From Patescibacteria group bacterium (GTDB lineage Bacteria; Patescibacteriota; Patescibacteriia; 2-01-FULL-39-33): a stretch of 64,000 nucleotides of DNA. Below, in pieces: positions 1-64,000 of this stretch (positions are counted from its first letter, which is position 1; every line of letters starts with the position of its first letter). The stretch is taken from positions 273,685 to 337,684 of the forward strand of contig JBAZKF010000001.1 of assembly GCA_041650895.1 (NCBI GenBank), read 5' to 3'. The translations under genes were made by a program, and so were the position numbers. The notes below the pieces were generated by a model. The model saw only the letters and a program-made list of their open reading frames with translations, did not search any database and had not been told where the DNA came from.

Positions 1-25
1 CGTAAGCACATTTAGGAAACAAACA

Positions 26-62
26 ACGCCGAGAACAAGGAAGTCCTCGGCGTTTTCATTTT
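26..62 (+). terminator. Rho-independent terminator-like hairpin (gccgag...ctcggc) followed by a T-run, probably terminating a gene upstream of the window
   Basis: GC stem 'cgccgag/ctcggcg' followed by 'ttttcatttt', read directly from the sequence. Confidence 0.4.
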
Positions 63-132
63 GTTAAAATTCCATAAAACCACCATTGTGAAATAGTGGT
101 TTTGGTAGGATTTGGTAGTTTTTCGTTGTTTT

Positions 133-699
133 CTATCGATCCAGATTGATTAAAATGTTGCCACCGCCGAACATACTGCCGTTATACTGGAATTGCAGGC
201 CGGTAGCTGTCTTTGGTACTTCGAAGCCAACCCATCCTGTGCGCTTGCTGTTGGCCAGAATTTGGCCGTCTAAGCCGAAGCCGGGGTTCTCCATGGCTTT
301 ATTGGTCACTGCCACCTGATAGCTGTTTTTATCACCGTCTCGGATAAACATCTGGCCGAGAGTGCTAACGCCTTGGCCGGTAGAGCCGGTATTCTCGATG
401 GTGATATTCAGATTAAGCCATTCGTTGCCAGCGGTGGGTTTGCTGTATTGGCCGCCTTGGGAGTATTCGACTTTATTGATAGTTACTATTGAGCTGCCCA
501 TCTTAACCTGATCTCCTACTTTGAATACTTCGTCTTGTTTGGCCGCCGTATTCTGGCTGCCTGAGTTATTAGTATTGCCCACTTTTTGCGGTTTGTTACC
601 GCTGGAGGCGATGGCGATAAATAGTATAATTACTACGATCAGCCAGAACCACCAGCGCTTATAAAACTTTTTCTTTGTTTTTTGATCTTTGTTTTCCAT
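133..699 (-). CDS. Membrane-anchored DUF4352-like beta-sandwich protein
   Basis: N-terminal KK-rich segment plus one TM helix (WWFWLIVVIILFIAIA), an Asn/Ser-rich linker, then a beta-rich domain with DUF4352-type pattern (VGDQVKMG..IVTINKVEY, LNLNITIENTG, FIRDGDKNSYQ). Confidence 0.55.
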   Translation of the reverse strand: MENKDQKTKKKFYKRWWFWLIVVIILFIAIASSGNKPQKVGNTNNSGSQNTAAKQDEVFKVGDQVKMGSSIVTINKVEYSQGGQYSKPTAGNEWLNLNITIENTGSTGQGVSTLGQMFIRDGDKNSYQVAVTNKAMENPGFGLDGQILANSKRTGWVGFEVPKTATGLQFQYNGSMFGGGNILINLDR

Positions 700-954
700 A
701 TTTTGCTATTGTTTATTTATAAGTTGAGTAGCTGGAGGTTTCGACTTTAGGTTTTTCAAATAAAAAACCCACCACCAGTTAGGGTCTTGCGACCCATATA
801 CGAGTTTCCCCGTATAACGCAACGAAGCGACCCTGATGATGGGGTCTTTATTTTCGTTGCGATTTTTGACCATGCCACTGGCCGAGGCCGGGGTTTAGGT
901 CTATTAGCTAAATTGTACTATTATCCTATCATTTTTTTCTAATTTTTGGAAGTC

Positions 955-1410
955 CTAAGGTTGGTTTTTAGCCATCAGGTCGGCAAGCGTTATATTTTGG
1001 CTTACATTCTGATTATATCCATATGGCTTTCCGCCGCGCATATAGTCCGGGTGGCGATGGCTCAGCCAAAAGCGGATTGACGGGCCGTCACCTTGAAAGG
1101 CCTTAACTAATAACAACTCTTCAACAAAATCCAGAATATAGCTTTGTACGCGCTCGATTTTGTTTTTGAATGTCACATCTTCGCGAAGCCATCGATAGTA
1201 GGTATCTCGGCTAATGCCGACATGCTGTGAGACGAGAGTGACGCTTGATCCGCCTGAACGCTCAAAAATCGTCAAAAATCGCTCTTTGGCCTGCCGCGTG
1301 CTTTCACGTTCGATTCTTGTTGTAACTTCGCTCATAGGGGCAACAGTGGCCCCAAGCGCCTCAATTTTTACCGGAAAACCCAGTAAATTGTCAGATTTGT
1401 CGGATTGCAT
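955..1410 (-). CDS. HTH DNA-binding protein (phage terminase-small-subunit-like or IS3 OrfA-like HTH)
   Basis: Motif 'SQHVGISRDTYYRWLRED' resembles HTH_Tnp/HTH_23-type helix-turn-helix ('..NTLYRWVKE' pattern); short C-terminal extension. Confidence 0.5.
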   Translation of the reverse strand: MQSDKSDNLLGFPVKIEALGATVAPMSEVTTRIERESTRQAKERFLTIFERSGGSSVTLVSQHVGISRDTYYRWLREDVTFKNKIERVQSYILDFVEELLLVKAFQGDGPSIRFWLSHRHPDYMRGGKPYGYNQNVSQNITLADLMAKNQP

Positions 1411-1513
1411 GAAAAATTTTAACCTATTTTATTATATTATCCCAAGGATTTTGACTTTTGACAACTAATACTGTGGGTAGTAGAATTAAGCCAAGAAATA
1501 CTGAGTAATATTT

Positions 1514-3595
1514 TTGATTAGGAATAAATCGATTATTATGAAATTAAATGGTACAAAAAAAGTTGAGTTAGAAAATTCAATTGGTCGACATTTTATCGGA
1601 TACACTCTGAATGCGAATGCTCCTCAAGGACAAAATTGTTTTTCCTGCAATTACGTGCTTGAAAAAGATTATCGAAAATTTTTATTAAAGATACTCTTGA
1701 AAAATAAAATCAAAGGTCAGGTTAATAAGGAGCAAGCACTTGCAGAGGTGTCAATTTACAAAACAGTAAGCAGTCCATATGTTTTGTCATTAGTTGATAC
1801 CAAAGAAGACGAAAATTATATTTTTTTATTATTTCCTCTATTAGAGGGAGGGAATCTCGCCGAATATATTAAATCATCGCCGCTAAGTGAAAATAATATT
1901 ATTGAAATTGGGGTCAGTATATTGCGAGGGATAGCTGATCTATGGCGGAAAAATATAGTTCATCAGGATCTCAAGCCGGAAAATATATTCATTCAATTAG
2001 ATGGCTCCGTAAAAATTCTTGATTTTGGATCTGCGCGATTTCAGATAAGTCCATTTCGCGGAGAAGCGCGAAGAAATTTTGCGTATTCATCTCCCGAACA
2101 GATTTTAGCGAGCAGGCCGGGTAATGCTGAACTTTTGCGCATGACTATTGATGATCGCATTGATGTATATGCAGTTGGCTTAATATTATATCGCTTGATT
2201 GAAGGTCGACATCCTTTTGAGGGCAGTGATTTCCCGGCTGAAGCCATTTTCGCTGGTAATGTGTTGCCGCCACTTAATAATGAGGGTGTATCTGATGGTT
2301 TGAAAAAAGTAGTTATGAGAATGTTAGATTCAAATCAACTAAATAGACCAAATGCACAGATCGCAATCAGTTATCTCGAAATGAAAAATGTAGTACCGCC
2401 AGAATTACAAAATGGTGGATTTTATTATTGTGCTATTAACGGGACGAATCGATTTATAAAAATGAAAGATCAAATGCCGGGATTGTTTGACGGAGTTGTT
2501 GTGGAAGCATCTCAGGTTCCTAAGGACGAGGCAAAAAGAATTAAAATTAGATATGGATTAAAAACGGTTTTAATTGATCCGCAAGCATATTTATTTCAAT
2601 TTCCGAAGCATCAGTCTAAAAAGTTTAAGGGACTATCTTATTATGAACATAAAAATTTATTTAGTGACATGCCACTACTTCTACAAAAAATTAAGGAAAG
2701 GGGCGGCGATATTATAAATTTTTTGAATGAAATAGTCGGACATCAACTTAATGCAGGAGCTACTGCAATTATCCCACCATTTTTATACATTGATGAGTTT
2801 AATAACGACGCATGGAGTATAGATCAAGAAATTACGTATCTGGCACTTGATATTCTTTCCAATTATCGGAATGTCAAGCCTTTTGTAAAGGGTGTCGCTA
2901 TGTCACAAGAAATTTTAACAAGTGACCGCTCACGCAATAAAATTTTAGAATATTTAACCTCGTTAAGTGATAGGGTTGAGGGGTATATTATTTTATTAGA
3001 TTCATCGCACTCTACCGTTGTGTCTGACGAACCGTGGCTTAAGGGAGCACAGGATTTATTCACAAAACTATTAAGTACTGGAAAATATGTTATTTGGAGC
3101 AAGGCTGATTTCTCTGGCATCGCTCTTGCTCCACTCGGGGTTAGTATAGCTACAGGAGAAATGCTAAAACAAAGACGCTTCAATGTTATTGAAGACAAGC
3201 AATCTCAAGCGCGTAAAGTACCTTGTTTTTATTTACCAGCAATGTTTGCGAGAGCGACATGGCCAGAAGCATTGAACATTCTTTCTGAGTATGAAAAATT
3301 TAATGATTTAGTGTGCCAAGATGCTTGTTGTTCGGCAGTAGATTTTTCTTCGCCGGCATACAGAAAGGAAGGCGATCTTGCGGGACACATGATGTTAGCC
3401 GTAGGCAAACAGTACGGCAGATATAAGGGTGGAAGTGGAAAAGTTGTTTTAGTTGAAGATATTAAAAAAGCGAAACAACATTATGAATCGCTAAAAAATC
3501 ATAGTAATTTACTCGTCAGAGAAGGTTTGAGAAAAAATATTAAGCCATCGTCCAGCTTATTTTTAGATAGCTGGTTGAATACTTTGAATAGATAA
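1514..3595 (+). CDS. Eukaryotic-like Ser/Thr protein kinase (about aa 20-295) fused to a roughly 400-aa alpha/beta C-terminal domain of unknown function, possibly TGT/DpdA-like with a Cys cluster
   Basis: Kinase motifs present: beta3 Lys (LLKILLK), alphaC Glu, catalytic loop 'HQDLKPENIF', 'DFGSAR', 'SPE', and 'DVYAVGLILYRLIEGRHPF'. C-terminal part shows alternating beta/alpha pattern (LIDPQAYLFQ, IIPPFLYIDE, YIILLDSSHS, YVIWSKADFSG) and 'CQDACCSAVDFSSPAYR...H'. Confidence 0.75.
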   Translation: MIRNKSIIMKLNGTKKVELENSIGRHFIGYTLNANAPQGQNCFSCNYVLEKDYRKFLLKILLKNKIKGQVNKEQALAEVSIYKTVSSPYVLSLVDTKEDENYIFLLFPLLEGGNLAEYIKSSPLSENNIIEIGVSILRGIADLWRKNIVHQDLKPENIFIQLDGSVKILDFGSARFQISPFRGEARRNFAYSSPEQILASRPGNAELLRMTIDDRIDVYAVGLILYRLIEGRHPFEGSDFPAEAIFAGNVLPPLNNEGVSDGLKKVVMRMLDSNQLNRPNAQIAISYLEMKNVVPPELQNGGFYYCAINGTNRFIKMKDQMPGLFDGVVVEASQVPKDEAKRIKIRYGLKTVLIDPQAYLFQFPKHQSKKFKGLSYYEHKNLFSDMPLLLQKIKERGGDIINFLNEIVGHQLNAGATAIIPPFLYIDEFNNDAWSIDQEITYLALDILSNYRNVKPFVKGVAMSQEILTSDRSRNKILEYLTSLSDRVEGYIILLDSSHSTVVSDEPWLKGAQDLFTKLLSTGKYVIWSKADFSGIALAPLGVSIATGEMLKQRRFNVIEDKQSQARKVPCFYLPAMFARATWPEALNILSEYEKFNDLVCQDACCSAVDFSSPAYRKEGDLAGHMMLAVGKQYGRYKGGSGKVVLVEDIKKAKQHYESLKNHSNLLVREGLRKNIKPSSSLFLDSWLNTLNR

Positions 3596-4063
3596 TGATC
3601 TTCGCCAAATTTTTTCTCGCAAATTAACTTCGTAAACTTTATTGCTACTAAAATTATTTGATGTCGGATGGTGTAAAACTTTTATTGTGTTTTCATCAAA
3701 AACAATTAAACCTACGTTATGTTTTTTGAATAAACTAATGTCAGCATTTTTCGCATAATCTTTATATAATGCAAGATAACTTTTTTCGGCAAATGAACAG
3801 TACCTCCATGCTTGATATAATCCCTGTTTCCAATCAGATATTTTAACTTCAATAGCAATAAATTTAGTTTGTTTTGTATTAAAGTCGTTCTGCACCATTT
3901 TTTGTGGAAAAGACGAGATTAAAATATCGGCAATAAATGAATTATTGCCAACCTCACGCCTCATCTCAATGTTTTTTCCCCTTCTCGAACGTATAATTTT
4001 TGTAATGCCACCCTCTTGCAGTGTTTTTATTAACTGCGATGTTAGTACGTATTCACGTAACAT
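3563..4063 (-). CDS. PD-(D/E)XK (restriction-endonuclease-fold) nuclease-like protein
   Basis: Core motifs 'FIADILIS' (Asp) ... 'FIAIEVKIS' (E-x-K) with spacing typical of PD-(D/E)XK. Converges on the kinase gene and overlaps its 3' end by 33 nt. Confidence 0.45.
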   Translation of the reverse strand: MLREYVLTSQLIKTLQEGGITKIIRSRRGKNIEMRREVGNNSFIADILISSFPQKMVQNDFNTKQTKFIAIEVKISDWKQGLYQAWRYCSFAEKSYLALYKDYAKNADISLFKKHNVGLIVFDENTIKVLHHPTSNNFSSNKVYEVNLREKIWRRSLSIQSIQPAI

Positions 4064-4199
4064 ATATATTGTTTATTTTATTATATCATTTTTTTTGACG
4101 CAGGTAAAAAGATGTTTTCCACAATTAAAATTTCCCTTGAATATGGCGAATTTATTGACTATATATACGTTTTCACCTCGTACAGAATGCGGAACTCTT

Positions 4200-5102
4200 T
4201 TACAAATCAATTAGTGGATGCTTGGTTATTTGTGCCCTCAGGTGCTCGATATTGGCCGCCAAGTATATCGTCGTGGTCTTAATGTCGCTATGGCCCATCA
4301 TCTTTGCCAGTGAATAAATATCACAGCCGCCCTCCAGCATCAGTGTGGCAAACGTATGGCGTAGCTTGTGAATGGTGAAATTAATGCCTGAGGCCTCCTT
4401 GATACGGTCGACCAATCTCTTGAGGCCACTGGCCGTAAACCCGCCGTTTATAAACAGCGAGGTGAAAAATTCCGGGCAGGTTTTGTTCAGTTTTCGCCGC
4501 TCTGCGAGATACTTGTTTAATGTCTCCGCTAATTTGTAATTGATCGGCACCACCCTGTCCTTACTCCCCTTGCCCTGTCGGATAAATATCGACAAGTTCT
4601 CGATATCCACGTCAGTGAACTTCAGGTTTAGCAACTCCTTTTTTCGCAAGCCGGCCATAATAAACGTCGAGAAAATCGCATAATTGCGGTAACGCAGGAA
4701 TTTTTCCTTGTAAGGATAGTTATCTATCACTTCGAGAATTTTCATTGCTTCTTGCTTGGTCAGCTTCGGTGGCAATCGTTTTTCCAATTTCGGCGTCTCG
4801 ATGTCATCAATCGGATTGCCGGTCATATACCCCTCTTTGACGCACCAGCGGAAGAACACGGCCAGCGACTTGTGATAGCAGATGAAAGTGTTAGTCGTCC
4901 ATTTCTGCTGGGTACGGCCGTGATAAAACAAATTACGGACGTTTTCCTGACTGACCTGCTCAATATCCGTAATGTCGGATAATCTGGCGTAATAGTTGAT
5001 CACCTGCCGGTAGCGCTTGATCGTCGGCTGGGAAAACCCCTTGATGAACTTTGAATAATCAAAGAACTTTTGCGATAAAATTTGTATAGTCATAAAAAAC
5101 AC
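4200..5102 (-). CDS. Tyrosine site-specific recombinase / phage-type integrase
   Basis: C-terminal catalytic signature 'HKLRHTFATLMLEGGCDIYSLAKMMGHSDIKTTTIYL' (R..H-x-x-R...Y), N-terminal SAM-like core-binding domain. Immediately adjacent to the tRNA 3' end. Confidence 0.9.
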   Translation of the reverse strand: MFFMTIQILSQKFFDYSKFIKGFSQPTIKRYRQVINYYARLSDITDIEQVSQENVRNLFYHGRTQQKWTTNTFICYHKSLAVFFRWCVKEGYMTGNPIDDIETPKLEKRLPPKLTKQEAMKILEVIDNYPYKEKFLRYRNYAIFSTFIMAGLRKKELLNLKFTDVDIENLSIFIRQGKGSKDRVVPINYKLAETLNKYLAERRKLNKTCPEFFTSLFINGGFTASGLKRLVDRIKEASGINFTIHKLRHTFATLMLEGGCDIYSLAKMMGHSDIKTTTIYLAANIEHLRAQITKHPLIDL

Positions 5103-5133
5103 TGCGGTTTTATTGCAGTGTTTTCCATATTTG

Positions 5134-5397
5134 AGCCGTTGTGCGGATTCGAACCGCAGACCTACTCCTTCACTTATACCTCCATTTCAAAATTATATTG
5201 GAGGGTTAGACTGTATATCAAGCGTGGCAAATTATGCTTTAGCTTCCCTTGTCAGTCGTTCGGGCGATCGCTCGCCACGGTCTTAACCATTTCTGGCCTT
5301 TAACCGTAATTCGGGATTCAACGATTAGTTTCCTAATCGAGGGGCAAAACCTGTTCGGTTCACCATGGAGTTGCTCTACCAACTGAGCTACAACGGC
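5134..5397 (-). tRNA. tRNA-Thr (anticodon GGU) interrupted by an intervening sequence of about 191 nt in the anticodon loop (possible group I intron). Exons about 5360-5397 and 5134-5168
   Basis: Minus-strand 5' exon GCCGTTG-TA-GCTC-AGTTGGTA-GAGC-A-ACTCC-ATGGTGA. 3' exon GGAGT-AGGTC-TGCGG-TTCGAAT-CCGCA-CAACGGC-T. Anticodon stem ACTCC/GGAGT and acceptor GCCGTTG/CAACGGC pair perfectly only when the two halves are joined. CCA is not encoded. Confidence 0.6.
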
Positions 5398-5526
5398 ATT
5401 AAATTTTATAAAACAATTTTATCGGGACGACCCATTTACGGCCGATTGATGACGGCAAAAAATGGATTTACCGCAGTAATTCTGCGGTAAAGGGCAATTC
5501 TCTGGCAGCAAACCTCGGCGGATTTG

Positions 5527-5564
5527 TTACCATGGATGCGCTCTACCAACTGAGCTACAACGGC
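5527..5564 (-). pseudogene. Orphan tRNA 5' half (acceptor + D-arm + anticodon stem-loop, anticodon GGU) with no matching 3' half
   Basis: GCCGTTGTAGCTCAGTTGGTAGAGC-G-CATCC-ATGGTAA matches the acceptor/D-arm of the neighbouring tRNA-Thr. The required GGATG, T-arm and CAACGGC are absent in the following 130 nt. Confidence 0.4.
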
Positions 5565-5594
5565 AAAAACAACAAAACTATTTTAACACACCTC

Positions 5595-6461
5595 TTACAT
5601 TTTTTCAAGCGCCTCTTTAAATCTGGCCAATTTGGCATTTTCCGGGTTAATTTCCTTCAACTGGCGATAGGTTTTCTTGGCTAATCCCTTGTCTTTAACT
5701 ATAATAGCCAAATCAATAACCTTATCAAGATATTTTGGATTATTTGGTTCAATGGCATTAGCTTTCAGATAATTATCCAAGGACTTGTCAATCTTACCCA
5801 AAATTTCATACACCTTGCCCAGGTCGTCATAATAACCGGCGATCTCCACATCCACATTAATCGTCTCCAACATAGCCGTTTCCGTATCCTCTAATTTTTC
5901 TTTTTGCAACGGTTCGGCCGTATTATTTTTCCGATACTTAAGCGACTTAAGCCTGATCAAATATTTAATCACCTCAGCCGCCTGTTCATAGTTTTTACCG
6001 TTCCGATATACCTCGGATAGCAATTCATAGGCGCGGATATTTTTCTTATCGCGAGAAATAACTTCAATCAAATCCCTTTCTGCGGCCGCCAAATCATCCT
6101 TAGACAACAACTGCTCCGCTTCCGCGAATAAATCGTTAATGCTTTTAGTTTTGGCTTCTTCCACTTCGCCGCGACGCTGATATTTTTTCTCTAATGTCTG
6201 CACCTGTTCCTGTAACCTGTTTTTTAATCCGCCGACGCCGGCCTTAATTGGCGACATTACTTTATCCAAGCGTTGGCGCGTCTTATCGCTTTGACGCAAA
6301 AACTTTGACTCCAAAATTTTAGCTTTGGTGTCAACATGTTTTTCCTTGGGAATGGAACTGATATCCAAAATCTTCAACTCCGGCAAATGCCGCCAAATAA
6401 TGCGAGCCAGCAGGATCAAGGAGATTATTAAAATTATTAGAACTGAAACGTTTAACAACAT
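5595..6461 (-). CDS. Membrane-anchored TPR-repeat protein
   Basis: N-terminal TM helix (VLIILIISLILLARII), charged coiled region, then TPR-like helical repeats (AYELLSEVYRNGKNYEQAAEVIKYLI; LGKVYEILGKIDKSLDNYLKANAIEPNN). Confidence 0.55.
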   Translation of the reverse strand: MLLNVSVLIILIISLILLARIIWRHLPELKILDISSIPKEKHVDTKAKILESKFLRQSDKTRQRLDKVMSPIKAGVGGLKNRLQEQVQTLEKKYQRRGEVEEAKTKSINDLFAEAEQLLSKDDLAAAERDLIEVISRDKKNIRAYELLSEVYRNGKNYEQAAEVIKYLIRLKSLKYRKNNTAEPLQKEKLEDTETAMLETINVDVEIAGYYDDLGKVYEILGKIDKSLDNYLKANAIEPNNPKYLDKVIDLAIIVKDKGLAKKTYRQLKEINPENAKLARFKEALEKM

Positions 6462-6516
6462 AAAAATTTATTGGAAATCACTCGAATACCCTCGACGGAT
6501 AACAGTAGAGCCAACT

Positions 6517-7383
6517 TCATCGCCCGCTACCGAATAATTTAATTAAGCGTTCCGTTTCGGCGGCAACGGCGTCAATTGACGGTTTTAGAATTTGACGCGG
6601 ATCATAATGATTTTTTGGCGTGTCTTTGATTGTTCGCCTTAACTCTTGAGTGAAAGCGCGACGCAAATCCGTATCAATATTGACGATCCGGACGCCGAAT
6701 TTAGCGGCTGAGCGCAAGTCGCCATCAGCCAAACCGGAAGCGCCATGAAGCACTAACGGCGTCTGCGGAATCTCCTGCTGGATTTTCTTCAGCCGAGGAA
6801 AATCAATCTTTTCTTTACCCCGGTAATAGCCGTGCATAGTACCGACAGAAACCGCCAAGGTATCCACGCCGGTACGGCGGATAAACTCCTTCACCTTAGC
6901 CGGATCGGTCATATAGGTGTTGGGATCCTTGGGCACATTCTTAAGTACCGTACCTTCTTTGCCCAGCATTGCTCCCAACTCAGCCTGCGCCCAAACGCCA
7001 TGGCTATGGGCAAAAACCGCCGCTTTCTTGGTTAAAGCGACATTCTGCTCAAATGGTAAATCCGAACCGTCAATGTGGACGGAAGAAAATCCCGCTTTAA
7101 CACAATCGACTACAACTTTAAAACTATGACCATGATCCAAGTGAATAGCAATGGGTATTCTCTTGCCATCGGTGGTAGCAATAATCTTAATCAATTCCGT
7201 GATATTGGTCAAGCCGGCATATTTAATGGCGCTTTCCGAAACTTGAACGATCACTGGAGACTTTCGCGCCACCGCGCCGCGGATAATACCCAGTGTTACT
7301 TCTAAATTAGAGGTGTTAAAAGCGCCCAAGGCATATTTGCCTTGTTGCGCACCGTTAATAATTTTTTTGATATGAACTATCAT
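6517..7383 (-). CDS. fba: Class II fructose-bisphosphate aldolase
   Basis: Motifs 'IAIHLDHGHS', 'HGASG', and an N-terminal 'YALGAFN' typical of FbaA/TBP aldolase class II. Confidence 0.9.
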   Translation of the reverse strand: MIVHIKKIINGAQQGKYALGAFNTSNLEVTLGIIRGAVARKSPVIVQVSESAIKYAGLTNITELIKIIATTDGKRIPIAIHLDHGHSFKVVVDCVKAGFSSVHIDGSDLPFEQNVALTKKAAVFAHSHGVWAQAELGAMLGKEGTVLKNVPKDPNTYMTDPAKVKEFIRRTGVDTLAVSVGTMHGYYRGKEKIDFPRLKKIQQEIPQTPLVLHGASGLADGDLRSAAKFGVRIVNIDTDLRRAFTQELRRTIKDTPKNHYDPRQILKPSIDAVAAETERLIKLFGSGR

Positions 7384-7389
7384 AAATTT

Positions 7390-8148
7390 TTAACAAATTT
7401 TTATTATAGAAGAAAACTCCTTTATTTTCAAACTCGCTCCACCAACTAAGAAGCCGGCGAAATGATCCAATGGCACAAAATCTCCGGCGTTGGACGAATC
7501 CACTGAACCGCCGTAAATAATGCGGACATTGGACTTGGCGATAGCCATCGGCATATTGTCAATAATCTGCTGCCAAATAATACGAAAAGCCTCTTCAGCC
7601 TCGGCCGGTTCAATCGCCTGGCCCAAACCTATAACCCAAACCGGTTCATAAGCAACCACCAGATGCTCGCTAGCCAGAAAATCAACGCCTTGCAAAGCGG
7701 ACTGAACTTGGCGCAACAAGACATTACCGGTCTGCCCTTCGCGACGCTCCTCATAAGTTTCCCCCACGCACAAAATCGGTGTTAACCCGGCTGAGAGAGC
7801 GGCCTTAAGCTTGAGATGGACCATTTCATCAGTCTCACCTAAATTCTGCCGCCTTTCCGAATGGCCGACAATAGCATAACGGCAACCGGCTTCACGCAAA
7901 AATCTGGGCGATTCGCAACCCGTAAAAGACCCCCGGTCCTCCCAAAAAATATCCTGGGCGCTCAAAGCTATTTCTTCTTTTTTAACCGTTTCCGCTACTA
8001 AAGTCAAAGCGGAGATAGACGGTGCCAAAACCACGTCCCTTTCTTCCAGCACATCATTGTTCAAAGCCTTAGCCAAATCATGAGCCAACTCGGCCGAAGC
8101 AATCGGACTTAGATTCATTTTCCAATTGGCAATGATTATTTTACGCAT
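7390..8148 (-). CDS. tpiA: Triosephosphate isomerase
   Basis: 'IIANWKMN', 'IVGHSERR', 'AYEPVWVIG', 'IYGGSV' signature motifs. Confidence 0.92.
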   Translation of the reverse strand: MRKIIIANWKMNLSPIASAELAHDLAKALNNDVLEERDVVLAPSISALTLVAETVKKEEIALSAQDIFWEDRGSFTGCESPRFLREAGCRYAIVGHSERRQNLGETDEMVHLKLKAALSAGLTPILCVGETYEERREGQTGNVLLRQVQSALQGVDFLASEHLVVAYEPVWVIGLGQAIEPAEAEEAFRIIWQQIIDNMPMAIAKSNVRIIYGGSVDSSNAGDFVPLDHFAGFLVGGASLKIKEFSSIIKIC

Positions 8149-8152
8149 ATGT

Positions 8153-8656
8153 TTAAATTAAAAAATCCAAAAAATTCAGTATGCCGGTGGTAGCCAGAAA
8201 CACGATAATTCCGGCAATCATGACCCCGGCGACAATCGCCAAAAAAGCGCGCCGGTTATCAATACCGAACAGCCAAGCCGCCAAAGCGCCGGTCCAAGCT
8301 CCAGTCATGGGCAAAGGTATGGCCACAAAAATCGCCAAGGCCAGCAGGCCGTACTTTTCATAATTCTTGCCGATCTTATGCCTGGTACGTTTGAATAGCC
8401 AAGCAAAAAACTTTTCCATCAGCCGACTATGCTTAGCCAGCCAAGCGGAAACCGGACCGATATACAGCAGAATCAGCATCACCGGCAATAAATTGCCGAC
8501 GACTGACAGGCAATAAGCCAGTAGAGGGTTAAGCTTATAAACCGTCAAAGCTACCGGCAAGGCGCCGCGCAACTCTACGATCGGAATCATAGAAATCAAC
8601 AAAACGACCCATGACGGGGGCAAACCGGCGAGAAATTTTATCAACAGATAAACCAT
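8153..8656 (-). CDS. Small multi-TM membrane protein (COG2426 / putative small multidrug export-like)
   Basis: Four predicted TM helices; general resemblance to the Sm_multidrug_ex family. Assignment is tentative. Confidence 0.45.
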   Translation of the reverse strand: MVYLLIKFLAGLPPSWVVLLISMIPIVELRGALPVALTVYKLNPLLAYCLSVVGNLLPVMLILLYIGPVSAWLAKHSRLMEKFFAWLFKRTRHKIGKNYEKYGLLALAIFVAIPLPMTGAWTGALAAWLFGIDNRRAFLAIVAGVMIAGIIVFLATTGILNFLDFLI

Positions 8657-8657
8657 A

Positions 8658-9581
8658 TCACCAAGAAAAATTATTAAACACCCAATAAGCCAAAGATTTG
8701 GTATCGGTAAAACGGTCGTAAGTGGAAGAACTGCCCAAGACAGCGATTAATAGCCGCCGATCGTTCTGATCTTTGACTTGGCTGGCAAAACAGTAGCCGG
8801 CGGACGGCAAAGTGCCGGTTTTGCCCGCTTCCAACTTGTAAGAATCCCCGCGATAGCCGAACTCGGCTTTCAAAATCGTGTCCGTGCTATTGATATGGCG
8901 CGACAAATTCTTATTGATAATCGGCACATCATAACTCTTAAAACTCAAGGCCTTGCGGACTTCGGAATGGGAAAAAGCGACTTTAATCAGCTTGATGACG
9001 TCTTCGGCGCTGGCCTTATTATCCACAGACAACCCGGTCGTCTCACTGAACTGGCTTGAATCCATGACTAACAGCTTGGCATATAAATTCATTTGCCTGA
9101 CAAATTCTTCCGGCTTCAATCCGGTGGACCTGGACAGAGCTACCGCCGCTTCGTTGGCTGAAGAAACAAGCATGGTATAAAATAAATCACGAACAGTCAA
9201 GGTGTCGCCGACCATTAAAGCCGGTTTGGCTCCTACGCGAAAATCGTCAGCAGTCATCGTGTACTGCTTATCCCAGCCGGGGTTATGCTCCAAGAAAACC
9301 AAGGCGGTCATCAATTTAGTCAAGGAGGCAATAGGACGGCAATCCTGGGAATTCTTCTCATACAAAACCGCGCCCGTTTCCGGTTCTACCACGATAAAGC
9401 TTTTCGCCGTAACTTTAACACCTAAACTCTCGCTGTCTATGGCTTTTTCCGGCAAACGAGCCTCAATTTTCTGTTGAGTCAGGGGCAAAGAATTGGCTGG
9501 CAGAACGGCGTCGGCAGGATTGGTGGCCTGCGCTTGCAGAAATATTGCGGCCAAGAATAAGTTGAGAACGGTTTGAAACAT
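8658..9581 (-). CDS. Serine-type D-Ala-D-Ala carboxypeptidase (PBP5/DacA-like, low-MW PBP)
   Basis: Signal peptide; SxxK 'ASLTK', SxN 'SSAN', KTG 'GKTGT' motifs in canonical order. Confidence 0.8.
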   Translation of the reverse strand: MFQTVLNLFLAAIFLQAQATNPADAVLPANSLPLTQQKIEARLPEKAIDSESLGVKVTAKSFIVVEPETGAVLYEKNSQDCRPIASLTKLMTALVFLEHNPGWDKQYTMTADDFRVGAKPALMVGDTLTVRDLFYTMLVSSANEAAVALSRSTGLKPEEFVRQMNLYAKLLVMDSSQFSETTGLSVDNKASAEDVIKLIKVAFSHSEVRKALSFKSYDVPIINKNLSRHINSTDTILKAEFGYRGDSYKLEAGKTGTLPSAGYCFASQVKDQNDRRLLIAVLGSSSTYDRFTDTKSLAYWVFNNFSW

Positions 9582-9619
9582 AATATATTAGTTAATAACT
9601 GTTAAATTACAAACAAGAA

Positions 9620-10201
9620 TTAAACTGCCAGATCGGCGGGAAGTTCCTGTTCCGCCGCGCCGCCGGTAAGGCCGTACAATAATTTTTCCAGATTATTATT
9701 GCGATTAAGCCGTTCGTATTCCGGCAATTCGCTGACCGAACTTAAGCCCAGATGCTTCAAAAAATCAAAAGTTATCTGATAAACGTTTGTGGCTTTGTCC
9801 TTATCTTCGCGCGATTCTATCAATCCCCGCATCAGCAAATTGCGCAAGATCAGGGAGCAATTGACTCCGCGTATCAATTCTAGTTCCACCTTGGAAACCG
9901 GACCGCGATAAGCGATGATAGTAAGCGTTTCCAGCGATGGCCGGGTCAACTCTCCGGTTACTTCGGTTTTTAGAAACTTAGCCACTATTTCCGACGATTC
10001 GCCAGCGGCCGCCATCTGGTATTTATCCTCAATATTGATTATCTCCATGCCACCCTTTTTCTCCCGATACTCCTCCCGCAGTAATTTGAGCTCTTCCTCC
10101 ACTGCTGTTTTGTCGCTTTCAGCCAATTTGGCCAATTCCGCAACGCTCAGCGGCTTATGGGAGATAAACAACAATGATTCAATAGTGTTTTTTAAATTCA
10201 T
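9620..10201 (-). CDS. scpB: Segregation and condensation protein B
   Basis: Tandem winged-helix pattern, N-terminal 'IESLLFISHKPLSVAELAKL'; directly downstream of scpA. Confidence 0.85.
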   Translation of the reverse strand: MNLKNTIESLLFISHKPLSVAELAKLAESDKTAVEEELKLLREEYREKKGGMEIINIEDKYQMAAAGESSEIVAKFLKTEVTGELTRPSLETLTIIAYRGPVSKVELELIRGVNCSLILRNLLMRGLIESREDKDKATNVYQITFDFLKHLGLSSVSELPEYERLNRNNNLEKLLYGLTGGAAEQELPADLAV

Positions 10202-10212
10202 AATTGATAATT

Positions 10213-10920
10213 TTAGTTGACACTGACTTTTTCCACTTCTATCTCATCAAAAATGCCTTTTTGGTTGACCGCGGCTTCGCCGGACTTGATTAATTCCAAT
10301 AACGCCATAAAACTGATGACCACTTCATGCTTGGATTTGGCGTTGGCGATAACTTCTTTGAAGCTCATTTTTTGCGCCCGCCCCAAGGCTTCCCTGATAC
10401 CGCTGACCATTTCCTGCAGGCTGACCACCTTTTCCATTATTCTCCTGGGCAAACCGGTTACGTATTCTATGCGTTTCAGAATCTCCTCAAAAATCGCAGT
10501 CAAATCACCGGCAACCAGTGCCGGTGGCGGAGAAAACGCCGGCCTAAAATCAACCGGCAGACGCTCGCGCGTAAAAGAATAATTATTTTCCATTAGTAAC
10601 GCTTCAAGTTTTTTGCTGGCCTCCAGGTATTCCTTGTACATCTTAAGCTGGGCTTCCAGCTGTTCGGCACTGTCCTCTTCCTCGTCCGCCAGTTGTGGCA
10701 ACAATAACTTGGATTTGATAACCAAAAGCTTTGTCGCCACCGTCAAAAAATCCGCCAGCTCTCCTGCCGGTAAATCCTTATTAGCGTCCAAATAGGCAAG
10801 ATATTGATCGGTAACCTTAGCCAAAGAAACTTGGGAAATATCAAGTTCCTCTTGCTCAATCAACTGCAGCAAAAGATCTAATGGCCCGGAAAATTTATCT
10901 AAAACTATTTGATAATCCAC
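10213..10920 (-). CDS. scpA: Segregation and condensation protein A (kleisin)
   Basis: N-terminal 'FSGPLDLLLQLIEQEELDISQVSLAKVTDQYL' typical of ScpA; forms the scpA-scpB pair. Confidence 0.85.
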   Translation of the reverse strand: MDYQIVLDKFSGPLDLLLQLIEQEELDISQVSLAKVTDQYLAYLDANKDLPAGELADFLTVATKLLVIKSKLLLPQLADEEEDSAEQLEAQLKMYKEYLEASKKLEALLMENNYSFTRERLPVDFRPAFSPPPALVAGDLTAIFEEILKRIEYVTGLPRRIMEKVVSLQEMVSGIREALGRAQKMSFKEVIANAKSKHEVVISFMALLELIKSGEAAVNQKGIFDEIEVEKVSVN

Positions 10921-10993
10921 GATTCTTCAATAATTTTTATTCTAAATTTAAACAAATTATAAAACAATTATACTGATTATGATTATTTAATAC

Positions 10994-11021
10994 TTGACTT
11001 TTTATCTATTTATGATATAAT
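10994..11021 (+). promoter_or_regulatory. Sigma70-like promoter (TTGACT, 16-nt spacer, TATAAT) upstream of the 11097 ORF
   Basis: ttgact at 10994-10999 and tataat at 11016-11021. Confidence 0.4.
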
Positions 11022-11096
11022 CTAACCAGAATTTTAAATAGAAGCATCTGCCAAGGACATTAACAACTATTAACGACACAGAAAGGAATTGCCACC

Positions 11097-11681
11097 ATGA
11101 TTGAAGGAACTGCTACTGTAGTTGAACTCTCACCGTTTTGCATAAGCCCTGTCGGAAAAAAAGCCAGATCGTTCGCCCTGGTTTACCAAGGAAGAACTCC
11201 GGAGCAGGAAAAGATCGAACTGGAAAATTATTCTTCTTGCGGGGATCCCTTTGCCGCTATGTCGCCAGACTCCCTAATGGTTAAAGATCTAATAGATGCA
11301 ATTCATCAAACCAACGATAAAATGGCTTTCAGCATGTCCGGAATCAGCTTGGGTGATAATCCAATGGAATTGCTATTTGGTATTCGCCGGGGGCAGTTTA
11401 AACGCTTGTTCATCATTGCCATGGAGCATGATCCGTTACAGCGCCCGCATTCCAGAGACGGACTTATCACCGGAGCCTGTGTAGCTTTTGACATCATCAC
11501 CCTGTGTGAAATGAGCGCAGTCAGGGTTCCGCCGATATTTCTCATCGTATCGTCCGGCACCGAAGAGCGGGCTTCACTGACAAAGTCACTGGATGAATTC
11601 CGGCCGACTTTTGAAAAACACGGCGTACGGATTATTGATGAGCGCAAACTGATCCATCATCCGCGAAAATACCTGAGGTAA
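11097..11681 (+). CDS. Hypothetical protein
   Basis: 194-aa ORF with a promoter-like element upstream; no recognisable motif. An antisense 113-aa ORF (11306-11647) is less likely. Confidence 0.4.
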   Translation: MIEGTATVVELSPFCISPVGKKARSFALVYQGRTPEQEKIELENYSSCGDPFAAMSPDSLMVKDLIDAIHQTNDKMAFSMSGISLGDNPMELLFGIRRGQFKRLFIIAMEHDPLQRPHSRDGLITGACVAFDIITLCEMSAVRVPPIFLIVSSGTEERASLTKSLDEFRPTFEKHGVRIIDERKLIHHPRKYLR

Positions 11682-11738
11682 ACCCTCGATTTTCCTTTTG
11701 AACTTTGCTCGGAGAGCGGCTAACGCAGTCGCTCTTTT

Positions 11739-12449
11739 TTATTTTTTCTTAATCGATTTTCTCACTGATTTTTTAGGAGCTTTTGGGGTTGATTTCCTAA
11801 CCGGTTGTTTGGTTGCCGCCTTGACAACCTTGCTGACTGCTTTCTTGACTGACCGTTTCACTGTTTTCTCTAATTTCTTGACCGTCTTCGGCACTTTAAT
11901 CTTGGTCTTTTTGCCTTTCTTAGCTTTGACTTGTTTTTTTACTTTAACCATTTTTTTCTTCGTCGCCTTAGGAATCTTGTAGCCGCCTTTCATGGCGATA
12001 TCGGCCAGACGCGCTTCTTCGCTCTGAACAAAATCCTTGACTTTCATCAAGACGCTGTCGGTAAAACTGCCGGTGGAAACCACAGCCTTCTTCACTCCGA
12101 TCATGGCTTTGTCCACCACTACTTCCATGTCATGAAGACGACCGAAGGATGACAAAGTGCCCGGCTTAATCTTTAACACCTTAATCATCACCTTTTCATC
12201 GGGAATACGGACGCTTTTGGCGCCCAAAACTTTCTTAAGCTTGGCCATATCAATTTTCTTATCGGCCGGCAGAACCACTAACACATGGGTTTTGTCCGCT
12301 TCAACTAAAATCGTCTTGGCGATTTCTTTGAGCTGTTTTTTCAAGGTCTGCGCCGCATCATAAGCGGTAAAGACAGTCTTGTGGGCCAACTCTTCATAAT
12401 CAATACCCTTGGCGTCAAGATATTTCTTGACTTTGACTGGGATTGGCAT
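11739..12449 (-). CDS. YbaK/ProX-like aminoacyl-tRNA trans-editing deacylase domain fused to a lysine-rich histone-H1-like C-terminal tail
   Basis: N-terminal 150 aa match the YbaK/ProX deacylase fold pattern (..KTVFTAYDAAQT..., IKPGTLSSFG). C-terminal 80 aa are KKxxK/AKK repeats. Confidence 0.6.
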   Translation of the reverse strand: MPIPVKVKKYLDAKGIDYEELAHKTVFTAYDAAQTLKKQLKEIAKTILVEADKTHVLVVLPADKKIDMAKLKKVLGAKSVRIPDEKVMIKVLKIKPGTLSSFGRLHDMEVVVDKAMIGVKKAVVSTGSFTDSVLMKVKDFVQSEEARLADIAMKGGYKIPKATKKKMVKVKKQVKAKKGKKTKIKVPKTVKKLEKTVKRSVKKAVSKVVKAATKQPVRKSTPKAPKKSVRKSIKKK

Positions 12450-12531
12450 AAATTTAAAAATTACTGATTACGGATTTAAAATAAATAAAATTTAATCAAA
12501 CTGCCGGCTGACAGGGATAGGCAACCGAATA

Positions 12532-13482
12532 CTACCTCACCGCCGGCGTCTCGCCTTTTATCGCTTCCGGCGCCACATCGGCTTTGGGTAAAAGGACTTT
12601 CTTAGTGAAACACTGCCGGCCGACGCCATGATAATACCAATTTTCCCCTTGCCAGCTCTGCGAATTATCCGCAGTCGCATCAGTCAAAAACGTTGCGCAA
12701 AATTCAAATTCATTCGCGGTCTGGCGGTTATATTCAATCTGATCGCTTTTTACCGCTTCTACGACATTCTTGTATTTGGCGGCGCTTAAATCAACCGGTA
12801 CGGCGCCGTCCTGCTGATAATCAATTTCCAACAAATAATTGATTTGTGTCATGTCATTGACCAGCTGACTGTCCAATTGCTTATTCCTGGTGACAGTCGG
12901 CGAATCTATAATCATTAATCCGGCGACCAATTCAACTAAAACTACAGCCACCAAAACAATGGCAAAGACCAAAGAGGTTGGGCTGTACTTCTGATAGGCC
13001 TTGCGCCGCAAATCATAAAAATAATAGCTGAATATTCCGGCGGCAATCGCGACGACGGTCAGAATCTTCAAAGCGACGCGCCAAGTCTGTTCGCCGTTTA
13101 GGAAAATAAAAATCAATCTGACTAAAGCGCCGATAATCGTTAAGGCGGAAACCAGTAACATCAAATAAGTCAGCCAACGATATATGCCGCTGTTATGATT
13201 CAGCTTATTCTTCTTATAATTGCGATGCAAAAGATTGACAGCCAGAAAATACACCGGCACCACGATAATTAAGGAGGCAATGGCATATTTGACCACCTCT
13301 TGCGAATACATGGTCGGATAATACATTTGGAGCTTTAAGCTCTCAGCCAAATATCTGTTAATCAACTGGAAAGCGATACCACCGATCGCCCAGGACATCC
13401 AGCCCAGAGAAATGAAGGATAATAAGTTGAGGAAAGCGTCTAAAGCGCCCTTGCCTCGGTAGGAGCTGTTGTTACTTGGCAT
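12532..13482 (-). CDS. Integral membrane protein (DUF5671-like) with a C-terminal extracytoplasmic domain
   Basis: Five to six TM helices in the N-terminal 200 aa followed by a soluble domain; family assignment is tentative. Confidence 0.5.
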   Translation of the reverse strand: MPSNNSSYRGKGALDAFLNLLSFISLGWMSWAIGGIAFQLINRYLAESLKLQMYYPTMYSQEVVKYAIASLIIVVPVYFLAVNLLHRNYKKNKLNHNSGIYRWLTYLMLLVSALTIIGALVRLIFIFLNGEQTWRVALKILTVVAIAAGIFSYYFYDLRRKAYQKYSPTSLVFAIVLVAVVLVELVAGLMIIDSPTVTRNKQLDSQLVNDMTQINYLLEIDYQQDGAVPVDLSAAKYKNVVEAVKSDQIEYNRQTANEFEFCATFLTDATADNSQSWQGENWYYHGVGRQCFTKKVLLPKADVAPEAIKGETPAVR

Positions 13483-13497
13483 ACGGTTAAAATTAAA

Positions 13498-14187
13498 TTA
13501 AGATAATTTAAAATTATTGATAATTAAGACAAACTTACAGCCCAAAAATTCCGCGGCCAGCCGGCAAAAACTCATGCGTTCGGAAAAAATCTCAAAGTAA
13601 TCCATAGGTTTGGCCTCCTGCGTATCAATCTGGATTTTAAGGACTATTTGCTTGAGCAAACGATTAACTTTCAGGCTGTTGCCGGTTGCGGCGTAATTGA
13701 CCCGATCATGGATATCTTCTCCGCGCGCCTGAATTTCGCGACCGATAACGCGGCTGCGATGCACGTCAGACTTATCGGCCAGAACCAGAATCGCCGAAAT
13801 CTTATCAACTATTTTCAATTCGTCCTTATCGTGGCTGACAATGGCTTGGGTAATGCGGGCGATATCATCCGGATTAACGTTTTGGGGGATGAAAATCTGC
13901 GAAAAAAGCATAGCCGCCCAATAATGATGCTGGGTACGGCCCAAATAATTGCCCATGTCATGGCAATAGCCGGCGATAGCGGCCAATTCCTGATCCTTTT
14001 TGACCAGTCCCAACTGTTTGGCCAAACCGCGGCAACGCTCCGAGACAATATTAACATGCCGGTAACCGTGATCCGTATAACCCAAAGCGATCAAGTATTT
14101 TTCTGTTTGGCGGATAAAGTCATCGACATAAGGATTAGCCTTGACTTCCTCCAGAGTCAAATTTTTCATAATATTTGTCACCTTCAA
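13498..14187 (-). CDS. HD-domain phosphohydrolase
   Basis: 'HGYRHV' ... 'CHDMGN' (H...HD metal-binding motif), later 'SHDKD'. Confidence 0.75.
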   Translation of the reverse strand: MKVTNIMKNLTLEEVKANPYVDDFIRQTEKYLIALGYTDHGYRHVNIVSERCRGLAKQLGLVKKDQELAAIAGYCHDMGNYLGRTQHHYWAAMLFSQIFIPQNVNPDDIARITQAIVSHDKDELKIVDKISAILVLADKSDVHRSRVIGREIQARGEDIHDRVNYAATGNSLKVNRLLKQIVLKIQIDTQEAKPMDYFEIFSERMSFCRLAAEFLGCKFVLIINNFKLS

Positions 14188-14196
14188 ATTACTAAA

Positions 14197-15018
14197 CTAT
14201 TTTATGAACTTAATAGTAGAAATAATCTGCCTAAAATTGCCGGCTGACGAAGAAAGTCCGCTGTCTTGCAGTTTTATCATCATAGCAGAACCGAAAATCA
14301 AAGCTGAAGCATAATCTTTCATCCCCGCCTCAGTAAAAAATATGACATTATTGCCATTAATCACCTCTTCGGTTATTCCGTTAATCGATCCATCATTTTT
14401 TAACGCTTTTAATGTTTCCGCATAATTCTGAACGGAAAATTTGTCAAAATAAAGACCATAACAATCTTCACCTTCGCAAGCACCCCTAGAAACCGGTCCA
14501 ACATTTATCCGCCAATTCGATCTTACCTGCGGATAACCGCCAGTATAGACGCCGGCTGAAATCTCCGGTTTCGGCCAATTCTTGGGGTACTGAAATTCCA
14601 AACCGTATTCTTGGCTTTGATAAACCGACCAATCGGCTATAGTGGTTATTGTCGTCGTAGAAGACGAGGTTATCAACCCGGGACGGCATTCGCCTCGGAA
14701 AAACGCCCACTCCTCACACTGTGTATCATCGGGAAACTTGCACAGACCGGATTGATTGCCTTCCAAGTCAGTAATAATTTCCAAGGTACCGCCTTTTTCC
14801 TGACAATTCACCGAAGCGGGGTTGGCTAAGCCAGTATTACCGGCATTCTGGCACTGCGCAAACTCGCAATTCGGACCTTCACGGCCGACCGACGAACCAT
14901 CCGGGCAAATCTTGGCTTCCATCGTGCACGCCGTTGGCGCCGGTTTTTGGCCGGGCAGAGTACAAGCCGATAAGATAACAGCCAGGGAAATAAAAAACAA
15001 TGGGGCGATATTTTTCAT
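14197..15018 (-). CDS. Lipoprotein with N-terminal DUF333 (putative hemolysin-like, Cys-rich) domain and a C-terminal domain shared with the upstream gene
   Basis: Lipobox 'ILSAC'; 'NPASVNCQEKGGTLEI...GLCKFPDDTQCEEWAFFRGEC' matches the DUF333 pattern. Confidence 0.6.
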   Translation of the reverse strand: MKNIAPLFFISLAVILSACTLPGQKPAPTACTMEAKICPDGSSVGREGPNCEFAQCQNAGNTGLANPASVNCQEKGGTLEIITDLEGNQSGLCKFPDDTQCEEWAFFRGECRPGLITSSSTTTITTIADWSVYQSQEYGLEFQYPKNWPKPEISAGVYTGGYPQVRSNWRINVGPVSRGACEGEDCYGLYFDKFSVQNYAETLKALKNDGSINGITEEVINGNNVIFFTEAGMKDYASALIFGSAMMIKLQDSGLSSSAGNFRQIISTIKFIK

Positions 15019-15032
15019 AAAAACAATTGAGC

Positions 15033-15073
15033 TTTGTTACGTAGCCTGTTACGTAGCATGGCTATTTTGTTAC
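15033..15073. repeat. Tandem direct repeat TGTTACGTAGC x2 (12-nt period) plus a third TTGTTAC, each full unit containing the palindrome TACGTA, in a 50-bp intergenic spacer
   Basis: Read directly: ctttgttacgtagcctgttacgtagcatggctattttgttac. Confidence 0.5.
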
Positions 15074-15684
15074 TTTATCAATGCTTTAAATGAATTCTTT
15101 ATGTCAGTAAACTGATTTCTTTGAACGGTATACCTTTGATCAGAAACATACTGACTTTGATACATTGCAAAAACATAATTATTGTTTTCGCCAATATAAG
15201 CGTTAAGATCTCTTTCGCCATTTACAGGATCTTTTTTCATTAATCCCCAAGTTTCTTTCGTATAAATACCAATCGTGAATATATCCGACCAACCAGGCAT
15301 ACCAAAAGAAGCATAGGTTCTACCGGCTCTATCCCCGATTGAAACCGTATATCCCGCCCAATCTTTAGGCAACTGCAATGAAAAACCATAAATCTGATTT
15401 GAATAAGCAATACCAACAGCATCTATAACCGAAGTTAATGGGGCTGCGGTACTAGCTGAAGTATTTATGGGAATACCGGTTACTGATGATTGATCATTCA
15501 AGCCGGCAGCCTGTTGATAGTTTAATCCCTCGATCTTAGCAGATAATAAGCTAATTTCTGAGATTACTTCTTGTCGTAAACCATTAACTTGATTGACTTG
15601 ACTGATATATAACACCAAACCGCCTAAAATCATAATAATAGCTACTACTGATAGAGAAACAATCAAAATCTTTTTGTTTTCCAT
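15070..15684 (-). CDS. Membrane-anchored or secreted hypothetical protein; its C-terminal domain is paralogous to that of the 14197-15018 product
   Basis: N-terminal TM/signal; C-terminal 'YGFSLQLPKDW...NSFKALIK' parallels 'YGLEFQYPKNW...STIKFIK' in the neighbouring protein. Confidence 0.5.
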   Translation of the reverse strand: MENKKILIVSLSVVAIIMILGGLVLYISQVNQVNGLRQEVISEISLLSAKIEGLNYQQAAGLNDQSSVTGIPINTSASTAAPLTSVIDAVGIAYSNQIYGFSLQLPKDWAGYTVSIGDRAGRTYASFGMPGWSDIFTIGIYTKETWGLMKKDPVNGERDLNAYIGENNNYVFAMYQSQYVSDQRYTVQRNQFTDIKNSFKALIK

Positions 15685-15754
15685 AAATACTATTTAATTA
15701 TTAATAATGATTATTAGTTATGCGCAAGCCATAAATCTTACACTGTAACGCCAT

Positions 15755-17209
15755 TTAATCCGCGGTTTGCGTTTGTTCGCCGTAAAGATTGACGCCTTCT
15801 TTTTCGGCGCGAGCTTCTACGCTGTCGGCAATCCTAATATTAGCTTCGCGCAGAGCCTTCAAACTGGTATAATTGGGCGCGTCCATCATCAAATCGCGGC
15901 TGTCGCCGGTTTTGGGGAAGACAATAACCTCGCGGATATTGGGTTCGTTGTGCAATATCGCCAACAATCTGTCAACACCGGGGGCGATACCGCCATGAGG
16001 CGGGGCGCCGAATTCAAACGCTTCCAGCATATGGCCGAAACGGGTTTTAATTTCATTCTCACCGACGCCCAAAAGCTCAAAAATTTTCTGCTGGATATCA
16101 TGCAGATGGATCCTGATGGAGCCGCCGGCGACTTCAAAGCCGTTTAAGACCAAATCATAGCCGTAAGCGCGCCATTTCTTGGGGTCGTCGGGATACTTTT
16201 CCATATCTTCGCGGTTAGGCATGGTAAAAGGGTGATGGGAAGCGACTAATTTGTTCTCTGTCTCACTATACTTAAACATAGGCGGATCAATCAGCCACAT
16301 GAACGCCAAAACATCCGGATCATTCTTGTCGGGACGCAAATCAGGCTTATCCGTGCCGTATTTATCCAGGCATTCGGCATAAGTCAAACGCGGAAACGGC
16401 TTGGCTAAAATCTTTTTATTAGGGTAGAGTTTTCCCACTAATTCAATCATCATCGGCTCAATCAAGTTGAAAATATCTTCCTGCTCAATAAAACTCATTT
16501 CAATATCCAATTGTGTGAATTCAGCTTGACGATCCCCGCGAGTGTCCTCATCGCGAAAACATCTGGCGATCTGAAAATATTTTTCCGCGCCGGCTACCAT
16601 CAATAATTGCTTGAACTGCTGGGGCGATTGCGGCAAAACATAAAACTTGCCGGGCCACTGGCGCGACGGCACCAAAAATTCCCGAGCGCCCTCGGGCGTG
16701 CCCTTGGTCAAAATCGGCGTTTCTATTTCCAAAAATCCTTGCTGTTCCAGATAATCACGGAAAAACTTATTAACCTTGGAACGCATAATCATGTTTTCGG
16801 TCATACGTTGAGAACGTAGGTCCAAATAGCGGTATTTGAGGCGTAATTCTTCATTTATTTCAATCGTATCTTGATTAATTTCAAACGGCGTCGTCTTGGC
16901 TTCATTAATGATTTCCAATCCGGTTGCGAGCATTTCTACGCCGCCTGTCGGCAACTTATCGTTGACCATATTGGCCGGCCGCTCATTGATTTGGCCGGTA
17001 ATAGCCACTACGTATTCGCTACGCAACTTCTGCGCCAACTCATGCGCCTCTTTATTGGATGGAATAAAAACGACTTGCAACAAGCCGCTGCGGTCGCGCA
17101 CGTCAATAAACACTAACTTGCCATGGTCGCGACGCGTATGCACCCAACCCTTGACCAGCACTTCTTGCCCTGCTTTATTTACCACCTCCTGGATCGGCGT
17201 TCTTGTCAT
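15755..17209 (-). CDS. aspS: Aspartyl-tRNA synthetase (bacterial type, lacking the GAD insertion domain)
   Basis: N-terminal OB fold, class II motifs 'FRDED..R..EFTQLD', 'GGSIRIH', 'GAPPHGGIAPGVDRL'. 'DKPDLR' is followed almost directly by 'HHPFTMP', so the roughly 130-aa GAD domain is absent. Confidence 0.9.
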   Translation of the reverse strand: MTRTPIQEVVNKAGQEVLVKGWVHTRRDHGKLVFIDVRDRSGLLQVVFIPSNKEAHELAQKLRSEYVVAITGQINERPANMVNDKLPTGGVEMLATGLEIINEAKTTPFEINQDTIEINEELRLKYRYLDLRSQRMTENMIMRSKVNKFFRDYLEQQGFLEIETPILTKGTPEGAREFLVPSRQWPGKFYVLPQSPQQFKQLLMVAGAEKYFQIARCFRDEDTRGDRQAEFTQLDIEMSFIEQEDIFNLIEPMMIELVGKLYPNKKILAKPFPRLTYAECLDKYGTDKPDLRPDKNDPDVLAFMWLIDPPMFKYSETENKLVASHHPFTMPNREDMEKYPDDPKKWRAYGYDLVLNGFEVAGGSIRIHLHDIQQKIFELLGVGENEIKTRFGHMLEAFEFGAPPHGGIAPGVDRLLAILHNEPNIREVIVFPKTGDSRDLMMDAPNYTSLKALREANIRIADSVEARAEKEGVNLYGEQTQTAD

Positions 17210-17399
17210 ATTTTTCTTGCTTGACTGCCGCGCCCTCGCCTCGCGGTGCTAATTAATATTGTGTATATTATAACAAAATCTGATTTTTAATGCAAATAAA
17301 GTTGGCCACCGCAAACAATTAAAGCATTGGAAGGCTTCCAATAAAAAACCATGGCGGAAAACCGACATGGTTGTGTGCAAAAAGTAATAAAGAGGAGAA

Positions 17400-18194
17400 T
17401 TAGGAAACTACGGAACGGGGACGCAGATTGCCGAGCGGACAGCCGGGGTCGTAGCAATAGACCCGAAACTTGCCGACGCACCAGCGCACGCACGGGACGT
17501 AGCCGAAGGCACTGCGAGAACCGTCGCAACGAGTGATCTTCTGCTTGTTGAGATGATCCTTTGTTTCCATGAAATATTTACCTTCTAACAGCAAGGGTTC
17601 AAGCAGAGTCGTTCCACTCAAGCCGATGGCTCGTGTTTGATTCGCGGTCATAGCCACTTCATCCGGCTCCACGTCGCCGCGAATCCAGATGGCGTAATGG
17701 CGATTCGGCTCGCGGTCGTTGCGTCCTTTGACTGCCGCCGCGTCCAAATCATCAGTCCATTTCCATGACGGAAACATTTCGGCGTTTTTGGCGAAGGCCT
17801 GATTGCAGGTCATGCCCTGCGGTACAACGATCAGGCGCTTGGTCCAATCACGACGAAGCGGAATAAATATGCCGGAAAAATCAACCGACATATTAAACTC
17901 GTCCCGGTAGTGGCGCTCCCAACTTTCCAGTTGGGCGAGGGTGTCGGCGTCGTGTTGAAGCGCTGGTAGAACCTGCGGTTGTTCGACCGGCGGTATCAAA
18001 AGCCGCCGCACTCCGCGGTTGAGGCCGCGACGATTCGCCATCCAATTCTCGTAAACATCGCGCGACATATCCGTGGGAGTTGCGGTGATCATTGCCCCAT
18101 ATAACTCGCGCTGTTGTTCTGCGGTTAAACCGCTTTCTTTGGCATTCCCAGCTTTCTTAGGCATGGGCATTTCCCTTTCTTTATTGAAGTGCAT
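17400..18194 (-). CDS. Hypothetical protein in a GC-rich (compositionally foreign) segment, with a Cys-rich C-terminus
   Basis: 264-aa ORF; local GC is clearly above flanking DNA; no confident homology. A possible HxD...H arrangement (QHDAD ... NRHYAIW) is speculative. Confidence 0.4.
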   Translation of the reverse strand: MHFNKEREMPMPKKAGNAKESGLTAEQQRELYGAMITATPTDMSRDVYENWMANRRGLNRGVRRLLIPPVEQPQVLPALQHDADTLAQLESWERHYRDEFNMSVDFSGIFIPLRRDWTKRLIVVPQGMTCNQAFAKNAEMFPSWKWTDDLDAAAVKGRNDREPNRHYAIWIRGDVEPDEVAMTANQTRAIGLSGTTLLEPLLLEGKYFMETKDHLNKQKITRCDGSRSAFGYVPCVRWCVGKFRVYCYDPGCPLGNLRPRSVVS

Positions 18195-18308
18195 TTGTCC
18201 TTGTGGCGTTATACCGCTCCGGACCGAGCGAAATCCCGACTTTCGAGATTATCAGGCTATAATATCATGTCAACGGAATTCTGTCAAACAATCATCCGTA
18301 CTATACTA

Positions 18309-18337
18309 TTGACAAAATATTCTTTGGATGATATAAT
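18309..18337 (+). promoter_or_regulatory. Sigma70-like promoter (TTGACA, 17-nt spacer, TATAAT)
   Basis: ttgaca at 18309-18314 and tataat at 18332-18337, about 55 bp upstream of the ATG at 18392. Confidence 0.5.
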
Positions 18338-18391
18338 GAAATATCAATTTGGCCAGCGATTAAAAAACCGAACATTAAAAAACCAACCAAA

Positions 18392-18802
18392 ATGAAAGGG
18401 TTGAACATGAAAATCGGCAAATTGATTCGATCTTTTATTGGTTTTATCAAAAACGCCAGCATCTCAATCTGGCAAATTTCCAGCGGCATTATTTGCACTG
18501 CCGCGATAATCGCAGCCGGAGCAATTGCCCTGACAATACCCTTCTACGGCTGGTACTTTAGCCTCATTGCTTCGGTCACTATATCCGCTTTTCAACATCG
18601 GATTAACCGATTCTTGCTGGTGGCAATATTATTGTTGTATGGACCGCTTATTATGTTAGCGGGCGTCCTCACAATATGGCAGGATTTTGTGATTATAGCT
18701 ATAATCCAAGGCGCGATTTGCTGGGTGATTTTCGTGGGATTTTTTTTACTGACCTGGTATTTTGGGAATTTCAAACGGCGGCAAAACCAGGCCCCTCAAT
18801 AA
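18392..18802 (+). CDS. Small integral membrane protein (3-4 TM), hypothetical
   Basis: Hydrophobic helices throughout; consensus promoter upstream and a terminator downstream. Confidence 0.5.
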   Translation: MKGLNMKIGKLIRSFIGFIKNASISIWQISSGIICTAAIIAAGAIALTIPFYGWYFSLIASVTISAFQHRINRFLLVAILLLYGPLIMLAGVLTIWQDFVIIAIIQGAICWVIFVGFFLLTWYFGNFKRRQNQAPQ

Positions 18803-18816
18803 CAAAGCTCATTCCT

Positions 18817-18850
18817 CCGTCCCGATATTTTATCGGGACGGATTTTATTT
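18817..18850 (+). terminator. Rho-independent terminator
   Basis: ccgtcccgata-ttt-tatcgggacgg stem-loop followed by ttttatttt. Confidence 0.6.
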
Positions 18851-18897
18851 TGACAAAATAATACCGCGACGGCAGAGCCGGCGCGGCGCAAAGGACA

Positions 18898-19269
18898 TTA
18901 GAAACCCAGGGGTTGGTCACTTTTAACCAGTTCTTCCCAATCAGGCAAATAACGAAATTCAATCGGACGATCAGCTTCTTTGGCTGCTTTAATACCGTAT
19001 TGCATGCCCTGGCTAAGACCTAAATCCATATAGACAACTGTCTTATCCGCCTTCTTCCCCCAAGCCAATCCGGCATCAATCCCCAACTTACGCTCTCCGG
19101 GGATTTCATCCCGCAAGATTCCCGTCTGGGTATAGAATAAATGAGAAGCAAAGGGATATTCACCGCGAATCAAACAATCGTGGATACAGGCCCTGGCATA
19201 CCTGACATTTTTAGCAATTTCACCGGCAAAAGGACTTTCTACCAAAACCAAGATACCATTGTTGGCCAT
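18898..19269 (-). CDS. Hypothetical protein, possibly nucleoside 2-deoxyribosyltransferase-like (DUF4406/DUF1937-type) fold
   Basis: N-terminal 'ILVLVESPFAG' resembles the 'YLAGPF' start of that fold; weak. Confidence 0.35.
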   Translation of the reverse strand: MANNGILVLVESPFAGEIAKNVRYARACIHDCLIRGEYPFASHLFYTQTGILRDEIPGERKLGIDAGLAWGKKADKTVVYMDLGLSQGMQYGIKAAKEADRPIEFRYLPDWEELVKSDQPLGF

Positions 19270-19481
19270 AGATGCTCCTCCTATCTGTTGGCTGGTTATT
19301 AAACTGCTTGGATAATATGCGTTATTTATAGCTTAATTGACGGCTAAAGTCAACGCTTTTGGGTCTTGTCTGAAACATAAAAAAATGCTAAAATTAAGGG
19401 TGTGGAAAACATTAATTGCAACTAACTACTGTCCATTTTTTTCAACAGTTGTAAGTATTATTCTTATCTAAATTTAGATAA

Positions 19482-21557
<2,076 letters not shown>

Positions 21558-21567
21558 AATATAATTA

Positions 21568-21600
21568 AAAATACACTCGTCCTTTGGGTGTATTTTTTTG
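21568..21600 (+). terminator. Probable rho-independent terminator after gyrB
   Basis: aatacac...gtgtatt stem followed by ttttttg. Confidence 0.45.
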
Positions 21601-21653
21601 TTTAAATTTGCTTGTAATTAAGCTGTCTAATGGATATTTGTGGATAAGTCTAT

Positions 21654-21681
21654 TGACAAAAAAATAACAGTGTGCTATAAT
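21654..21681 (+). promoter_or_regulatory. Sigma70-like promoter (TTGACA, 16-nt spacer, TATAAT)
   Basis: ttgaca at 21654-21659 and tataat at 21676-21681; SD 'aaaggag' before the ATG at 21788. Confidence 0.5.
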
Positions 21682-21787
21682 TATATGATTCAGAAACGAA
21701 TCAAAAAACGAACATTTAAACCAATAATGGACAATAAAATGCTTAAGCATCAACGACTTAAACCGTAACAGTAAAAAGGAGAAGGAA

Positions 21788-22186
21788 ATGCCTAATTTAA
21801 AAGATCTTTCAGTATTAGTAGCTGTAATCGCAGTAGTTAGTTTCATTTTCGCCCTAATTTTTATCGCTGGGTCCTTTGCCGGAAGTGACAGAACACTCGG
21901 ATTTACAAGGGGCACGGAGAATTTGGCAAACGAATTTGAAAACGGAACACTGATAACAATCATCAAGTCTGAGCTACCTGAGCTCAAACCACTGAATGAA
22001 AATGACCAGACGAAACCGGGAACTAAGCTTGTGATTGTACGCTTCGAAAACGGGATGGTTAAAGTCTTTGCAACAACACAAAACTACGATCCGGGCACAT
22101 ACGTTATCGCCCAACTCGGCAAAGAGAAAAACATACTAATGCCGTCGGCCAATGTCAGCGAACTTACCGGCGAAAAAAAGGAGTAG
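21788..22186 (+). CDS. Membrane-anchored hypothetical protein
   Basis: Single N-terminal TM (VLVAVIAVVSFIFALIFIAG), soluble C-terminal domain; clear promoter, RBS and terminator. Confidence 0.5.
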   Translation: MPNLKDLSVLVAVIAVVSFIFALIFIAGSFAGSDRTLGFTRGTENLANEFENGTLITIIKSELPELKPLNENDQTKPGTKLVIVRFENGMVKVFATTQNYDPGTYVIAQLGKEKNILMPSANVSELTGEKKE

Positions 22187-22196
22187 CACAAATAAC

Positions 22197-22238
22197 GCCC
22201 CGCGAAGATCATGTCTTCGCGGGGTGAATTATTTTTAT
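22197..22238 (+). terminator. Rho-independent terminator
   Basis: ccccgcgaaga-tcatgtc-ttcgcgggg stem-loop followed by a T-rich tract. Confidence 0.6.
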
Positions 22239-22332
22239 AATTAATTTGTGTCCGAAATATGATTTATGACCAGCCGCAACTTCTTGCTCAGCCACTTCTA
22301 GAAAAAGTTGTAAAAAAACAAGTAACATAATT

Positions 22333-22366
22333 TAAAAACACGCTCAGTGGGCTGAGCGTGTTTTAT
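22333..22366 (-). terminator. Bidirectional terminator hairpin downstream of greA
   Basis: acacgctcag-tggg-ctgagcgtgt flanked by an A-run and a T-run. Confidence 0.5.
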
Positions 22367-22377
22367 ATTTTAAGATT

Positions 22378-22872
22378 TTATTCAATATGATCAATGACGC
22401 ACTTGATAGCTCCGGCCGGAATTTTAAGTTCAAACTCATGGCCAATACCCTTGCCGATAAAAGCCGAGCCTAACGGCGATTGGTGGCTAATGCGACCATT
22501 AGCCGGGTCAGCCTCGGAATGGCCGACGATCTGGTATTTGACTTTCTGGCCGTTATCACAAGTAGCATGAACCGTAGAGCCGATTTGCACCGTATCTGAT
22601 TTCTTGTTCTTGATAATTACGGCGTTCTTAACCAAAGCCTCCAATTCTTGAATGCGGCCTTCAATAAAACTTTGCTTTTCCCTGGCTTCGTGATACTCGG
22701 CGTTTTCCGACAAATCACCCAAATCGCGCGCTTTGGCGATACGGTCAATAACCTCGGGACGATCAATTGATTTAAGTTGTTCCAGTTCTTCCTTGATCTT
22801 TTTCAGACCTTCGGAAGAGATATAACTTTCTGACATGTATTTGTATTTTAGACAATTTAAAAACTCCTCCAT
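22378..22872 (-). CDS. greA: Transcription elongation factor GreA (true start likely the internal Met 12 codons downstream)
   Basis: 'ISSEGLKKIKEELEQLK...RPEVIDRIAKARDLGDLSENAEYHEAREKQSFIEGRIQELE', C-terminal FKBP-like domain. Confidence 0.9.
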   Translation of the reverse strand: MEEFLNCLKYKYMSESYISSEGLKKIKEELEQLKSIDRPEVIDRIAKARDLGDLSENAEYHEAREKQSFIEGRIQELEALVKNAVIIKNKKSDTVQIGSTVHATCDNGQKVKYQIVGHSEADPANGRISHQSPLGSAFIGKGIGHEFELKIPAGAIKCVIDHIE

Positions 22873-23052
22873 TAAAGACGATTTGAGAGATTAGAGCGAA
22901 TTTATAGTAATAATGATATCACAGCCACCAAACCTTGTCAATAGCCAGATACAATAATTAACAAAACTTCAACTAAATAAGGCAAAATCCTCGCTTTTAA
23001 TGCTGATTGCAGTCGAAATACTGCGATTCAAGCAGCTTTAACATAATACGCC

Positions 23053-25008
23053 TTATCTGGTAAACCACCACTGCATAACATCCCTGGCAATTGGCACGGA
23101 AATGGAGGAGCCCTCTCCGCCTTCTTCCACCAAAACAGTAATGCAAAAATTAGGATTATCGTAAGGAGCAAAGCCGGCGAACCAGGCATGATTGGCCTTA
23201 GTTGAACTCCATTGCGCCGTACCGGTTTTTCCGGCCACAGCAACAGGTAGGGAGTTCAAACTGCCGGCAGAACCGGCCGTTACGGTCTGTCGCATACCCT
23301 CGCGCACGATAGCCAAATTCTCCGCCGAAACGGGAATTTGCCTAATTACTTCAGGCTGAATATTTTGTCTAGTGCCATCAGCTTTAACAATCGCCACTGC
23401 CAAGTGGGGCTTAATCAGCTTGCCGCCGTTTGCCACCACGGCCGTATAATTATTGACTTGCAACGGCGTCACTAGCAGATCGCCCTGGCCGATAGACAAA
23501 TGATAAGTATCGCCGATATACCAAACCTCGTTCTTGGTATCTTCTTTCCATTTGGCGTCAGGCACAAATCCCTGGTGTTCGCCGGGCAAATCGATTCCAG
23601 TCACCTGACCCAAACCGAATAATTTGAAATATTTTACCAACCGCTCCAAACCCAAACCGGAAAAGTCACCGTAACCGCCACCGATATAATAGAAGAAAGA
23701 ATTGACAGACCAGGCGATGGCCTTGGTAACATTGGTTACGCCATGGCCGCCACTCTGCCAATCGGGAAAAAACCATTGGCCGACTCTGATACCACCGATG
23801 GAATTCACTGTAGTATCTTTAGTGATAACCTTTTCTTCTAAAGCGGCGGAAGCTATTACTGGTTTAACCGTTGAACCGGAGGGATACTCGCCAAAAATTG
23901 AACGGGTGAATAAAGGGTTATTAGGATCATCCAATAATTTATTGTAATCTTCCGCGCTGATACCGCCGGTAAAAAGATTATTGTCAAAACTGGGATAATC
24001 AACCATGGCCAAAATTTCGCCGTTTTGCGGATTAGAAACGATTACCGAAGCCTTCTTACCCGGCACTCTGGCGTTTAAAACCTCGTAGATTTTTTCTTGT
24101 AAAGCCGCATCCAGTGATAACACAATATTATCCCCTGGCACCGATTGATTCTGAGAGATAACTTTTTTCTCCCGGCCCAAAGCGTCAACTTCAATCTGCT
24201 CCTGGCCGTTAACACCGCGCAAATTGCTTTCATACTGCTTCTCCAAACCGGCCTTGCCGATATTGGCATCCATTAAATAGTCAGCGCTTAATTTTTGATA
24301 TTCCTCCTGATTAAGCTTGCCAATGTAACCCAGAATATGCGACAAAGACTCGCTAGCCGGATACAAACGCCAAGAATCCACATTAAGTTCGGCACCCGGC
24401 AAATCATCGGTTTGGATTTTAATGGTCATAGCCTGCTCGTAAGGCACGCCGACACGCAGAGTTACCGGTTGATAGTAATTCTTATCGGCGCCGACCAGAC
24501 GCGCCTCAATTTCTTCTTCCGGCATATCAATGATTTCAGACAGCCTAGTGATTTCTTCCGCCCGCTGAACCTTATCCTTGGGCAATTCCGCCGGCAACAA
24601 AGATAAAGAAAAACCGAATAAATTGTTGACCAGAGGCTGGCCGTTACGGTCAAAAATAATGCCACGATGCGCTTTGACATACTCAGTCTTGATGCGATTA
24701 TTTTCCGCTAAAGAAAAATAATGCTCGCCGGAGATTATTTGCAACCAAAAACTTTTAGCCAAGATTACCGTGAATGCCAAAGCGATCAATAAAAAAAACC
24801 AACGGATCTTTTTGCCAGATAAGGACAAATTCAAATAGCCGGTTTCCACACCGCTTTCCAGCGAATTGCTTAAATCACAGCTATCCTCCACCCAATTCAA
24901 ACGACTCTTGCGTTTGATGTCTATTGGTTCAATTGTGGCAAAAGGATTAGCCATACTAACGCGATAAATAATTAGGGCGAAAACTATTGGACCAACGGTC
25001 GATAACAA
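23053..25008 (-). CDS. mrdA: Penicillin-binding protein 2 (elongasome transpeptidase); true start probably at the internal Met, which removes the overlap with mreD
   Basis: SxxK 'SGSTVKP', SxN 'SVN', KTG 'GKTGTAQW'; follows mreBCD. Confidence 0.85.
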   Translation of the reverse strand: MLSTVGPIVFALIIYRVSMANPFATIEPIDIKRKSRLNWVEDSCDLSNSLESGVETGYLNLSLSGKKIRWFFLLIALAFTVILAKSFWLQIISGEHYFSLAENNRIKTEYVKAHRGIIFDRNGQPLVNNLFGFSLSLLPAELPKDKVQRAEEITRLSEIIDMPEEEIEARLVGADKNYYQPVTLRVGVPYEQAMTIKIQTDDLPGAELNVDSWRLYPASESLSHILGYIGKLNQEEYQKLSADYLMDANIGKAGLEKQYESNLRGVNGQEQIEVDALGREKKVISQNQSVPGDNIVLSLDAALQEKIYEVLNARVPGKKASVIVSNPQNGEILAMVDYPSFDNNLFTGGISAEDYNKLLDDPNNPLFTRSIFGEYPSGSTVKPVIASAALEEKVITKDTTVNSIGGIRVGQWFFPDWQSGGHGVTNVTKAIAWSVNSFFYYIGGGYGDFSGLGLERLVKYFKLFGLGQVTGIDLPGEHQGFVPDAKWKEDTKNEVWYIGDTYHLSIGQGDLLVTPLQVNNYTAVVANGGKLIKPHLAVAIVKADGTRQNIQPEVIRQIPVSAENLAIVREGMRQTVTAGSAGSLNSLPVAVAGKTGTAQWSSTKANHAWFAGFAPYDNPNFCITVLVEEGGEGSSISVPIARDVMQWWFTR

Positions 25009-25507
25009 AAAAGACCACTGCTAGTAGCAAAGAGGTAAGAATAAGCTCTTGAGCCGTCTGCAACCAAAAGTTCCAACCGACGGTGGCATCGGTAAGACCG
25101 AAAAAAAACAAGCTTTGGGCAAATAAGGCAAAAATTAAACGATAGATAACCAAACCGATCGCCCCCAAACCGACTAAGGAATAAAAAGACCGGTTAGAAA
25201 AAATATTAGCAACAAGTATTTCCATAACAGCCGCGGATAATACTAAACTAACCGCCGTCAAACCGAAAGGCAAACCGGAATAAACATCCAAAACAATACC
25301 GCTAACGGCGGCAAAAATAAGCGACTCGCTGATACTGCGCAAGTTAACCAAGACAACCAGGGTGGCAAAAATCAGATTGATAAAAGCCAAATATTTAATC
25401 ACTCCGCCGGCCAACAATAAATTGAAAACTACCGCGCCGATCAAGCAGGCAACGGCGAGTAGCGGACGCCATTTATTATTCAGTTTAAGGTATGATAACC
25501 AAGACAT
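24956..25507 (-). CDS. mreD: Rod shape-determining protein MreD
   Basis: Small, about 5-TM hydrophobic protein immediately after mreC in mreB-mreC-mreD-mrdA order. Confidence 0.55.
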   Translation of the reverse strand: MSWLSYLKLNNKWRPLLAVACLIGAVVFNLLLAGGVIKYLAFINLIFATLVVLVNLRSISESLIFAAVSGIVLDVYSGLPFGLTAVSLVLSAAVMEILVANIFSNRSFYSLVGLGAIGLVIYRLIFALFAQSLFFFGLTDATVGWNFWLQTAQELILTSLLLAVVFFVIDRWSNSFRPNYLSR

Positions 25508-26282
25508 ATGACAAATTACTCAAGGGTATGATCGGTTGAAGAATGGCGGTTTTAAAAATCTCCGATTCCACGGTTCTAACACTTTCCACTTTGGCAATCA
25601 ATAAATCTTTGGGTATTTGGCCTTCCAAGCCAGAAGTAACCACCAAATCGCCTTGATGAATATCTTGATTTTGCGGAATATTAGTCATAGAGAAAGACAA
25701 ACCGTATTGCCCCTCAACCAGACCAACGGTGTGATCGAGATTCTGCACTGTCGCTGCCACGCGAGATTTATTATCTGACAACAACATCACCTTGGAGTAA
25801 TCATCAAAAACTTCGGAAATTTTACCAACCAAGACGCCTCGATCGGCCGAAACCGCCAATCCCTTGACGATGCCGTCCCTGGCGCCGCGATCAATAATAA
25901 CAGTCTGCGACAAAGGATCGGATACGCCGGTAATAATACGCGCCGCCACGAACTGTTTCTTATCTTCGTCAATAAAATTCAACTCTTTTTTTAGTAGAGC
26001 ATTCTCTTCTTCCAAGCTGTTTATCTTGGATTGATCCAAAGACAGATTTTTTATTTCCTCAATCAGCTTTTGATTTTCGGCTATAATATTCCTTTTACGC
26101 AACCAATAATCGGAAAAACTTTGAGTCTTTTGCGATAGCTCGTAAGCGCCGCTTTGCAGTGGTTTAAATAATAAGATAAACATGTTCTCCACCGGTCTCA
26201 ACCAGCCTAAATAATGAAAAAACACGGCAATAAGTATTGCCGCTAAAGAATAAATTAATGATTTTAGCAACCTGTCTAACAT
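25485..26282 (-). CDS. mreC: Rod shape-determining protein MreC
   Basis: N-terminal TM, coiled-coil (NQKLIEEIKNLSLDQSKINSLEEENALLKKEL), C-terminal beta domains. Confidence 0.8.
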   Translation of the reverse strand: MLDRLLKSLIYSLAAILIAVFFHYLGWLRPVENMFILLFKPLQSGAYELSQKTQSFSDYWLRKRNIIAENQKLIEEIKNLSLDQSKINSLEEENALLKKELNFIDEDKKQFVAARIITGVSDPLSQTVIIDRGARDGIVKGLAVSADRGVLVGKISEVFDDYSKVMLLSDNKSRVAATVQNLDHTVGLVEGQYGLSFSMTNIPQNQDIHQGDLVVTSGLEGQIPKDLLIAKVESVRTVESEIFKTAILQPIIPLSNLSYVLVIIP

Positions 26283-26350
26283 CTAAAACAATTACTAATT
26301 TAAGAATTACAAGTTATGAATTGAATTTAATAATTCAATTACTAACTAAT

Positions 26351-27385
26351 TTAGGAGTTAGGCACGACAATGTCCTTCAGTAAGGCCTCATCATCTAAAA
26401 GCGACCCCAAGCCGCGCACAGCGCAAGTCTGCGGATCCTCGGCTATATGCACCGGTATATTAATGCCTTTAGAAATGTAACTGTCCAATTCTTTCAACTG
26501 AGCCGTACCACCAGTCAAATAAATTCCTTTCTGGTAAATGTCAGCCACCAATTCCGGCGGAGTAGTTTCTAAGGTTGCCTTGATAATATTTAATATTTTT
26601 TCCAACGATTTGACGATGGCTTCGCGAACTTGCGCATCATTGACTTTTATTTCCCTTGGCAGTCCGGTCATAACATCACGGCCGCGCATGGCCATCTCCA
26701 ATGGCTCCTTAAGCGGTAAGGCCGAACCGATTTTCTTTTTAATATCTTCCGCCACCATTTCGCCCAAAATCAAAGAGAATTCCTCACGGGCGAAATTAAT
26801 AATGTCTTTGTCTAAAGCATTACCGGCGACACGAGAAACCTTAAAGTTAACAATGCCGTCTAACGAAATAACCGCAGCCTCGGCTAATCCGCAACCGATA
26901 TTGACCACCATATTGCCAGTCGGATCCTGAATGGGAATGCGTGCGCCGATAGCTGTAGCCATAACATTCTCCACCAAATAAACTTGCGCCGCTCCGGCGG
27001 CCATCACCACGTCGGCCACCGCTTTTTTTTCTACTGCCGTAACATCCAAAGGCACGCCCACCACCACGATAGGCATAGCTGAAAACCCCACGCGTCCGGC
27101 GCGGACTTTATTCATAAAAAACTTCAGCATTTTTTCGGTTACTTCAAAATCAGAAATAATGCCATACTCCAACGGGCGAGTGGCGGTAATGTGAGGCGGA
27201 GTTTTGCCCAGCATTCTTCGGGCTTCGTCGCCGATCGCCAAAATCTGATCAGTGCGATTGTTAACCGCCACCACTGAAGACTCAGCAATTACAATACCGC
27301 GATCCTGCTGATAGACCAAGGTATTACCACTGCCCAAGTCAATACCCAGACCGCGATTGAATTTTCCGAAGAATTTTTTAAACAT
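26351..27385 (-). CDS. mreB: Actin-like rod shape protein MreB
   Basis: 'GIDLGSGNTLVY', 'VVAVN', actin-fold phosphate-binding loops throughout. Confidence 0.92.
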   Translation of the reverse strand: MFKKFFGKFNRGLGIDLGSGNTLVYQQDRGIVIAESSVVAVNNRTDQILAIGDEARRMLGKTPPHITATRPLEYGIISDFEVTEKMLKFFMNKVRAGRVGFSAMPIVVVGVPLDVTAVEKKAVADVVMAAGAAQVYLVENVMATAIGARIPIQDPTGNMVVNIGCGLAEAAVISLDGIVNFKVSRVAGNALDKDIINFAREEFSLILGEMVAEDIKKKIGSALPLKEPLEMAMRGRDVMTGLPREIKVNDAQVREAIVKSLEKILNIIKATLETTPPELVADIYQKGIYLTGGTAQLKELDSYISKGINIPVHIAEDPQTCAVRGLGSLLDDEALLKDIVVPNS

Positions 27386-27441
27386 TTTGACAAGTTATCT
27401 GTTTTTTATTGGTATTCGCCGATAAATTTTAAATGGGTCTT

Positions 27442-28671
27442 TTATTTTTTTAATTTCTTAATGATTTCTTCCACTGCCATCAGTTCCGCCTCAGACCCTT
27501 CCCTCTTCTTGATTTCCACCTTCTCCCCTGTTTTTTCACTCACGACTAAACGCCAGGTAATGCCCAGTAAATCGCTATCAGCGAATTTCTGACCGGCAGA
27601 AATATCGCGATCGTCATATAGCACTTCAATGCCGGCTTTGATTAATTCATCATAAACCTTCGCGGCTTGATCATCAGCTTTAAGCGACAGCAAATGAACG
27701 GAAAACGGCGAGGAGCTTTCCGGCCAAACAATGCCTTTATCATCATGGTACAACTCAACTATCGTCGCTACCAATCGAGAGATTCCAATGCCATAAGAAG
27801 CCATTAGAATCGGCAACTTCTTTCCCGACTCGTCGTTGATATAACCATTCATGTCCTTGGCATACTTATCGCCAAAATTAAAAATATTGCCCACCTCTAC
27901 GCTCTTGCCCTCTTTGACCGGTAAGCCGCACTTAGGGCATTTTTCACCGGCTTTGACTGTCGCAATTTCCGCATTCTGCGCGAAGTCACAACCGTCGCAA
28001 TAAATAATCTTATCTTCACCAGCGTCGGATACCACCTGAAACTCATGAGAAAAATTCTTGGTAAAAACACCGCCGGAAGCTTCTACGACCTTAACCTGTA
28101 AACCCAAACGGCTATACACTCGCTTGTAAGCTTCAATTTGACGCTGATAATACTGATTCAAATCTTCCTCGCTTAAATGAAAGCTATATAAATCCTTCAT
28201 CATGAATTCGCGACCGCGCATCAACCCGCCTTTCGCTCTGAGTTCGGCACGGAATTTGTTCTGGATCTGATAAACAGCCAAAGGCAATTCTTTATATGAA
28301 GAAATAAAACGACGCACCAAATCATAAATAACTTCTTCATGCGTGGCGGCCAGCCCCAATTCCTTGCCGGCCCCATCTTTAAATTGATACATCACCTCTT
28401 GCAAGCTGCCGCTCCAGCGACCAGTCTCTTCCCAAATATTTTTGGGTTGCAAAGCAGGCATGAGCAATTCTTGCCCGTCTTCGGCGTTCATTTCTTCCCG
28501 CACAATCCGCGCAATCTTTTGAATCACGCGCCAGCCAAGAGGCAAATATGTGTATACTCCGGCTTGGAGCATATCAACATAACCTCCTTGCACTAACAAT
28601 CTATGGCTGGCCGAAGTCGCATCTTTAGGCGGATTTTTGAGTGTCTTAGGAAATAACTTGGACTGTTTCAT
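27442..28671 (-). CDS. proS: Prolyl-tRNA synthetase, bacterial-like but lacking the INS editing domain (409 aa), with a Cys4 insertion
   Basis: N-terminal 'KQSKLFPKTLKNPPKDATSASHRLLVQGGYV..GVYTYLPLGWRV', class II motifs, C-terminal anticodon-binding domain. 'CDGCDF...CPKCG' lies where INS would be. Confidence 0.85.
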   Translation of the reverse strand: MKQSKLFPKTLKNPPKDATSASHRLLVQGGYVDMLQAGVYTYLPLGWRVIQKIARIVREEMNAEDGQELLMPALQPKNIWEETGRWSGSLQEVMYQFKDGAGKELGLAATHEEVIYDLVRRFISSYKELPLAVYQIQNKFRAELRAKGGLMRGREFMMKDLYSFHLSEEDLNQYYQRQIEAYKRVYSRLGLQVKVVEASGGVFTKNFSHEFQVVSDAGEDKIIYCDGCDFAQNAEIATVKAGEKCPKCGLPVKEGKSVEVGNIFNFGDKYAKDMNGYINDESGKKLPILMASYGIGISRLVATIVELYHDDKGIVWPESSSPFSVHLLSLKADDQAAKVYDELIKAGIEVLYDDRDISAGQKFADSDLLGITWRLVVSEKTGEKVEIKKREGSEAELMAVEEIIKKLKK

Positions 28672-28711
28672 AATGGGCTTATTTTACTATTATAAAAGCT
28701 TAATGTCAAAC

Positions 28712-29077
28712 TTAGAAAAATCGATGAAAAAAACCCTTCTTCTCCTTTGTTTCCCTAACCGCCGGAGCGGTTTTTTCTGCCACCAATCTCTGCAAACACT
28801 CACTGATTTTACCGCCTTCAGCCTCAACCGTTTCACCATCGTATTCGCCGCTGTGCGCTGATGTGCCTTCATAAGACGCCTGCTTTTGATCCAAATGCAG
28901 ATTAATCACGTAACCCGCGCCAGCCTGATTGATATAAACATGAAAACGCGGATAAAGGCCGACTCCCAGCCGACGCGCAAAGCTTGGCTCGGTAGCGCGA
29001 CGATCCAAAATCTGGCCATAACCGCAACGACGGACGGCATCTATCGGATTGAGACTATTTGGTATGCTTATTTTCAT
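28712..29077 (-). CDS. Hypothetical protein
   Basis: 121-aa ORF divergent from the three-paralog cluster; no confident motif. Confidence 0.35.
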   Translation of the reverse strand: MKISIPNSLNPIDAVRRCGYGQILDRRATEPSFARRLGVGLYPRFHVYINQAGAGYVINLHLDQKQASYEGTSAHSGEYDGETVEAEGGKISECLQRLVAEKTAPAVRETKEKKGFFHRFF

Positions 29078-29132
29078 ATTTGTTATATTAAATCCGGTTA
29101 ATTAAACTATGAAGAATATTTGCAAGGTAAAT

Positions 29133-29161
29133 TTGACAAATTTTATAAGATGTGATAATAT
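29133..29161 (+). promoter_or_regulatory. Sigma70-like promoter (TTGACA, 17-nt spacer, TAATAT) plus an AAGGAG SD for the first small paralog
   Basis: ttgaca at 29133-29138 and taatat at 29156-29161; 'aaggag' 8 nt before the ATG at 29218. Confidence 0.45.
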
Positions 29162-29217
29162 AGCCAATCAACAATGAACCTTAAAACCATATTTTGCAAC
29201 CATAAGGAGATACGGAT

Positions 29218-29538
29218 ATGATTGACACTTTGGAAAAAATCATTATCGCCAAAGGATTTCTGAAGAAACTAATTAGTCTTAAATACTGGGATAAGCTTTT
29301 TGATAATCATGGGATGCCGGAGATTGAGGGTATCAACGGTAACGGATCAGAGAAAAAACTTTCCATTTTAGCCGAAGCGTGCGTTAATCATCTCAATCAT
29401 TTTTGCGGATTAACATGTCCAACAGGAGTTCCAACTATTCAGCAGATTACTCTTTTGATCACTGAAAGTCGAAAGATTATAGCGGCGGCAGAATCAGCCA
29501 TACCAGGAAATCCAACCGAAGAGGAGAAAAAATCGTGA
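29218..29538 (+). CDS. Small protein, paralog A of a tandem three-member family
   Basis: Shared N-terminal motif M-[IV]-x-T-[LM]-[DE]-[KQ]-[IV]-x-[IL]-[AI]-K with the next two ORFs. Confidence 0.5.
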   Translation: MIDTLEKIIIAKGFLKKLISLKYWDKLFDNHGMPEIEGINGNGSEKKLSILAEACVNHLNHFCGLTCPTGVPTIQQITLLITESRKIIAAAESAIPGNPTEEEKKS

Positions 29539-29840
29539 TTACCACATTAGATCAGGTCAGATTGATAAAACGGTATATTTTCAGGATACGGAATTTATTT
29601 ACTACTGGACAATTAATAGAGATAAAGACTACTCAACAATACACAAGCGAAGCTCTTATGATTATTAATCATTTGGAGGACTTGCTTGGTAGGAATAGTG
29701 ATGGCAGTATAATGTGCGAGGGATGTTTCCTAACCCACAAACCGCCTAACACCGAAAACTTCTCAGCCTGGATTGATTTTATCCAGCCTTTTATTGACAA
29801 TGCTCTATTTCCTATACTGGAAGAACAAAAGTATCACTGA
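29535..29840 (+). CDS. Small protein, paralog B (start overlaps the stop of A: ATGA)
   Basis: 'MITTLDQVRLIKRYIFRI' N-terminus paralogous to A and C; 4-nt overlap suggests translational coupling. Confidence 0.5.
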   Translation: MITTLDQVRLIKRYIFRIRNLFTTGQLIEIKTTQQYTSEALMIINHLEDLLGRNSDGSIMCEGCFLTHKPPNTENFSAWIDFIQPFIDNALFPILEEQKYH

Positions 29841-29889
29841 TAGTACTAATTAAAAGCCGCATTAAACCTTCAACCGAAAAGGAAAAAAA

Positions 29890-30219
29890 ATGGTCACCAC
29901 GATGGATCAGATAACGATTGCTAAGCATCTCCTAAGATCTTTACAAAGAATGGCAAGCATTCAATTAGATTATGAGAAAAGAGATGCTTACCAACCAGAT
30001 TATGACAAGCTGATAATATCTTCAACCTCCGGCAATGGCAAACGTTTATCAGAAAATGCCTACCTGTGTGTCAAATTGATTGAAAGCATAATCCTGTCAG
30101 ATCAAAATGGTAAAGCTTTAATAGCTAGACTTAGCGAAAAATCAAATGCTACGAGCATTGATATGGAACATTACAATGAATGGGCCTTGCAAGTGGGTTG
30201 GTTGTTATCCGTCATGTAA
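29890..30219 (+). CDS. Small protein, paralog C
   Basis: 'MVTTMDQITIAKHLLRSL' N-terminus paralogous to A and B; SD 'aaaaggaaaaaaa' upstream. Confidence 0.5.
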   Translation: MVTTMDQITIAKHLLRSLQRMASIQLDYEKRDAYQPDYDKLIISSTSGNGKRLSENAYLCVKLIESIILSDQNGKALIARLSEKSNATSIDMEHYNEWALQVGWLLSVM

Positions 30220-30287
30220 AAACACCAATAAAACCCAGCAGTACCTTATGGCAATCCGACGACTCACCTTGTCGGATTTTTATTTTC

Positions 30288-31445
30288 CTATAATCCGATA
30301 CTGCGCCTAAACACGCTGATAATCTTCGCGCCGTATCTGATAATATCGCGATAAGTAATAATCACGATAAGCAACATCAACAACAGGAAACCGACATTAT
30401 GCGACAAGTTCTCCCATTTACTATTGACCGCTTTACCGCGAATTTTCTCCACGATCAGAAACATTATTCTACCGCCGTCCAAGGCCGGAAACGGCAAAAT
30501 ATTAATAATGGCCAGATTCAAGGACAATAAGGCAACGAATTGCAATACGTAAATCCAACCCATTTTGGCCGCTTGGCCGGTCATCACTGCAATGCCGACC
30601 GGACCGGCGAAATCCAATCCCATGGACGGCCCGCCGAATAACTGCCGAACCAAGCCCACCACCGCCAAAACAATCAAAACCAGCCACTGCCAAGTCATCA
30701 CGAGACCGTGCCATAAAGCCAAATGCAAAGGATAACGCACCACGCCGACATCCATAATGCCAATGCCGATACCGGTAATACCGTCTTTTTGCACAATCGC
30801 GATATCTTTTTCCAATTGCGCATTGTCGCGCTCAATTGTGATTTTAGCGGTTTGACCGACTAACTGGCTAAAATTATCCTTAAGCGCTTGCGAAGAGGTG
30901 ATTTCTACTCCGTTAACCTTGGCTATGACATCTCCCGGCTTGACATCGCTCCCAACAGCCGGCATATCTGGCAGAATCTCCGTTACTTGCACTTGCGGCG
31001 CAGACACGAATTTTCCGCCCTGATTGTCCTCCACCGCCGAAGGCATGCCGATGGCAAATCCCAACGCTAAAGCCAGAACGCACAAAACCAGGTTCATGGT
31101 TACGCCGGCGGCCAAGACGATATTCCTTTGCCAGATCGGCTTATGGCCGAAACTGTTAGACTCTCCCGCTTGGTCGCCATTTTCGCCCTTAATTTTGACA
31201 AATCCACCAACCGGAATCCAATTAATAGAATAAATCATCGGCTCATCCGGAGTAATCTCCCGATTACCCCAAATCAACCGCCAACGCCCTTGATATTTCT
31301 GCCAGCCGACAGCACGTGGCGGCAAGCCCATACCGAATTCTTCGCACTTAATGCCGAATCCCCGCGCCGTCAAAAAATGCCCCAACTCGTGGACAAATAC
31401 CAATAGGGATAAAATTAGGATAAATATAATAATCGTTAGTAACAT
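30288..31445 (-). CDS. rseP: Site-2 protease RseP (M50 zinc metalloprotease with PDZ domain)
   Basis: 'HELGHF' HExxH in TM1, PDZ-like central domain, C-terminal 'NLAIINILPFPALDGG' (LDG motif). Confidence 0.85.
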   Translation of the reverse strand: MLLTIIIFILILSLLVFVHELGHFLTARGFGIKCEEFGMGLPPRAVGWQKYQGRWRLIWGNREITPDEPMIYSINWIPVGGFVKIKGENGDQAGESNSFGHKPIWQRNIVLAAGVTMNLVLCVLALALGFAIGMPSAVEDNQGGKFVSAPQVQVTEILPDMPAVGSDVKPGDVIAKVNGVEITSSQALKDNFSQLVGQTAKITIERDNAQLEKDIAIVQKDGITGIGIGIMDVGVVRYPLHLALWHGLVMTWQWLVLIVLAVVGLVRQLFGGPSMGLDFAGPVGIAVMTGQAAKMGWIYVLQFVALLSLNLAIINILPFPALDGGRIMFLIVEKIRGKAVNSKWENLSHNVGFLLLMLLIVIITYRDIIRYGAKIISVFRRSIGL

Positions 31446-31548
31446 AAAATTATAAAATTGGAAGTCGAAAGTTTTTAAGGTTGAGATTGTAATTCAACGG
31501 GTTCCTACGACTTTTCCTTTGAGGACTTTATAGACTTTGGACTTATAA

Positions 31549-32100
31549 CTACACCGTCATTATTTCTTCTTCTTTTTTCTCCACCAAACCCTTGACTTCC
31601 TCATTATACTTGCCCACCGTCTTATCCAATTCCTCCAATAAGCGGAATCTCTCATCTTCGCCGAATTCTTTATCTTCCTCGGCCGCTTCAATCTTCCCCT
31701 TAACTTGATCGCGCTCCAAACGAATAGTAATCTTGGCCTGCTCCGCTTTCTGATGCAACAACTTGACTGTATCACGCCTGGTTTCCTCGGTCATCACCGG
31801 CAGAGAAATCCTGATTCTTTCGCCCTCATTTGACGGCGATAAATTAAGATTTGATTCCAAGATAGCCTTTTCAATATCCTTGACAATGCTTTTGTCCCAA
31901 GGCTGGATCAAAAGCGATCGGGAATCGCCAATAGTGACGGAAGCGACTTGGTTTAGGGGCATAAGCGTACCGTAATTCTGCACTCTAACCCCGTCTAAAA
32001 TCGCCGGATTAGCCCGACCGGTTTTAAGCTGTCCCAACTCCGTCTTAAAATGGTCAACGACTTTTATAAACTCATTTTTGTGATCATCGATGATACTCAT
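31549..32100 (-). CDS. frr: Ribosome recycling factor
   Basis: Full-length match to the Frr pattern (ELGQLKTGRANPAILDGVRVQNYG...). Confidence 0.92.
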   Translation of the reverse strand: MSIIDDHKNEFIKVVDHFKTELGQLKTGRANPAILDGVRVQNYGTLMPLNQVASVTIGDSRSLLIQPWDKSIVKDIEKAILESNLNLSPSNEGERIRISLPVMTEETRRDTVKLLHQKAEQAKITIRLERDQVKGKIEAAEEDKEFGEDERFRLLEELDKTVGKYNEEVKGLVEKKEEEIMTV

Positions 32101-32205
32101 AAAATATTAGTTAAAAATTTGTAAAGTTATAGAGCTTATAAAATCAAAATCTCAAAATAATTAATTAAACTTTTGACTTTATACGCTTGGTACTTTGACT
32201 TATAG

Positions 32206-33270
32206 TTATTGTTGAGCCAGTTCCGTCGCCAGATAAACCGTGGCCGGCGTTTCCGGATTAATGATAATAGCCGTGGTCAAGCGGCTATACGGCAATTTGC
32301 GCGATGACCAAGTCTTACCGCCATCAACTGATTTGACCAAAGCTCCTGACGTCGCATAATAAATCTCATTACTGTTTTTAGGATTAACTGCTACTGTTAG
32401 AATCGTAGCGGAACGTTGAGCTGGCAAAAGATCAACGATATTCCAAGTGTTGCCGCCGTCGGAACTCCTAAGCATACCGAATTTAGAGATAAATATCAAT
32501 CCGTTGGGCGTAGCATTATCAATTATTAACTGTTGATATTGCTGACTGCCAATATACGACTTTAGGCCTTCACCCAAAGACCGCCAAGAATCGCCGCTAT
32601 TTGTAGTCTTAAAGATACCTTCTTTATCGGTACCGACATAAACTACTCGGGAATCGCGCGGATCAAACAAGATATCCTTGATTACACCGCCGCTAACGCG
32701 ATAAGATGTTACCCAGGCCTGGCCGGCATTAACACTCTTGAGAATCTCTCCGGCACTGGTGCCCATGAGCATGATATTCGGGCTGACGGGATCGATACTG
32801 ATATCGGTTAGAACCACGTTAGTTTTCTGATGGTAATAAACATTGACGAAATCACGCCCGCAATTATCGGTTTTAAACACATAAGTGTCCAGCAAGACAT
32901 AAAAAACGCACTTGCTCTGCGGACTAACGACGACTTTTCTTATCTTGTCAAATTTTAATTTTTTGAACTGTTGCCAGGAAGCGCCACCGTCAAGCGAGTA
33001 AACAACACCATTTTTTTCCGTACTCAAATACATAGCGGCGGCTTCAGAAGGATCAAGCGAGACCTTCCTGACATCAACCGAAGCGATAGAGGCGACTTTA
33101 CCCTTAGTTGTTGAGACATCATTGGTTTGCATCCAAGTTTTGCCGCTATCGGCTGATTTCCAAATACCGCCATCAGCCGCCTTAACGGTGGTACTGACCG
33201 GAGCGCCAATGGTGCAACCGCCTAAAAAGACAGCTAGCGCCAGAAAAGGAATAAGTTTTTTGACAAGCAT
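32206..33270 (-). CDS. BNR/Asp-box repeat beta-propeller lipoprotein (Ycf48/sialidase-like fold)
   Basis: Lipobox 'LGGCT'; five or more Asp-boxes (SADSGKTW, SLDGGASW, TNSGDSW, SSDGGNTW, SVDGGKTW). Confidence 0.7.
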   Translation of the reverse strand: MLVKKLIPFLALAVFLGGCTIGAPVSTTVKAADGGIWKSADSGKTWMQTNDVSTTKGKVASIASVDVRKVSLDPSEAAAMYLSTEKNGVVYSLDGGASWQQFKKLKFDKIRKVVVSPQSKCVFYVLLDTYVFKTDNCGRDFVNVYYHQKTNVVLTDISIDPVSPNIMLMGTSAGEILKSVNAGQAWVTSYRVSGGVIKDILFDPRDSRVVYVGTDKEGIFKTTNSGDSWRSLGEGLKSYIGSQQYQQLIIDNATPNGLIFISKFGMLRSSDGGNTWNIVDLLPAQRSATILTVAVNPKNSNEIYYATSGALVKSVDGGKTWSSRKLPYSRLTTAIIINPETPATVYLATELAQQ

Positions 33271-33385
33271 ATGTTTAAATTAATTACGAATTTAAAATTA
33301 CAAATTACGAGTTAAAATTAATCAAAAAATCAATAAAATAAAATGCTTCGTTGTTTTATCGTTTTCTTGATCGTTTATTCCATGG

Positions 33386-34474
33386 TTACAAATTTATCAT
33401 TAAATTCTCCAAGATGTTTCTGGAACTGATATTATTATTAAAAAGCTGTTTCAATTCAGTAATCAATCGATCAGCATGCAAAATCCTCTCCCAGCTGATT
33501 TTATCCCTAACCTCATACAATAAAGGCAAAGACGACAAATTGGCCGTATAATATTCACTATTCAGTTTAAGCAGTATCAGATCACGAATGGTCATTTGCC
33601 AGCTTTCCATTAAACGATGAGCACGATCTGAACTGATGGATTCATCCTTATCTGTTTTAAACACTTCATCCAATAATCTCAGACGCTCAATTAATGGCCG
33701 AGGCAAAATTTTCAACAACGAGTCAATTTGTTCTTGCTCTTCACTCAATAATTCCGGATTATTAGCCAGAGTCATGGCCCGGCCCGGCCGGCCTAAAGCC
33801 AAACGCGCGCATCTTTCAGCAATTTCTTCTTCCACCTCTTTTGATAAAAGGTAATCCTTAATTTCATTACGGGCAACCGGTAAAAAATTCAAAATCTGGC
33901 AACGGGAGGCGATGGTTTTGGGCACGGCGGAAATATCGCTGACAATCAAAATGATAATGGTTTTGGCGGTCGGTTCTTCCAAGACTTTCAGGAAGGCGTT
34001 GGCCGAATTTATATTCAACAACTCGGCCTCAGAAATTATCGCCACCTTCCAACCAGATAAAAAACTTCCCTGCGACAATTTATATTTCAACTCGCGGATC
34101 TGATCAATAATAATATCACGCTTCCATTTACCGGTTTTATCGTCTTGAATTCGGCCCAAACGGAAAATATCGGGATGAGTCAAATTGTTGATTTGCCGAC
34201 AAACGGCGCACTCATTGCAGGGCTTGGTCTCCCCGGTGCCATTGCACATCAGAGATTTGATAAACTGATTAGCGATAGTTCCTTTGCCTAAAGCATCCGG
34301 ACCGGTAAAGATATAGGCATGGCCGACACGATTGTTCTTTATGGCCGACTTCAAAAAATCAACGGCCTTTTCCTGACCGCAAATATCCCAAAAATATTGC
34401 ATTTTGCTTCTTTCATTCATAAGCCGATTATAACATAATTCACCAACTTTTAGCAAACTTAGACGGCTGATCAC
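33386..34474 (-). CDS. holB: DNA polymerase III delta-prime subunit
   Basis: AAA+ 'GHAYIFTGPDALGKGT', Zn module 'CNGTGETKPCNECAVCRQI', sensor motifs. Confidence 0.75.
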   Translation of the reverse strand: MISRLSLLKVGELCYNRLMNERSKMQYFWDICGQEKAVDFLKSAIKNNRVGHAYIFTGPDALGKGTIANQFIKSLMCNGTGETKPCNECAVCRQINNLTHPDIFRLGRIQDDKTGKWKRDIIIDQIRELKYKLSQGSFLSGWKVAIISEAELLNINSANAFLKVLEEPTAKTIIILIVSDISAVPKTIASRCQILNFLPVARNEIKDYLLSKEVEEEIAERCARLALGRPGRAMTLANNPELLSEEQEQIDSLLKILPRPLIERLRLLDEVFKTDKDESISSDRAHRLMESWQMTIRDLILLKLNSEYYTANLSSLPLLYEVRDKISWERILHADRLITELKQLFNNNISSRNILENLMINL

Positions 34475-34611
34475 AAGTAGATGTTAAACCCGATAAAAAA
34501 TAAATTTAAATTTACAATTATTTATCTAATTTAAGGCATTTTTAATACTTCACGCTATAGTGTGAAGTATTAAACTTAATATAAACCTTGAAAGTTTAGA
34601 TGGATCTTGGC

Positions 34612-35580
34612 CTATCTCACTCCAATTGTTTTCCTAACTTGCTTCATTTTCTCCTCCGCCAAACCCTCAGCTTTCTTAGCTCCATTGGCTAAAACTTTAT
34701 TTAAATATTTTTCATTTTTAATCAGCTTGAAATATTTATCACGCATCGGCTTAAGATAAGCCATCATATTAGCAAGCAAGATTTCTTTAGATTCCTTATA
34801 GCCAATGCCACCATTTTCATATCTCGATCTTAACTCATTAATCATCTGAGTGGAAAATAACTTATGATAAGCAAAAACATTATCGGCCTCCGGATCTTTT
34901 TTATCTTCTACGCCTTTAGAATCAGTCTTAATACTCATCACCTTTTTCTTGATGGATTCCTCACTCTCAAACAATTCAATTACATTGCCTTTGCTTTTGC
35001 TCATTTTTTCGCCATCAATTCCCCTAACACTCTGACCTTCCCAAATTAAGGCCTTTGGCAACTTAAAAACTTCTTGACTATAGGTATGATTAAACTTTCT
35101 AGCTAAATCAACGGCAATTTCTAAATGCTGTTCCTGATCTTTGCCGACCGGCACCAAATCCGAGCCGTAAATCAAAATATCGGCCGCCATGAGCACCGGG
35201 TAGCAAAACAATCCCATATTAACATCTTTTTTCTTGGCCGCCGCGTCTTTATAAGCATGAGCGCTTTGCAAATAAGAGGGAGTGATTAAAGAATTAAAGA
35301 TCCAATTCAACTCGGTCACTTGCGGCACATCCGACTGTCGAAATAAAACTGTTTTTTTAGGATCTAAGCCAACCGCCAAATAAGCGGCGGTTAGCTCCAA
35401 AGTCAGCTGTTTTATCTCTTGCGGATTATCCGTCATTTGATTTAAGGCATGATAATCAGCGATAAAATTAAAATTCTGGTATTTATCCTGTAAATCCACG
35501 AATTGCTTCATGGCGCCGAAATAATTACCGATATGGACGCGGGCGGTCGGCTTAATGCCGGAAAGTAAAATGGGCTTCAT
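34612..35580 (-). CDS. trpS: Tryptophanyl-tRNA synthetase
   Basis: 'VHIGNYFG' (HIGH) and 'KMSKSKGN' (KMSKS); length 322 aa. Confidence 0.92.
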   Translation of the reverse strand: MKPILLSGIKPTARVHIGNYFGAMKQFVDLQDKYQNFNFIADYHALNQMTDNPQEIKQLTLELTAAYLAVGLDPKKTVLFRQSDVPQVTELNWIFNSLITPSYLQSAHAYKDAAAKKKDVNMGLFCYPVLMAADILIYGSDLVPVGKDQEQHLEIAVDLARKFNHTYSQEVFKLPKALIWEGQSVRGIDGEKMSKSKGNVIELFESEESIKKKVMSIKTDSKGVEDKKDPEADNVFAYHKLFSTQMINELRSRYENGGIGYKESKEILLANMMAYLKPMRDKYFKLIKNEKYLNKVLANGAKKAEGLAEEKMKQVRKTIGVR

Positions 35581-35723
35581 ATCTGATTTTGTTATAAATT
35601 ATAAGTTTATCTTAGCAAATATCGGGTAAAGTGGCAATTATTATAACAAAATTTGTAAAAAATAATACCGCGTGACGTAAATCGCCACGCGGGTTGGGGT
35701 CAAGGTTCAAGGGAGACAAGGGG

Positions 35724-36434
35724 TTAATTTTGGATTGCTTCGCGGACAACCGCGAAACGCCAACGGCCGTGGAAGCCGTGCCCGAGCCTGCGGAGACTGA
35801 GAGAGCGCCTCGCATCGCTCCTGTCGAGATAGGCGAAGAGGCGATAGCCACCAGCCTGCCGCCAGATGGAGCCAAATGCGGCGATCGGAAACGACAACTG
35901 CAAATCGGGAAATGCCGCGCCCAGGGCTAACAACTCCTGAATGAAGGCGAAGCGGTAGCGATAATTCGCTCCTTGGCTCGCCAACCAAGTATTGACTTCT
36001 TGCAGTTTAGCGATAATCAGATCGCCATTTGCGAAATGCTGGTTGAAGTGTAGGAGCTCTACCCTGATCTGGCACTGGCCCAATCCTCTGACCGGGAAAT
36101 TATCAGCGGTGATATCGATGTTTTTCCAATCATAACCGCCGGCGGCGATCATTTGCTCGAGAGTCTGGCTGAAGTCCAGAATGACGTTGTGGGCAGTGAT
36201 CAGATACTGCGACACGATTTGTTTAACGACCCTTTCAGCACCTTTGGCCTTCTGCCAGTGCTGCACCAACAGCTCGGCGATGGCCTTGAGGGTTTCTTTG
36301 CCCTCGGGCTGAGCCAGACGGTAGATGCATTCGCCGACATCTCCTTTAAGATCGCGAATGTAGGCGACCAGGTCAGTTACAATAGAAAGCAAAGCGCCCA
36401 TGGCCGAGATTACTGCTGCTACGTTTTTCTTCAT
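35724..36434 (-). CDS. Hypothetical protein in a GC-rich segment; the C-terminal 40 aa are Arg-rich and may reflect a frameshift or read-through
   Basis: ORF with protein-like composition for about 190 aa then 'RRSLSLRRLGHGFHGRWRFAVVRE'; several competing GC-rich ORFs overlap. Confidence 0.35.
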   Translation of the reverse strand: MKKNVAAVISAMGALLSIVTDLVAYIRDLKGDVGECIYRLAQPEGKETLKAIAELLVQHWQKAKGAERVVKQIVSQYLITAHNVILDFSQTLEQMIAAGGYDWKNIDITADNFPVRGLGQCQIRVELLHFNQHFANGDLIIAKLQEVNTWLASQGANYRYRFAFIQELLALGAAFPDLQLSFPIAAFGSIWRQAGGYRLFAYLDRSDARRSLSLRRLGHGFHGRWRFAVVREAIQN

Positions 36435-36703
36435 GTCCGTTCTCCTTTGGCCAATCCCTCATTCCAGAAATCATCGGAATCCCAGATTAGCCGTTGTCAG
36501 GTACGAATTGGCTCCATCAACATGACGGTTTACCAATATATAATTATATCATATCTAGTAAAATTTATCAATAGATTTATCCACAATATTAATATAATTT
36601 ATCTAAATTTAAATAAAAAAAATGTTTAAAAACTACACCGGCAGATAAGTCTTGGTTATTTTTTTAATTAATTTAAAAAATCCCGATATTATTCGGGGTA
36701 TTT

Positions 36704-37930
36704 TTAATCTTTAATTATTTTATAAATCTCTTCTGCGGTTTTTTGCCAAGAAAATTCCTTGGCCTGATTAAGCCCGCGTGTGATCATTTCCTGCCGCAAA
36801 CTATCATTAGTCAAAAGCTGGGTTATCTTATCGGCAATATCCTCGGCTGAATTGGGCAGGGCGTAAAGCGCGGCCTGACCGCCGACTTCCGTATGCGGCA
36901 ATTGATTGGAGGTTACCACTGGAGTACCCGAAGCCATGGCTTCTAAAATCGGCAAACCGAATCCTTCATACAAAGTAGGAAAAACAAACACGGCAGCATT
37001 GCTGTATAGAGCCGGCATATCTTGATTATCAATGTAACCGGTCAAAATTACTTCGTTCTCCAATTTGGCTTTGCTGATAATGTTTTTTATTTCCTCGTAT
37101 TGATTGCCCGAAGCGCCAGCCAACACCAGCTTCAAATCTTCCTGTTTCATTTTGGCCAAAACAAAGGCCTTAACAATATTGCCGATATTTTTTTTCTTTT
37201 CCAGTCGGCCGACATAAAACAGATAGGGCTTAACGATGCCGTATTTTTTTAAAATGTCATTCTGAACCATCCCCTCCTCATTGTCATTTCGACCGGAGTC
37301 GCCTCCAGGCGACGCAGTGGAGAAATCGCTTGCATTTAATGAAAGGGATTCCTCTCCGCCAGTTGGCGGATCGCTCGGAATGACATCAGCCGAATGATAC
37401 TGCTCGGCGTCAAACCCCAGATAAACCACCTTAATCTTCTCCGGACGGACGCCATAAAGCTCAACGATTTCTTCTTGGGAAAACTGGGAGATGGTGATAA
37501 TCATATTGGCGCGCGCCTTGATGCGCCACATCGTCAGATCGTGATACCACACCTGAATCGGCTTATATAATTCCGGACTACGTTTAAAACCCACATCATG
37601 GACATTAACTACAACTTTAATTGAACGTGGAATAGTCAAAAGCGGAATGGTGTGCGCCGGCACCAGCAAGACATCCGGCGGATTGACTTGCAGTTCCCAC
37701 CACAAGCGCAATTGCGTCCATAAATACTGGGGCGGCCAAGACAAAACCTTAACCTGCCAATTCTGCGGTAAATCATTCAAATCGCCAGTAAGCTTCTTAT
37801 TAGCATAGAGGATAACCTTAACATCGGCAGGAACAATTTTTTTTAATTCCTGAATCAAATGCCAGCTATACCATTCAGTGCCGGTTTTATTGTTTCTATT
37901 GGCGCGGCTGGCGTCAATGCCGATTGTCAT
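36704..37930 (-). CDS. Glycosyltransferase family 1 (GT4-type) with an internal low-complexity insert
   Basis: 'EGFGLPILEAMASGTPVVTS' GT1 signature, Rossmann GT-B halves. Confidence 0.85.
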   Translation of the reverse strand: MTIGIDASRANRNNKTGTEWYSWHLIQELKKIVPADVKVILYANKKLTGDLNDLPQNWQVKVLSWPPQYLWTQLRLWWELQVNPPDVLLVPAHTIPLLTIPRSIKVVVNVHDVGFKRSPELYKPIQVWYHDLTMWRIKARANMIITISQFSQEEIVELYGVRPEKIKVVYLGFDAEQYHSADVIPSDPPTGGEESLSLNASDFSTASPGGDSGRNDNEEGMVQNDILKKYGIVKPYLFYVGRLEKKKNIGNIVKAFVLAKMKQEDLKLVLAGASGNQYEEIKNIISKAKLENEVILTGYIDNQDMPALYSNAAVFVFPTLYEGFGLPILEAMASGTPVVTSNQLPHTEVGGQAALYALPNSAEDIADKITQLLTNDSLRQEMITRGLNQAKEFSWQKTAEEIYKIIKD

Positions 37931-37936
37931 AATTGT

Positions 37937-38290
37937 TTAAACAGATTGTATTTTACTATAGCCGTTAAAATGGACTGAGCTGTCATTATTAAAAACCTCC
38001 TTTATCAAATATTTGCCTTTAGTGAAAACCCTATCGCCGTCTTTAAGATGTGTTGCCTCTAAAATAACAATACTGGCAACGGGCAAAGATAAGTTTTCAT
38101 CTCCTTCAGTCACTAACAATGGCAACTCTCCGTTCAGCCAATAATTACGCTGACCAACTTTCAAGAAATCATAAGCCTTGCCGACTTCCAGCTTTTCTGG
38201 CAAGCACTCTTCTCGCCTTCGCTTACCGGTAATAAATTTATCATGACTTCGTAAAGCCAAATCCGGATTGAATTCAATTGCTATGCCCAT
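37937..38290 (-). CDS. Small PUA/ASCH-like domain protein (tentative)
   Basis: 117 aa, beta-rich; 'GKRRREE...LKVGQ' resembles ASCH arrangement; weak. Confidence 0.35.
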   Translation of the reverse strand: MGIAIEFNPDLALRSHDKFITGKRRREECLPEKLEVGKAYDFLKVGQRNYWLNGELPLLVTEGDENLSLPVASIVILEATHLKDGDRVFTKGKYLIKEVFNNDSSVHFNGYSKIQSV

Positions 38291-38294
38291 AAAA

Positions 38295-39299
38295 TTATTT
38301 TGTCGCCAAGATGCTTCTCTTGTAGCTGTCTAAATTCTCCAACGCAATGCCCGTGCCCTTGGCCACGCAATACAAAGCGTCTTCGGCCACATAGGCCTTA
38401 ATACCGGTTGCTTGGGTGATTAATTTATCAATATTACGCAGTAAACTCGTACCGCCTGACATAGTAATGCCATTAACCGTTACATCAGCCGAAAGCTCCG
38501 GCGGAGTCTCGCTTAAGACTGCCTTAATAGCCGCCACAATTCCTTCTAATTCACTCTGGATGGCTTCGGTCGTGTCGTCAGAGGAAATGCGAATGGTTTT
38601 AGGCAGGCCGGCGATAATATCTCGACCGCGCACATCCATATACATTTTTTCTTTCAGATATAAAGCCGAACCGATATTGATTTTAATTTCCTCGGCTGTA
38701 CGTTCACCTATGGCCATGCCGTACTTACGCCTGACATATTCAATGATCGCCGTGTCCAATCGCGTGCCACCGATTCTCACCGAAGTGGAAGTCACTACTC
38801 CGCCCAAAGAAATAACTGCTACCTCGGAAGTGCCACCGCCGATATCAATAATCATATGACCGGACGGAGAACCAATCGGAATATTAGCGCCGATAGCGGC
38901 GACGATCGGCTCTTTAATAATGTAGGCGGCTTTAGCTCCGGCAGCAATAGCCGCATCAACCACGGCGCGCCGTTCAGTTGAGGTAATACCGGCAGGAACC
39001 GCTATCATCACTTCCGGACGAAGCAAACGAATGCCACCCAAAGCTTTGTTAATAAAATACCTAAGCATCGCCTCGGTAGTTTTGTAATCAGCAATCACGC
39101 CATCACGCAAAGGCCGTTGAGCGATAATTGTATCCGGCGTACGTCCTAGCATTTCCTTAGCTTCAATACCAACAGCAATAACCTTGCGGTCTAAGGCGGA
39201 AATCGCCACCACTGATGGTTCATTTATTACTACTCCTTTCTTGGGTACATAAACCAAAATATTAGTCGTGCCCAAATCAATGCCGATTTTTCTAGCCAT
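38295..39299 (-). CDS. mreB: Second MreB/Mbl-like actin homolog
   Basis: 'IGIDLGTTNILVYV', 'IDIGGGTSEVAVIS'; paralog of the 26351-27385 product. Confidence 0.88.
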   Translation of the reverse strand: MARKIGIDLGTTNILVYVPKKGVVINEPSVVAISALDRKVIAVGIEAKEMLGRTPDTIIAQRPLRDGVIADYKTTEAMLRYFINKALGGIRLLRPEVMIAVPAGITSTERRAVVDAAIAAGAKAAYIIKEPIVAAIGANIPIGSPSGHMIIDIGGGTSEVAVISLGGVVTSTSVRIGGTRLDTAIIEYVRRKYGMAIGERTAEEIKINIGSALYLKEKMYMDVRGRDIIAGLPKTIRISSDDTTEAIQSELEGIVAAIKAVLSETPPELSADVTVNGITMSGGTSLLRNIDKLITQATGIKAYVAEDALYCVAKGTGIALENLDSYKRSILATK

Positions 39300-39319
39300 A
39301 ATAATCTATAATAAACCTC

Positions 39320-41290
39320 CTAAAACTTTATAAAAAAATCACGATCAGTCAATAAATCAGTGTCCCAAAGCAAACTTTGTCCCAGCACCTTTTGAGGCAT
39401 GATTTTTGAATAATAGGCGGTAATGCGCTGGTCAAATTTTAGATCAATTTTGAGTTTATGTCCAGGCGTGCCCGGTTGCTTCTGAACACTTAATTTGTAC
39501 AGGCCATCCTGAGCTAATTGCTTAACTTCCGGAGGCAGACGATATTCCAAAACCAAAGTCTTAGCGGTGCCCTGATCCACAGTCAAAAAAATACCGGCGT
39601 AACGCTTGCCCAATTCATTTTTAATCTCTACCTCTTTATCCAAAGATAAATCCTGTACGCCTTTACTGTCTTTAAAATATGCCCTGGTAAACCAACTGCC
39701 TTCCGGCACATACACCCTGGTGTAACTGCGATAGTTAGTGATCAATGCCGGCACCGATCGGCCGGTATGCTGATAATTAATTTCCACTTTGGCCAGTAAA
39801 TCGTCATTGGCACCGGGATTGACGCTGTAAGCTATTGTCCGCTTCATTACCTGGTCGGTTTTTAACGCCGCCAAGTTGGCATCAACGATATATAAATAAT
39901 CCCCCTCGCCTTGTTTCATTTCTCCCGACCAATTCTCTTGCGCCAGATAACCCTGCAACTGCGAATCGGTCATGTAAGCCAAAACCTGTTTCTCGTCAAT
40001 GTTCTTTTTCATAGCCAGCCACACCTGAAATAATTCTGTGGCATTGGCCTTGGTTACACGGGCAACAATATCTTTAGTCAAATCACCGATGATGTCTTTG
40101 CGGTTAGCTAAGTCAATGCCTTGGGACACATAAGCGAATTCAACTTGCTGTTCCAATTGATAAGTGAAATTATCGCTAGTAAAAGTGATGCCATCGGCGG
40201 TAATCGGTCCGGTAACCGCTAAAAAATTAGCAATGAACTCCGGCGTAATAGCGATAATACCGTCAAGTTTAGCCGGGACTAAACCGGCGTTGGCTCGCTC
40301 CACGTTCCAGAACCACTCAATTTGTCGCGCCGAAGTCGGCCAATCCGGAGACCAGTTGGCGTCACGCAAAAATAAATACTTCTGGGCGTTATAAGTGGTC
40401 ATAGGCCAAGGCGCCGGCACTTGCAACTTATCCTTGGACCACTTATCAAGATTGTAAATGTCATCCGTATGTATGGCAATAATATCGCCGTCTTTAATGG
40501 TTACTAAGCCGTAACTGCCGATAAATCCTCCGGTCGGCCTAAGCTCGGTGTTATTTTCAAACAGAATCAAATAATTCTTTTCTTGGTTGTAGCCGGCTAA
40601 TTCCGGCAGATATTTAAATAATGGCAGGGCCACTTCGCTTTGCTCCACCACTTCAGACAGCAGACGGTTAGCGGCAATTACTTTACTCTGGAAAATACCG
40701 GACAAATCATCGGAGCTAACCGAATTCAAGCTAGCTTTAGCTAAAGCGATTTTATTTTTGGCTTCTTCTAATTTATTTCTATTCTTAACAATGGAGGCCA
40801 ATAATTGACGCTTGGATTCGTTAGCGGAAAAATCAAACACCACTTTTTGTTCCTGAGTCTGCGAAGACAGATCAGAAAAAACCGACAACATCTCCTGATA
40901 ACCGGCCAACAAATCACCGGTTGCCAATATCATCTTATCGCCAGTTCGCGCAGTTTTGGCTACTGCCGGCAACCATAAAATCGGCCCCAATTGCTTGGTT
41001 TTTACCTGTACTACAGCCAGGTCTTCGCGAATCGCCGTCAGTTGGCTGTCAATAACAATAAAATCACCCCGAGCCGCTGCTGCCATAATCGGTTCAACCC
41101 GGTTATTTATCGCCACCAGCCGCACATAGATCTGACTGCCATTTACAGCCAAGGGAATAATGACGGCGGCAACAATTATAAGCAATAATAAAATTGGCGC
41201 CAGAAATCTCCACCACCTCCTCTTTGGCTTTTTACTAAAAGGGCTTGTCTGGAGCAATTGCTCCAATTTGTTTTTCTTCTTAAAGAACAT
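39320..41290 (-). CDS. Large membrane-anchored extracytoplasmic protein (DUF4012-like), envelope-polysaccharide associated
   Basis: Basic N-terminus plus single TM (WWRFLAPILLLLIIVAAVIIPLAV), a 600-aa periplasmic part; sits within the GT cluster. Confidence 0.45.
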   Translation of the reverse strand: MFFKKKNKLEQLLQTSPFSKKPKRRWWRFLAPILLLLIIVAAVIIPLAVNGSQIYVRLVAINNRVEPIMAAAARGDFIVIDSQLTAIREDLAVVQVKTKQLGPILWLPAVAKTARTGDKMILATGDLLAGYQEMLSVFSDLSSQTQEQKVVFDFSANESKRQLLASIVKNRNKLEEAKNKIALAKASLNSVSSDDLSGIFQSKVIAANRLLSEVVEQSEVALPLFKYLPELAGYNQEKNYLILFENNTELRPTGGFIGSYGLVTIKDGDIIAIHTDDIYNLDKWSKDKLQVPAPWPMTTYNAQKYLFLRDANWSPDWPTSARQIEWFWNVERANAGLVPAKLDGIIAITPEFIANFLAVTGPITADGITFTSDNFTYQLEQQVEFAYVSQGIDLANRKDIIGDLTKDIVARVTKANATELFQVWLAMKKNIDEKQVLAYMTDSQLQGYLAQENWSGEMKQGEGDYLYIVDANLAALKTDQVMKRTIAYSVNPGANDDLLAKVEINYQHTGRSVPALITNYRSYTRVYVPEGSWFTRAYFKDSKGVQDLSLDKEVEIKNELGKRYAGIFLTVDQGTAKTLVLEYRLPPEVKQLAQDGLYKLSVQKQPGTPGHKLKIDLKFDQRITAYYSKIMPQKVLGQSLLWDTDLLTDRDFFIKF

Positions 41291-41324
41291 ATTATAAAAA
41301 TCTAAAATATAAGATTAAAAACCC

Positions 41325-42131
41325 TTAATCATGGCGATAGTATTTCAACAAATACTTGATCCAATCGCCGATATGAATCCAGAAAATTTTGGAAAAAATT
41401 CCGCTCTCGGCTGATTCCCTCTTATGGTAATGGATTATATCGGCGCCGACAAAATAATACACCGGCAATCCCGCCTGCCAAAATTTTCTGCACCAAGCCA
41501 CATCGCCAAAATACAAGAATAATCCTTCGTCCATGCCGCCGACTTTCTCAATCGCGCTACGGCGTACTATTTCACAGGCGCCTAAAATCCAATCTACCGG
41601 CCGCGTTTCATTATGACTAAAATCTTCCATTAAATAGCGACGTAATTCCTCTTGCGCGAATTTAAACTGATTAAGCACCGTTCGGCGATAAAACGGCGTC
41701 AATAAATGCGGAAAACGCAAGCAAGACATTTGAACAGAACCGTCGGGATTCTTCAATCGCGGACCAGCCAAAGCGATTTCCGGCTGACTTTCCATAAACC
41801 TATACAGCCCGTCAATAGCACCTGCTGACACGGCAATATCAGTATTCAAAATCAAAACATATTTGCCGGTAGAGCTCTTAATACCCAAGTTATTGCCCTT
41901 ATGATGACCAAGATTCTTATTGGAAGTGATTAACCTGATTTGAGGAAAATTATCCCGGACCAACTCCACTGAACCGTCTTGGCTGTTATTATCAACCACT
42001 ACAACCTCAAACTCCACGCTGGGCGGATTGGCGTATATCCCCTTCAAACACTGCTTAAGCAACCCGCGGGTTTTATAATTATTAATAATTATTGATATCT
42101 CCATAATTACTTCTTCAGTTAATTTATCCAC
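41325..42131 (-). CDS. Glycosyltransferase family 2
   Basis: 'ISIIINNYKTRGLLKQCLKGI...VVVVDNNSQDGS' GT-A signature, DxD region. Confidence 0.85.
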   Translation of the reverse strand: MDKLTEEVIMEISIIINNYKTRGLLKQCLKGIYANPPSVEFEVVVVDNNSQDGSVELVRDNFPQIRLITSNKNLGHHKGNNLGIKSSTGKYVLILNTDIAVSAGAIDGLYRFMESQPEIALAGPRLKNPDGSVQMSCLRFPHLLTPFYRRTVLNQFKFAQEELRRYLMEDFSHNETRPVDWILGACEIVRRSAIEKVGGMDEGLFLYFGDVAWCRKFWQAGLPVYYFVGADIIHYHKRESAESGIFSKIFWIHIGDWIKYLLKYYRHD

Positions 42132-43156
42132 TTTCTAATATCTTTAGCTGACAGTTTGGCATGCCGGAAAACCTGGCGACGTTTGGATAACGTTTGAGGC
42201 AGCATTTTAATCACTTCGATAATCGCTCTTAAATTTTTAATTTCAAAAATTAACAAATAACATAACTTCTTAAGTTCGTACCAAAGAATAAACGGCGAAT
42301 AAATAATCAAATTAGAAAAAAATTCATTATCCGACAGCACTAAAAAGTGATTGCGATAGGAATAATAACGAGCCAGATCATTTTGCTGGCGGCGATTGGC
42401 GATTACCTCGCCAAAACGGTTCTTCTGCGCCGCCGGGAATGTCCGTAGATGATAGGCCACTGCCTCAGGAATGAATATTGATCTAAAGCCCTGTAAACGC
42501 AAACGCCAAGCCAAATCCACATCTTCCTTATAAAAGAAAAAATTACTATCCAAAAAATCACCGGTATAATGATACTTATCCTGAATAACGGCTTGCTCCA
42601 GCGATTCTTTACGCAATAATACCAAAGCCCCAGAATGGCCGAATACTTCTTGTGCCTGACTATATTCCCTGGCCGATTCACCCGCCCCTAATTCTACAAA
42701 ACGATGATTTTTGAGGAATTTTAAACCGCAGGAGTCAATTATCTCGGTTTTTTCCATTTCGCCTATCTCCGCATCAACTAATTTCAATTTAAGTAGTTTA
42801 CCGCCAAAACTGGCACAGTCATGATTTTGTTCTAATTCCGCTATTGCCATGATCTTTTCTAGCCAATCAGATTCCAGAATTATATCCGGGTTGCATAACA
42901 AAAAAAACGGCGACTTAATCAGTCTAATGCCTTGATTATTTGCCTTGGCAAAACCGGAATTTTTATTATTGACGAACATTCCGGCTTGCGGGTAGTTAGA
43001 GCGGACAAAATCAACCGTACCGTCATGGCTGTCATTATCAATCACTAAAACTTGAAAATCACGGTAAGTTTGGGCGTAAATAGAATCCAGACAAGACGCC
43101 ATAAAACGTTGACTGTTTCGGGTAACGATAATTATAGTAACTTTAGGACTGGTCAT
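42119..43156 (-). CDS. Glycosyltransferase family 2
   Basis: 'VTIIIVTRNSQRFMASCLDSIYAQTY..VLVIDNDSHDGT'. Confidence 0.85.
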   Translation of the reverse strand: MTSPKVTIIIVTRNSQRFMASCLDSIYAQTYRDFQVLVIDNDSHDGTVDFVRSNYPQAGMFVNNKNSGFAKANNQGIRLIKSPFFLLCNPDIILESDWLEKIMAIAELEQNHDCASFGGKLLKLKLVDAEIGEMEKTEIIDSCGLKFLKNHRFVELGAGESAREYSQAQEVFGHSGALVLLRKESLEQAVIQDKYHYTGDFLDSNFFFYKEDVDLAWRLRLQGFRSIFIPEAVAYHLRTFPAAQKNRFGEVIANRRQQNDLARYYSYRNHFLVLSDNEFFSNLIIYSPFILWYELKKLCYLLIFEIKNLRAIIEVIKMLPQTLSKRRQVFRHAKLSAKDIRKWIN

Positions 43157-43157
43157 G

Positions 43158-44654
43158 CTATTTGGTTATTTTTTTTTCCGTCACCCAAAAACCCAGGCGA
43201 TATTTGCCGCCAAGTAAAAGGCGAGTCTGCGACTCTATGGCTGGAATAGAACCGAAAATAATCATAGTAACGGGAAACAACACCCATTGTAAAACCATTA
43301 CCAACCAATTAAAAACCGACATGTGCTTAGGCCGTTCCGGCAGAATAAAAGTATACATAACCGCATTTAAAATCAAACCAACCATACCGATAGTCATTAA
43401 ATTCTCTAAGGTGACCGGCGCATTCTGAACAAAGGCCGTGGCCTTATCCGTACCGGAAACCATAGCCAAAGGCAATCGACCGACAATTAAGATTAATATC
43501 GGCGCCGTCGCCCAGGAATACATACCTTCGACTTGTACCCAAAAATATCTCAAACGCACACGCAAAGGAATATTAGTATTTTTGTGAACGCCAAAAAAAT
43601 GATCCCACATCCAGGGAAAATGCTCTACGCCCCAGGCCCAGCGCCGCATTTGTTTATATTGATTGCCTAACGATTGCCAAAATTTGCCAATATAAACCGT
43701 ATCCATGGATACGGTGATAAACATAGGCACTACTTCATAGTCGCCATTATAACGATCAATGGCTTGCAGGCAGATGCGTGAATCCTCCGAAACAATTGTT
43801 TTTTCATGACCGCCGACATCAACAATCATTTTAAAACTCATAGAGTGACTAGAAAAAGTCAACAGGCGCTCCGGTCGCGACATATCAGTCAATAGCCAGA
43901 AAGTCGTGGCCGACGCCACTACACGAATAATCGGGTTAGATTCCCAAATATTATTATTATAAAGCACTAAAGGCTGATAACTGGCATGGGTCGGGTTGGG
44001 ATGAATCAAATACTGATAAGTCAGATAAGCAAAGTACTGAGGATGGGGCAAGGTTTCGATATCAAAACAAGAAACAATGACATTTTCGTAAGGAATTTTT
44101 TCTTCATCAATATACTCTTTGAGGCGCTCTTCTTGATAATGGACATTACTGCCCTTGCCCGGCAATTCATCTGGTCGGCGAGGGTGTACTGTAATCATTA
44201 ATTTCCTGAATTTATCCGCATATTTAGCTTCTATTTTAGCGGCTATACCCAAAAAATTCTCTTTATCTCCCTCTTCTCCGCCCAAAACAATGATCATCTT
44301 TTCTTTGGGATAGTCACACTTAAGCAATGTCTCAAAGGTTCTTTCAATAACTCCGTACGGTTCCTTATAGGTCGGTAAAGTGACGATATGCCAATAGTCA
44401 AGGTAATTTTTGGGCAATTTTTTAACTCGCTCCAACCAGTCCTTCTTGATATTTTTCCGGAATTTAATCCAAGAAGAAATCAGCCACCATAACATATAAA
44501 ATAAACGAACAATCCAATAAACGGAGAAAATCAAAATAAAATAAACCGCCCAAAGCGGCTTAATTAACGATAATGTTATAGCAGCAACAAAAGTCAACCA
44601 GACGATGGCAGCAGGAAAAATTTCCGATAAACGCTGTTTAGCGGCTTCTTTCAT
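43158..44654 (-). CDS. Membrane-embedded processive family-2 glycosyltransferase (cellulose/chitin/PNAG-synthase-like)
   Basis: N-terminal and C-terminal TM helices flanking a GT-A domain, with a 'QMRRW' (QxxRW) motif. Confidence 0.7.
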   Translation of the reverse strand: MKEAAKQRLSEIFPAAIVWLTFVAAITLSLIKPLWAVYFILIFSVYWIVRLFYMLWWLISSWIKFRKNIKKDWLERVKKLPKNYLDYWHIVTLPTYKEPYGVIERTFETLLKCDYPKEKMIIVLGGEEGDKENFLGIAAKIEAKYADKFRKLMITVHPRRPDELPGKGSNVHYQEERLKEYIDEEKIPYENVIVSCFDIETLPHPQYFAYLTYQYLIHPNPTHASYQPLVLYNNNIWESNPIIRVVASATTFWLLTDMSRPERLLTFSSHSMSFKMIVDVGGHEKTIVSEDSRICLQAIDRYNGDYEVVPMFITVSMDTVYIGKFWQSLGNQYKQMRRWAWGVEHFPWMWDHFFGVHKNTNIPLRVRLRYFWVQVEGMYSWATAPILILIVGRLPLAMVSGTDKATAFVQNAPVTLENLMTIGMVGLILNAVMYTFILPERPKHMSVFNWLVMVLQWVLFPVTMIIFGSIPAIESQTRLLLGGKYRLGFWVTEKKITK

Positions 44655-44820
44655 ATATTAAATCATAACATAAAACGACAAAAAAAATCAAGTATGCAAA
44701 AACGCCCATTAACAGGCGTCTGGTTTAACATTTAACTTTAAAAGGCGGGGTTATTCGCCTTGTTTTTATGAAATATCAAATGTCATGAGCGATACTTCAT
44801 TATAACGTCCTTTTATATAA

Positions 44821-47732
<2,912 letters not shown>

Positions 47733-47734
47733 AA

Positions 47735-48310
47735 TTAACGGTAAACCTTGGAAGAAATAGTGGTTTGCAATCGCAGCTCCTTGCGATAGCGATCCGGTAC
47801 GTTCTTATTATAAATCGTCATAAGTAAAGTGATTTTCGGTTGATAAATATAATCATCGGTCGTAACATTGGCATAGGGATCATAAATCGGGCTAACAATG
47901 AACTGCAAATTACTTACGCCGACGTCAGAGGCATTTAAGGAAGCAAAAACAGTGCTGTCAGGGCTAATGGTGGTAATGAAGATCTTAGCCATAAAATCTT
48001 CCGGATCATAGGCTAATTGCCAAACCTCTCCGGCTTCATCCTTTTTGAATATCAATCTATCAACCTTACCATCAATAGGCGGCAAAGTTCTTTCATAATC
48101 CAACTCCCGACCGCGGACTTCCCGACCTATCTTTTCAATCATATACCGGCCGTCATTTTGCAATTTCTCCATGTTAGCGGTTTGCTGTTGAAGATTATTG
48201 ACATTAATAAAGATTCCACCAACCAAAACTGAAGTGATAGCAAACAAACCGGCAGTAATTAACATCTCTACCAGGGTAAATCCTTGATTACGAATTAGCT
48301 TTGATTTCAT
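47735..48310 (-). CDS. Type IV prepilin-like minor pilin
   Basis: 'NQGFTLVEMLITAGLFAI' class III signal (G|FTLVE). Confidence 0.7.
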   Translation of the reverse strand: MKSKLIRNQGFTLVEMLITAGLFAITSVLVGGIFINVNNLQQQTANMEKLQNDGRYMIEKIGREVRGRELDYERTLPPIDGKVDRLIFKKDEAGEVWQLAYDPEDFMAKIFITTISPDSTVFASLNASDVGVSNLQFIVSPIYDPYANVTTDDYIYQPKITLLMTIYNKNVPDRYRKELRLQTTISSKVYR

Positions 48311-48313
48311 AGA

Positions 48314-48925
48314 TTAACGCCAATTAAACAATTGATCTTCTACGGTAAGCTGGCGCGGTTGGCCGGAATAAGTCCAGATAACGCGGGAATTGATATTAAT
48401 ACCAATTTTAAGGGTATTATTAGGGCAACCGCCATCATCTGCTGGGGAGGAATAAGTCGTATCATCGCATTTTAAATCCTCAGGATTATTGTCGTTGCAA
48501 CAAATGGAAGTCAATGTGATAAGACGAGAAAAGAAAGAAGTATCATCCGATACTTGAGCTGAATAATAACCATCGGCATCATAAAACAGCTTACCGGACT
48601 GATTGGCTGTAACCTCAGACAAACCGCCCTTATAATCAACGGTATAAACGCCATCTCCCAGTCCCCTATCCCATAACCATAGATAAGTTTCATCAGGAAT
48701 ATTTCTAGCCATTCTCAACCAGTTACTATCACGAATGTTCTTAGTTATTTCCACTCCCTCACGCGCCAGATTAGCTGCCACGATACGCATTTCCGACTCT
48801 TTTACCGCATTAAAATTAACTAGAAATAAAAACCAAACGGAAAATAAACCGATAGTTATAACGGCGATGGAAACAATCAATTCAATCAGGCTTTGTCCTG
48901 ATTGGTTATCTCTTAATCTCATCAT
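48314..48925 (-). CDS. Pseudopilin-like protein (PilW/PilV-type)
   Basis: 'SGQSLIELIVSIAVITIGLF' prepilin-like N-terminus. Confidence 0.6.
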   Translation of the reverse strand: MMRLRDNQSGQSLIELIVSIAVITIGLFSVWFLFLVNFNAVKESEMRIVAANLAREGVEITKNIRDSNWLRMARNIPDETYLWLWDRGLGDGVYTVDYKGGLSEVTANQSGKLFYDADGYYSAQVSDDTSFFSRLITLTSICCNDNNPEDLKCDDTTYSSPADDGGCPNNTLKIGININSRVIWTYSGQPRQLTVEDQLFNWR

Positions 48926-48928
48926 AAA

Positions 48929-49441
48929 CTAAGGGCAATTGCCTTTAATTTCTTCAACTTTACCGGAGATACTATTAACTTGGACACAAAAAGCATTTGA
49001 GCTATTGCTGATTTCTATTTTAGCCTCGCTGGGATTGCCATCACCGGATAATGTCATACGCCCCCGAGGTACGGCAAAAGAAATTGACAATTGGTTACTA
49101 GCTTCATTTTTAATAGCAACTCTTACCCCCTCTAAATTCTTCTTGACTACTTGTTGATTCGGATCTCGGCCGCTGACTTCATAAAAACAATCAGCTTGGC
49201 AATTACTAATAGTGAAAACAAACTGTTGGGAATAAATATTACTCGGACCACTGCCGGCCAAAGAAAAATTACGCGCCTGGTCAATACCGACCAAAACCAA
49301 ATCCGCCTGCTCTTTCAGTAAGCGAATTTTCTCATCATTAGTAAAACTGACTACCATAAAAGAAGAAAGCATCGTAAAAATAGCGATGGCAATAAGTAAC
49401 TCAATTAAGGTGAAACCTTTCTGTAATTTATGTCGAGGCAT
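48929..49441 (-). CDS. Type IV prepilin-like minor pilin
   Basis: 'LQKGFTLIELLIAIAIFTML' class III signal peptide. Confidence 0.75.
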   Translation of the reverse strand: MPRHKLQKGFTLIELLIAIAIFTMLSSFMVVSFTNDEKIRLLKEQADLVLVGIDQARNFSLAGSGPSNIYSQQFVFTISNCQADCFYEVSGRDPNQQVVKKNLEGVRVAIKNEASNQLSISFAVPRGRMTLSGDGNPSEAKIEISNSSNAFCVQVNSISGKVEEIKGNCP

Positions 49442-49444
49442 ACA

Positions 49445-50188
49445 TTATAATAATAGACCGAGATACCAGTTGATTATTCTTTCGCCCCAAAATAGGGCGA
49501 CTAAAGTGCCCAAAGCCAGAAAAGTGCCGAAAGCGACGGGCGTTTTGGCTTTGGCTTTGCCTGAAATTAACAATACAACAGAGACTATAGCGCCAACAAT
49601 ATAAGCAACCAGCAGGGCGACTATTAGAAGCGGCCAGCCTAAAACCGCGCCCATTAAAGCACCCAAGCGCAGATCACCGCCGCCGATCCATCGGCCGGAA
49701 GAAACCAAGTATTGCAAACCAAAAAAACCAAAACCAACTAGAACAGCAAAAATTAAAAGCCACAAGTTACTGCCTAAAAGCAAACTAAAAATAAACAACA
49801 AAATAATAGCGGGAATAGTTACCTGATCAGGAATTAGTTGCCAACGCAAATCATAAACGAAAACGATAATCAGGATTGAAACCAATATTATGTCCCTAAG
49901 AAAAACTAACAACTGAGGATGGAGAATATAGGCTAAAACAAAAAGCAATCCGCCAGCTAATTCCACAATAGGGTATTGCCAGGAGATTGGTTGTCGGCAA
50001 TACCGGCAACGACCGCGCAACAAAATAAAACTTAACAGCGGCACTAAATCTTTTGGCTGTAATCCAGCTTGGCAGTGCGGGCACTTTGACCGGCCAAAAA
50101 CAATCGGTTCGCCGGAATGCAGACGCCAAACAACGACATTAAGGAAACTGCCGATGACTAACCCGATAATAAAAATAAATAAAATCAT
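49445..50188 (-). CDS. pilD: Prepilin peptidase (A24 family)
   Basis: N-terminal Zn 'CPHCQ...CRYCRQ', polytopic membrane, conserved Asp positions. Confidence 0.85.
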   Translation of the reverse strand: MILFIFIIGLVIGSFLNVVVWRLHSGEPIVFGRSKCPHCQAGLQPKDLVPLLSFILLRGRCRYCRQPISWQYPIVELAGGLLFVLAYILHPQLLVFLRDIILVSILIIVFVYDLRWQLIPDQVTIPAIILLFIFSLLLGSNLWLLIFAVLVGFGFFGLQYLVSSGRWIGGGDLRLGALMGAVLGWPLLIVALLVAYIVGAIVSVVLLISGKAKAKTPVAFGTFLALGTLVALFWGERIINWYLGLLL

Positions 50189-50568
50189 TTCACGCCGTTT
50201 TTAGTCCAAATATAACCGCCGGCCTTGAGACCGCCGATGCCACGTTCTAAATAAAAATTAATCTCATAATCGTTTTCACCCAAGGCGCCGACCAAATACT
50301 TATAATTGCCCCGGTTAACGGGATCAAGCGGAGTGGTTCGATTATTAAAGCACTGGCTGACAACCATGCCGGGATTACAATTGACAACTTGATAAGTATT
50401 ATACTTAGAAAAGTATTCGGCCATAATATCTTGCCAGACTTTTAAACCTTTAAGACGTTCAAAGTCCCGCGCTTGACCGCTATAAAACCAAACAGCCAAA
50501 CCGGTAAAAACCAGCCCCAAGATTAGCAACATGGAATAAACAATGATTTTATAAGATAATCGTCGCAT
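50185..50568 (-). CDS. Membrane-anchored hypothetical protein in the pilus gene cluster
   Basis: Single N-terminal TM; start overlaps the pilD stop. Confidence 0.45.
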   Translation of the reverse strand: MRRLSYKIIVYSMLLILGLVFTGLAVWFYSGQARDFERLKGLKVWQDIMAEYFSKYNTYQVVNCNPGMVVSQCFNNRTTPLDPVNRGNYKYLVGALGENDYEINFYLERGIGGLKAGGYIWTKNGVK

Positions 50569-50651
50569 AAGTTATATTTACCCTAATATTATACCATAAT
50601 TAAAGAGACAAAAAAACCCTCCCGTTGAATCGGGAGGGTTTAATTCAAATC

Positions 50652-51062
50652 TTAATTAGCATTACATTGTCCGGCTGCAGCAGGCACGGCTGAATTCAAT
50701 CCTCTAAAGCCATTAGTATCAGCGCAGAAATAGGAGTCGCTGGTACATAGTTGAGCATAATAAGCAACAACAGATGCCGTAGTGGAGGGCGAAGCGGTCC
50801 AACTGACCTTACCGGCGGCAGTGCAAGGATAAGTGCCCAATTTTGCGATAACAGAATCCCTATAAGTATCAGAGTCAACGCTTTCGCCGTTAGCTCTGGC
50901 AATTTCTGTCTGAGTAGAAGCAGTAGCAACATTAGATTGAACCTTAGCGTCATTAGCTTTGTTTCTAGCGTCCTGTAAATAAACAATAGCGACCGAGGAC
51001 AAGATGCCGATAATGGCAATAACCACTAATAATTCAATTAAAGTAAAACCTTTCTTATTCAT
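50652..51062 (-). CDS. pilA: Major type IV pilin
   Basis: 'MNKKGFTLIELLVVIAIIGILSSVAIVYL' canonical T4a pilin N-terminus, C-terminal Cys pair. Confidence 0.85.
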   Translation of the reverse strand: MNKKGFTLIELLVVIAIIGILSSVAIVYLQDARNKANDAKVQSNVATASTQTEIARANGESVDSDTYRDSVIAKLGTYPCTAAGKVSWTASPSTTASVVAYYAQLCTSDSYFCADTNGFRGLNSAVPAAAGQCNAN

Positions 51063-51092
51063 AGGTTTATATTTTATATTTAACGTTTTAAT

Positions 51093-51108
51093 TTCACTCG
51101 CGAGTGAA
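51093..51108. promoter_or_regulatory. Perfect 16-bp palindrome TTCACTCGCGAGTGAA about 30 bp upstream of the pilA start (candidate operator)
   Basis: Read directly; flanked by imperfect extension ttaattt/aaattaa. Confidence 0.35.
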
Positions 51109-51249
51109 TAAAATTAAACTGCTTCTAAGCTTTTTCCTCGACCTTTTCCCTTAATAAATGGGTTATCTAGCTTATCCACAGCTATTTTATAACATAATTA
51201 TAGCACAAAAAATGATAAAAAAACAGGAAATACACGCTATTAGTAAAAC

Positions 51250-52461
51250 CTAGAAGGCCGACGACAATTGCCACATCGGCAACATAACAGCAATAACGAA
51301 CAGAGCCACGGCGATTCCCAGGACAATCATAATGATCGGCTCAATCAAGTTAGACAAATTCCGAACTGAATTGTCTATCTCTTTAGAATAAAAATCTGAG
51401 GCTTTATCCAATACTTCTTCCAACTTTCCCGACTCCTCGCCGATACTGATCATATTAGCCACGATTTGGGGTAGATAAGGGCTAGCGGCCAAACTTTCAG
51501 AAATCTGATTACCTTCATTAACGCTCGCAATCGCATCATTAATCATTTCTTCAAACAATTTATTATCAACAACCTCCTTAACCACAGCCAATCCTTGGGC
51601 GATAGGAACGCCGCCTTTAATAAGCGTGGCGAAGCTTTGAGTAAAACGCACGATGTAAATATCTTTAAAAATAGCACCAAAAATTGGAATCTTAAGTTTT
51701 ACCCAATCCAAGAAACGTCTACCCTCCGGCGTCTGCCGGCCAACAAAAAATATGATCAATAAACCGATAGTTAAAAGTACCACCAACCACCAAAAATTCC
51801 TTAAAAAATTAGCCAGATTCATCATTAATCTGGTGATTAACGGAATTTGAGCGCCTGACTCCACCAACATTTTAGTAATACTGGGAATAACAAAAGCCAC
51901 GACAATAAAACCCACCACACCCAGGACCAAGACAATCATAGCTGGATAAATCATCGCACCTCTAACCTTGGATTCCAAATCATAATCTTTCTCTTTTTGG
52001 TCAGCCAAATAATTCATTACTTCAGACAATCGTCCCGAAGTTTCACCGGAACGCATGATGTTGGCATAAAATTTAGTAAAAACGTCTGGATAAATTTCCA
52101 AAGCTGAGGAAAAGCTTGACCCACCCTCCACTTCGTCTGCCACTTTGTCAATTACGTTACGTAAGTAGTCATTCTTGGTTTGTCGGACCAAAATACGCAA
52201 ACCCCGAACTAATGGAATGTTGGCTTCCACCATTACCGCCAACTGACGAAAGAATATGACTAAATCTTTACTACTAACTCGTTTAAAAAATAAAAATTTC
52301 TGCCAATACCAAACACTTAAAGTGGCTTGAGGACGAATATCAATAATGGCCAACTTTTTATCCAACAAAAAATTGGCTACGGCTTCGGCAGAAACCGCAT
52401 CCATGGCTGCTTCAACGATATTGCCTCGGCGATCCTTAGTCTTATACTTGTATATCGGCAT
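51250..52461 (-). CDS. pilC: Type IV pilus platform protein PilC (GspF family)
   Basis: Two GspF repeats, three TM segments, about 400 aa. Confidence 0.9.
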   Translation of the reverse strand: MPIYKYKTKDRRGNIVEAAMDAVSAEAVANFLLDKKLAIIDIRPQATLSVWYWQKFLFFKRVSSKDLVIFFRQLAVMVEANIPLVRGLRILVRQTKNDYLRNVIDKVADEVEGGSSFSSALEIYPDVFTKFYANIMRSGETSGRLSEVMNYLADQKEKDYDLESKVRGAMIYPAMIVLVLGVVGFIVVAFVIPSITKMLVESGAQIPLITRLMMNLANFLRNFWWLVVLLTIGLLIIFFVGRQTPEGRRFLDWVKLKIPIFGAIFKDIYIVRFTQSFATLIKGGVPIAQGLAVVKEVVDNKLFEEMINDAIASVNEGNQISESLAASPYLPQIVANMISIGEESGKLEEVLDKASDFYSKEIDNSVRNLSNLIEPIIMIVLGIAVALFVIAVMLPMWQLSSAF

Positions 52462-52473
52462 GATTGATAAAAA

Positions 52474-53538
52474 TTAATTTTTCCCCAAACCTTTAGGATC
52501 CGGAGAATGTTCCTGCGCCTCCTCGTAAGTAATCAGATTAGCCCTTAACGCCTCGCCCAAGGCCTGATTAAAAGATATCATACCCTCACGGCGCGAGGTG
52601 GCAATAATATTGTCTAATTGGTTAAGATTGCCGCTGGCAATAGTCGCTCTAACTGTGTCATTAACCAAAAGAATTTCGCAAACCGGGACTACTCCACCGC
52701 CGATTTTGGGTAAGAGCTTCTGACAAACCACAGCTTTCAAGGCGCCGGACAATAAATCACGGATACGATCCTGATCAAAAGCCGGAAAATAATCAAGAAT
52801 TGCAGTTAACGACCTGGCGCAAGTATCAGCGGCCATAGTAGTAATCACTAAAGCGCTACCACGAGCTATTTCTAAAACCGGCGGAATAATAGAGGCGCTG
52901 TTTAACTGTTCTAAGAACAATACATCGCCGCTTTCTTCTTGAAAATATTTTAGGGCATCAGCATAACTATTAGTATCCTGTCCCACTTGACGTTGCTCAA
53001 TAACGCTTTTTTTATTGGCAAAAATGTATTCAATCGGATCTTCAATAGTGATAATATACTTCTTGCGACTGACATTTATCTCTTCGATCATAGAGGCTGC
53101 GGTAGAAGTACGACCAGAACCAAAGGCGCCGGAAACAATAACCAATCCTCGATTTAACTTAATTAGTTCCTTGACTGCCGCCGGCATACCCAACTGACTT
53201 AAAGTAACAATCGTTACTGGCACATAACGAAAAGTAGAAGACAAAAAACCCTTCTGATAGAACAAATTTATCTTAAAACGAAGATTCTTATCAAAGTTAT
53301 ACGTTAATATTATTTCCCTCTCCTTGGCCAGCTTTTCCCGCTGTAGTGGCGTTAGTAATGCCTCAGCCAGTTTAATCATGAATTCTGCCGTAATAACACC
53401 CTTATCCTCAAGATAACGCAATTCACCGTTAACTTTTATAATCGGAAAATGGCCGACGGTAAAATGCCAATCGGAAGCGCTAGCTGTTATTCCTTCTGTT
53501 AATACCTGCCTTAAAAACAAATCCTGACTGGTATCCAT
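52474..53538 (-). CDS. pilT: PilT-like ATPase with degenerate catalytic motifs (likely pseudo-ATPase)
   Basis: PilT/PilU architecture with Asp-box 'IEDPIEY'. Walker A is 'GAFGSGRTST' (Lys to Arg), Walker B region is 'DVLFLEQLNS' where GEMRD is expected, and His-box is 'ITTMAAD' with no His. Confidence 0.7.
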   Translation of the reverse strand: MDTSQDLFLRQVLTEGITASASDWHFTVGHFPIIKVNGELRYLEDKGVITAEFMIKLAEALLTPLQREKLAKEREIILTYNFDKNLRFKINLFYQKGFLSSTFRYVPVTIVTLSQLGMPAAVKELIKLNRGLVIVSGAFGSGRTSTAASMIEEINVSRKKYIITIEDPIEYIFANKKSVIEQRQVGQDTNSYADALKYFQEESGDVLFLEQLNSASIIPPVLEIARGSALVITTMAADTCARSLTAILDYFPAFDQDRIRDLLSGALKAVVCQKLLPKIGGGVVPVCEILLVNDTVRATIASGNLNQLDNIIATSRREGMISFNQALGEALRANLITYEEAQEHSPDPKGLGKN

Positions 53539-53540
53539 AG

Positions 53541-53918
53541 TTAAGCAATTAACTTTTTAATCTTCTCCACTACTTCGGACGGCATAAAGTGCGCCTTAAT
53601 CAAATAATCTTTGGCACCCAACTTTAATCCCTTTTCCACATCAGATTTTTGGCTTAGGTTAGTCAAAAGAATAACCGGGATTTTCTCCAGTTTACTATCA
53701 GCTTTAAGCGACTTAAGGATGTCAAATCCGCTCATCTTGGGCAAAACCAAATCCAATAAAATTATGTCCGGCGAACCTTTCTTGGCTGTTTCCCAGCCCC
53801 TTTCTCCATCATAAGCCACAGTTACTTTAAATCCTTCCAGGGCAAATTTGGTTTTATACAAATCAGCCAGAAAAACATCGTCCTCCACAATAAGAATGTT
53901 TATTTTCTTGTCTTTCAT
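53541..53918 (-). CDS. Single-domain CheY-like response regulator (PilH/PilG-like) inside the pilus operon
   Basis: Receiver residues D11/D12, D54 (ILLDLV), T82, K104 all present. Confidence 0.85.
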   Translation of the reverse strand: MKDKKINILIVEDDVFLADLYKTKFALEGFKVTVAYDGERGWETAKKGSPDIILLDLVLPKMSGFDILKSLKADSKLEKIPVILLTNLSQKSDVEKGLKLGAKDYLIKAHFMPSEVVEKIKKLIA

Positions 53919-53949
53919 AAAATCAATTTAGTTGATAATTAAATTACAT

Positions 53950-55713
53950 TTATGTTACTTGCATCACTTCTTCGATCGTGGTCAAGCCCATCATTGATTT
54001 CATTATACCGTCCTGCATTAAGGTGACAAAATTCTGTTTCTTTAACTCCGCCATAACCACCTCGTTAGAAAAATTCTCTTTGGCGATAATATTTCGCAAT
54101 TCCGGAGTAATAGAGATAATTTCACTAATCACTGTCCGACCGGCAAAACCGCTCTTACCGCAAAGATCACAGCCAACTGCCCGATAGAACTTGACTTGTG
54201 GCACATACTGCTTAAGCAATTCTGGCGGAATCTGTTTAATTTCGCCTTCTACTTGTTTAAGTAATGGCCCAGGCAACGACACTTCTTGACGGCAACTGGG
54301 GCAGACTTTCCTGACTAAACGTTGCGCCATGATTAAATTAAGCGTGGAAGACAGCAAAAATGGCTCGGCTTTCATATCAATCATGCGTGGAATAGCGCCC
54401 CAAGCATTGTTAGTATGCAAAGTAGAAAAAACCAAGTGCCCGGTCAACCCGGCATGAATGACTAATTCGGCTGTTTCACTGTCACGAATTTCTCCCACCA
54501 TGATAATATTGGGGTCTTGACGCAAAATCGCCCTCAAACCGGAAGCAAAAGTAAAACCAACATCCGGATTTATTTGAGATTGATTAATGCCGGCGATAGA
54601 ATATTCTATCGGATCCTCCAAGGTAGTAACATTACTGTTTTCTGTTTTGATTTGGTTCAAAATGGAATATAAGGTTGTCGTTTTGCCTGAACCGGTCGGA
54701 CCGGTTAAAAGTATCAGACCAAACGGCTTGTTGGCATTCTGGTTTAAAATTTCTATTTCATTATCAAGAAAACCAAGCTGGGCCAAATTAGGAACGCCGG
54801 CGGAAGTGTCCAAAACGCGAATTACCACTTTCTCTGAATTAAGCATGGGCAGAACGGAAATACGCAAATCCACTTCCTGACCATCTATTTGCGAACGAAT
54901 ACGCCCATCTTGAGGTAGGCGCGTTTCATCCAGTTTTAAATTAGCCATGACCTTGATACGCGAAACTACGGCATTATGAATATAAGCCGGCAAAGTCAGC
55001 GAGGTGTGCAAGATACCATCCACGCGATAACGCACCCGGCTTTCATTACGACCCGGCTCAATATGAATATCTGAAGCGTTGCCCTCAATGCCATGACGAA
55101 TAATAACGGAGACGATTTTGGCTACGGGGGCGGCTTTTATTTTTTCTTCCAGGGCGGCTCCACCTTCCAATACCACTCCCTCCTCTTTCTCCGCATATTT
55201 CTCTTCCGCCGATTGTAAGGCGGTGCCTATTTCCTTAGTAAAACCGCTGTAACTTTTAATAAAACGACGAAAATCTTCTAATAAGATTACAAAGTAACTA
55301 ACCTGAAAACCGGAAGTCTTAGACCAAAATTCAATCGCTTCATTAGCCATAAAGTCACCTGGATCAACCAAACCGACGCTGACTTTCTTGCCTTCCTGTG
55401 CAAATGCAATCGCTTTATAATTTTCTGCCACTTTCTGAGATAGCAAATTAAGAGTTTCCGACTTAATCTGGCTGGTTGCCAGGTCAGCCACCGGTAAATT
55501 AAATACCTCGCCTTTTATCTTAAGCAGATCATTACGATTAAAGACATTCCGATCCATTAATTCCTCTTCAATCATCTTTTTACCCCTATTCGCCGCAATC
55601 AAAACTTCTTCTAAGATAGACAGATTGACCAGATTATGGCTGGCCAGATAATTCTTCATTTTTTCGTTGTATTGGATATCGGGCATAAATTTTATTCCCC
55701 CAATTCGCGACAC
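53950..55713 (-). CDS. pilB: Type IV pilus assembly ATPase PilB (GspE family)
   Basis: Walker A 'GPTGSGKTTT', Asp-box 'LEDPIEY', Walker B 'IIMVGEIRD', His-box 'FSTLHTN', C-terminal Zn 'CPSCR...GCDLCG'. Confidence 0.92.
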   Translation of the reverse strand: MSRIGGIKFMPDIQYNEKMKNYLASHNLVNLSILEEVLIAANRGKKMIEEELMDRNVFNRNDLLKIKGEVFNLPVADLATSQIKSETLNLLSQKVAENYKAIAFAQEGKKVSVGLVDPGDFMANEAIEFWSKTSGFQVSYFVILLEDFRRFIKSYSGFTKEIGTALQSAEEKYAEKEEGVVLEGGAALEEKIKAAPVAKIVSVIIRHGIEGNASDIHIEPGRNESRVRYRVDGILHTSLTLPAYIHNAVVSRIKVMANLKLDETRLPQDGRIRSQIDGQEVDLRISVLPMLNSEKVVIRVLDTSAGVPNLAQLGFLDNEIEILNQNANKPFGLILLTGPTGSGKTTTLYSILNQIKTENSNVTTLEDPIEYSIAGINQSQINPDVGFTFASGLRAILRQDPNIIMVGEIRDSETAELVIHAGLTGHLVFSTLHTNNAWGAIPRMIDMKAEPFLLSSTLNLIMAQRLVRKVCPSCRQEVSLPGPLLKQVEGEIKQIPPELLKQYVPQVKFYRAVGCDLCGKSGFAGRTVISEIISITPELRNIIAKENFSNEVVMAELKKQNFVTLMQDGIMKSMMGLTTIEEVMQVT

Positions 55714-56021
55714 TGCGCGGTTGAAGTATTAACAATAGCATTAACATCGGCTGTTTTGCGCTCAAACGGATTACCGCGACCGGAGCTTAATTCGACTCCG
55801 ACGATCGGCCAATCACTGCATTGATTCAACTGTTTAACATCGGGAAAAATGTCGCGATTTATTTTAACGAATTGACTGCCCAAATTAACCACATTCTGTT
55901 CTTGCAATAAAGAAAAGGGCCAAAATTTCTGCCAATAAGCCAAGGCGCCATAAAGAATAATGATCAAAATGACCAACAAAACATACAGGCGCGTAGATGA
56001 TTTTTTTTCTATCTTATCCAT
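55692..56021 (-). CDS. Small membrane-anchored pilus-cluster protein (PilP-like position)
   Basis: Single TM, about 110 aa, located between pilO and pilB. Confidence 0.4.
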   Translation of the reverse strand: MDKIEKKSSTRLYVLLVILIIILYGALAYWQKFWPFSLLQEQNVVNLGSQFVKINRDIFPDVKQLNQCSDWPIVGVELSSGRGNPFERKTADVNAIVNTSTAQCRELGE

Positions 56022-56024
56022 AAA

Positions 56025-56603
56025 TTAAGGCCGATAATAAGTCACCAGGGAAATATTATAAGATTTACCGTCATCAGTAACGCTAATGGAATTGATATCG
56101 GCAACAATCGCTGATTTTTCTAAAAGACTCAAAAACAGTTTAAAAGAATCATAATTACCGCCGACTAATTGTAACTTGATTAGCATTTTTTGTACGCCGG
56201 CCGCCGTAATCGGAGTATTAGGTAAGGCACTAACGCTGTCACTAAAAGACAAGCTGCTAGCCACAAATCCGGCGCGCTTAGCCAAATTGGTAAAATGCAC
56301 GATCATACTGGGGGTATCCGGCGCCGAGGGCAAAACTAAAGACAGCAAGCGTTTCTCTTCCGTTGTCAATTCAACTATTTGAGAAGCGTTCTTTTGCGAC
56401 TCATCTAATTGAAAATTAGCAATAGAAATTTTTTCTTGCAAACCGGCTAATATTTGCCGGCTATCATTATAATTCGCCAATTGTTTGTTTAGAACCAATA
56501 GATAACCAAAAATAACCACCAAAACAGCGATTGAAAACAGCCAAAAACGCTCATACTTACTCCAAATATCAATAATAGTTTTTTTATAGCTTAAATCGGG
56601 CAT
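56025..56603 (-). CDS. pilO: PilO-like pilus assembly protein
   Basis: N-terminal TM plus coiled coil plus C-terminal ferredoxin-like domain; follows pilN. Confidence 0.6.
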   Translation of the reverse strand: MPDLSYKKTIIDIWSKYERFWLFSIAVLVVIFGYLLVLNKQLANYNDSRQILAGLQEKISIANFQLDESQKNASQIVELTTEEKRLLSLVLPSAPDTPSMIVHFTNLAKRAGFVASSLSFSDSVSALPNTPITAAGVQKMLIKLQLVGGNYDSFKLFLSLLEKSAIVADINSISVTDDGKSYNISLVTYYRP

Positions 56604-56606
56604 AAA

Positions 56607-57887
56607 TTATTTAATCAAACGACGGAAAACACCGTCAGCTAGAGTTAGACGTAAAAGAAAATCAACACCAGTAACTCCAGCCTTGGGATCGGTAGAAACC
56701 TGCATGCTAGCAGTTCTGGCATCTTTGACAAAGTCATTAGCGCTCTTTAATGCTACAAGTTGCCGAGCTAATGTTTCATAGTTATCAGCTGTAGCAGGCA
56801 AAGAAATAAGTCCGGCGATGTCAGCCTTAAATTCCTTAAAATATACTCCGTCCAAAGTATATTTTTCCAATAATACAAAAAACTTACTCCAATAAATACG
56901 ATTATCTAATATTTTTTTAAGGGTAATAACGCGATTAGCCGTATCATTATTTATTCTAGCTCTTTCGTTATAATCACCGATGCTCTTCTGTAATTGGGTC
57001 AGTTCATTACGGTTGGTTGATATTTTCTGACTGATATTGCCCTGTAACCAGCTCATGCCCGAATAACATAAAAAAATCACTACTGCCGGTAAAATCATTG
57101 CCATAACTATCCGCAACCAATTAATGCCTCCCGCCTTCCCTTTTAATAACTCTGATGGTATTAGATTAATGTAAGTATGGCGATTATGTGTGATTGGCTC
57201 CGTCGTATGGTAACCGCCTGATTTGTCATGTTTATGCTTTTTATCCTTCTTGACTGGTTCAATCTTGCTGTCGGCAACTTTATCCATCCGCTCTTTAATC
57301 GGCTGAATCGAGGCGCTTTCTAATTCTGCTTTTTCTTCCTTAGGTTTAACCGATACTAAAGGAGCTGATGCTAAAGGCGCTGTTGTCTCCAATGTTCTAG
57401 CCAAATTAATCTTGGGCTCAGATTTATTGGAGCGCGAAAACAAAGAAGCTAATATTCTCCACCAACTATTTTTCTGGGTCTGTAGTAGATTATCTGGTGA
57501 TGACGCAACGACTCGGGAGACGGACCGGGATTCCGGTTGCCCCTGCTTTTTATAATTAACTGACTCTGTCAATCCCCTTGATGCCTGTCGCTGAAAATTA
57601 ATTTGGCCGACTTCTCCGCCAACCGGCAAATTAACCGGCGCTGAAGATTTGAAGGTTGGCAAAGCAATTGCCTGATTGCCACTGATCGGCACCTGAGAAC
57701 GAGATGAAGAAACAATTGGCGAAACCGGCTTACCGAACATCCTCTTTAACCAACCAGACTTTTCCAATTTTGTCTCCTCCGGATTAGTCAGATTAATATC
57801 AAAGCTTAGCGTTCGATTGGATCGCCGCCTTTGCTCTTCGTTTTCTTTTTTCCTTAACTCTTCCGGAAGCAAATTAACATCTGACAT
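56607..57887 (-). CDS. pilN: PilN-like protein with an unusually long Ser/Pro/Lys-rich cytoplasmic N-terminal extension
   Basis: 'MSDVNLLPEEL' (PilM-binding INLLP motif) at the N-terminus, TM about 245 aa later, C-terminal PilN domain. Confidence 0.6.
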   Translation of the reverse strand: MSDVNLLPEELRKKENEEQRRRSNRTLSFDINLTNPEETKLEKSGWLKRMFGKPVSPIVSSSRSQVPISGNQAIALPTFKSSAPVNLPVGGEVGQINFQRQASRGLTESVNYKKQGQPESRSVSRVVASSPDNLLQTQKNSWWRILASLFSRSNKSEPKINLARTLETTAPLASAPLVSVKPKEEKAELESASIQPIKERMDKVADSKIEPVKKDKKHKHDKSGGYHTTEPITHNRHTYINLIPSELLKGKAGGINWLRIVMAMILPAVVIFLCYSGMSWLQGNISQKISTNRNELTQLQKSIGDYNERARINNDTANRVITLKKILDNRIYWSKFFVLLEKYTLDGVYFKEFKADIAGLISLPATADNYETLARQLVALKSANDFVKDARTASMQVSTDPKAGVTGVDFLLRLTLADGVFRRLIK

Positions 57888-57928
57888 GTACTAATATTAT
57901 AACATTTTTTATTACTACACGCTAATGA

Positions 57929-59035
57929 TTATTCTATTTCTCGCATAGCCAAACCGACAGGAACAGCAAAACGTGCGCCGACGCGGTCTAAAATAGGCTT
58001 CAAATCAACCGGATAAACTACTCGCGCCCAAGGATCACCAATAACCGTGTTAATATTAAAGGTGTTTGACAAATAACCCGGTAAATGGCCCAAAAGAGCC
58101 GTACCGCCAGTCAAAATCAACTTATCAATTTTGGTATTATTGCTATCCTGATATAAATTAACAGTATAGCTGATTTCATTTAAAATTGGAGCAAAAGATT
58201 TTTCCACAGTTTGAGGCAAAGAGTTTTCGCTTGTTTCCGAATCTAATGACAAATCCTGCTTAAATTGTTCAGCACGATCTAAATTGACATTTAAAGCCAT
58301 AGAAATAGCCTTAGTCAAAGCTTGGCCGCCCAATTCCAAAGAACGACTCAGTACTGGCACTCCCTTGGAAACCACGACTAAACTCGAAGTTGCCGCTCCC
58401 ATATCAATAATCATTACCGTTGATTTATCATCACCCAAAAGCGAACGAACCAAGGCAAAACTCTCAGTCTCCAGACTAAGTAAGGTCAAACCACACTTAG
58501 CAAAAATATCAATGTATTTCTTAATCAACTGTTTACTGGCTCCAGTTAGAAGCACTCGAACATTCTTTTTAGGTTTAGAAAATATTTTTTTCAAAGGATT
58601 AGTTTCTTGGCTTATTTCGGGCAATTTATCCGTATCACCGCCAACCTCAAATTCCTCTACGATCTTCCAATCCAAAATTATTTCTTCCAGTGGCATAGGA
58701 ATAATCTTTTTAGCTTCCCAACTTATTGCCGCAGCTAAATCTTTCTTAGATAATGAAGGCAACGTCAGGATAGAAGTAAAGACAGAAAAATTAGGCAAGG
58801 CGGCTACGGCCTTGTTAGCTGTTACTTTTGATTTTTTACAAACTTCCTTAAGGATAGCAGCAGTTTCTTCAACATCAGAGATTATTCCCGATTCCGAGAT
58901 GTTAGTCGGGCTTTTTTCTGTGAAACCGTAAGTAACCAAACGCGGCCGACCTGAATAGTTAGCTAATTCCACGACCTTAATTGAGGAAGATCCCAGATCG
59001 ACACCGAGATAATTGTTTTTCTTTGATCCAAACAT
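57929..59035 (-). CDS. pilM: PilM actin-like ATPase
   Basis: 'YLGVDLGSSSIKVVEL' and a second 'IIDMGAATSSLVVV' actin-fold phosphate loop. Confidence 0.85.
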   Translation of the reverse strand: MFGSKKNNYLGVDLGSSSIKVVELANYSGRPRLVTYGFTEKSPTNISESGIISDVEETAAILKEVCKKSKVTANKAVAALPNFSVFTSILTLPSLSKKDLAAAISWEAKKIIPMPLEEIILDWKIVEEFEVGGDTDKLPEISQETNPLKKIFSKPKKNVRVLLTGASKQLIKKYIDIFAKCGLTLLSLETESFALVRSLLGDDKSTVMIIDMGAATSSLVVVSKGVPVLSRSLELGGQALTKAISMALNVNLDRAEQFKQDLSLDSETSENSLPQTVEKSFAPILNEISYTVNLYQDSNNTKIDKLILTGGTALLGHLPGYLSNTFNINTVIGDPWARVVYPVDLKPILDRVGARFAVPVGLAMREIE

Positions 59036-59080
59036 AAAAAATAAAAAATGGTGACTAATAATTGATAATTAAATAACCGT

Positions 59081-60763
59081 TCAATACTGATAATCACGAA
59101 TTACAGGCAAATTTTCCGCCAAAGCTTTAAGTCCGGGTGGCGGATTAGCGATTAAACGTCCATCATAAATTATCCGTTCCGATCCTTGAATTAATTTAGA
59201 ATAAGTACGCCGGAAGTCAAAAGCTTTAGCGATAATCAAACCCAGTACCACCAGCTGATCCTGGCTTTCGTTAGAGAAAAAGACGCCACAACTATTGGCT
59301 ACATATTTAGGATAATCAACAGATGACCCGCTTTCCGCTTGACATAAGATATTGTCCTTGCCTAAAAGCAAGTAAGCTCCGACAATCTGGGTTACTGCTG
59401 GATCAACTATGACATCTCCCTTAACTACCCAAGCCACCGAGCCGAGTTTTTTTAAGTCATCCGGCAAAGAACCATTGCTATAACCAAAATTGCTTTTAAT
59501 ATTCAAATCGCCATTAACCACTATCAAGCCATTGCCTCTTTGGCCATCACCGCCGTTAGTAATAACGAATCCGTTATCAATGGTCAGATTACCATTAATA
59601 ACATACACGCTATTATTAAAAACTTCGCTTTTTTTCCAAGTCGTTGCATTGTTATAGATATTCAAAACTTGATCATATTTGTTATAGCGAGTATTGCCAA
59701 TTCTCTTGTATTCCGTGGTCAAGCCGACCAAATCAATCTGTCCCAAAGCATTCCTATAAACACCATTCTGAAACGTCGGGTAAGCAATGGCAACGTCAGA
59801 AAAAAACGGCTGTTGGCAATTAGTGGAAGTAAAACTGTAGACATCCTTAGCAAAAATACAGTAAGTGGCGTTACGACCCTTTTCAAACCTTTGCCTGATA
59901 TAATTAGAACCATAAACTGAACCAAACTGCGTTTGCAACCAAGGATAAACAATCTCGGCCGCGCCATTAAATTCCACCCAGCCGGCGCCAACCAAATTGG
60001 TAACATCACCGTTCCAACCCCAACCCAGAATTGTACCGTTAGCTCCATTGACTACCGTACCGTATTTTTTACAGCCGCCGGTGCAACCACTGTTACAAAC
60101 AATACGACTGGCAGTGCCTAAGGGATTAGTTGAAGTCTGACAGCCGTTGCAATTAAAACAGATTGAGCCGCTACCGGCGCTAGTTGAAGTAATATTGGCG
60201 TCAGGAATATTCGCCCCATCAACCCTAACACGGGCAAAACAAGTACGACAATTTAATGCTCCATCTTCATTATTGGTATTGCAATCATAACAGGCTTGAC
60301 CGACGCCGTTAGCCAAGGAACCACTATCCACAGTACTACCCAAATGCAAATAACCGTCACCGCCTAAAGAAACAACCCCGGCCCAACCGGTAATCTTCTT
60401 GGATATTGGATCATAACTGGCATTCCAACCATCATCAAACGATGGAGTACCGCCGATACCGGAACTAGAGCAAGTAAAACCGAAACAAACCCAACCCACA
60501 TATTCTGACCACCCATAACCGACTAAATTATTATTGCTATCCAACTGGACTTTATACATCTTTGCGTCTCCACTTTCTGGAAACTCCGGATTCTGGTAAT
60601 TCAATGATATCCAACCGTAATTATCGCTCCAAAGCCAGCCGGCTATGTCGTAGGCCACATCTGTTTCCTGCATAAAAGCCAACCGACAAGCCAACACTCC
60701 GGTCAAAATAATAATGGCCGTAAACATGACGAGTGATCCGTATTTAAAAACATGATTAGTCAT
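59081..60763 (-). CDS. Secreted Cys- and Trp-rich protein with GW-type repeats (pilus-associated or adhesin candidate)
   Basis: N-terminal signal/TM; recurring 'GW..S..YGWIS', 'GYGWSEYVGWV', 'GWGWNGD...GAGWVEF'; many Cys; start overlaps the stop of the upstream gene (TAATG). Confidence 0.5.
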   Translation of the reverse strand: MTNHVFKYGSLVMFTAIIILTGVLACRLAFMQETDVAYDIAGWLWSDNYGWISLNYQNPEFPESGDAKMYKVQLDSNNNLVGYGWSEYVGWVCFGFTCSSSGIGGTPSFDDGWNASYDPISKKITGWAGVVSLGGDGYLHLGSTVDSGSLANGVGQACYDCNTNNEDGALNCRTCFARVRVDGANIPDANITSTSAGSGSICFNCNGCQTSTNPLGTASRIVCNSGCTGGCKKYGTVVNGANGTILGWGWNGDVTNLVGAGWVEFNGAAEIVYPWLQTQFGSVYGSNYIRQRFEKGRNATYCIFAKDVYSFTSTNCQQPFFSDVAIAYPTFQNGVYRNALGQIDLVGLTTEYKRIGNTRYNKYDQVLNIYNNATTWKKSEVFNNSVYVINGNLTIDNGFVITNGGDGQRGNGLIVVNGDLNIKSNFGYSNGSLPDDLKKLGSVAWVVKGDVIVDPAVTQIVGAYLLLGKDNILCQAESGSSVDYPKYVANSCGVFFSNESQDQLVVLGLIIAKAFDFRRTYSKLIQGSERIIYDGRLIANPPPGLKALAENLPVIRDYQY

Positions 60764-63480
60764 TATAGATTATCAAGTTGTTTCCAAGAGCAAACGGAGG
60801 CTGTCGTTCTAATGCAACCGCAAAAATGACCGGCATTACCAGTGGCGATATACTTAATACTCCCTTCTTGGGTAGAACAAGTACAAGTACCAGAACAAGA
60901 GTTGCCACTACTGGTTCTAAAACGAACCATGCCGTTTACATCCAACTTTTGCGTCGGCGCTACAGTGCCTATCCCTACATTGCCTCCGGTTTGCAATATC
61001 ATTTGATCAGCATTGTTTTCTCTGAAATATATATTTCTGCCGGAAGGACGATTAACATAAAGATTAGTATTATCAGGCGATGACAATAAGTTATAAGTGC
61101 CTTGAGAAATTTCAGTTCCTGATAATTGCAAAGCCATCCAGGCGCCGCTTTGCGAGCTGTCCGGCCACGGACCTATAACCGCATATCCCCCTGCCTTTTC
61201 ATTAATAGAGCGTCCAACCATCAAACCCGTCCCACCCCTAAAAACACCTGCCCAACCATTATTAGTATCAGAGCTACCCGAGATTGCTGTTCCGTTTTCC
61301 GTTCGTCCTTGTATTCCAGTCCCTCCTGGACTGTTGCCATATACGCCGATACCTTCACTGCCAGTAGATATGCCCAACACTCCTGCTGTATACCCCTCAG
61401 CTATAACGCCAAAAGAAAACTCCAACCCTGATGTGATATGGCTGTTTTTAACATAAAGCGTAGCACCATCGCCCTGAGTGATACCATAAGGTGATTTATT
61501 ATCGCCTACAACGCTTAAGGTGGATATTGGACTGCTGGTTCCAATACCTATCTTTCCATTGGACAAGAAAGTCACCACGCTATTTGAAGGGGTATTATCA
61601 CCGGTCGCCAAAACCAAGTTGGCGGAATTAGCCGGACGATACAACCACCATAATTCTTGAGAGCTTGTAACCGTGCCAACAGACCACTTCAAACCGTTAG
61701 AATAATTAGTAGTATTAGTGTTAATATCAACAAAAACATCTTTATTGACAATTGCCGGACGTGAAGTAACTATTGAATGGTTAGAAACAACCAGTGATGA
61801 TAAGGGCGCCCAAGTTCCGATTCCGACGTAAGCATTTTCACTCCTAATTTTCATCGCCGGTATGCTATCGCCCCAGCCATGCACAGTAGAAGGATCGGTT
61901 CTACCGACATAGAAATCAAACCCTCTCGCGGCCTCATTTGTTAATGATGCGGTGTACCCTATGGCCCCAGCCTCATCTCTATAATTGCCAGCTCCCATAA
62001 CACTAAATTCAATACCTGAATCACCACTGGGATTCCAAGCGCCAGCCCCGCTTTCCGTAATGGCCATTGCCGAAGCCGGATAATAGGTCGGCCCAGAACC
62101 TATATGTAATCGTTTCTGCGGATCAGTATTATTTATACCCACCATCCCCGCTTGATTAATGGTTGCCCTATCTACTCCACCTCCCCAAATATTCAAACTA
62201 TCTGCTGTGCCAGGATAACCACTTATTCCAGTATTGCGAGTATATATAGACCAATGCTCGTTACCAATGCCATATTGCAACTGTAACTCCGGGTTATTAA
62301 CCTTGTCAGTAATGCGCACTCTAGCTGTCTTAGCGCTAACAGGAGCTGCTACTTCTAGCATTTCAGCGGGGACCTCAACACCAATGCCCACCATAGCATT
62401 AAAAGCTGTTGTGCCAAAATCAATAACAGACAAAAGCGGTATACTACCACTGGAATCCACTATCTTCATAGCATAACCCAACAAATTAGCCGATTTAATT
62501 AAAAAACGATGATTTGCCAACGTAGCCGTACCAACAGCCACCCGGCCATTAGCATTATCAATAATCAAAGCTGAAGTACCGGTAACATTAGTGCCATTAG
62601 CGGGATAATAAGCGGCTTGACCGGCCAAACCATAATTGACTCCACCACCAGTACTACCTCCTGTGCCACAAGCTGACGCCGTAGCAGAAATCTGACCGGT
62701 AGCGCTGGCCTGCAAACAACGACTCCCACTACCAGATAGACTGCTTGCCGTTATTGCACCGTTGACTTGTAAACCAGTAGAACTGACTACGCCAGCCACA
62801 TCCAATCTAGTAAGAGGATTATTTATGCCAATACCAATATTACCGTTCTGCTTGATAGCCAGACGATCATTGCCACCGCCCCAAATCCTAAAAGCATCTT
62901 CAGTCTGATTATTATAAATACCCCAGTGACCATTAACATCACTAGAATACTGCAATTGAATCTCGGGATTTTTGGTATCATCAAAAACTCGCAACCAGGT
63001 GGCAGTAACAACGCTACTAGGTTTTTTTACCACTAAAGTAGCAATAGGAGCTGAGTCATTTATACCGACATTACCGTTATCAAAAATAGAAGAATTACCT
63101 AGTGTGTTAGTGCCGGTAAATTTAGATACATAATTAACCGTACCACTAATTCCTCCGGATGATGGTAAAGTAGAAGTACAAACCAGTTTAGTCCCACTCC
63201 AACCAACCAAGGAAGCAATACTGCAGTTATCAGGAGTAACTGTTAATGTATTCCATCTGCCAGAAATGACATCGCCGCTAAAAAGTGTTGACTGATTAAG
63301 TGGCGCCGCAACATTGCCATTAGGCGGATCATTTGTAGGACCAGTCCAGGCTAAAACTGGGGTAAATAAGACTAAAAATAAAGACAGGCCGCTCACGACT
63401 GAAATCGCGACCCCAAAAAACTTAATGGGCTGTTTTAACAGCATATTTTTGTCACCTTTAATTTTGCTTATGGAGAACAA
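60763..63480 (-). CDS. Giant secreted protein (905 aa) with six or more Gly-rich 'N(V/I)GIGT..P...L.V.G' repeats of the kind found in tail-fibre domain proteins
   Basis: Signal anchor; repeats 'VGINDSAPIATLVV', 'NGNIGIGINNPLTRLDVAG', 'AGMVGINNTDPQKRLHIG', 'YVGIGTWAPLSSLVVS', 'NGKIGIGTSSPISTLSVVG', 'GGNVGIGTVAPTQKLDVNG'; first gene of the pilus operon. Confidence 0.55.
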   Translation of the reverse strand: MFSISKIKGDKNMLLKQPIKFFGVAISVVSGLSLFLVLFTPVLAWTGPTNDPPNGNVAAPLNQSTLFSGDVISGRWNTLTVTPDNCSIASLVGWSGTKLVCTSTLPSSGGISGTVNYVSKFTGTNTLGNSSIFDNGNVGINDSAPIATLVVKKPSSVVTATWLRVFDDTKNPEIQLQYSSDVNGHWGIYNNQTEDAFRIWGGGNDRLAIKQNGNIGIGINNPLTRLDVAGVVSSTGLQVNGAITASSLSGSGSRCLQASATGQISATASACGTGGSTGGGVNYGLAGQAAYYPANGTNVTGTSALIIDNANGRVAVGTATLANHRFLIKSANLLGYAMKIVDSSGSIPLLSVIDFGTTAFNAMVGIGVEVPAEMLEVAAPVSAKTARVRITDKVNNPELQLQYGIGNEHWSIYTRNTGISGYPGTADSLNIWGGGVDRATINQAGMVGINNTDPQKRLHIGSGPTYYPASAMAITESGAGAWNPSGDSGIEFSVMGAGNYRDEAGAIGYTASLTNEAARGFDFYVGRTDPSTVHGWGDSIPAMKIRSENAYVGIGTWAPLSSLVVSNHSIVTSRPAIVNKDVFVDINTNTTNYSNGLKWSVGTVTSSQELWWLYRPANSANLVLATGDNTPSNSVVTFLSNGKIGIGTSSPISTLSVVGDNKSPYGITQGDGATLYVKNSHITSGLEFSFGVIAEGYTAGVLGISTGSEGIGVYGNSPGGTGIQGRTENGTAISGSSDTNNGWAGVFRGGTGLMVGRSINEKAGGYAVIGPWPDSSQSGAWMALQLSGTEISQGTYNLLSSPDNTNLYVNRPSGRNIYFRENNADQMILQTGGNVGIGTVAPTQKLDVNGMVRFRTSSGNSCSGTCTCSTQEGSIKYIATGNAGHFCGCIRTTASVCSWKQLDNL

Positions 63481-63819
63481 ATCCCCTTGTTGTTATAAAG
63501 TTCCCCATGGTTCTCAATTATTTATGAATCCCTGATAAACTTGACTTACTCTTAATTACCAGAGCTGGTCGTAAATTTTCAAGAATTGCATAATAATAAA
63601 GCTGGCTGTTTTATAACTTATCCACAAGCATTAACTATAATTAATTATACAACATTTTGACCATTTTGATAAATCATGATTATTGATTACAACATAAAAC
63701 GTCTATTTAATGCAATATCTTCATAACTGATTATTACAAGAAAGATGCCAGTGAATAATATTTTGCGACTATAAACAGGAAATGGTATAATAAAGATGTA
63801 ATTCTTTATGCCTTTACTA

Positions 63820-64000
63820 TGACGGATCATGAATCAGCTATGGACGAAGCGACAATAGCTAACAAAATAAACAATCAAAAAAACATTAAACGTAACGAAT
63901 TGGCTCGCGCCAATGTTTTTTCTCCGGTAGACACCGCCCTAAGCCGCCGTTCCATTCCCTCCGACCAATCCCAAGACCAACAGGAAAACACAAAAAATCA
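63820..64000 (+). CDS. Partial ORF running off the window end (N-terminal 60 aa), unknown function
   Basis: Open frame from ATG 63820 to the window end; TATAAT-like box at 63786-63791. Confidence 0.25.

Follow-up and report, generated by a model that had tools for sequence, protein, structure and literature searches.

A kinase-TIM-barrel protein and a predicted PD-(D/E)xK nuclease form a mobile gene pair, probably a new defence or restriction-modification-like system, on a small island of a patescibacterium

Gene content and boundaries of the island

The window analysed here is a stretch of 64,000 nucleotides from a member of the Patescibacteria, which are tiny-celled bacteria. Close to its beginning, a tyrosine recombinase gene resides next to a gene for tRNA-Thr(GGU), and the start of the former (5102) and the 3' end of the latter (5133) are 30 nt apart, as originally described. 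To the left of this island integrase lie two convergent genes, one for a predicted nuclease and one for a protein kinase fused to a further domain of about 400 aa, followed by the gene for an HTH protein and by a LOOT RNA (Table 1). The initial annotation had listed the HTH protein, the kinase fusion and the nuclease correctly as cargo; the LOOT RNA and the small-terminase-like (TerS-like) character of the HTH protein had gone unstated.

Table 1 Features of the island and its surroundings (positions within the window).
Feature	Position	Strand	Basis or remark
Block without counterpart in closest relatives	~69-5526		Synteny comparison
DUF4352 gene	133-699	-	Flanks the island, inside the block without counterpart in relatives
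Candidate att, left copy, 14-nt exact direct repeat TGTTTTCCATATTT	690-703		Repeat search
LOOT RNA (Rfam RF03000)	781-901	-	77.1 bits versus gathering score 46.4, full-length match
HTH protein, 151 aa, small-terminase-like (TerS-like)	955-1410	-	Pfam and PHROG matches
Promoter-like site TTGACA-17-TAGAAT before kinase gene	1458-1486	+	11/12, consensus match only
Kinase-barrel ORF, 693 aa	1514-3595	+	Opens at TTG 1514
Hanks-type Ser/Thr kinase domain of fusion protein	1538-2386	+	Pfam Pkinase
TIM-barrel domain (predicted), ~400 aa, C-terminal	2387-3595	+	Predicted structure and profile comparison
PD-(D/E)xK nuclease (predicted), 166 aa	3563-4063	-	Convergent with kinase-barrel gene
Promoter-like site TTTACC-17-TATAAT with TG extension before nuclease gene	4080-4108	-	10/12, consensus match only
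Tyrosine recombinase (island integrase), 300 aa	4200-5102	-	Phage_integrase, 110 bits
Candidate att, right copy of the same 14-nt repeat TGTTTTCCATATTT	5119-5132		Abuts tRNA 3' end
tRNA-Thr(GGU), insertion-bearing	5133-5397	-	ARAGORN with introns allowed
Orphan 5' half of ancestral tRNA-Thr(GGU), positions 1-38	5527-5564	-	Synteny with relatives stops at this point

Default tRNA finders miss the tRNA-Thr gene because it is split by an insertion of about 191 nt: neither ARAGORN at default settings nor Rfam at the gathering score reports any tRNA in the window. The structured insertion (about 5171-5361) breaks the anticodon loop, and the sole canonical 74-nt product of the interrupted gene is tRNA-Thr(GGU). 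The identity assigned initially is therefore right, but the gene is not the ancestral copy. It deviates from the ancestral tRNA-Thr in both the anticodon stem and the T-arm, and we regard it as a replacement copy. Synteny with related genomes stops at the orphaned half of the ancestral gene. In the closest relatives (L016, L017), the flanking TPR protein is 91-93% and the flanking DNA about 82% identical. At the same site, both carry intact tRNA-Thr and tRNA-Tyr and nothing resembling 69-5526; in L017 the block is replaced by about 390 nt that contain the 3' half of tRNA-Thr together with tRNA-Tyr. The integrase is likewise not present at the syntenic site in relatives. The absence from syntenic relatives agrees with the original view of an inserted region; its extent needs qualification, since the non-syntenic block is larger than the integrative element at about 704-5132.

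The integrase ORF is intact and its catalytic-region motif is kept (HxxR: HKLRHTF). The protein is Xer-like, yet it remains under all curated NCBIfam cutoffs for the housekeeping recombinases (XerD 175.8 versus 329.6, XerC 174.1 versus 335, XerA 188.1 versus 220), and an identity as XerC, XerD or XerA was rejected. Neither the window nor any of the other loci compared contains a second copy. The att-like repeat anticipated near the tRNA end and on the left side was also found. Its left copy and the start codon of the adjoining DUF4352 gene overlap, and both copies are placed outside the tRNA gene. The repeat is short, and any exact 14-mer repeat was present in 18% of shuffled sequences; an exact 14-mer with one copy no more than 30 nt from the tRNA end occurred in 1 of 500. 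A search for an empty-site junction found none.

Pfam HTH matches of the 151-aa protein are weak (HTH_Tnp_1_2, E=4e-4), and its PHROG match to small terminases has E=1e-6. Fourteen relatives lie on viral contigs, and in two loci (L047, L049) the homologue is encoded directly upstream of large terminase and portal genes. ORF, Pfam, NCBIfam, PADLOC and PHROG searches of 704-5132 recognised no genes for TerL, capsid, replication or a repressor. LOOT RNAs occur in or near recombinase-bounded elements also in L003, L012 and L034; the first two are comparable elements with recombinase, LOOT and the kinase-barrel/nuclease cassette, and that in L012 also holds a terminase-like small ORF.

Taken by its sequence features, the segment from about 704 to 5132 is a small integrative element immediately 3' of tRNA-Thr(GGU). 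With tRNA-targeting islands and PICI-like satellites it shares the integrase by the tRNA 3' end, a flanking direct repeat as candidate att, a TerS homologue without TerL and capsid genes and, as a candidate here, defence-type cargo. It differs from these islands and satellites in its size of about 4.4 kb, in the lack of a recognised replication or repressor module, in the LOOT RNA aboard and in that the adjoining tRNA is non-ancestral and bears an insertion, the ancestral half being orphaned. Whatever the function of the cassette, its carrier may instead be the remnant of a decayed prophage or satellite with a merely coincidental repeat, which we hold to be a possible, somewhat doubtful reading. 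The small size, a TerS-like gene left without TerL, capsid or replication genes, the reach of the missing block past the repeat and the unsuccessful search for an empty site would all suit such decay; they have to be set against the intact integrase with its kept motif, the position of the repeat, whose copies coincide with the tRNA end on one side and the far gene boundary on the other, as shuffling rarely reproduced, and the recurrence of similar elements in L003 and L012.

The kinase-barrel protein

Homologues of the fusion protein begin with MKL, and the true start is therefore probably ATG 1538, which gives a protein of 685 aa. Pkinase (PF00069) spans aa 49-284 with 124.2 bits (gathering threshold 31.7). 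The glycine-rich loop is degenerate. Each of K59, E78, H150-x-D152, N157, D170-F-G and E195 is kept in 15-16 of 16 homologues, and with all catalytic residues kept and under selection, the kinase looks active as far as its sequence tells. In PADLOC, the top-scoring models are those of defence kinases (mad6, 7.5e-44; PD-T4-6, 4e-32), with matches confined to the generic kinase domain: that to mad6 covers profile positions 76-311 of 659, and the PD-T4-6 models cover aa 54-281 only, about one third of the protein. PD-T4-6, MADS MAD6, BREX PglW and Stk2-type systems have a Hanks-type Ser/Thr kinase domain in common with the cassette, but all lack its barrel, and an obligatory PD-(D/E)xK partner in convergent orientation is absent from them too. 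Identity with MAD6 was rejected (NCBIfam NF047741, 78 bits versus a cutoff of 460), as were BREX type 2 PglW (NF033442, 18.6 versus 990 bits; no Brx or Pgl genes nearby), a Stk1-type kinase (NCBIfam, 99.7 versus a cutoff of 450) and PD-T4-6, a single-gene kinase system compared with the cassette's two genes with barrel and nuclease.

The last 400 or so residues have no family match in Pfam, NCBIfam, PADLOC or PHROGs, in agreement with the initial description of a 693-aa kinase fused to an uncharacterised domain. Predicted structure and profile comparison indicate that this part is a (beta/alpha)8 TIM barrel; the model is mediocre (pLDDT 67), and Foldseek against the PDB returned generic TIM barrels only. 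Four residues, D64, Q120, P131 and H334, are kept across the barrel family, D64 being the sole acidic one. In the window, a cysteine cluster precedes the histidine (C310-x3-C314-C315...H334), whereas the form CxCxxC...H, as in the Zn site that follows the barrel in the TGT/DpdA superfamily, is seen in most of the family, among them the Priestia fusion and stand-alone members. H334 is near-invariant; a member from Saccharibacteria has no cysteines.

The barrel is possibly related to tRNA-guanine transglycosylase (TGT) or DpdA, though this link is weak. The matches over the Zn region are weak, that of P0200 to Pfam TGT having E=0.002 and one to ArcTGT E=0.32. The generic Foldseek matches, the mediocre model and the single family-wide acidic residue D64, where the superfamily has a conserved pair of catalytic aspartates, also speak against the link. 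For the barrel of the window, no significant TGT similarity in sequence or profile was found in Pfam and NCBIfam, and hhalign against E. coli Tgt gave a probability of 2.8%. The Dpd system, which combines the DNA-guanine transglycosylase DpdA with restriction components, differs further from the cassette in comprising about 11 genes instead of two, and both the kinase fusion and a small convergent PD-(D/E)xK partner are foreign to it; similarity of the barrel to DpdA is not significant either. Genes for the DpdB ATPase and DpdC, other dpd genes and preQ0-synthesis genes were not encountered in the Pfam-annotated cassette neighbourhoods.

The convergent nuclease

The second gene converges on the kinase-barrel gene and overlaps it by 33 nt (3563-3595), as had been noted. 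Structural comparison reveals the alpha-beta-beta-beta-alpha-beta nuclease core, and among 88 homologues D46 is present in at least 90%, with E72 and K74 invariant. Fold model and motif together identify the 166-aa protein as a member of the PD-(D/E)xK (restriction-endonuclease-like) superfamily and a predicted nuclease. It has no obvious DNA-specificity domain, and the signature IAIEVKxxDWxxGLYQAxRY is peculiar to its family. In structure it comes closest, among others, to NucS, a repair nuclease, and to an uncharacterised protein of the SPO1766 type. In sequence, the SPO1766/3dnx type, the NucS C-terminal domain and the Can2 nuclease domain are just 14-15% identical to it. A profile search against PDB sequences retrieved nothing even at E<=10. 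The family matches no housekeeping or named family in Pfam, NCBIfam, PADLOC or PHROGs; neither it nor the C-terminal barrel has thus turned out to be a housekeeping family.

Pairing, architecture and spread of the cassette

The kinase-barrel/nuclease cassette was found at about 29 loci and is paired in all examined; the sample comprised seven further CPR contexts, three stand-alone barrel contexts, four plasmids and loci retrieved through the nuclease. Searching with the nuclease alone, the partner was present in 16/16 cases. A barrel without nuclease exists on Clavibacter plasmids, and no nuclease without barrel was seen among the loci examined. The co-occurrence proposed for kinase and nuclease therefore holds, but the constant partner of the nuclease is the barrel and not the kinase as such, which is replaceable. 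The kinase may be fused, have a gene of its own or give way to a PIN gene. Among the 149 best barrel representatives, 58 are fused to a kinase, and plasmids of Natribaculum and Polaromonas carry kinase, barrel and nuclease as three separate genes; such fusion and fission tie kinase and barrel together. A minimal form (L020) consists of barrel and nuclease with neither kinase nor PIN, and in another variant (L018) the barrel gene is preceded by an XRE-type HTH gene. In most copies the two genes converge, each behind a promoter-like site, and convergent pairs overlapped by 4-64 nt in all 11 measured. No terminator was found between the kinase-barrel and nuclease genes.

The barrel-nuclease pair spans Patescibacteria, Bacillota, Actinomycetota, Pseudomonadota and Halobacteria. 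Plasmid-borne copies come from Priestia, Kocuria, Polaromonas and a haloarchaeon, on mobilizable plasmids (Priestia, Kocuria) as well as non-mobilizable ones; the Priestia pair has the accessions WP_322552809.1 and WP_322552810.1. The cassette proteins of the window and of L001 are 65-71% identical, compared with 31-52% for syntenic housekeeping genes, and the cassette occupies different loci in the two genomes. Its GC content is 0.31-0.36 (neighbours 0.45-0.47, window 0.425). Next to the cassette lie, among others, serine recombinases, type I R-M genes hsdR/hsdM, reverse transcriptase, DUF4238, NucS_C, AAA_13 and tRNA or tmRNA genes; the impression of defence-type surroundings comes from inspecting about a dozen neighbourhoods. 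The L001 copy lies amid housekeeping genes with no recombinase nearby, the Priestia copy close by a YolD-like gene and another annotated as 'damage repair protein', and the Clavibacter barrel next to a RES-Xre toxin-antitoxin pair with an SOS-response-associated peptidase near. The identity excess over housekeeping genes, the differing locus, the low GC content, the recombinase and R-M neighbours and the plasmids all argue for mobility. The cassette is self-contained and moves horizontally and independently of the island integrase; on this point the initial annotation needs correcting.

Proposed function and alternatives

Searches of PADLOC, NCBIfam, Pfam, PHROGs and literature returned no counterpart of the pair, in line with the earlier statement that no named system fits. 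The initial reading as a candidate defence or modification module is supported, and we take the cassette to be real and probably a new defence or R-M-like system. Hopping between very different microbes, it most likely represents a new anti-virus or restriction-like kind. A conflict-system cassette with R-M-like logic is the best explanation overall, and we adopt it tentatively, as slightly less than an even call. Separate promoter-like sites without a terminator between the genes, together with orphan barrels and never an orphan nuclease, argue for such logic, as do the CxCxxC...H motif of the barrel family and the weak TGT HMM matches over the Zn region. Convergent type II R-M systems are likewise compact, selfish and horizontally transferred; in them, a PD-(D/E)xK nuclease is joined by a partner that protects or controls, is encoded on the other strand with a separate promoter and can occur as an orphan, which the nuclease does not. 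The XRE-type HTH gene of the L018 variant adds to the resemblance. The cassette differs in having no methyltransferase, its partner being a kinase-TIM-barrel protein with a putative modification only. Kinase or PIN accessories, unusual in R-M systems, and a small nuclease with no obvious specificity domain count against the analogy.

Acting against phages or plasmids, the PD-(D/E)xK DNase would serve as toxic effector under the obligatory control of the kinase-barrel protein. Through base exchange of the TGT/DpdA type or through glycosylase chemistry, the barrel may act on the bases of nucleic acids and thereby mark or recognise self, and the nuclease would cleave DNA that does not carry the barrel's mark. 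With separate promoters and a convergent layout, expression of the protective partner could precede that of the nuclease, much like in type II R-M systems of convergent arrangement, and the kinase might contribute ATP-dependent regulation or back-up growth arrest. That the barrel marks or recognises self and the nuclease cuts unmarked DNA is a possible mechanism, put forward with some doubt.

Intact catalytic residues under selection and top PADLOC matches to defence kinases could also point to abortive infection. The barrel would then sense phage nucleic acid or a small molecule and activate the fused kinase, which would phosphorylate and unleash the nuclease or host targets, ending in DNA degradation or growth arrest. 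Kinase and PIN indeed resemble interchangeable effector modules, and the few family-wide barrel residues could suit ligand binding. Such systems are, however, normally co-directional operons, in contrast to the mostly convergent, separately promoted cassettes; the L020 form dispenses with kinase and PIN, and the PADLOC matches concern the generic kinase domain only. We therefore consider this sensor-type function unlikely.

Still less probable is pure addiction with no immune role, in which the kinase-barrel protein would neutralise a nuclease toxin, the 3' overlap would provide antisense control, and the cassette would persist only because its loss kills the cell. Obligate pairing, the conserved 3' overlap, orphan barrels without orphan nucleases, plasmid carriage and the RES-Xre pair next to the Clavibacter barrel fit this idea, but a two-enzyme 'antitoxin' of about 680 aa with kept catalytic sites far exceeds known antitoxins in elaboration, and addiction is compatible with defence, as R-M systems illustrate.

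A cellular repair or damage-response module merely carried by mobile elements, with the barrel as glycosylase or transglycosylase, a structure-specific nuclease and a kinase for signalling, would accommodate the structural likeness to NucS and SPO1766-type proteins, the repair and SOS genes near the Priestia and Clavibacter copies and the housekeeping context in L001, but is very improbable given the absence of the cassette from close relatives, its patchy distribution across domains of life and its strong horizontal transfer, with atypical GC content and differing loci in syntenic genomes.

The kinase-barrel fusion and its convergent nuclease

The initial annotation had described a eukaryotic-like Ser/Thr kinase, fused to an uncharacterised C-terminal domain, and a PD-(D/E)xK nuclease gene that converges on and overlaps the kinase gene, and both identifications hold. 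Besides the Pkinase match of the fusion protein, 15-16 of 16 homologues retain the kinase residues K59, E78, H150-x-D152, N157, D170-F-G and E195. The true start of the gene is probably ATG 1538, because homologues open with MKL... The C-terminal ~400 aa are predicted to fold as a TIM barrel (pLDDT 67 overall, >80 over aa 40-200). NCBI lists the identical 166-aa protein as WC473_01380 of a Patescibacteria group bacterium, and it has no family match in Pfam, NCBIfam, PADLOC or PHROGs. Among 88 homologues E72-x-K74 is invariant and D46 near-invariant, and with an AF2 model of pLDDT 92 motif and predicted fold clearly mark it as a PD-(D/E)xK nuclease. Its gene overlaps that of the kinase by 33 nt.

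Features of the island and its flanks, and LOOT RNA copies at other CPR loci
Feature	Position	Strand	Basis or remark
DUF4352 gene	133-699	-	left neighbour of island
14-nt exact direct repeat TGTTTTCCATATTT	690-703 and 5119-5132		
LOOT RNA	781-901	-	Rfam RF03000, 77 bits
HTH protein, 151 aa, TerS-like	955-1410	-	PHROG small-terminase families
Kinase fusion, 693 aa	1514-3595	+	Pkinase (Pfam), 124 bits
PD-(D/E)xK ORF, 166 aa	3563-4063	-	
Tyrosine recombinase, 300 aa (island integrase)	4200-5102	-	
tRNA-Thr(GGU) with ~191-nt insertion (about 5171-5361, anticodon loop)	5133-5397	-	ARAGORN, introns allowed
Orphan 5' half (positions 1-38) of ancestral tRNA-Thr(GGU)	5527-5564	-	comparison with relatives
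Further LOOT RNA copies, L003	7303-7422 and 15207-15325		
Further LOOT RNA copy, L012	4885-5000		
Further LOOT RNA copy, L034	4803-4929		

The barrel is the constant partner of the nuclease

The suspected association of the two genes is borne out. In each of eight CPR contexts, including the window, a kinase fusion of ~680 aa is convergent with a nuclease homologue of ~160 aa. When loci were retrieved with the nuclease profile only, an abutting convergent barrel ORF was present in 16/16, three of them on contigs already among the earlier contexts. The kinase was found in all 11 of these loci that were of sufficient length. Measured convergent pairs overlap by 4-64 nt (11/11), and among the loci examined the nuclease never occurred without a barrel.

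An exhaustive HMMER search yielded 389 cluster representatives of the barrel family, the best 149 of which comprise 58 kinase fusions and 79 stand-alone proteins of ~390 aa; a third homologue search with the barrel profile as query added one protein. In all three informative contexts of stand-alone barrels, the convergent overlapping neighbour is an N-terminally extended homologue of the nuclease family (hhalign probabilities 98.6-99.1%), and in two of them a PIN_3 gene takes the place of the kinase. By these comparisons it is the barrel that constantly accompanies the nuclease. The kinase-less variant, consisting of stand-alone barrel, PIN_3 and convergent PD-(D/E)xK gene, occupies 2326-4927 in L018, where an XRE-type HTH gene lies upstream, and 5001-7273 in L022, next to AAA_13 and DUF2130 genes. 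A third stand-alone context, L020, holds a minimal form of barrel and nuclease. The fused convergent form also resides on Priestia megaterium p6_CACC119 (NZ_CP140272.1 27082-29751) and on a Kocuria rosea plasmid (NZ_CP127859.1). A plasmid of the haloarchaeon Natribaculum breve (CP095393.1) and Polaromonas pPNAP03 (NC_008759.1) encode nuclease, kinase and barrel in three separate genes that run in the same direction. The gene tables of Polaromonas and Kocuria omit the nuclease gene, and Natribaculum has no annotated feature in this stretch. Clavibacter plasmids carry an orphan barrel without nuclease.

The cassette moves independently of the island integrase

The cassette is surrounded by housekeeping genes at the CPR locus L001, by large serine recombinases, tRNAs and LOOT RNA at L003 and L012, by type I R-M hsdR and hsdM at L007, by reverse transcriptase, resolvase, DUF4238 and NucS_C genes at L009, and by HNH and ParB genes at L014. 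Window and L001 share 65% identity in the kinase fusion and 71% in the nuclease, compared with 31-52% in syntenic housekeeping proteins (TIM, ScpA/B, S11 peptidase, AspRS and others), and the cassette locus differs between the two genomes. The GC content of the kinase fusion (0.36) and the nuclease (0.31) is low against a window mean of 0.425 and 0.46-0.47 for the integrase and the TerS-like gene. Judged from these identities, loci and GC values, the cassette is transferred horizontally and independently of the island integrase. A search of IMG/VR viral contigs did not find it, and one of INPHARED phages did not find the nuclease. A tmRNA gene (L042, 8269-8664) lies ~0.9 kb and a tRNA gene (L038, 6507-6578) 134 nt from two more cassette copies; genes of both kinds are typical integration sites of islands.

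Chemistry of the barrel

Most family members carry a CxCxxC...H motif after the barrel, which we take to be the TGT zinc motif; the window protein has C-x3-CC...H. One member weakly matches Pfam TGT and NCBIfam tgt_general, exactly over this region. Profile searches of PDB sequences returned nothing useful for either nuclease or barrel; with the barrel profile ArcTGT appeared at E=0.32, the remaining matches being low-complexity PPR noise. Alignment of the barrel profile with E. coli Tgt was not significant (hhalign probability 2.8%), and Foldseek against the PDB found generic barrels only. Conservation across the family is confined to D64, P65, Q120, P131, H334 and some aromatic and glycine positions. 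The chances that the barrel is TGT/DpdA-like are, in our estimate, about even. An adenosine-deaminase or TatD-type metal barrel was rejected, as neither a conserved HxH nor a metal-ligand pattern is present.

Proposed function

At the level of sequence, nuclease motif and kinase are intact and the barrel pocket is conserved; pairing is obligate, fusion and fission link the three parts, and the cassette moves horizontally on both islands and plasmids. We infer that it serves conflict or defence, its effector being the DNase, and rate it as a putative mobile nuclease-based immunity cassette. We favour a putative restriction-modification-like logic, because the genes converge in most copies and have promoter-like sites of their own (predicted at 1458-1486 (+) and 4108-4080 (-), one per cassette gene), with no terminator found between them. 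Type II R-M systems often have a convergent layout, which sensor-effector operons rarely show; the latter point bears on the closest rival, an abortive-infection model with a sensor kinase. We favour restriction-modification-like logic also because the barrel can be orphan while the nuclease was never seen alone, because the minimal barrel-nuclease form exists, and because enzymes of the TGT fold are known to modify DNA in Dpd, with the same role proposed for them in BREX-related systems (PMC12839542). Taken together, defence by either of these logics is likely, and the cassette would less probably be a pure addiction module or, as the last rival, a repair module.

The supposition that the combination belongs to no named system is upheld: barrel and nuclease are unmatched in PADLOC 2.0.0, NCBIfam 20.0 (June 2026), Pfam and PHROGs. 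The kinase resembles defence kinases in the generic kinase domain only and scores below the MAD6, PglW and Stk1 cutoffs. Membership of MAD6, PglW, PD-T4-6 and Stk1 was rejected on such generic-domain matches or sub-cutoff scores (PADLOC, NCBIfam), and that of Dpd was rejected as well, the annotated neighbourhoods listing no dpd genes. Literature searches on LOOT function, CPR defence islands and the kinase-barrel/nuclease pairing yielded no description, and for the pair this includes full text.

If the cassette serves defence, it represents a new architecture of kinase, Zn-motif TIM barrel and obligate convergent PD-(D/E)xK nuclease, absent from the 2023-2026 libraries searched and present in both Bacteria and Archaea, and an example of genome-reduced Patescibacteria symbionts gaining immunity via very small integrative elements. 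If the barrel is a TGT/DpdA-type enzyme, the cassette would offer a compact two-gene path to base-exchange self/non-self discrimination and would join, in a natural fusion, protein-kinase signalling to the chemistry of nucleic-acid bases. The furthest-reaching proposal, which we regard as improbable, is that the barrel constitutes a previously unrecognised TGT/DpdA base-exchange branch and forms, with kinase and nuclease, a new R-M-like immunity class acting via base replacement or excision, not methylation, which would extend from haloarchaea to Patescibacteria and be spread in CPR by miniature satellite-like LOOT-carrying elements, giving LOOT its first biological context. Direct testing is possible because cultivable hosts carry the cassette (Priestia megaterium, Kocuria rosea and Polaromonas plasmids).

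The island and its carrier genes

A direct repeat of the kind sought near the tRNA 3' end was found and is a candidate att site: the right copy of TGTTTTCCATATTT abuts the tRNA 3' end, and the left copy sits at the boundary to the DUF4352 gene. A comparable placement arose in 1/500 shuffles, while any exact 14-mer repeat anywhere occurred in 18%. The empty-site junction (left flank, repeat and tRNA end) had no exact match in metagenome_contigs or genome_contigs. The integrase scores below every curated XerC, XerD and XerA cutoff (NCBIfam) and has neither a second copy in the window nor a counterpart in two close relatives without the island, L016 and L017; a housekeeping XerC/D role was rejected on these scores and this absence. 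The TerS-like protein has 14 relatives on viral contigs. In L047 the homologue directly precedes genes for a Terminase_6C large terminase and a portal, and in L049 it is followed by a 499-aa ORF and a Mu-type portal. Integrase and putative TerS without TerL or capsid constitute a satellite-like signature, and it is equally possible that the island is a prophage remnant.

An interrupted tRNA-Thr replaces the ancestral gene

The tRNA-Thr(GGU) of the initial annotation is indeed present beside the integrase, but it is not a plain gene. Two tRNA halves ~191 nt apart were missed by default ARAGORN and by Rfam at gathering score; joined, they give a single canonical product, a 74-nt tRNA-Thr(GGU) whose loop reads AUGGUAA. 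Folding of the insertion is better than that of shuffles (z = -2.3); no intron family of Rfam matches it, and a search at E<=10 gave no group I intron hit. TTGATA-18-TATAAT (5221-5192, minus strand), a strong promoter-like site, faces the integrase from within the insertion.

The nearest genomes found were one Patescibacteria MAG and one Candidatus Buchananbacteria MAG. L016 and L017 have the right flank in common with the window (TPR protein 91-93% identical), and the DNA is ~82% identical up to window position 5527, where both relatives carry tRNA-Tyr after an intact tRNA-Thr(GGU) that has no intron. The ancestral tRNA-Thr 3' half and tRNA-Tyr are absent from the whole 64-kb window, in which ARAGORN found no tRNA besides the interrupted one. 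A terminator-like hairpin, 5467-5491(-), comes after the orphan 5' half. Since its anticodon stem and T-arm differ from the ancestral gene, the insertion-bearing tRNA-Thr is by comparison a replacement copy. Similarity to L017 restarts only with a terminator hairpin at window 25-56, so that the block without counterpart spans about 69-5526; the region is thus not conserved in these relatives. As this block exceeds the 4.4 kb bounded by the repeats, more than one event may have shaped it.

Downstream of tRNA-Tyr, a ~190-nt unit that starts with T-arm-like GGGATTCGAAC and ends with the tRNA-Tyr 3' end repeat AATCCCTCCCGGCCCA is present once in L017 (9130-9305) and as two tandem copies in L016 (9040-9456). 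These units, which Rfam does not recognise, could represent either a small element that targets tRNAs or pseudo-tRNAs interrupted in the T-loop.

LOOT RNA in small integrative elements

LOOT RNA occurs repeatedly in or near small CPR integrative elements, namely in the window, L003, L012 and a further locus, L034. In the first three it adjoins tyrosine or large serine recombinases and tRNA genes. This setting may be the first biological context of LOOT RNA, which would thereby be linked to very small integrative elements. One of the L003 copies is followed by genes for an S49/ClpP-like protease and a DUF5874 protein, which gives it a prophage- or satellite-like look.

What the first reader, a model, noticed from the sequence alone, without database searches (positions are those of the whole stretch)
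1514..3595. Ser/Thr kinase fused to an alpha/beta domain with a Cys cluster resembling the TGT/DpdA zinc subdomain
The kinase domain has all catalytic motifs: beta3 Lys, HQDLKPEN, DFG, SPE. The C-terminal 400 aa show a repeating hydrophobic-strand/helix pattern compatible with a TIM-like barrel (LIDPQAYLFQ, IIPPFLYIDE, YIILLDSSHS, YVIWSKADFSG, FYLPAMFAR). They end with 'CQDACCSAVDFSSPAYR...GH', which loosely echoes the C-x-C-x-x-C...YSRAYL...H zinc motif of tRNA/DNA-guanine transglycosylases. 'LLDSSHS' also loosely echoes the TGT 'DSGGFQ' motif. If real, a kinase-transglycosylase fusion would be unprecedented. If not, it is still an orphan domain fused to an active kinase.
Basis: inference. 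Interest (0 to 1): 0.75.

Follow-up and report, generated by a model that had tools for sequence, protein, structure and literature searches.

The report
Kinase fused to TGT-like barrel
This gene fuses an active protein kinase to an unannotated, zinc-binding relative of the enzymes that swap bases in tRNA and DNA, and it always travels with a small nuclease-like partner on mobile DNA, which makes it a candidate new defence-type module that can be tested in cultured bacteria.

Summary

One detail is wrong: the DSGGFQ-like motif is LIDPQAYLFQ (D355), not LLDSSHS. Transglycosylase chemistry is unproven. The D102-type Asp is universal, the D156-type Asp is absent, and the nucleophile position holds at best a Glu, in this clade only.

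New finding: the TGT-like domain is always linked to a PD-(D/E)xK-like partner (3563-4063, convergent, 33-nt overlap). This holds even in kinase-less relatives, where a PIN gene replaces the kinase. The pair sits on islands and plasmids, including Priestia megaterium and Kocuria rosea plasmids. It is most likely a mobile defence-type cassette. I found no published description.

The parts
1514..3595 (+). Gene for the kinase / TGT-like fusion protein. It is 693 codons from the TTG at 1514; the probable true start is the ATG at 1538, giving 685 aa.
   Evidence: ORF list. Homologues start at MKLxG. A promoter-like TTGACA-17-TAGAAT lies at 1458-1486.
1658..2380 (+). Hanks-type Ser/Thr protein kinase domain (residues 49-289). 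It appears catalytically competent, with a degenerate Gly-rich loop.
   Evidence: Pfam Pkinase E=8e-36. The PADLOC mad6 and PD-T4-6 models match this part only. K59, E78, HQD152..N157 and D170FG are invariant in all 25 fused relatives.
2411..3592 (+). Divergent TGT-superfamily (beta/alpha)8 barrel with a beta-hairpin, a zinc subdomain and a C-terminal helical bundle (residues ~300-693).
2570..2599 (+). Motif LIDPQAYLFQ (residues 353-362). D355-P356 is the counterpart of the D102-S103 'DSGGFQ' motif of TGT and 'LDSGAF' of DpdA.
   Evidence: D355 occurs in 39 of 40 and P356 in 40 of 40 superfamily sequences. hhalign local alignments pair it with Ec Tgt D89 (= Zm D102) and with the phage 9g DpdA DSGAF motif (not significant on their own).
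3314..3388 (+). Predicted structural zinc site, C601-x3-C605-C606-x18-H625. The His lies in the first helix after the Cys loop.
   Evidence: These residues are invariant in the clade. Distant relatives have C601-x-C603-x2-C606...H625. The family HMM aligns to the ArcTGT zinc ligands. DpdA and TGT have CXCX2CX22-25H (PMC10164549).
3563..4063 (-). Partner gene: a 166-aa PD-(D/E)xK-like protein (D46; E72-V-K74; W78, G81, Y83, Q84). It is convergent with the fusion gene.
   Evidence: It is present next to every relative examined. E72 and K74 are invariant in 26 diverse members. Pfam hits are weak but lean to nuclease families: HSDR_N_2, PDDEXK_13, PDDEXK_3, MTES_1575 and CoiA_C.
3563..3595 (.). 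33-nt overlap of the 3' ends of the two convergent genes.
   Evidence: Coordinates. A 3' overlap of 4-36 nt recurs in 11 of 13 loci.
4200..5102 (-). Tyrosine recombinase (XerC/D-like integrase) of the candidate island.
   Evidence: Pfam Phage_integrase E=1e-31. NCBIfam XerA, XerD and XerC score below their cut-offs.
955..1410 (-). HTH protein (151 aa) with weak similarity to terminase small subunits and transposase HTH domains. It lies inside the candidate island but is not conserved with the pair elsewhere.
   Evidence: Pfam HTH hits and a PHROG terminase small subunit hit at E=1e-6. tblastn finds no homologue in the other loci.
690..703 (+). Left copy of the exact 14-nt direct repeat TGTTTTCCATATTT (candidate att site).
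   Evidence: the repeat finder family D11. Sequence context.
5119..5132 (+). Right copy of the 14-nt direct repeat, directly abutting the 3' end of an intron-containing tRNA gene.
5133..5397 (-). tRNA gene interrupted by a ~174-nt intron; probable integration target of the island.
   Evidence: ARAGORN in intron mode. The default run missed it. Anticodon assignment is uncertain.

Best explanation
WHAT IT IS (well supported, about 0.9). One protein joins a catalytically competent Hanks-type Ser/Thr kinase to a previously unannotated, highly divergent member of the tRNA/DNA-guanine transglycosylase (TGT) structural superfamily. That domain is a (beta/alpha)8 barrel followed by a beta-hairpin and a Cys3-His zinc subdomain. 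It forms an obligate gene pair with a small PD-(D/E)xK-like protein encoded convergently, with overlapping 3' ends. The pair is cargo of mobile DNA. In this window that is a ~4.4-kb island beside a tRNA gene that carries its own tyrosine recombinase. Elsewhere it is found on plasmids and on islands flanked by recombinases.

HOW IT MOST LIKELY WORKS (inferred, about 0.45). It is a defence or conflict cassette. The conserved core is the TGT-like barrel plus the nuclease-like partner, and both act on nucleic acid, probably DNA. The barrel uses the TGT-type pocket to capture a flipped-out base, with the universally conserved D355 in the general acid/base position. It either senses that base or cleaves or exchanges it. 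In this clade E549 is a candidate second carboxylate. The partner supplies DNA binding (long forms carry a winged-helix insert) and cleavage. The fused kinase is the output module, phosphorylating the partner or cellular targets to trigger or license the response. In kinase-less relatives a PIN RNase gene takes that place. The convergent, overlapping transcripts probably balance expression of the two genes.

Shown: the fold, the motifs, the gene linkage and the mobility context. Inferred: the substrate, the chemistry, the direction of signalling and the defence role.

For: Motifs: D355-P356 is universal, and Y359, Q411, P422, C601, C606 and H625 are conserved across 40 sequences that reach below 20% identity. 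Distant members have CxCxxC...H, which aligns to the ArcTGT zinc site. Three collinear hhalign segments match the equivalent TGT elements.

Kinase: catalytic residues are invariant in all 25 fused proteins.

Linkage: the partner lies next to the fusion in the window, L001, L003, L007, L008, L009, L011, L025, L026, L027, L028, L033 and L034. Identities co-vary: 65/71, 47/47, 38/46, 25/34 and 23/40 % for fusion/partner. Kinase-less TGT-like proteins still have the partner. In L029 it comes with a PIN gene in between (E=1.8e-24) and in L031/L032 it lies co-directionally upstream (E~1e-18).

Mobility and defence context: a tyrosine recombinase, a 14-nt direct repeat abutting a tRNA and a GC dip in the window. 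Serine recombinases in L003, L009, L025 and L029. A Type I R-M system adjacent in L028. MNT/HEPN in L031. Mobilizable plasmids of Priestia megaterium and Kocuria rosea. Precedents: TGT-fold proteins already serve in Dpd R-M and in type IV CBASS (PMC10164549; 10.1101/2025.04.06.647259), and Ser/Thr kinases serve in PD-T4-6, MADS and BREX (PADLOC and NCBIfam matches).
Against: No experiment exists for any member. No sequence method gives a significant match to TGT or DpdA: Pfam and NCBIfam give none and hhalign gives E 0.05-0.3. Homology therefore rests on predicted structure plus motif continuity.

The D156-type base-reading Asp is absent, replaced by P422-[FY]. No acid is conserved at the D280 nucleophile position across the superfamily, and my attempt to place it by alignment failed. 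The domain could therefore be non-catalytic, like QTRT2.

The partner's nuclease assignment rests on a motif and on sub-threshold Pfam hits.

No PADLOC model covers the C-domain or the partner. In L001 the pair sits among housekeeping genes with no recombinase in view. The defence role is guilt by association, drawn from about 15 loci.
Confidence: 0.5

Rival explanations
1. Restriction-modification-like system (a 'Dpd-lite'). The TGT-like domain is a true DNA transglycosylase that swaps a base in host DNA as a self mark. The PD-(D/E)xK partner restricts unmarked DNA. The fused kinase domain supplies the ATP-dependent step that DpdB provides for DpdA, or regulates the enzyme.
Against: No preQ0 or queuosine pathway gene and no canonical tgt were found in 246 kb of window plus related loci. 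The D156-type Asp is absent, and the nucleophile acid is missing in the distant clades, which nonetheless keep the partner. In kinase-less relatives a PIN RNase replaces the kinase, which suits an effector better than an ATP motor. Kinase motifs are those of a phosphotransferase, not an ATPase motor.
Confidence: 0.2
2. Non-catalytic sensor. The TGT-like barrel has lost its chemistry, as QTRT2 has, and only binds a nucleobase, nucleotide, tRNA or modified phage DNA. Binding switches on the kinase, in an Stk2-like abortive-infection logic, and the partner is a substrate or an effector.
Against: The D102-type Asp is kept in 39 of 40 sequences, and this clade keeps many polar residues at strand ends (Q357, E428, K459, D/E496, H499, D532, E549). 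That is more than ligand binding usually requires. Kinase-less versions exist, so the barrel has a role that does not depend on regulating a kinase.
Confidence: 0.2
3. Plasmid or island addiction (toxin-antitoxin-like) module rather than phage defence. The nuclease-like partner is a toxin held in check by phosphorylation or by antisense transcription from the convergent fusion gene, which stabilises the mobile element.
For: The unit is compact, two genes, and lies on plasmids and integrative islands. The convergent overlapping 3' ends recur in 11 of 13 loci, which allows antisense control. TA genes are neighbours in L031 (MNT/HEPN) and L029 (PIN).
Against: A 685-aa two-domain enzyme is far larger than typical antitoxins. 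This reading does not explain why a TGT-fold pocket and zinc site are conserved. Defence and addiction are also not mutually exclusive.
Confidence: 0.08
4. Housekeeping tRNA-modifying enzyme of CPR bacteria, regulated by a fused kinase.
For: The best structural match is bacterial tRNA-guanine transglycosylase. In L001 the pair lies among ribosomal and tRNA-synthetase genes.
Against: Distribution is patchy across Patescibacteria, Bacillota, Actinomycetota and a Bacteroidota MAG, and the pair sits on plasmids and islands. It is rare: 31 representatives at E<=1e-3 among 1.84 billion. It is obligately linked to a nuclease-like partner. It lacks TGT's base-reading D156 and the Pfam TGT signature.
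Confidence: 0.02

Closest known systems
Bacterial tRNA-guanine transglycosylase (Tgt; Z. mobilis 3UNT/1Q2R; Pfam PF01702)
   Different: Sequence identity is 7% and there is no Pfam hit. The motif is D-P rather than D-S. D156 is missing. No clear D280 is present. Zinc spacing is Cx3CCx18H rather than CxCx2Cx25H. The domain is fused to a kinase, paired with a nuclease-like gene, mobile, and has no queuosine pathway genes nearby.
DpdA, the DNA-guanine transglycosylase of the Dpd restriction-modification system (7UI4; PMC10164549)
   Different: No D130 or D256 equivalents are demonstrable. No dpdB, dpdC or preQ0 genes are present. The partner is a small PD-(D/E)xK-like protein rather than the DpdD-K machinery. 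NCBIfam and Pfam do not recognise the domain.
Cap10 of type IV CBASS (9NTN; bioRxiv 10.1101/2025.04.06.647259)
   Different: Cap10 lacks the zinc site and keeps D73/S74, D122, K154 and the catalytic D248. It works with QueC-like Cap9 and a CD-NTase, and none of these is present here.
Kinase-based defence proteins: PD-T4-6, MADS MAD6 and BREX PglW
   Same: The kinase domain matches their models: PADLOC mad6 E=7.5e-44 and PD-T4-6 E=4e-32, NCBIfam MAD6 E=5e-22.
   Different: Matches cover only the kinase domain (residues ~50-289) and scores fall far below the NCBIfam cut-offs (78 against 460 bits for MAD6). The C-terminal domain and the partner match no model of these systems.
PD-(D/E)xK restriction-endonuclease-like fold (for the partner)
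   Same: The layout is hhhD ... hhhExK followed by a conserved Q/Y helix. E72 and K74 are invariant. Weak hits go to HSDR_N_2, PDDEXK_3, PDDEXK_13, MTES_1575 and CoiA_C.
   Different: No hit reaches a curated threshold. The family HMM finds nothing in the PDB. The fold was not modelled here.

Membership tests
TGT structural superfamily (TGT / ArcTGT / QTRT / DpdA / Cap10) | A (beta/alpha)8 barrel whose closest structural neighbours are TGT-family proteins rather than generic TIM barrels | tested here: met
TGT structural superfamily | Structural zinc site CxCxxC...H after beta8, with the His from the following helix | tested here: met
   C601, C605, C606 and H625 are invariant in the clade. Distant relatives have C601-x-C603-xx-C606...H625. 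The HMM aligns onto ArcTGT C279, C281, C284 and H307. Metal binding itself was not tested.
TGT structural superfamily | General acid/base Asp at the end of beta3 (Zm D102, DpdA D95, Cap10 D73) | tested here: met
   D355 occurs in 39 of 40 sequences. It aligns with Ec D89 (= Zm D102) and with the 9g DpdA 'DSGAF' motif in hhalign local alignments. Those alignments are individually non-significant, so this rests on position, conservation and fold together.
TGT structural superfamily | Base-reading Asp on beta4 (Zm D156, DpdA D130, Cap10 D122) | tested here: not met
   hhalign places FDEC opposite a gap, next to an invariant P422-[FY]. No conserved acid is found at residues 416-426 in any clade.
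TGT structural superfamily | Nucleophile Asp on beta8 (Zm D280, DpdA D256, Cap10 D248) | tested here: inconclusive
   G548-E549 is conserved in the close and middle clades (an acid in 20 of 20) but not in distant clades. Segment-restricted hhalign could not place D280. No model coordinates were available for superposition.
Queuine tRNA-ribosyltransferase family (Pfam PF01702 / NCBIfam Tgt, DpdA models) | A match to the curated sequence model | tested here: not met
   The C-domain and nine distant relatives give no Pfam or NCBIfam hit even at E<=1.
Dpd-type 7-deazaguanine DNA modification system | Co-occurrence with preQ0 synthesis genes (folE, queD, queE, queC) and/or dpdB and dpdC | tested here: not met
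   tblastn with Ec Tgt and QueA and with phage 9g FolE, QueD, QueE, Gat-QueC and DpdA found nothing at E<=1e-2 in the window plus 20 loci (246 kb). The rest of the host genomes was not searched.
Hanks-type (eukaryotic-like) Ser/Thr protein kinases | beta3 Lys, alphaC Glu, HRD...N catalytic loop, DFG and APE motifs | tested here: met
   Pfam PF00069 scores 124 bits against a cut-off of 31.7. K59, E78, H-Q-D152...K154...N157, D170-F-G and S-P-E195 are invariant across 25 fused proteins. The Gly-rich loop is degenerate (QGQNCFS).
PD-(D/E)xK nuclease superfamily (partner protein) | A D...(D/E)xK catalytic motif on the core beta-strands of a restriction-endonuclease-like fold | tested here: inconclusive
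   The motif is present, and E72 and K74 are invariant. Only sub-threshold Pfam hits to nuclease families were found and no PDB hit.
Known anti-phage systems in PADLOC-DB v2 (e.g. PD-T4-6, MADS, Mokosh, BREX) | Full-length match of the components to a system's models | tested here: not met
   Only the kinase domain matches. The C-domain, the partner, the integrase and the HTH protein have no PADLOC hit.

The most novel reading that the evidence does not exclude
The pair is a new, self-contained two-gene immune system. In this reading a TGT-fold enzyme, licensed by its own fused kinase (which would stand in for the DpdB ATPase), performs base excision or base exchange directly on DNA. That would either be a new self-marking chemistry that needs no 7-deazaguanine pathway, or an attack on (modified) invader DNA. 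The linked PD-(D/E)xK protein would execute cleavage. This would be a fourth functional branch of the TGT superfamily, after tRNA, DNA (DpdA) and protein (Cap10), and a defence system native to the reduced genomes of CPR bacteria.
Probability: 0.2. Interest if true: 0.85.

Novelty: new variant of a known kind. Interest (0 to 1): 0.7.

Why it matters
TGT-fold enzymes were long thought to be tRNA-specific. DpdA (acting on DNA) and Cap10 (acting on a protein) each opened a new chapter in phage-host conflict. This family is a further, unrecognised branch. No domain database recognises it, and RefSeq calls its members only 'serine/threonine-protein kinase'. It is wired to a kinase (or to a PIN RNase) and to a nuclease-like partner on mobile DNA.

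It offers a concrete candidate defence module in Patescibacteria, whose immune repertoire is poorly known. Because the same pair sits on plasmids of cultivable Priestia megaterium and Kocuria rosea, the hypothesis can be tested directly. It also raises a sharp mechanistic question: what does a TGT pocket do when it keeps the acid/base Asp and the zinc site but lacks the guanine-reading Asp?

Tried and rejected
LLDSSHS lies on beta6 and aligns with GYAVGGLAVGE. DSGGFQ corresponds to LIDPQAYLFQ.

(2) Sequence-level proof of TGT homology was not obtained. Pfam and NCBIfam give nothing. hhalign of the family profile against Ec Tgt, Zm TGT and a seven-member phage DpdA profile gives only E 0.05-0.3. 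The HMM against the PDB gives ArcTGT on top, but at E=0.49.

(3) The first AlphaFold run, with 16 close homologues, was too weak in the second half (pLDDT 68). It was superseded by the run with 28 diverse sequences.

(4) Placing the D280 nucleophile by segment-restricted global and local hhalign failed.

(5) The upstream HTH gene is not a conserved third component: tblastn finds no homologue in other loci.

(6) A phage origin is not supported. IMG/VR viral contigs give no relative. GenBank phages give none for either protein. The BFVD fold search gives no significant hit.

(7) A preQ0 pathway or tgt nearby: none found.

(8) Solved-structure relatives of the partner: none.

(9) The afdb50 fold library was unavailable. 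The GTDB genome scan gave a single locus and the JGI metagenome scan gave five, so locus statistics rest on about 15 places.

(10) The Rfam scan of the tRNA-like region found nothing meaningful. ARAGORN's intron mode was needed.
Full report
OBSERVATION. The window holds one ORF at 1514..3595 (+), 693 codons from a TTG. Relatives begin at the position of residue 9 (MKLxG), so the ATG at 1538 is the likely start. That gives 685 aa, matching the 685-686 aa of homologues. A promoter-like TTGACA-17-TAGAAT lies at 1458-1486. Residues 49-284 match Pfam Pkinase at E=8e-36. The C-terminal ~400 residues match nothing in Pfam, NCBIfam, PADLOC, PHROGs or PDB sequences.

THE FAMILY. A word-indexed search of 5.8 billion proteins with the C-terminal part found 15 clusters. 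Nearly all are ~686-aa kinase fusions, and one is named Candidatus Paceibacter. An exhaustive phmmer over 1.84 billion representatives found 31 at E<=1e-3. These are of two kinds: ~680-aa kinase fusions down to ~22% identity, and ~400-aa stand-alone proteins with no kinase and no Pfam domain. The exact partner protein is recorded from a 958-kb contig of a Patescibacteria MAG, so the window comes from a CPR bacterium.

Aligning 40 C-domains shows a few near-universal positions: D355-P356 (39-40 of 40), Y359, Q411, P422, C601, C606, H625 and W687. Where this clade has C601-x3-C605-C606...H625, the distant members have C601-x-C603-x2-C606...H625. That is the textbook TGT/DpdA zinc signature (DpdA has CXCX2CX22H, PMC10164549).

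FOLD. With only close homologues AlphaFold gave pLDDT 68. With 28 diverse sequences it gave pLDDT 93.3 and pTM 0.92. The model has eight beta/alpha units, then a beta-hairpin, then the Cys loop, then a helical bundle whose first helix carries H625.

Sequence methods never reach significance, but they point the same way. The family HMM's top PDB hit is ArcTGT at E=0.49, aligned exactly on its zinc ligands. hhalign local alignments are collinear with the fold. 'VLIDPQAYL' pairs with 'ILTDSGGFQ' of Tgt and 'FLDSGAFS' of phage DpdA. 'HQLNAGATAII..PPF' pairs with 'EIQYDLGSDIVM(IFDEC)TPY'. 'FVKGVAMSQ' pairs with 'LFGIIQGSV'. 'VEGYIILLD' pairs with 'FDGYAVGGL'. I conclude that the domain is a divergent member of the TGT structural superfamily.

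IS IT A TRANSGLYCOSYLASE? The family's defining catalytic residues come from the Cap10 preprint (10.1101/2025.04.06.647259) and the DpdA paper (PMC10164549). They are the beta3 Asp (D102/D95), a base-reading Asp on beta4 (D156/D130) and the nucleophile Asp on beta8 (D280/D256).

- The first is met: D355 is near-universal.
- The second is not met: an invariant P422-[FY] stands there, and the FDEC segment falls in a gap.
- The third is inconclusive: G548-E549 is conserved in the window's close and middle clades (an acid in 20 of 20) but not in distant clades. I could not place D280 by alignment, and I had no coordinates for superposition.

No preQ0-pathway gene and no canonical tgt occurs in the window or in 20 related loci (246 kb). 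Catalysis is therefore possible but unproven, and if it occurs the base specificity must differ from guanine/preQ TGTs.

THE PARTNER AND THE SYSTEM. In every locus I could examine, a 151-235-aa gene is paired with the fusion. These loci are the window, L001, L003-6, L007, L008, L009/10, L011, L025, L026, L027, L028, L033 and L034. The pair is convergent, and the 3' ends overlap by 4-36 nt in 11 of 13 loci (33 nt in the window, 3563-3595). Identities of the two proteins fall together: 65/71, 47/47, 38/46, 25/34 and 23/40 %.

The partner family has 95 clusters and no Pfam domain. It has an hhhD strand, an invariant E72-x-K74 and a W/G/Y/Q helix, which is the PD-(D/E)xK layout. Long forms carry an insert of ~70 aa with weak winged-helix matches. 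Sub-threshold Pfam hits lean to nuclease families: HSDR_N_2, PDDEXK_3, PDDEXK_13, MTES_1575 and CoiA_C. The PDB gives nothing.

The stand-alone TGT-like proteins keep the partner. In L029 a PIN-domain gene follows the TGT-like gene, and the partner (HMM E=1.8e-24) converges on the PIN gene. In L031/L032 the partner lies immediately upstream on the same strand (E~1e-18), with an MNT/HEPN pair nearby. The conserved core is therefore the TGT-like barrel plus the nuclease-like partner. The kinase and the PIN domain look like interchangeable output modules. Kinase catalytic residues are invariant in all 25 fused proteins.

MOBILITY AND CONTEXT. In the window the pair lies with an HTH gene (955..1410) and a tyrosine recombinase (4200..5102) between two exact copies of TGTTTTCCATATTT (690-703 and 5119-5132). 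The right copy abuts the 3' end of an intron-containing tRNA gene (c5133..5397). GC content dips to 0.36-0.41 inside the bracketed region. Together these suggest a ~4.4-kb integrated island.

Elsewhere the neighbours differ:

- Serine recombinases in L003, L009, L025 and L029.
- A Type I R-M system in L028.
- HNH and ParB genes in L027.
- Housekeeping genes only in L001.

The pair also sits on mobilizable plasmids of cultured Priestia megaterium CACC119 and Kocuria rosea strain 13. In P. megaterium the kinase is WP_322552809.1 (C-domain HMM E=5.6e-66, canonical CNCRHC...H) and the partner is WP_322552810.1. In K. rosea the kinase is WP_290468116.1 (E=5.9e-33), the Cys cluster is lost and the partner ORF is unannotated. 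Neither protein has relatives in GenBank phages or IMG/VR.

INTERPRETATION. It is shown that a kinase/TGT-fold fusion exists, that the pocket Asp and the zinc site are conserved, that the fusion is obligately linked to a PD-(D/E)xK-like protein, and that the genomic setting is mobile and patchy.

It is inferred that this is a defence or conflict cassette. In that model the barrel captures a flipped-out base of nucleic acid, probably DNA, and senses it or cuts or exchanges it. The partner binds and cleaves DNA. The kinase, or PIN in its place, is the output.

The rivals are as follows:
- an R-M-like self-marking system, with the kinase standing in for DpdB;
- a purely non-catalytic sensor;
- an addiction module;
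- a housekeeping tRNA enzyme, which is unlikely.

COMPARISON AND NOVELTY. The domain works like, and is related to, TGT, DpdA and Cap10. It fails two membership tests for those families (the curated sequence models and the D156-type Asp), and one more is inconclusive (the nucleophile). I therefore file it as a new, divergent branch of the superfamily rather than as a TGT or a DpdA. Known kinase defence models (PD-T4-6, MAD6) match only the kinase part. Full-text searches found no description of a kinase-TGT fusion or of this gene pair. I cannot exclude a description in papers outside the searchable library.

VERDICT. The function is unproven, the system-level finding is new, and the case is experimentally tractable. 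Interest 0.7.

Noticed in passing
window 5133-5397 (- strand): A tRNA gene is interrupted by a ~174-nt intron in or near the anticodon loop. Default ARAGORN missed it and intron mode called it tRNA-Ser(tga). My own reading of the loop suggested Thr(GGU), so its identity is uncertain. Rfam gave no tRNA or group I intron hit.
   Followed up: partly
window 5529-5565 (- strand): An orphan 37-nt copy (92% identical) of the 5' half of that tRNA lies 167 nt upstream of it. It may be a remnant of an earlier integration or rearrangement.
   Followed up: no
window 690-703 and 5119-5132: An exact 14-nt direct repeat, TGTTTTCCATATTT, brackets the HTH gene, the kinase fusion, the partner and the integrase. 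The right copy abuts the tRNA 3' end and the left copy overlaps the start codon of the DUF4352 gene. These are candidate att sites of a 4.4-kb island. I did not search for an empty site.
   Followed up: partly
window 955-1410 (- strand): A 151-aa HTH protein gives weak hits to phage terminase small subunits (PHROG E=1e-6) and transposase HTH domains. L009 has a Terminase_2-like 134-aa gene in the same position relative to the kinase, but the two show no detectable sequence similarity.
   Followed up: partly
L029 7194-7634 (GCA_043820855.1): In a kinase-less relative, a PIN-domain gene sits between the stand-alone TGT-like gene and the convergent partner, which suggests kinase and PIN are interchangeable modules.
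   Followed up: yes
L028 1-5791: The pair lies directly beside a complete Type I restriction-modification locus (HsdR, an AAA_13 protein and HsdM), which is a defence-island context.
   Followed up: no
L034 ~4554-5313 (Kocuria rosea plasmid NZ_CP127859.1): The partner ORF (LIAVELKLRDWRRGIAQAGRY...) is not listed among the annotated genes of this plasmid record. The K. rosea fusion protein has also lost the Cys cluster of the zinc site, as have the stand-alone relatives P0028, P0037, P0042 and P0043.
   Followed up: partly
window 6517-12449 versus L001 13229-18061: The housekeeping genes flanking the island (fba/DeoC-like, tpiA, an S11 peptidase, scpB, scpA, a YbaK-like tRNA-editing gene) are syntenic with those in L001. 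The kinase pair sits at a different place relative to them, consistent with independent insertion or rearrangement.
   Followed up: no
L031 3832-4732: A nucleotidyltransferase/HEPN (MNT-HEPN) toxin-antitoxin pair lies about 1.2 kb downstream of the stand-alone TGT-like gene and its partner.
   Followed up: no

Follow-up and report, generated by a model that had tools for sequence, protein, structure and literature searches.

The window, as the whole 64,000-nucleotide stretch analysed here is called, comes from a contig of a Patescibacteria group bacterium. On its minus strand it carries a tRNA-Thr(GGU) gene in two pieces, here termed copy B, and a partial second copy of the same gene, copy A, lies a short distance upstream (Table 1). 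Run on the 64 kb with its intron option, ARAGORN reports a single split tRNA, c[5133,5397]; default ARAGORN reports zero tRNAs across the whole window. The Rfam tRNA model has no match at the split-gene locus (positions 4900-5800, gathering score or E<=10), where the Rfam search returned only sRNA and miRNA matches at chance level. Read from the sequence of the minus strand, exon 1 of copy B is GCCGTTGTAGCTCAGTTGGTAGAGCAACTCCATGGT (5397-5362) and exon 2 is AAGGAGTAGGTCTGCGGTTCGAATCCGCACAACGGCT (5170-5134). When the two are joined, ARAGORN returns a tRNA-Thr(ggt) with a standard cloverleaf, and the predicted spliced product is a 73-nt tRNA with the loop AUGGUAA. A previous sequence-only reading of this DNA had located the two tRNA halves and had held that joining them gives a canonical cloverleaf; the sequence and the ARAGORN results agree with it on both counts.

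Table 1. Features of the split tRNA-Thr(GGU) locus, its intron and the adjoining island DNA, in window coordinates.
Feature	Position	Strand	Remarks
Orphan 5' half of native tRNA-Thr(GGU), copy A	5527..5564	(-)	Ends with loop AUGGUAA; island left junction (attL)
Island arm (P') between core and copy B, 129 nt	5398..5526	(-)	Terminator-like hairpin 5491-5467; AT-rich stretch before copy B
Exon 1, tRNA-Thr(GGU) copy B	5362..5397	(-)	Acceptor 5' strand, D arm, anticodon stem 5' strand, loop through GGU
Intron, 191 nt, no ORF	5171..5361	(-)	Starts after anticodon U36; last base omega-G at 5171
P1 hairpin	5343..5364	(-)	Exon GGU (5364-5362) pairs with guide GCC (5345-5343); U5362·G5345 wobble at splice site
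P2 CGAUUAG-GAAA-CUAAUCG	5322..5339	(-)	GAAA tetraloop; compensatory changes in 7/7 pairs
P3 5' strand CCC	5313..5315	(-)	Partner GGG 5246-5248; pseudoknot with P7
P4-P5 domain	5277..5307	(-)	P4 ACGGUU/GACCGU, P5 GCCA-GAAA-UGGU; P4 invariant, P5 covaries
P6 GGCGA-GCGA-UCGCC	5263..5276	(-)	From family alignment, helix 7
P7-P3'-P8-P7' segment	5209..5257	(-)	P7 5' strand GACUG 5257-5253, J7/3 ACAA, P3' GGG 5248-5246, P8 5245-5220, J8/7 GAUAUA, P7 3' strand CAGUC 5213-5209; from family pattern and alignment
P9 CCUCCA...UGGAGG	5179..5204	(-)	Compensatory changes in 4/6 pairs
Exon 2, copy B	5134..5170	(-)	Loop AA, stem 3' strand GGAGU, variable loop, T arm, acceptor 3' strand, discriminator
Terminator-like hairpin ACACUGC-N9-GCAGUGU and U run	5094..5121	(-)	Directly 3' of copy B; read from sequence
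Tyrosine recombinase (integrase) gene, 297 aa, ATG 5093	4200..5093	(-)	Pfam Phage_integrase 1.4e-31 and SAM-like N domain

The insert that separates the two exons has many relatives. These were collected with a search pattern for P7...J8/7-P7', GACTGACAAGG-N15-45-GATATACAGTC, run on IMG/VR viral contigs and GTDB genomes, which matched 27 viral-contig stretches and 41 genome stretches. More than half of the genome matches (23/41) sit in tRNA-Thr(GGU) at the same site, ...CC(A/U)UGGU|intron...G|A(A/G)GG..., and all but two of these 23 are labelled Patescibacteria or unclassified MAGs. The family alignment consists of the window and 22 of the 23 genome sequences; L078, whose 5' part is made up of Ns, was left out. 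Intron lengths in the alignment are 187-217 nt, with 191 nt in the window and 187-188 nt in L042 and L040. Taken by itself, the window sequence leaves the intron boundaries ambiguous because of the repeat GTGAA. The alignment sets the splice sites at GGU|G...G|AAGG, with U-1 and omega-G invariant, so that the 191-nt insert described in the sequence-only reading stands and its exact edges are corrected to 5361-5171.

A covariance model, R1, was built from the sequences of the 22 other genomes with the window excluded. It matches the window at 5164-5371(-) with 206.7 bits and a rough E-value of 5e-70, the sole match in the 64 kb at E<=10. R1 also matches two islands that were found via their integrase rather than via the intron pattern (about 179 bits) and some 30 introns in phage contigs (97-138 bits). 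This intron occurs in the tRNA-Thr(GGU) of at least 25 Patescibacteria genomes. The previous claim of a group I intron of about 191 nt cutting a tRNA-Thr(GGU) in the anticodon loop is thus borne out by the R1 match and by the covariation described below, but its companion remark, that tRNA introns are rare in bacteria, fails for this lineage, in which the same intron recurs. Catalogues of tRNAs split by group I introns exist already and include a Thr.5Ug class.

The group I fold was first drawn by hand and then tested on the family alignment. Over 11 helices with 50 pairs, with P3 added as a pseudoknot, 97.9% of positions are paired in the 23 sequences, against 29-48% when the partners are slid. 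Changes on both sides are seen in 26/50 pairs, and 0/500 shuffles reach any of these measures. RNAalifold, run on the alignment, recovers the anticodon stem that spans the intron as well as P1, P2 and P4-P9. The pairs of this exon stem, which join the two halves of copy B across the insert, are 100% paired, with compensatory changes at 3/5 (23 sequences). The structure of the gene, the covarying fold of the intron and its membership of the family are established.

Individual helices contribute differently to this evidence. In P1, the same three pairs, G-C, G-C and U·G, are present in 23/23 sequences. P3 is 100% paired, and its change from C-G to U-A in L063 and L070 speaks for the pseudoknot with P7; P8 covaries across the alignment. 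P4 and P7 are invariant in the set and therefore give no covariation evidence, the invariance of P7 being due in part to the selection of the sequences with a pattern that contains it. The omega-G column (5171 in the window) is also invariant and is followed by the A(A/G)GG of exon 2. GNRA loops cap P2, P5 and P6. A segment of the insert, GCTTGATATACAGTCTAACC, that had been likened to the group I intron S element proves to be real and corresponds to the 3' strand of P8, J8/7 and the 3' strand of P7. Most family members combine the GAAA of L2 with a CUAAG...UAUG motif in P8, a combination that we take to resemble the classical tetraloop-receptor pair. In the window the P8 motif is degenerate, CUAAAG...CACG versus the CUAAG...UAUG of most members.

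The check put forward in the sequence-only reading was the Rfam model RF00028 (Intron_gpI). It was run and gave no match at 4900-5800, at the gathering score or at E<=10, and the positive evidence came instead from the family-specific model and from covariation. RF00028 detected no intron in the eight phage loci that hold relatives of the intron either, and its 12 seeds are, in the account of the model given by Williams 2020 (doi 10.1101/2020.01.27.920355), none of them bacterial. Since the phage relatives are missed too and no seed is bacterial, the null result is not a valid refutation for this intron family. It is a blind spot of that model, not evidence against the intron.

In the phage contigs the related introns interrupt protein genes. 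They share with the window's intron the P1 guide GGU|...GCCC, the P2-P9 layout and the size, but their hosts are protein genes and not tRNAs. One phage contig (L025) has three strong R1 matches in a single ORF, and their excision extends this frame, which has 156 codons when they are present, to more than 350. PHROGs has no family for the phage protein interrupted by the related introns. A pattern for P4-P5 gave seven matches in viral contigs, and a blastn search against 50,697 deposited phage genomes returned matches to the tRNA exons only and none to the intron. The window intron is a member of a compact subfamily that Rfam does not detect and that has its nearest non-tRNA relatives in phage protein genes. 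In a neighbour-joining tree the island-borne and native introns are intermixed, the sequences being too short to decide on their history.

Upstream of copy B, the first 25 nt of the tRNA are repeated identically at 5564-5540 (25/25), after which the sequence continues as GCATCC-ATGGTAA to 5527. The flanking TPR-protein gene places the organism in the Patescibacteria, near Buchananbacteria. In two close relatives, L002 and L003, whose TPR protein is 91-93% identical to that of the window, the tRNA-Thr(GGU) at this place is intact, lacks an intron and is followed by a tRNA-Tyr; the intact gene scores 66 bits with the Rfam tRNA model. The orphan copy A is identical to the 5' half of their tRNA-Thr. 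Homology between the window and these relatives runs from the upstream genes and ends exactly at 5527, the last base of the loop, and the DNA beyond is not a tRNA 3' half. After this break come 129 nt of foreign DNA, copy B, the terminator-like hairpin, the recombinase gene and the cargo. The 129-nt stretch, the P' arm, is not homologous to L002 or L003, but its layout is homologous to that of the arms of L084 and L086. A UUGCCC and a hairpin had at first suggested that the DNA after the orphan was the decayed 5' part of an intron, an idea that was rejected: R1 has no match there at E<=10, and the DNA is homologous to the L084 and L086 arms. The hairpin downstream of copy B was read by eye, as its loop of more than 8 nt kept it out of the hairpin scan; flanks homologous to those of the window follow the tRNA in L063, L070, L084 and L086. 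Neither the orphan half at 5564-5527 nor the island that bears copy B had figured in the sequence-only reading.

The cargo of the window, which is unrelated to L002 and L003, consists of an unknown ORF, a Ser/Thr kinase, an HTH protein, a LOOT RNA and a DUF4352 protein. It varies by genome: a type I R-M system is found in L060 and DGR-like genes in L084, as against the kinase and LOOT RNA of the window. Copy B begins 130 nt inside the island, and the tRNA-Thr(GGU) has a similar place in 11 other islands. At nine of the loci found with the intron pattern, an orphan 5' half that ends in CCATGGTAA precedes the intron-bearing tRNA by about 160 nt. In all of them (9/9) a recombinase match lies immediately 3' of that tRNA, and eight of the nine recombinases are same-strand homologues of the window integrase; the match in L056 is weak, at 24% identity and on the opposite strand. 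Among the 12 informative intron-pattern loci without an orphan, none has a homologue of the integrase.

Both junctions can be seen in L086 and L087, islands that were fetched via the integrase family. Their left part comprises the orphan 5' half (stem CCTCC) with ATGGTAA, the arm, the intron-bearing tRNA and the integrase. The right part comprises about 7 kb of cargo, a second recombinase, an arm ending in GGGTAGAGCTATTTA, another ATGGTAA and a displaced 3' half, GGAGG...CAACGGCT, beyond which lie tRNA-Tyr and conserved neighbours. In their acceptor and anticodon stems the two displaced halves complement each other. Tandem islands are present in L084 and L088, where they are joined by arm-ATGGTAA-arm (P-ATGGTAA-P') junctions. 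The tRNA copies in the L084 islands are intronless, from which it follows that an island can do without the intron.

In the window, an integrated island of more than 8.6 kb has copy B at its left end, and this copy is not the original tRNA-Thr(GGU). Neither the far end of the island nor the displaced 3' half was found in the window or in the 3 kb beyond it that a short-read contig adds, and the window lacks the P-arm motif. Since the right end lies beyond coordinate 1, the island is defined at its left junction only. The predicted right junction would read GGTAG..CT.TTTAATGGTAA, with GGATGAGGTCTCCGGTTCAAGCCCGGACAACGGC and tRNA-Tyr after it. When metagenomes were scanned for this 3' half (...ATGGTAA-GGATGAGGTC...), one intact gene was the sole match, and the orthologue of a neighbouring DUF6055 gene led to a different organism (L081). 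The junctions of L084 and L086-L088 show that the common core is the 7-nt anticodon loop and that the host tRNA is not rebuilt, the island bringing its own tRNA-Thr(GGU). In the window, the island would have inserted at the loop ATGGTAA of a native intronless gene, leaving the orphan at 5564-5527 and a gene that is not rebuilt. Since the native gene is split in this way, copy B most likely serves as the replacement tRNA-Thr(GGU).

Another arrangement would be that the intron-bearing tRNA is itself native, that the orphan is a local partial duplication and that the recombinase is a housekeeping protein of the Xer type, with no island involved. The recombinase family is indeed very large and highly conserved in Patescibacteria: the window integrase is 100% identical to P0162 and has 2131 homologues at E<=1e-60, many of them 70-80% identical. 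Sources label the recombinase "XerD", and the TPR gene, tRNA-Thr and the recombinase come in a constant order in several genomes. Relatives of the integrase in viral contigs, at only 24-25% identity, are uninformative. The duplication scheme is nevertheless improbable, as it is the orphan that matches the 5' half of the relatives' gene, whereas copy B differs from this native gene in the anticodon stem and the T arm, each change being accompanied by a matching partner. Also against it are the end of homology at the anticodon loop, the differences in downstream cargo among genomes, the presence in L087 of the displaced 3' half at a distance of about 7 kb and the tandem P-ATGGTAA-P' junctions in L084 and L088.

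Splicing of the copy B transcript would proceed in three steps. The precursor would fold into P1-P9, placing the exon GGU on the guide GCC with the U·G wobble at its end. An external guanosine would then attack after U36, whereupon the terminal G (5171) would take the G site and the exons would be ligated to a 73-nt tRNA with the loop AUGGUAA. Some doubt attaches to self-splicing, given that P3 has only 3-4 bp, that the RNA is just 191 nt and that the tetraloop-receptor-like motif in P8 is degenerate in the window copy. The intron might be group I-like and unable to splice alone, needing a protein cofactor, or might be removed by some other pathway. This appears quite improbable, however, in view of a core that is complete (U·G wobble, omega-G, P3-P9, and P2, P5 and P6 capped by GNRA loops), and no ORF inside or beside the intron is conserved together with it. 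We conclude that copy B is very probably a working tRNA gene, the RNA of which presumably splices itself.

Very little speaks for decay, that is, for two tRNA fragments split by something other than an intron (a MITE or the scar of a recombination event, for example) and leaving no functional tRNA. Rfam sees neither a tRNA nor an intron at the locus, and a truncated tRNA copy lies 130 nt upstream. The insert, however, shares a conserved and covarying group I fold with the rest of its family, and the exons have kept their pairing across it through compensatory changes in 23 genomes, so that this explanation is scarcely credible. With the native gene broken, no candidate tRNA-Thr(GGU) other than copy B was seen. 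Almost no weight attaches to the reading as a tRNA-Ser(UGA) whose variable arm is long and whose intron, of 174 nt, lies at 32/33: Ser(tga) is what the intron option of ARAGORN prints, by taking as the anticodon stem CTCCA...TGGAG, in which the latter is the 3' strand of P9, but across the family CCUCCA/UGGAGG covaries as the internal hairpin P9, the 5' stem strand covaries with its true partner just before the T arm, and ARAGORN itself returns Thr(ggt) for most homologues and for the spliced product. An archaeal-type (bulge-helix-bulge) intron is excluded, the organism being bacterial and the insert bearing group I hallmarks. Thus, 5397-5134 on the minus strand very probably represents a functional tRNA-Thr(GGU) with a 191-nt, ORF-less group I intron between positions 36 and 37, borne by an island that used the anticodon loop of the native gene as its insertion site.

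Well-known tRNA introns in bacteria include the IC3 introns of cyanobacterial tRNA-Leu(UAA) and tRNA-fMet, Azoarcus tRNA-Ile(CAU) and Agrobacterium tRNA-Arg(CCU). Like the window intron, they are small, lack an ORF and sit in the anticodon loop, with a P1 U·G formed from anticodon nucleotides and a terminal G; the window intron differs in its tRNA, Thr GGU. The Azoarcus intron, at 205 nt, is longer than the 191 nt of the window's. The core strings also differ: P4 ACGGUU/GACCGU, J6/7-P7 CGAAC-GACUG and J8/7-P7' GAUAUA-CAGUC in the window, compared with AAAUUCGGGGAAA, GUAGAGACUA and AAGGGAUAGUCC in the IC3 seeds, a difference in P4, J6/7-P7 and J8/7 that was noted by eye against the published seed alignment (Leu.3Ug, Arg.5Ug, fMet.2Ug, Ile2.5Ug).

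All four classical bacterial tRNA introns are assigned to subgroup IC3 in the survey by Williams 2020 (bioRxiv preprint, doi 10.1101/2020.01.27.920355), which brings the known settings of intron-split tRNAs to 21 and includes a "Thr.5Ug" class. The Azoarcus Ile2 intron and the Arg intron share loop position 5 with the window intron ("5Ug" as the classes are named in Williams' scheme). Closer still is the seed Rba53.Thr.5Ug, which has the same tRNA isotype, insertion after the fifth loop nucleotide, U-1, omega-G and the ggU/GCC guide; its core, however, is IC3-like and unlike that of the window intron. Neither the seed alignment nor the model files of Williams 2020 (doi 10.1101/2020.01.27.920355) contain the strings typical of the window's family, GAUAUACAGUC and ACGGUUAAAG. 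Some tRNAs of circularised CPR genomes were noted by Lui et al. 2021 to have group I introns. Because of the Thr.5Ug class and the remark by Lui et al. 2021, a group I intron in the anticodon loop of a bacterial tRNA, in the Thr.5Ug setting, is already a known kind.

The island has a counterpart of its own in the tRNA-dependent lysogeny described for actinobacteriophages in 2024 (Guerrero-Bustamante & Hatfull, mBio, PMC10865867). Both involve an element with a tyrosine integrase, an attB that overlaps a host tRNA gene and a tRNA carried by the element itself. In both, the common core is short (about 10 bp in PMC10865867, and the 7-nt loop ATGGTAA here), as a result of which the host tRNA is not rebuilt. 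Whereas the actinobacteriophages are characterised, the elements seen here are islands of the mostly uncultured Patescibacteria, with defence-like or unknown cargo, and their tRNA usually holds a group I intron inside the crossover core. The window island thus resembles a tRNA-dependent lysogeny element, and the locus extends the logic of that system, in which a host tRNA is destroyed and the element supplies its own, to the genomic islands of ultra-small bacteria.

Because default tRNA finders and Rfam miss copy B, genomes of this lineage will seem to be without a tRNA-Thr(GGU). Short-read assemblies break at the duplicated tRNA half. With its members, dozens of group I introns from nature become available that measure about 180-230 nt and have a core outside the standard model. 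The family spans phage protein genes and Patescibacteria tRNAs, which makes its members useful as minimal ribozymes and as a tracer of intron exchange.

The locus also suggests that attachment sites may be masked by an intron. As the intron lies inside the core (ATGGT|AA), an intron-bearing gene should be unusable as a site of attachment. The intron could then be part of the strategy of the island, a tentative proposal and a rather doubtful one: crossover at the core destroys the host gene, and the replacement tRNA, with the 3' arm of its stem 191 nt away, would be masked as a dead attachment site and kept safe from intramolecular recombination and from further integration, and so would any native tRNA-Thr that bears the intron. 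The ORF-less intron, for its part, would travel between lineages on the islands. L063 has the look of an island of this kind that has been resolved into a "native" gene with the intron. L070 contains the orphan, the arm, the intron-bearing tRNA and the integrase, while L063 has the same upstream DNA, tRNA and terminator as L070 without the orphan and without the integrase. This comparison suggests that islands may resolve and leave an intron-bearing allele behind.

The island inserted at the anticodon loop of the native tRNA-Thr(GGU) gene, and its left junction is marked by an orphan 5′ half of that gene. The orphan half is the same in sequence as the 5′ half of the intact tRNA-Thr(GGU) gene in close relatives. 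About 35 nt past it, within the arm of island DNA that leads to the intron-bearing tRNA, lies a terminator-like hairpin, a predicted terminator that would halt transcripts from the native tRNA promoter ahead of the island's own tRNA.

Features of the left junction and cargo of the island
Feature	Window position	Strand	Remarks
Orphan 5′ half of native tRNA-Thr(GGU)	5527-5564	-	ends exactly at the anticodon loop
Native tRNA promoter	5608-5580		
Terminator-like hairpin	5467-5491	-	UUUACCGCAG-AAUUA-CUGCGGUAAA plus U run; inside the island arm
Integrase gene	4200-5102	-	start given by ORF lister, GTG 5102
LOOT RNA	781-901	-	Rfam RF03000, 77 bits, E 9e-13

The integrase start at ATG 5093, right behind the U run of the tRNA terminator, fits a database protein of 297 aa that is 100% identical (P0162), unlike the start proposed by the ORF lister. 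The LOOT RNA, the sole Rfam match at gathering level in the window, belongs to the island cargo, where it lies between the genes of an HTH protein and a DUF4352 protein.

A Logan short-read assembly of the same organism (SRR8542065) breaks within the duplicated tRNA 5′ half and within exon 2 (the end of contig L001 and the start of L004). Loci of this kind will often be found at contig ends, without annotation.

Two related genomes (L063 894-1402 and L070 6032-6674) share, at 92% identity, an upstream tRNA-Thr(UGU), an intron-bearing tRNA-Thr(GGU) and the terminator of the latter. The orphan half, arm and integrase are present in L070 only and absent from L063, which by this comparison looks like an island that was resolved or has decayed. 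A sister island (L084 1-6900) has tRNA-Thr copies without the intron. Among its cargo are genes for bAvd and reverse transcriptase, resembling a diversity-generating retroelement, as well as a DUF4352 gene similar to window 133-699, and L084 carries a tandem pair of islands with their joint at 6659-6690.

Behind tRNA-Tyr, one or two units of ~170 nt are found in two close relatives (L002 11090-11310, L003 11090-11470) and in a further locus (L080 1020-1070). Each starts with ...GGGATTCGAAC... and, at its end, repeats the 3′ end of tRNA-Tyr (AAATCCCTCCCGGCCCA); an Rfam search at E<=1 gave no match. The units could be traces left by other integrations at tRNA-Tyr; alternatively, they could represent a structured RNA of unknown type.

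A second RNA type, found in Lachnospiraceae/Clostridia genomes (L039, L043, L045-L049, L057, L061, L068, L069, L071, L072, L075, L077, L079) and phage contigs (L012, L021, L033, L034, L038), has only the P7-P8-J8/7 strings in common with the tRNA intron. It was seen as a 57-nt match, has a long conserved P8 and occurs in more than one copy at several loci. The tRNA-intron model gives it just 15-20 bits, and Rfam yields no match at gathering level.

In a phage contig (L025 6272-8159; the same in L035), the intron model gives three strong matches and one weak one within 2 kb of a single ORF. A search for a PHROG family for its protein found none. Once the three strong matches are removed, the open frame grows from 156 to >350 codons.

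With its intron option, ARAGORN also reports two other split tRNAs at Patescibacteria loci: tRNA-Asp(GUC), interrupted by 253 nt (L040 5619-5946), and tRNA-Met(CAU), interrupted by 234 nt (L076 5246-5551). Because the Thr-intron model recognises neither insert at E<=0.01, other tRNAs of the phylum are probably split by other intron families.

Follow-up and report, generated by a model that had tools for sequence, protein, structure and literature searches.

Three small genes, here called A, B and C, lie in tandem on the forward strand of the Patescibacteria DNA analysed here (a window of 64 kb, the whole stretch under study, from a genome of 958 kb), where they form a compact cassette between a divergent gene, U, and rseP (Table 1). 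An earlier sequence-only reading of this DNA had proposed such a tandem of ORFs of 106, 101 and 109 aa with a common N-terminal motif, preceded by a sigma-70 promoter and a strong Shine-Dalgarno (SD) sequence, and all of these elements were recovered, the same N-terminus being seen in all three proteins. Its placement of the cassette between proS and rseP is approximately right, but the cassette sits exactly between U and rseP, and proS is one gene further. The flanks consist of U, proS, mreBCD and pbp2 on one side, and rseP, frr and holB on the other. The ORF that had been described as a divergent 121-aa orphan exists on the minus strand as U but is no orphan, with relatives encoded by 281 GTDB species genomes; in sister genomes U is 79-83% identical, with dN/dS of 0.06-0.13. 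Membership of U in the cassette family was rejected (hhalign probability about 1%, no similarity to A or C).

Table 1. Features of the cassette and its immediate flanks (window positions).
Feature	Position	Strand	Description
U	28712-29077	-	conserved 121-aa Patescibacteria gene; flank, divergent from cassette, not family
Promoter (predicted)	29133-29161	+	sigma-70 type, TTGACA-17-TAATAT, TG upstream of -10 hexamer
5' UTR	29162-29217	+	conserved block CCTTAAAA in alignment of six intergenic regions
Shine-Dalgarno	29204-29209	+	AAGGAG, 8 nt before ATG of A; same in six genomes
Gene A	29218-29538	+	106 aa; ORF call, orthologues
Gene B	29535-29840	+	101 aa; GTG start overlapping A stop (GTGA)
Junction block upstream of C	29860-29889	+	repeated; degenerate copy of A 3' end plus SD
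Gene C	29890-30219	+	109 aa; ORF call, orthologues
Terminator-like hairpin	30253-30288	+	intrinsic type, 10-bp stem plus T-run; closes cassette, convergent with rseP
rseP	30288-31445	-	site-2 protease, Peptidase_M50 plus PDZ; flank, not family

The predicted promoter scores 10 of 12 matches plus the TG in a motif scan, and its -35 hexamer and TGATA core are unchanged in the alignment of the six intergenic regions. In all loci, including those that carry only A and C, the stop of A overlaps the start of the next gene by 4 nt (GTGA or ATGA). The ATGA overlap of A and B claimed by the sequence-only reading is therefore real in its four nucleotides, but it is GTGA in the window, where B starts with GTG, and ATGA in the orthologous loci. 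The C-terminal tail of A, EEEKKS, codes for the SD of the next gene, and in one relative, L002, the junction block before B reads ...ctcaactcaagaggaggaaaaatcATGATTACC and that before C ...cttcaactgaagaggaggaaatcATGATTACC. The start of C (MVTTMDQ) is backed by paralogues and orthologues, while public gene calls begin four codons downstream (105 aa). Promoter, strong SD, A/B translational coupling and terminator together mark A, B and C as one operon; that six genomes maintain the ORFs, at a dN/dS below 1, marks them as protein-coding, in line with the expected coding conservation in relatives. A pseudogene or fragmented gene was ruled out, the separate ORFs being kept in these six genomes with their own SDs. 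No Rfam family was found in the cassette or its 5' UTR, the sole weak match lying outside (28660-28699).

Paralogy and predicted structure of the proteins

BLASTP linked A with C (E=6e-5) and B with C (E=0.006), with no match between A and B. Alignment of ortholog profiles by hhalign was significant for B and C (94.5% probability, E=7.6e-8, 80 columns) and for A and C (86.6% probability, E=4.5e-6, 59 columns), while A and B aligned only over 27 N-terminal columns (E=0.007), so that the three-way paralogy is supported transitively. The profile comparison proposed for the three ORFs thus came out significant, and the similarity, which reaches past the N-terminal motif, identifies A, B and C as true paralogues at the level of sequence. 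Divergence among members runs along their whole length and is not concentrated C-terminally.

Structure prediction, one of the checks that the sequence-only reading had suggested, gave helical bundles at a pLDDT of about 82. The AF2 models of A (pLDDT 81.7; helices 4-23, 50-63 and 74-93) and C (pLDDT 81.7, pTM 0.75) show three to four helices plus a hairpin loop. The shared N-terminal motif is read most simply from these models as Met-Ile followed by a helix-capping box (T-x-x-D/E) that would open core helix 1, rather than as a targeting signal, and the cassette proteins lack Sec, Tat and class III signals as well as hydrophobic or transmembrane segments (maximum KD19 at most 1.47). The family is accordingly predicted to consist of soluble alpha-helical-bundle proteins of about 100 aa. 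A carries a C55-x2-H58-x4-C63-x3-C67 pattern that is invariant among orthologues, while the cysteines vary across B and C, some B copies having a CxxC.

Neither the three cassette proteins nor U matched a family in Pfam, NCBIfam, PHROG or PADLOC, and the 18 members that were scanned had no Pfam match in common; isolated sub-threshold matches (2B_soluble, Csn2 and others) were dropped, none being common to several members. A sequence-profile search of the PDB returned nothing below E=0.099, and the best PHROG match was no better than E=0.14. Foldseek searches of the PDB with the A and C models, and of BFVD with the C model, returned nothing below E=0.7; their top matches (MIT domains, prefoldin, designed 4-helix bundles, and HEPN at E=4.9) were rejected as generic helical similarity.

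Chromosomal slot and evolution of the cassette

A full HMMER scan of 1.84 billion representative proteins placed the family in about six Buchananbacteria-like Patescibacteria genomes and nowhere else, and word-seeded searches together with a JGI metagenome scan found it in the same clade only, the JGI hits being loci already known. A 435-aa repeat protein from the representative scan (P0016) was discarded as a low-complexity repeat artefact, and scans of IMG/VR gave no relatives of the cassette proteins. The family is thus taxonomically restricted and previously undescribed. In all six genomes the cassette occupies one and the same slot in an otherwise conserved cluster, frr-rseP-U-proS-mreB-mreC. 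The rseP stop abuts the U start in 20 of the relatives that keep rseP upstream, the gap being 0-75 nt; in cassette-bearing genomes it is 1242-1312 nt. Because rseP directly adjoins U in relatives, the cassette is an opposite-strand insertion of about 1.2 kb. Its GC content is 36-40%, against 45-50% in the flanks. Presence is patchy, the cassette being absent from the close relatives L018 and L019. Single-copy ORFs in the slot of two further genomes are possible distant family members: among 7,952 ORFs, that of L029 gave the A profile its best match outside the family (E=0.016), and that of L024 is the top match of the B profile. Slot ORFs of L012 (84 aa) and L055 (69 aa), with E values of 0.02-0.6, were not assigned to the family.

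Copy number varies among relatives, as the sequence-only reading had suggested might be found: some genomes carry A-B-C and others only A-C. B is therefore a dispensable paralogue, missing from two lineages. A downstream gene of B/C type was duplicated in tandem along with a junction of about 30 nt, which carries the gene's SD and is located within the 3' end of A, giving the order A-B-C; loss of B proceeds through the same junction repeats. The A-C loci fit such a loss through recombination between the repeated junction blocks.

The cassette genes evolve far faster than their neighbours. For A, B and C the dN/dS ranges are 0.19-0.37, 0.22-0.40 and 0.29-0.71, compared with 0.01-0.13 for U, proS, rseP, mreB and mreC (with the exception of one low-divergence U pair at 0.285). 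Between the window and L002, dN reaches 0.12, 0.46 and 0.52 in A, B and C, against 0.022 in proS and 0.007 in mreB, and overall the three genes exceed their housekeeping neighbours in non-synonymous rate by a factor of some 5-70. A is the most conserved paralogue (orthologues 68-79% identical, 45% in L089) and C the fastest-evolving (39-50%, and 27% in L089), and in alignment columns 61-105 of C dN/dS is about 1 when close pairs are compared. High dN with dN/dS below 1 suits a dispensable protein under relaxed constraint no less than one under diversifying selection. The window B is 71% identical to that of L004 and only 42% to that of L002; B identities clash with the relationships of the flanking genes. 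Between the window and L006, dS is 0.00 at the 3' end of A and 0.4-0.55 over its 5' two-thirds. These allele comparisons show the cassette to be a mosaic that recombines between lineages. The evolutionary statistics are thin, since they come from about six genomes, mostly groundwater MAGs or contigs from shared sampling (isolate names 'SO_2016/2017' in common, or one JGI sample).

Candidate functions

We hold the anatomy and evolution of the cassette, as described above, with high confidence. As to function, our best guess, made with little confidence, is that the proteins are expressed together and form a hetero-oligomeric binder used in conflict or immunity; we put the probability of this overall explanation at roughly one in three, a figure that reflects the mechanism. 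From the promoter, the strong SD and the invariant overlap of A with the next gene we infer abundant, stoichiometric co-expression, and such co-expression suggests that A and a partner of B/C type probably assemble into a hetero-oligomeric helical bundle. The putative hetero-oligomer would probably work via protein-protein binding. Its target, in the version that we prefer as a speculation, would be a protein of an antagonist, the cassette acting in conflict as an immunity- or neutraliser-like module, with a specificity that could have been diversified through duplication, recombination and fast surface evolution. Copy-number variation, mosaicism and fast evolution form a signature that fits conflict genes, and in this respect the conflict-type interpretation of the sequence-only reading holds, but none of the three classes that it named (immunity-protein array, anti-defence locus, small-effector family) is shown. 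A conflict or immunity-like mechanism is a tentative proposal. Its most specific form, a new hetero-oligomeric helical-bundle immunity (neutraliser) family that would guard episymbionts from host or competitor toxins, its specificity being diversified at a dedicated hot-spot through tandem duplication, deletion and recombination between lineages, strikes us as rather unlikely. Patescibacteria hosts have been reported to turn an Esx secretion system on their epibionts (PMC13622651), which offers background plausibility only.

Molecular data on how CPR bacteria survive antagonism are almost non-existent. If true, the conflict reading would provide a handle on the survival of CPR/Patescibacteria episymbionts under antagonism by hosts or neighbours and would add a new fold family to the immunity repertoire, and a neutraliser family would have no described precedent in Patescibacteria. 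At present this is a well-characterised family limited to a few groundwater MAGs. Even without a function, it offers a clean small case of how a gene family arises and turns over in a reduced genome, with duplication of an SD-carrying junction, loss via the same repeats and mosaic recombination in one slot of about 1.2 kb.

A close parallel is with the esaG and tipC strings, tandem immunity paralogues whose copies come and go through recombination between conserved blocks (PMC9484751). Like these strings, which act on T7SS toxins of Gram-positives, the cassette is a tandem of non-identical paralogues for small cytoplasmic proteins, has conserved gene-end blocks that recombine, and varies in copy number between close strains. 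In contrast to them it has no sequence or fold link to EsaG (DUF600) or TipC, no adjoining cognate toxin or T7SS locus, and only two to three copies; it lies in a cluster of housekeeping genes in a CPR genome, and its neutralising role would be putative. The cassette also resembles polymorphic-toxin immunity arrays and orphan immunity islands in being small, fast-evolving, tandem, patchy and of lower GC than its surroundings. In such arrays, which usually lie downstream of a toxin or of its orphan C-terminal cassettes, unrelated Imm families are commonly mixed, whereas the cassette represents a single new family with a dedicated promoter and terminator and no toxin remnant. While tandem paralogues with recombination-driven copy number are present, neither a neighbouring toxin nor homology to a described family was found. 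No toxin domain occurred in the 20 larger ORFs scanned as a sample of the window, and no toxin cassette, secretion-system substrate or defence gene adjoins the cassette; within ±10 kb, and among the larger ORFs sampled, there are housekeeping, glycosyltransferase and type IV pilus genes and others that lack a Pfam match. None of the 18 members showed homology to described immunity families such as Pfam Imm*, SUKH/SMI1, DUF600 or EntA_Immun (Pfam, NCBIfam, PADLOC), nor did any member match a known immunity, antitoxin, anti-defence or effector family in Pfam, NCBIfam, PHROG or PADLOC, and the PDB searches by sequence and fold agreed. These results speak against an immunity-protein array as originally named. 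With WXG100/Esx pairs the cassette shares helical proteins of about 100 aa and adjacent, co-translated paralogues for which pairing is plausible, but it has neither a WXG motif nor a match to Pfam WXG100 (PF06013), and its modelled three to four helices plus hairpin loop differ from the Esx helix-turn-helix hairpin; Esx structures were absent from the Foldseek matches and the window showed no T7SS genes.

Outside conflict, the cassette may be a lineage-specific accessory or regulatory module of helical adaptors or chaperone-like proteins that would serve an endogenous process, for instance in the envelope or cell shape, and whose fast evolution would reflect weak constraint alone; we rate this reading only slightly lower than our best guess. 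The rseP/mreBCD neighbourhood prompts the envelope or cell-shape idea, dN/dS lies below 1 everywhere but in one segment of C, B is dispensable, conflict-gene context is absent around the cassette, and CPR genomes abound in clade-specific hypothetical proteins. However, the cassette is an opposite-strand insertion with its own promoter and terminator outside the neighbouring operon, it is patchy even among close relatives, and inter-lineage mosaicism with discordant B alleles would be unusual for a simple housekeeping accessory.

A role as small effectors, secreted or transferred for use on a host, with the conserved N-terminus as export signal, is improbable. The proteins do evolve fast, with a conserved N-terminus and a divergent remainder, CPR bacteria lead an episymbiotic life, and type IV pilus genes occur in the window. 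Yet these genes lie more than 20 kb away and no secretion genes adjoin the cassette, the lack of any signal or hydrophobic segment noted above applies to all the cassette proteins, and the conserved N-terminus is the first core helix of a high-confidence model, where it reads as a capping box.

Still less probable is an addiction module in which A would serve as antitoxin and the coupled B/C-type genes as toxins. As in type II toxin-antitoxin operons, there is a two-gene core (A plus partner) with bicistronic translational coupling through the 4-nt overlap in all loci, and the small proteins, strong promoter and patchy distribution are in keeping with this; but the partners are paralogues of one helical fold, with a third paralogue present, rather than distinct recognised families with a DNA-binding antitoxin. 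No toxin or antitoxin model was matched in Pfam, NCBIfam or PADLOC, a DNA-binding motif is not evident, and the putative distant relatives are single genes.

That the cassette is a remnant of a phage or mobile element, carrying for instance anti-defence or superinfection-exclusion genes, is very improbable. Low GC, insertion into a conserved cluster and MITE-like repeats in the spacer would agree with it, but no integrase, att-like repeat or other phage or prophage gene flanks the cassette, all six genomes use the same slot, and neither a phage location nor homology to a known anti-defence family emerged from PHROG, BFVD or IMG/VR, which also leaves the proposed anti-defence locus without a link. 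RiPP precursors, in which a conserved leader would precede a variable core with Cys residues, can be practically dismissed, for despite the conserved N-terminus, tandem copies and Cys motifs of A and some B copies, divergence is whole-length, the models are confident globular bundles, the cysteines differ across B and C, NHLP and Nif11 leader models (NCBIfam, Pfam) were unmatched, and no modifying or maturation enzyme was found within ±10 kb.

The MITE-like repeats just mentioned are present in L004 and L012, in the same spacer. In L012 the promoter and UTR resemble those of the cassette, though only suggestively.

Paralogy and organisation of the cassette

For window positions 29100-30230, the sequence-only reading had described three tandem open reading frames (ORFs) with similar N-termini, preceded by a promoter and an SD sequence, and all of these are present (genes A, B and C; see table). 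The N-termini read MIDTLEKIIIAK in A, (V→M)ITTLDQVRLIK in B and MVTTMDQITIAK in C. As single sequences, A and C were aligned by BLASTP at E=6e-5 and B and C at E=0.006 (N-terminus only), and A and B gave no alignment. Profiles built for hhalign from orthologues recovered in sister genomes matched B to C with a probability of 94.5% (E=7.6e-8, 80 columns) and A to C with 86.6% (E=4.5e-6, 59 columns); the A to B match (E=0.007) is restricted to 27 N-terminal columns. B and C can be aligned over their whole length; M1, D6, Q7, a helix-2 Ala and Glu, a loop Gly and a last-helix Trp are invariant. All three proteins share the helix-2 motif (L/Y)(S/T)xxAxxx(I/V)xxL(E/N) as well as helix 1. These profile matches and common features indicate that the paralogy is real and reaches past the N-terminal motif.

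AF2 models of A and C (both pLDDT 81.7; pTM 0.72 and 0.75, respectively) have the same helix order: a long N-terminal helix beginning at residue 4, then a loop or mini-hairpin modelled at low confidence, helix 2, and one or two C-terminal helices. Because the core helix starts there in the models, 'MITTxDQ' would represent Met-Ile plus a T-x-x-D/E helix-capping box, and it does not resemble a targeting signal. The family proteins have no hydrophobic segment and a near-neutral pI (4.7 to 9.1); their being secreted effectors is disfavoured. In A, C-x2-H-x4-C-x3-C is invariant, even in the divergent locus L089 (L numbers denote loci of related genomes), and may be a metal-binding site; the CxxC of B does not occur in every B.

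The cassette has its own strong, conserved promoter, and AAGGAG lies 8 nt 5' of the ATG of A; translation of A is coupled to that of the partner gene downstream. A and B overlap by 4 nt, though not by ATGA as first described: the overlap reads ATGA in all orthologous loci but GTGA in the window, since B starts there with GTG. In public gene calls C begins at Met5 (105 aa, P0001; region 29890-29901); MxTTMDQ conservation in paralogues and orthologues, together with SD spacing, supports the upstream ATG at 29890 as the true start.

Coordinates of the cassette and of other features in the window and in related loci
Feature	Sequence	Position	Strand	Description
A	window	29218-29538	+	ORF, 106 aa
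B	window	29535-29840	+	ORF, 101 aa, GTG start
C	window	29890-30219	+	ORF, 109 aa
Promoter	window	29133-29161		TTGACA-17-TAATAT, TG upstream; ahead of A
Hairpin	window	30253-30288		10 bp plus T-run; 3' of C
U	window	28712-29077	-	121 aa, divergent from cassette
Promoter-like site	window	28681-28709	-	TTGACA-17-TAAAAT, 11/12
mreB	window	26351-27385	-	
Second mreB	window	38295-39299	-	
DUF4012 protein	window	39320-41290		
Type IV pilus cluster	window	51250-63480	-	
PilC-like T2SSF	window	51250-52461		
PilB-like T2SSE	window	53950-55713		
Slot ORF pair	L012	4188-4745	-	84 and 92 aa
Spacer repeats	L012	4746-5000		'gtcattcc...ggaatgac'
Spacer with insertion	L004	5741-6000		insertion of ~125 nt, GTCATTCCGACC...GGTCGAAATGAC
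mreB-proS ORF	L004	3747-4058	-	103 aa
mreB-proS ORF	L089	3566-3832	+	88 aa

Evolutionary rate and distribution

The ORFs are conserved as coding, remaining intact in six genomes although identity between copies of C falls to 27% and below. Pairwise NG86 dN/dS was 0.19-0.37 for A, 0.22-0.40 for B and 0.29-0.71 for C; for U, proS, rseP, mreB and mreC it was 0.01-0.13, except for one low-divergence U pair (0.285). Between the window and L002, dN was 0.12 (A), 0.46 (B) and 0.52 (C), about 5-70x that of proS (0.022) and mreB (0.007), and the proteins thus evolve very fast. In C, alignment columns 61-105 give a dN/dS of about 1 in close pairs (e.g. 0.62/0.58, 0.42/0.32).

Word-seeded searches covering 5.8 billion clusters returned only itself for C and four orthologues (68-79% identity) for A; the orthologues of B and C that they found were confined to the same genomes. 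Scanning 1.84 billion representatives in full by HMMER with an A+B+C profile returned nine proteins, eight from the cassette's clade, two of these from a sixth genome; one of the nine was rejected as a repeat artefact. No additional loci were found in the JGI metagenome scan and no relative in IMG/VR, and a phage derivation is disfavoured. Pfam, NCBIfam, PHROG and PADLOC models matched no member (18 members, no shared match), a PDB sequence search found no match, and Foldseek returned no PDB or BFVD match with an E below 0.7. The family is known from about six MAGs ('Patescibacteria group' and 'Candidatus Buchananbacteria'; the window's contig is 957,791 bp long). It is itself new, clade-restricted, soluble, helical and tandemly duplicated, though familiar in kind: small proteins that evolve fast, encoded as a tandem cassette in a variable slot.

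Copy turnover and insertion between rseP and U

Copy number varies among relatives: A-B-C occurs in four genomes (window, L002, L004, L089) and A-C in two lineages (L006; L007/L008), where C overlaps A by ATGA. In three-gene loci, the ~30 nt 5' of C are a degenerate copy of the A 3' end, embedded SD included, and B and C are alike over their first ~25 nt; B and C therefore originated through tandem duplication of a unit containing the A-3'-end junction. An A-C locus is exactly what recombination between the two copies of the junction would leave. Because L006 and L007 are near relatives of L002 (93% identity in U for L006 vs L002) while more distant genomes keep B, loss of B appears the parsimonious direction. 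The embedded SD explains the invariance of A's disordered EEEK(K)S tail. At the 3' end of A, dS between the window and L006 is 0.00, vs 0.4-0.55 over the 5' two-thirds; between L006 and L007 it is 0-0.05 mid-gene and 1.62 at the 3' end. The window's B is 71% identical to that of L004 and only 42% to that of L002, whereas all flanking genes place the window closer to L002. The cassette is mosaic and recombines between lineages, and its copies turn over through repeats.

Every cassette locus has the order pbp2-mreD-mreC-mreB-proS-U, cassette (opposite strand), rseP-frr. Gene U, initially taken for an orphan, is not one: 281 GTDB species genomes (Buchanan-, Magasanik-, Falkow-, Uhr- and Kerfeldbacteria) encode relatives, usually between rseP and proS. 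It has the motif YPRFH.Y...NLHLDQKQASYEG..HSGEY and no Pfam, NCBIfam or PDB match; this conserved CPR protein may merit its own family description. Among the 80 loci kept, 31 retain rseP upstream of U, and in 20 of these rseP and U share a strand and 0-75 nt separate the rseP stop from the U start; the 20 include the nearest outgroups, L019 (71% identity in U) and L018 (67%). In cassette-bearing genomes this distance is 1242-1312 nt, so the cassette represents ~1.2 kb inserted on the opposite strand into a conserved cluster that is probably co-transcribed. GC content is 36-40% in the cassette and 45-50% in the flanks.

A few more distant genomes have a single small opposite-strand ORF in this slot. 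When all 7,952 ORFs of 88 loci were ranked, the top non-family match of the A profile was the slot ORF of L029 (112 aa, E=0.016; hhalign E=1.8e-4, 79 columns), and that of the B profile was the slot ORF of L024 (90 aa, E=0.38). Across the fetched loci the slot holds only about five cassette-strand ORFs of 69 aa or more, and it is unlikely that one of them would head each ranking by chance (by our estimate, roughly 5 in 7,952 for either profile); these two are thus probably distant single-copy members. In that case the slot would be a hot-spot of long standing with patchy occupancy.

The slot ORFs of L012 and L055 were not placed in the family. The slot of L012 is filled by a different opposite-strand pair, the first with a faint N-terminal likeness (WEQIAIARRI vs MDQITIAKHL) and with promoter and UTR akin to those of L004 and L089, neither significant. 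The extra insertion with terminal inverted repeats in the U|cassette spacer of L004, and similar repeats in L012, look like MITE-like elements aimed at the same intergenic hot-spot. Extra unrelated ORFs between mreB and proS in L004 and L089, absent from the window, mark a second small variable spot. The 40-nt U/proS spacer holds a near-consensus promoter-like site, which suggests that proS has its own promoter in the window genome.

Possible role and neighbourhood

As a ~100-aa helical bundle without catalytic motifs, each protein most likely acts by binding, and presumed stoichiometric co-expression suggests that A would pair with a B/C-type protein. We tentatively prefer an immunity- or neutraliser-like role (probability about 0.3), because the evolutionary signature resembles that of esaG and tipC strings, in which tandem immunity paralogues gain and lose copies via recombination between conserved blocks (PMC9484751). 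Patescibacteria epibionts are reportedly attacked by their hosts through an Esx system (PMC13622651), which lends background plausibility. The class suggested at the outset (immunity, anti-defence or small effector) is partly supported, as conflict-type evolution in general and not as any specific family. An accessory protein that has no part in conflict and evolves under weak constraint is the main rival, with about the same probability. No toxin or defence genes were found in the neighbourhood or among the 20 larger window ORFs scanned; the genes there are housekeeping, glycosyltransferase, type IV pilus, Ser/Thr kinase and tyrosine recombinase genes, and several lack a Pfam match. Toxin-antitoxin and RiPP readings are disfavoured by specific tests.

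Three large ORFs (426, 560 and 905 aa) without Pfam match follow the pilus genes. Of the two mreB paralogues, the second adjoins the DUF4012 protein and glycosyltransferases, away from mreCD. Many GTDB records with the CPR-type rseP-U-proS order (L013, L014, L016, L021, L023-L025, L029 and others; TPA_asm or binchicken MAGs) bear the title 'uncultured Gammaproteobacteria bacterium', probably a taxonomic mislabel.
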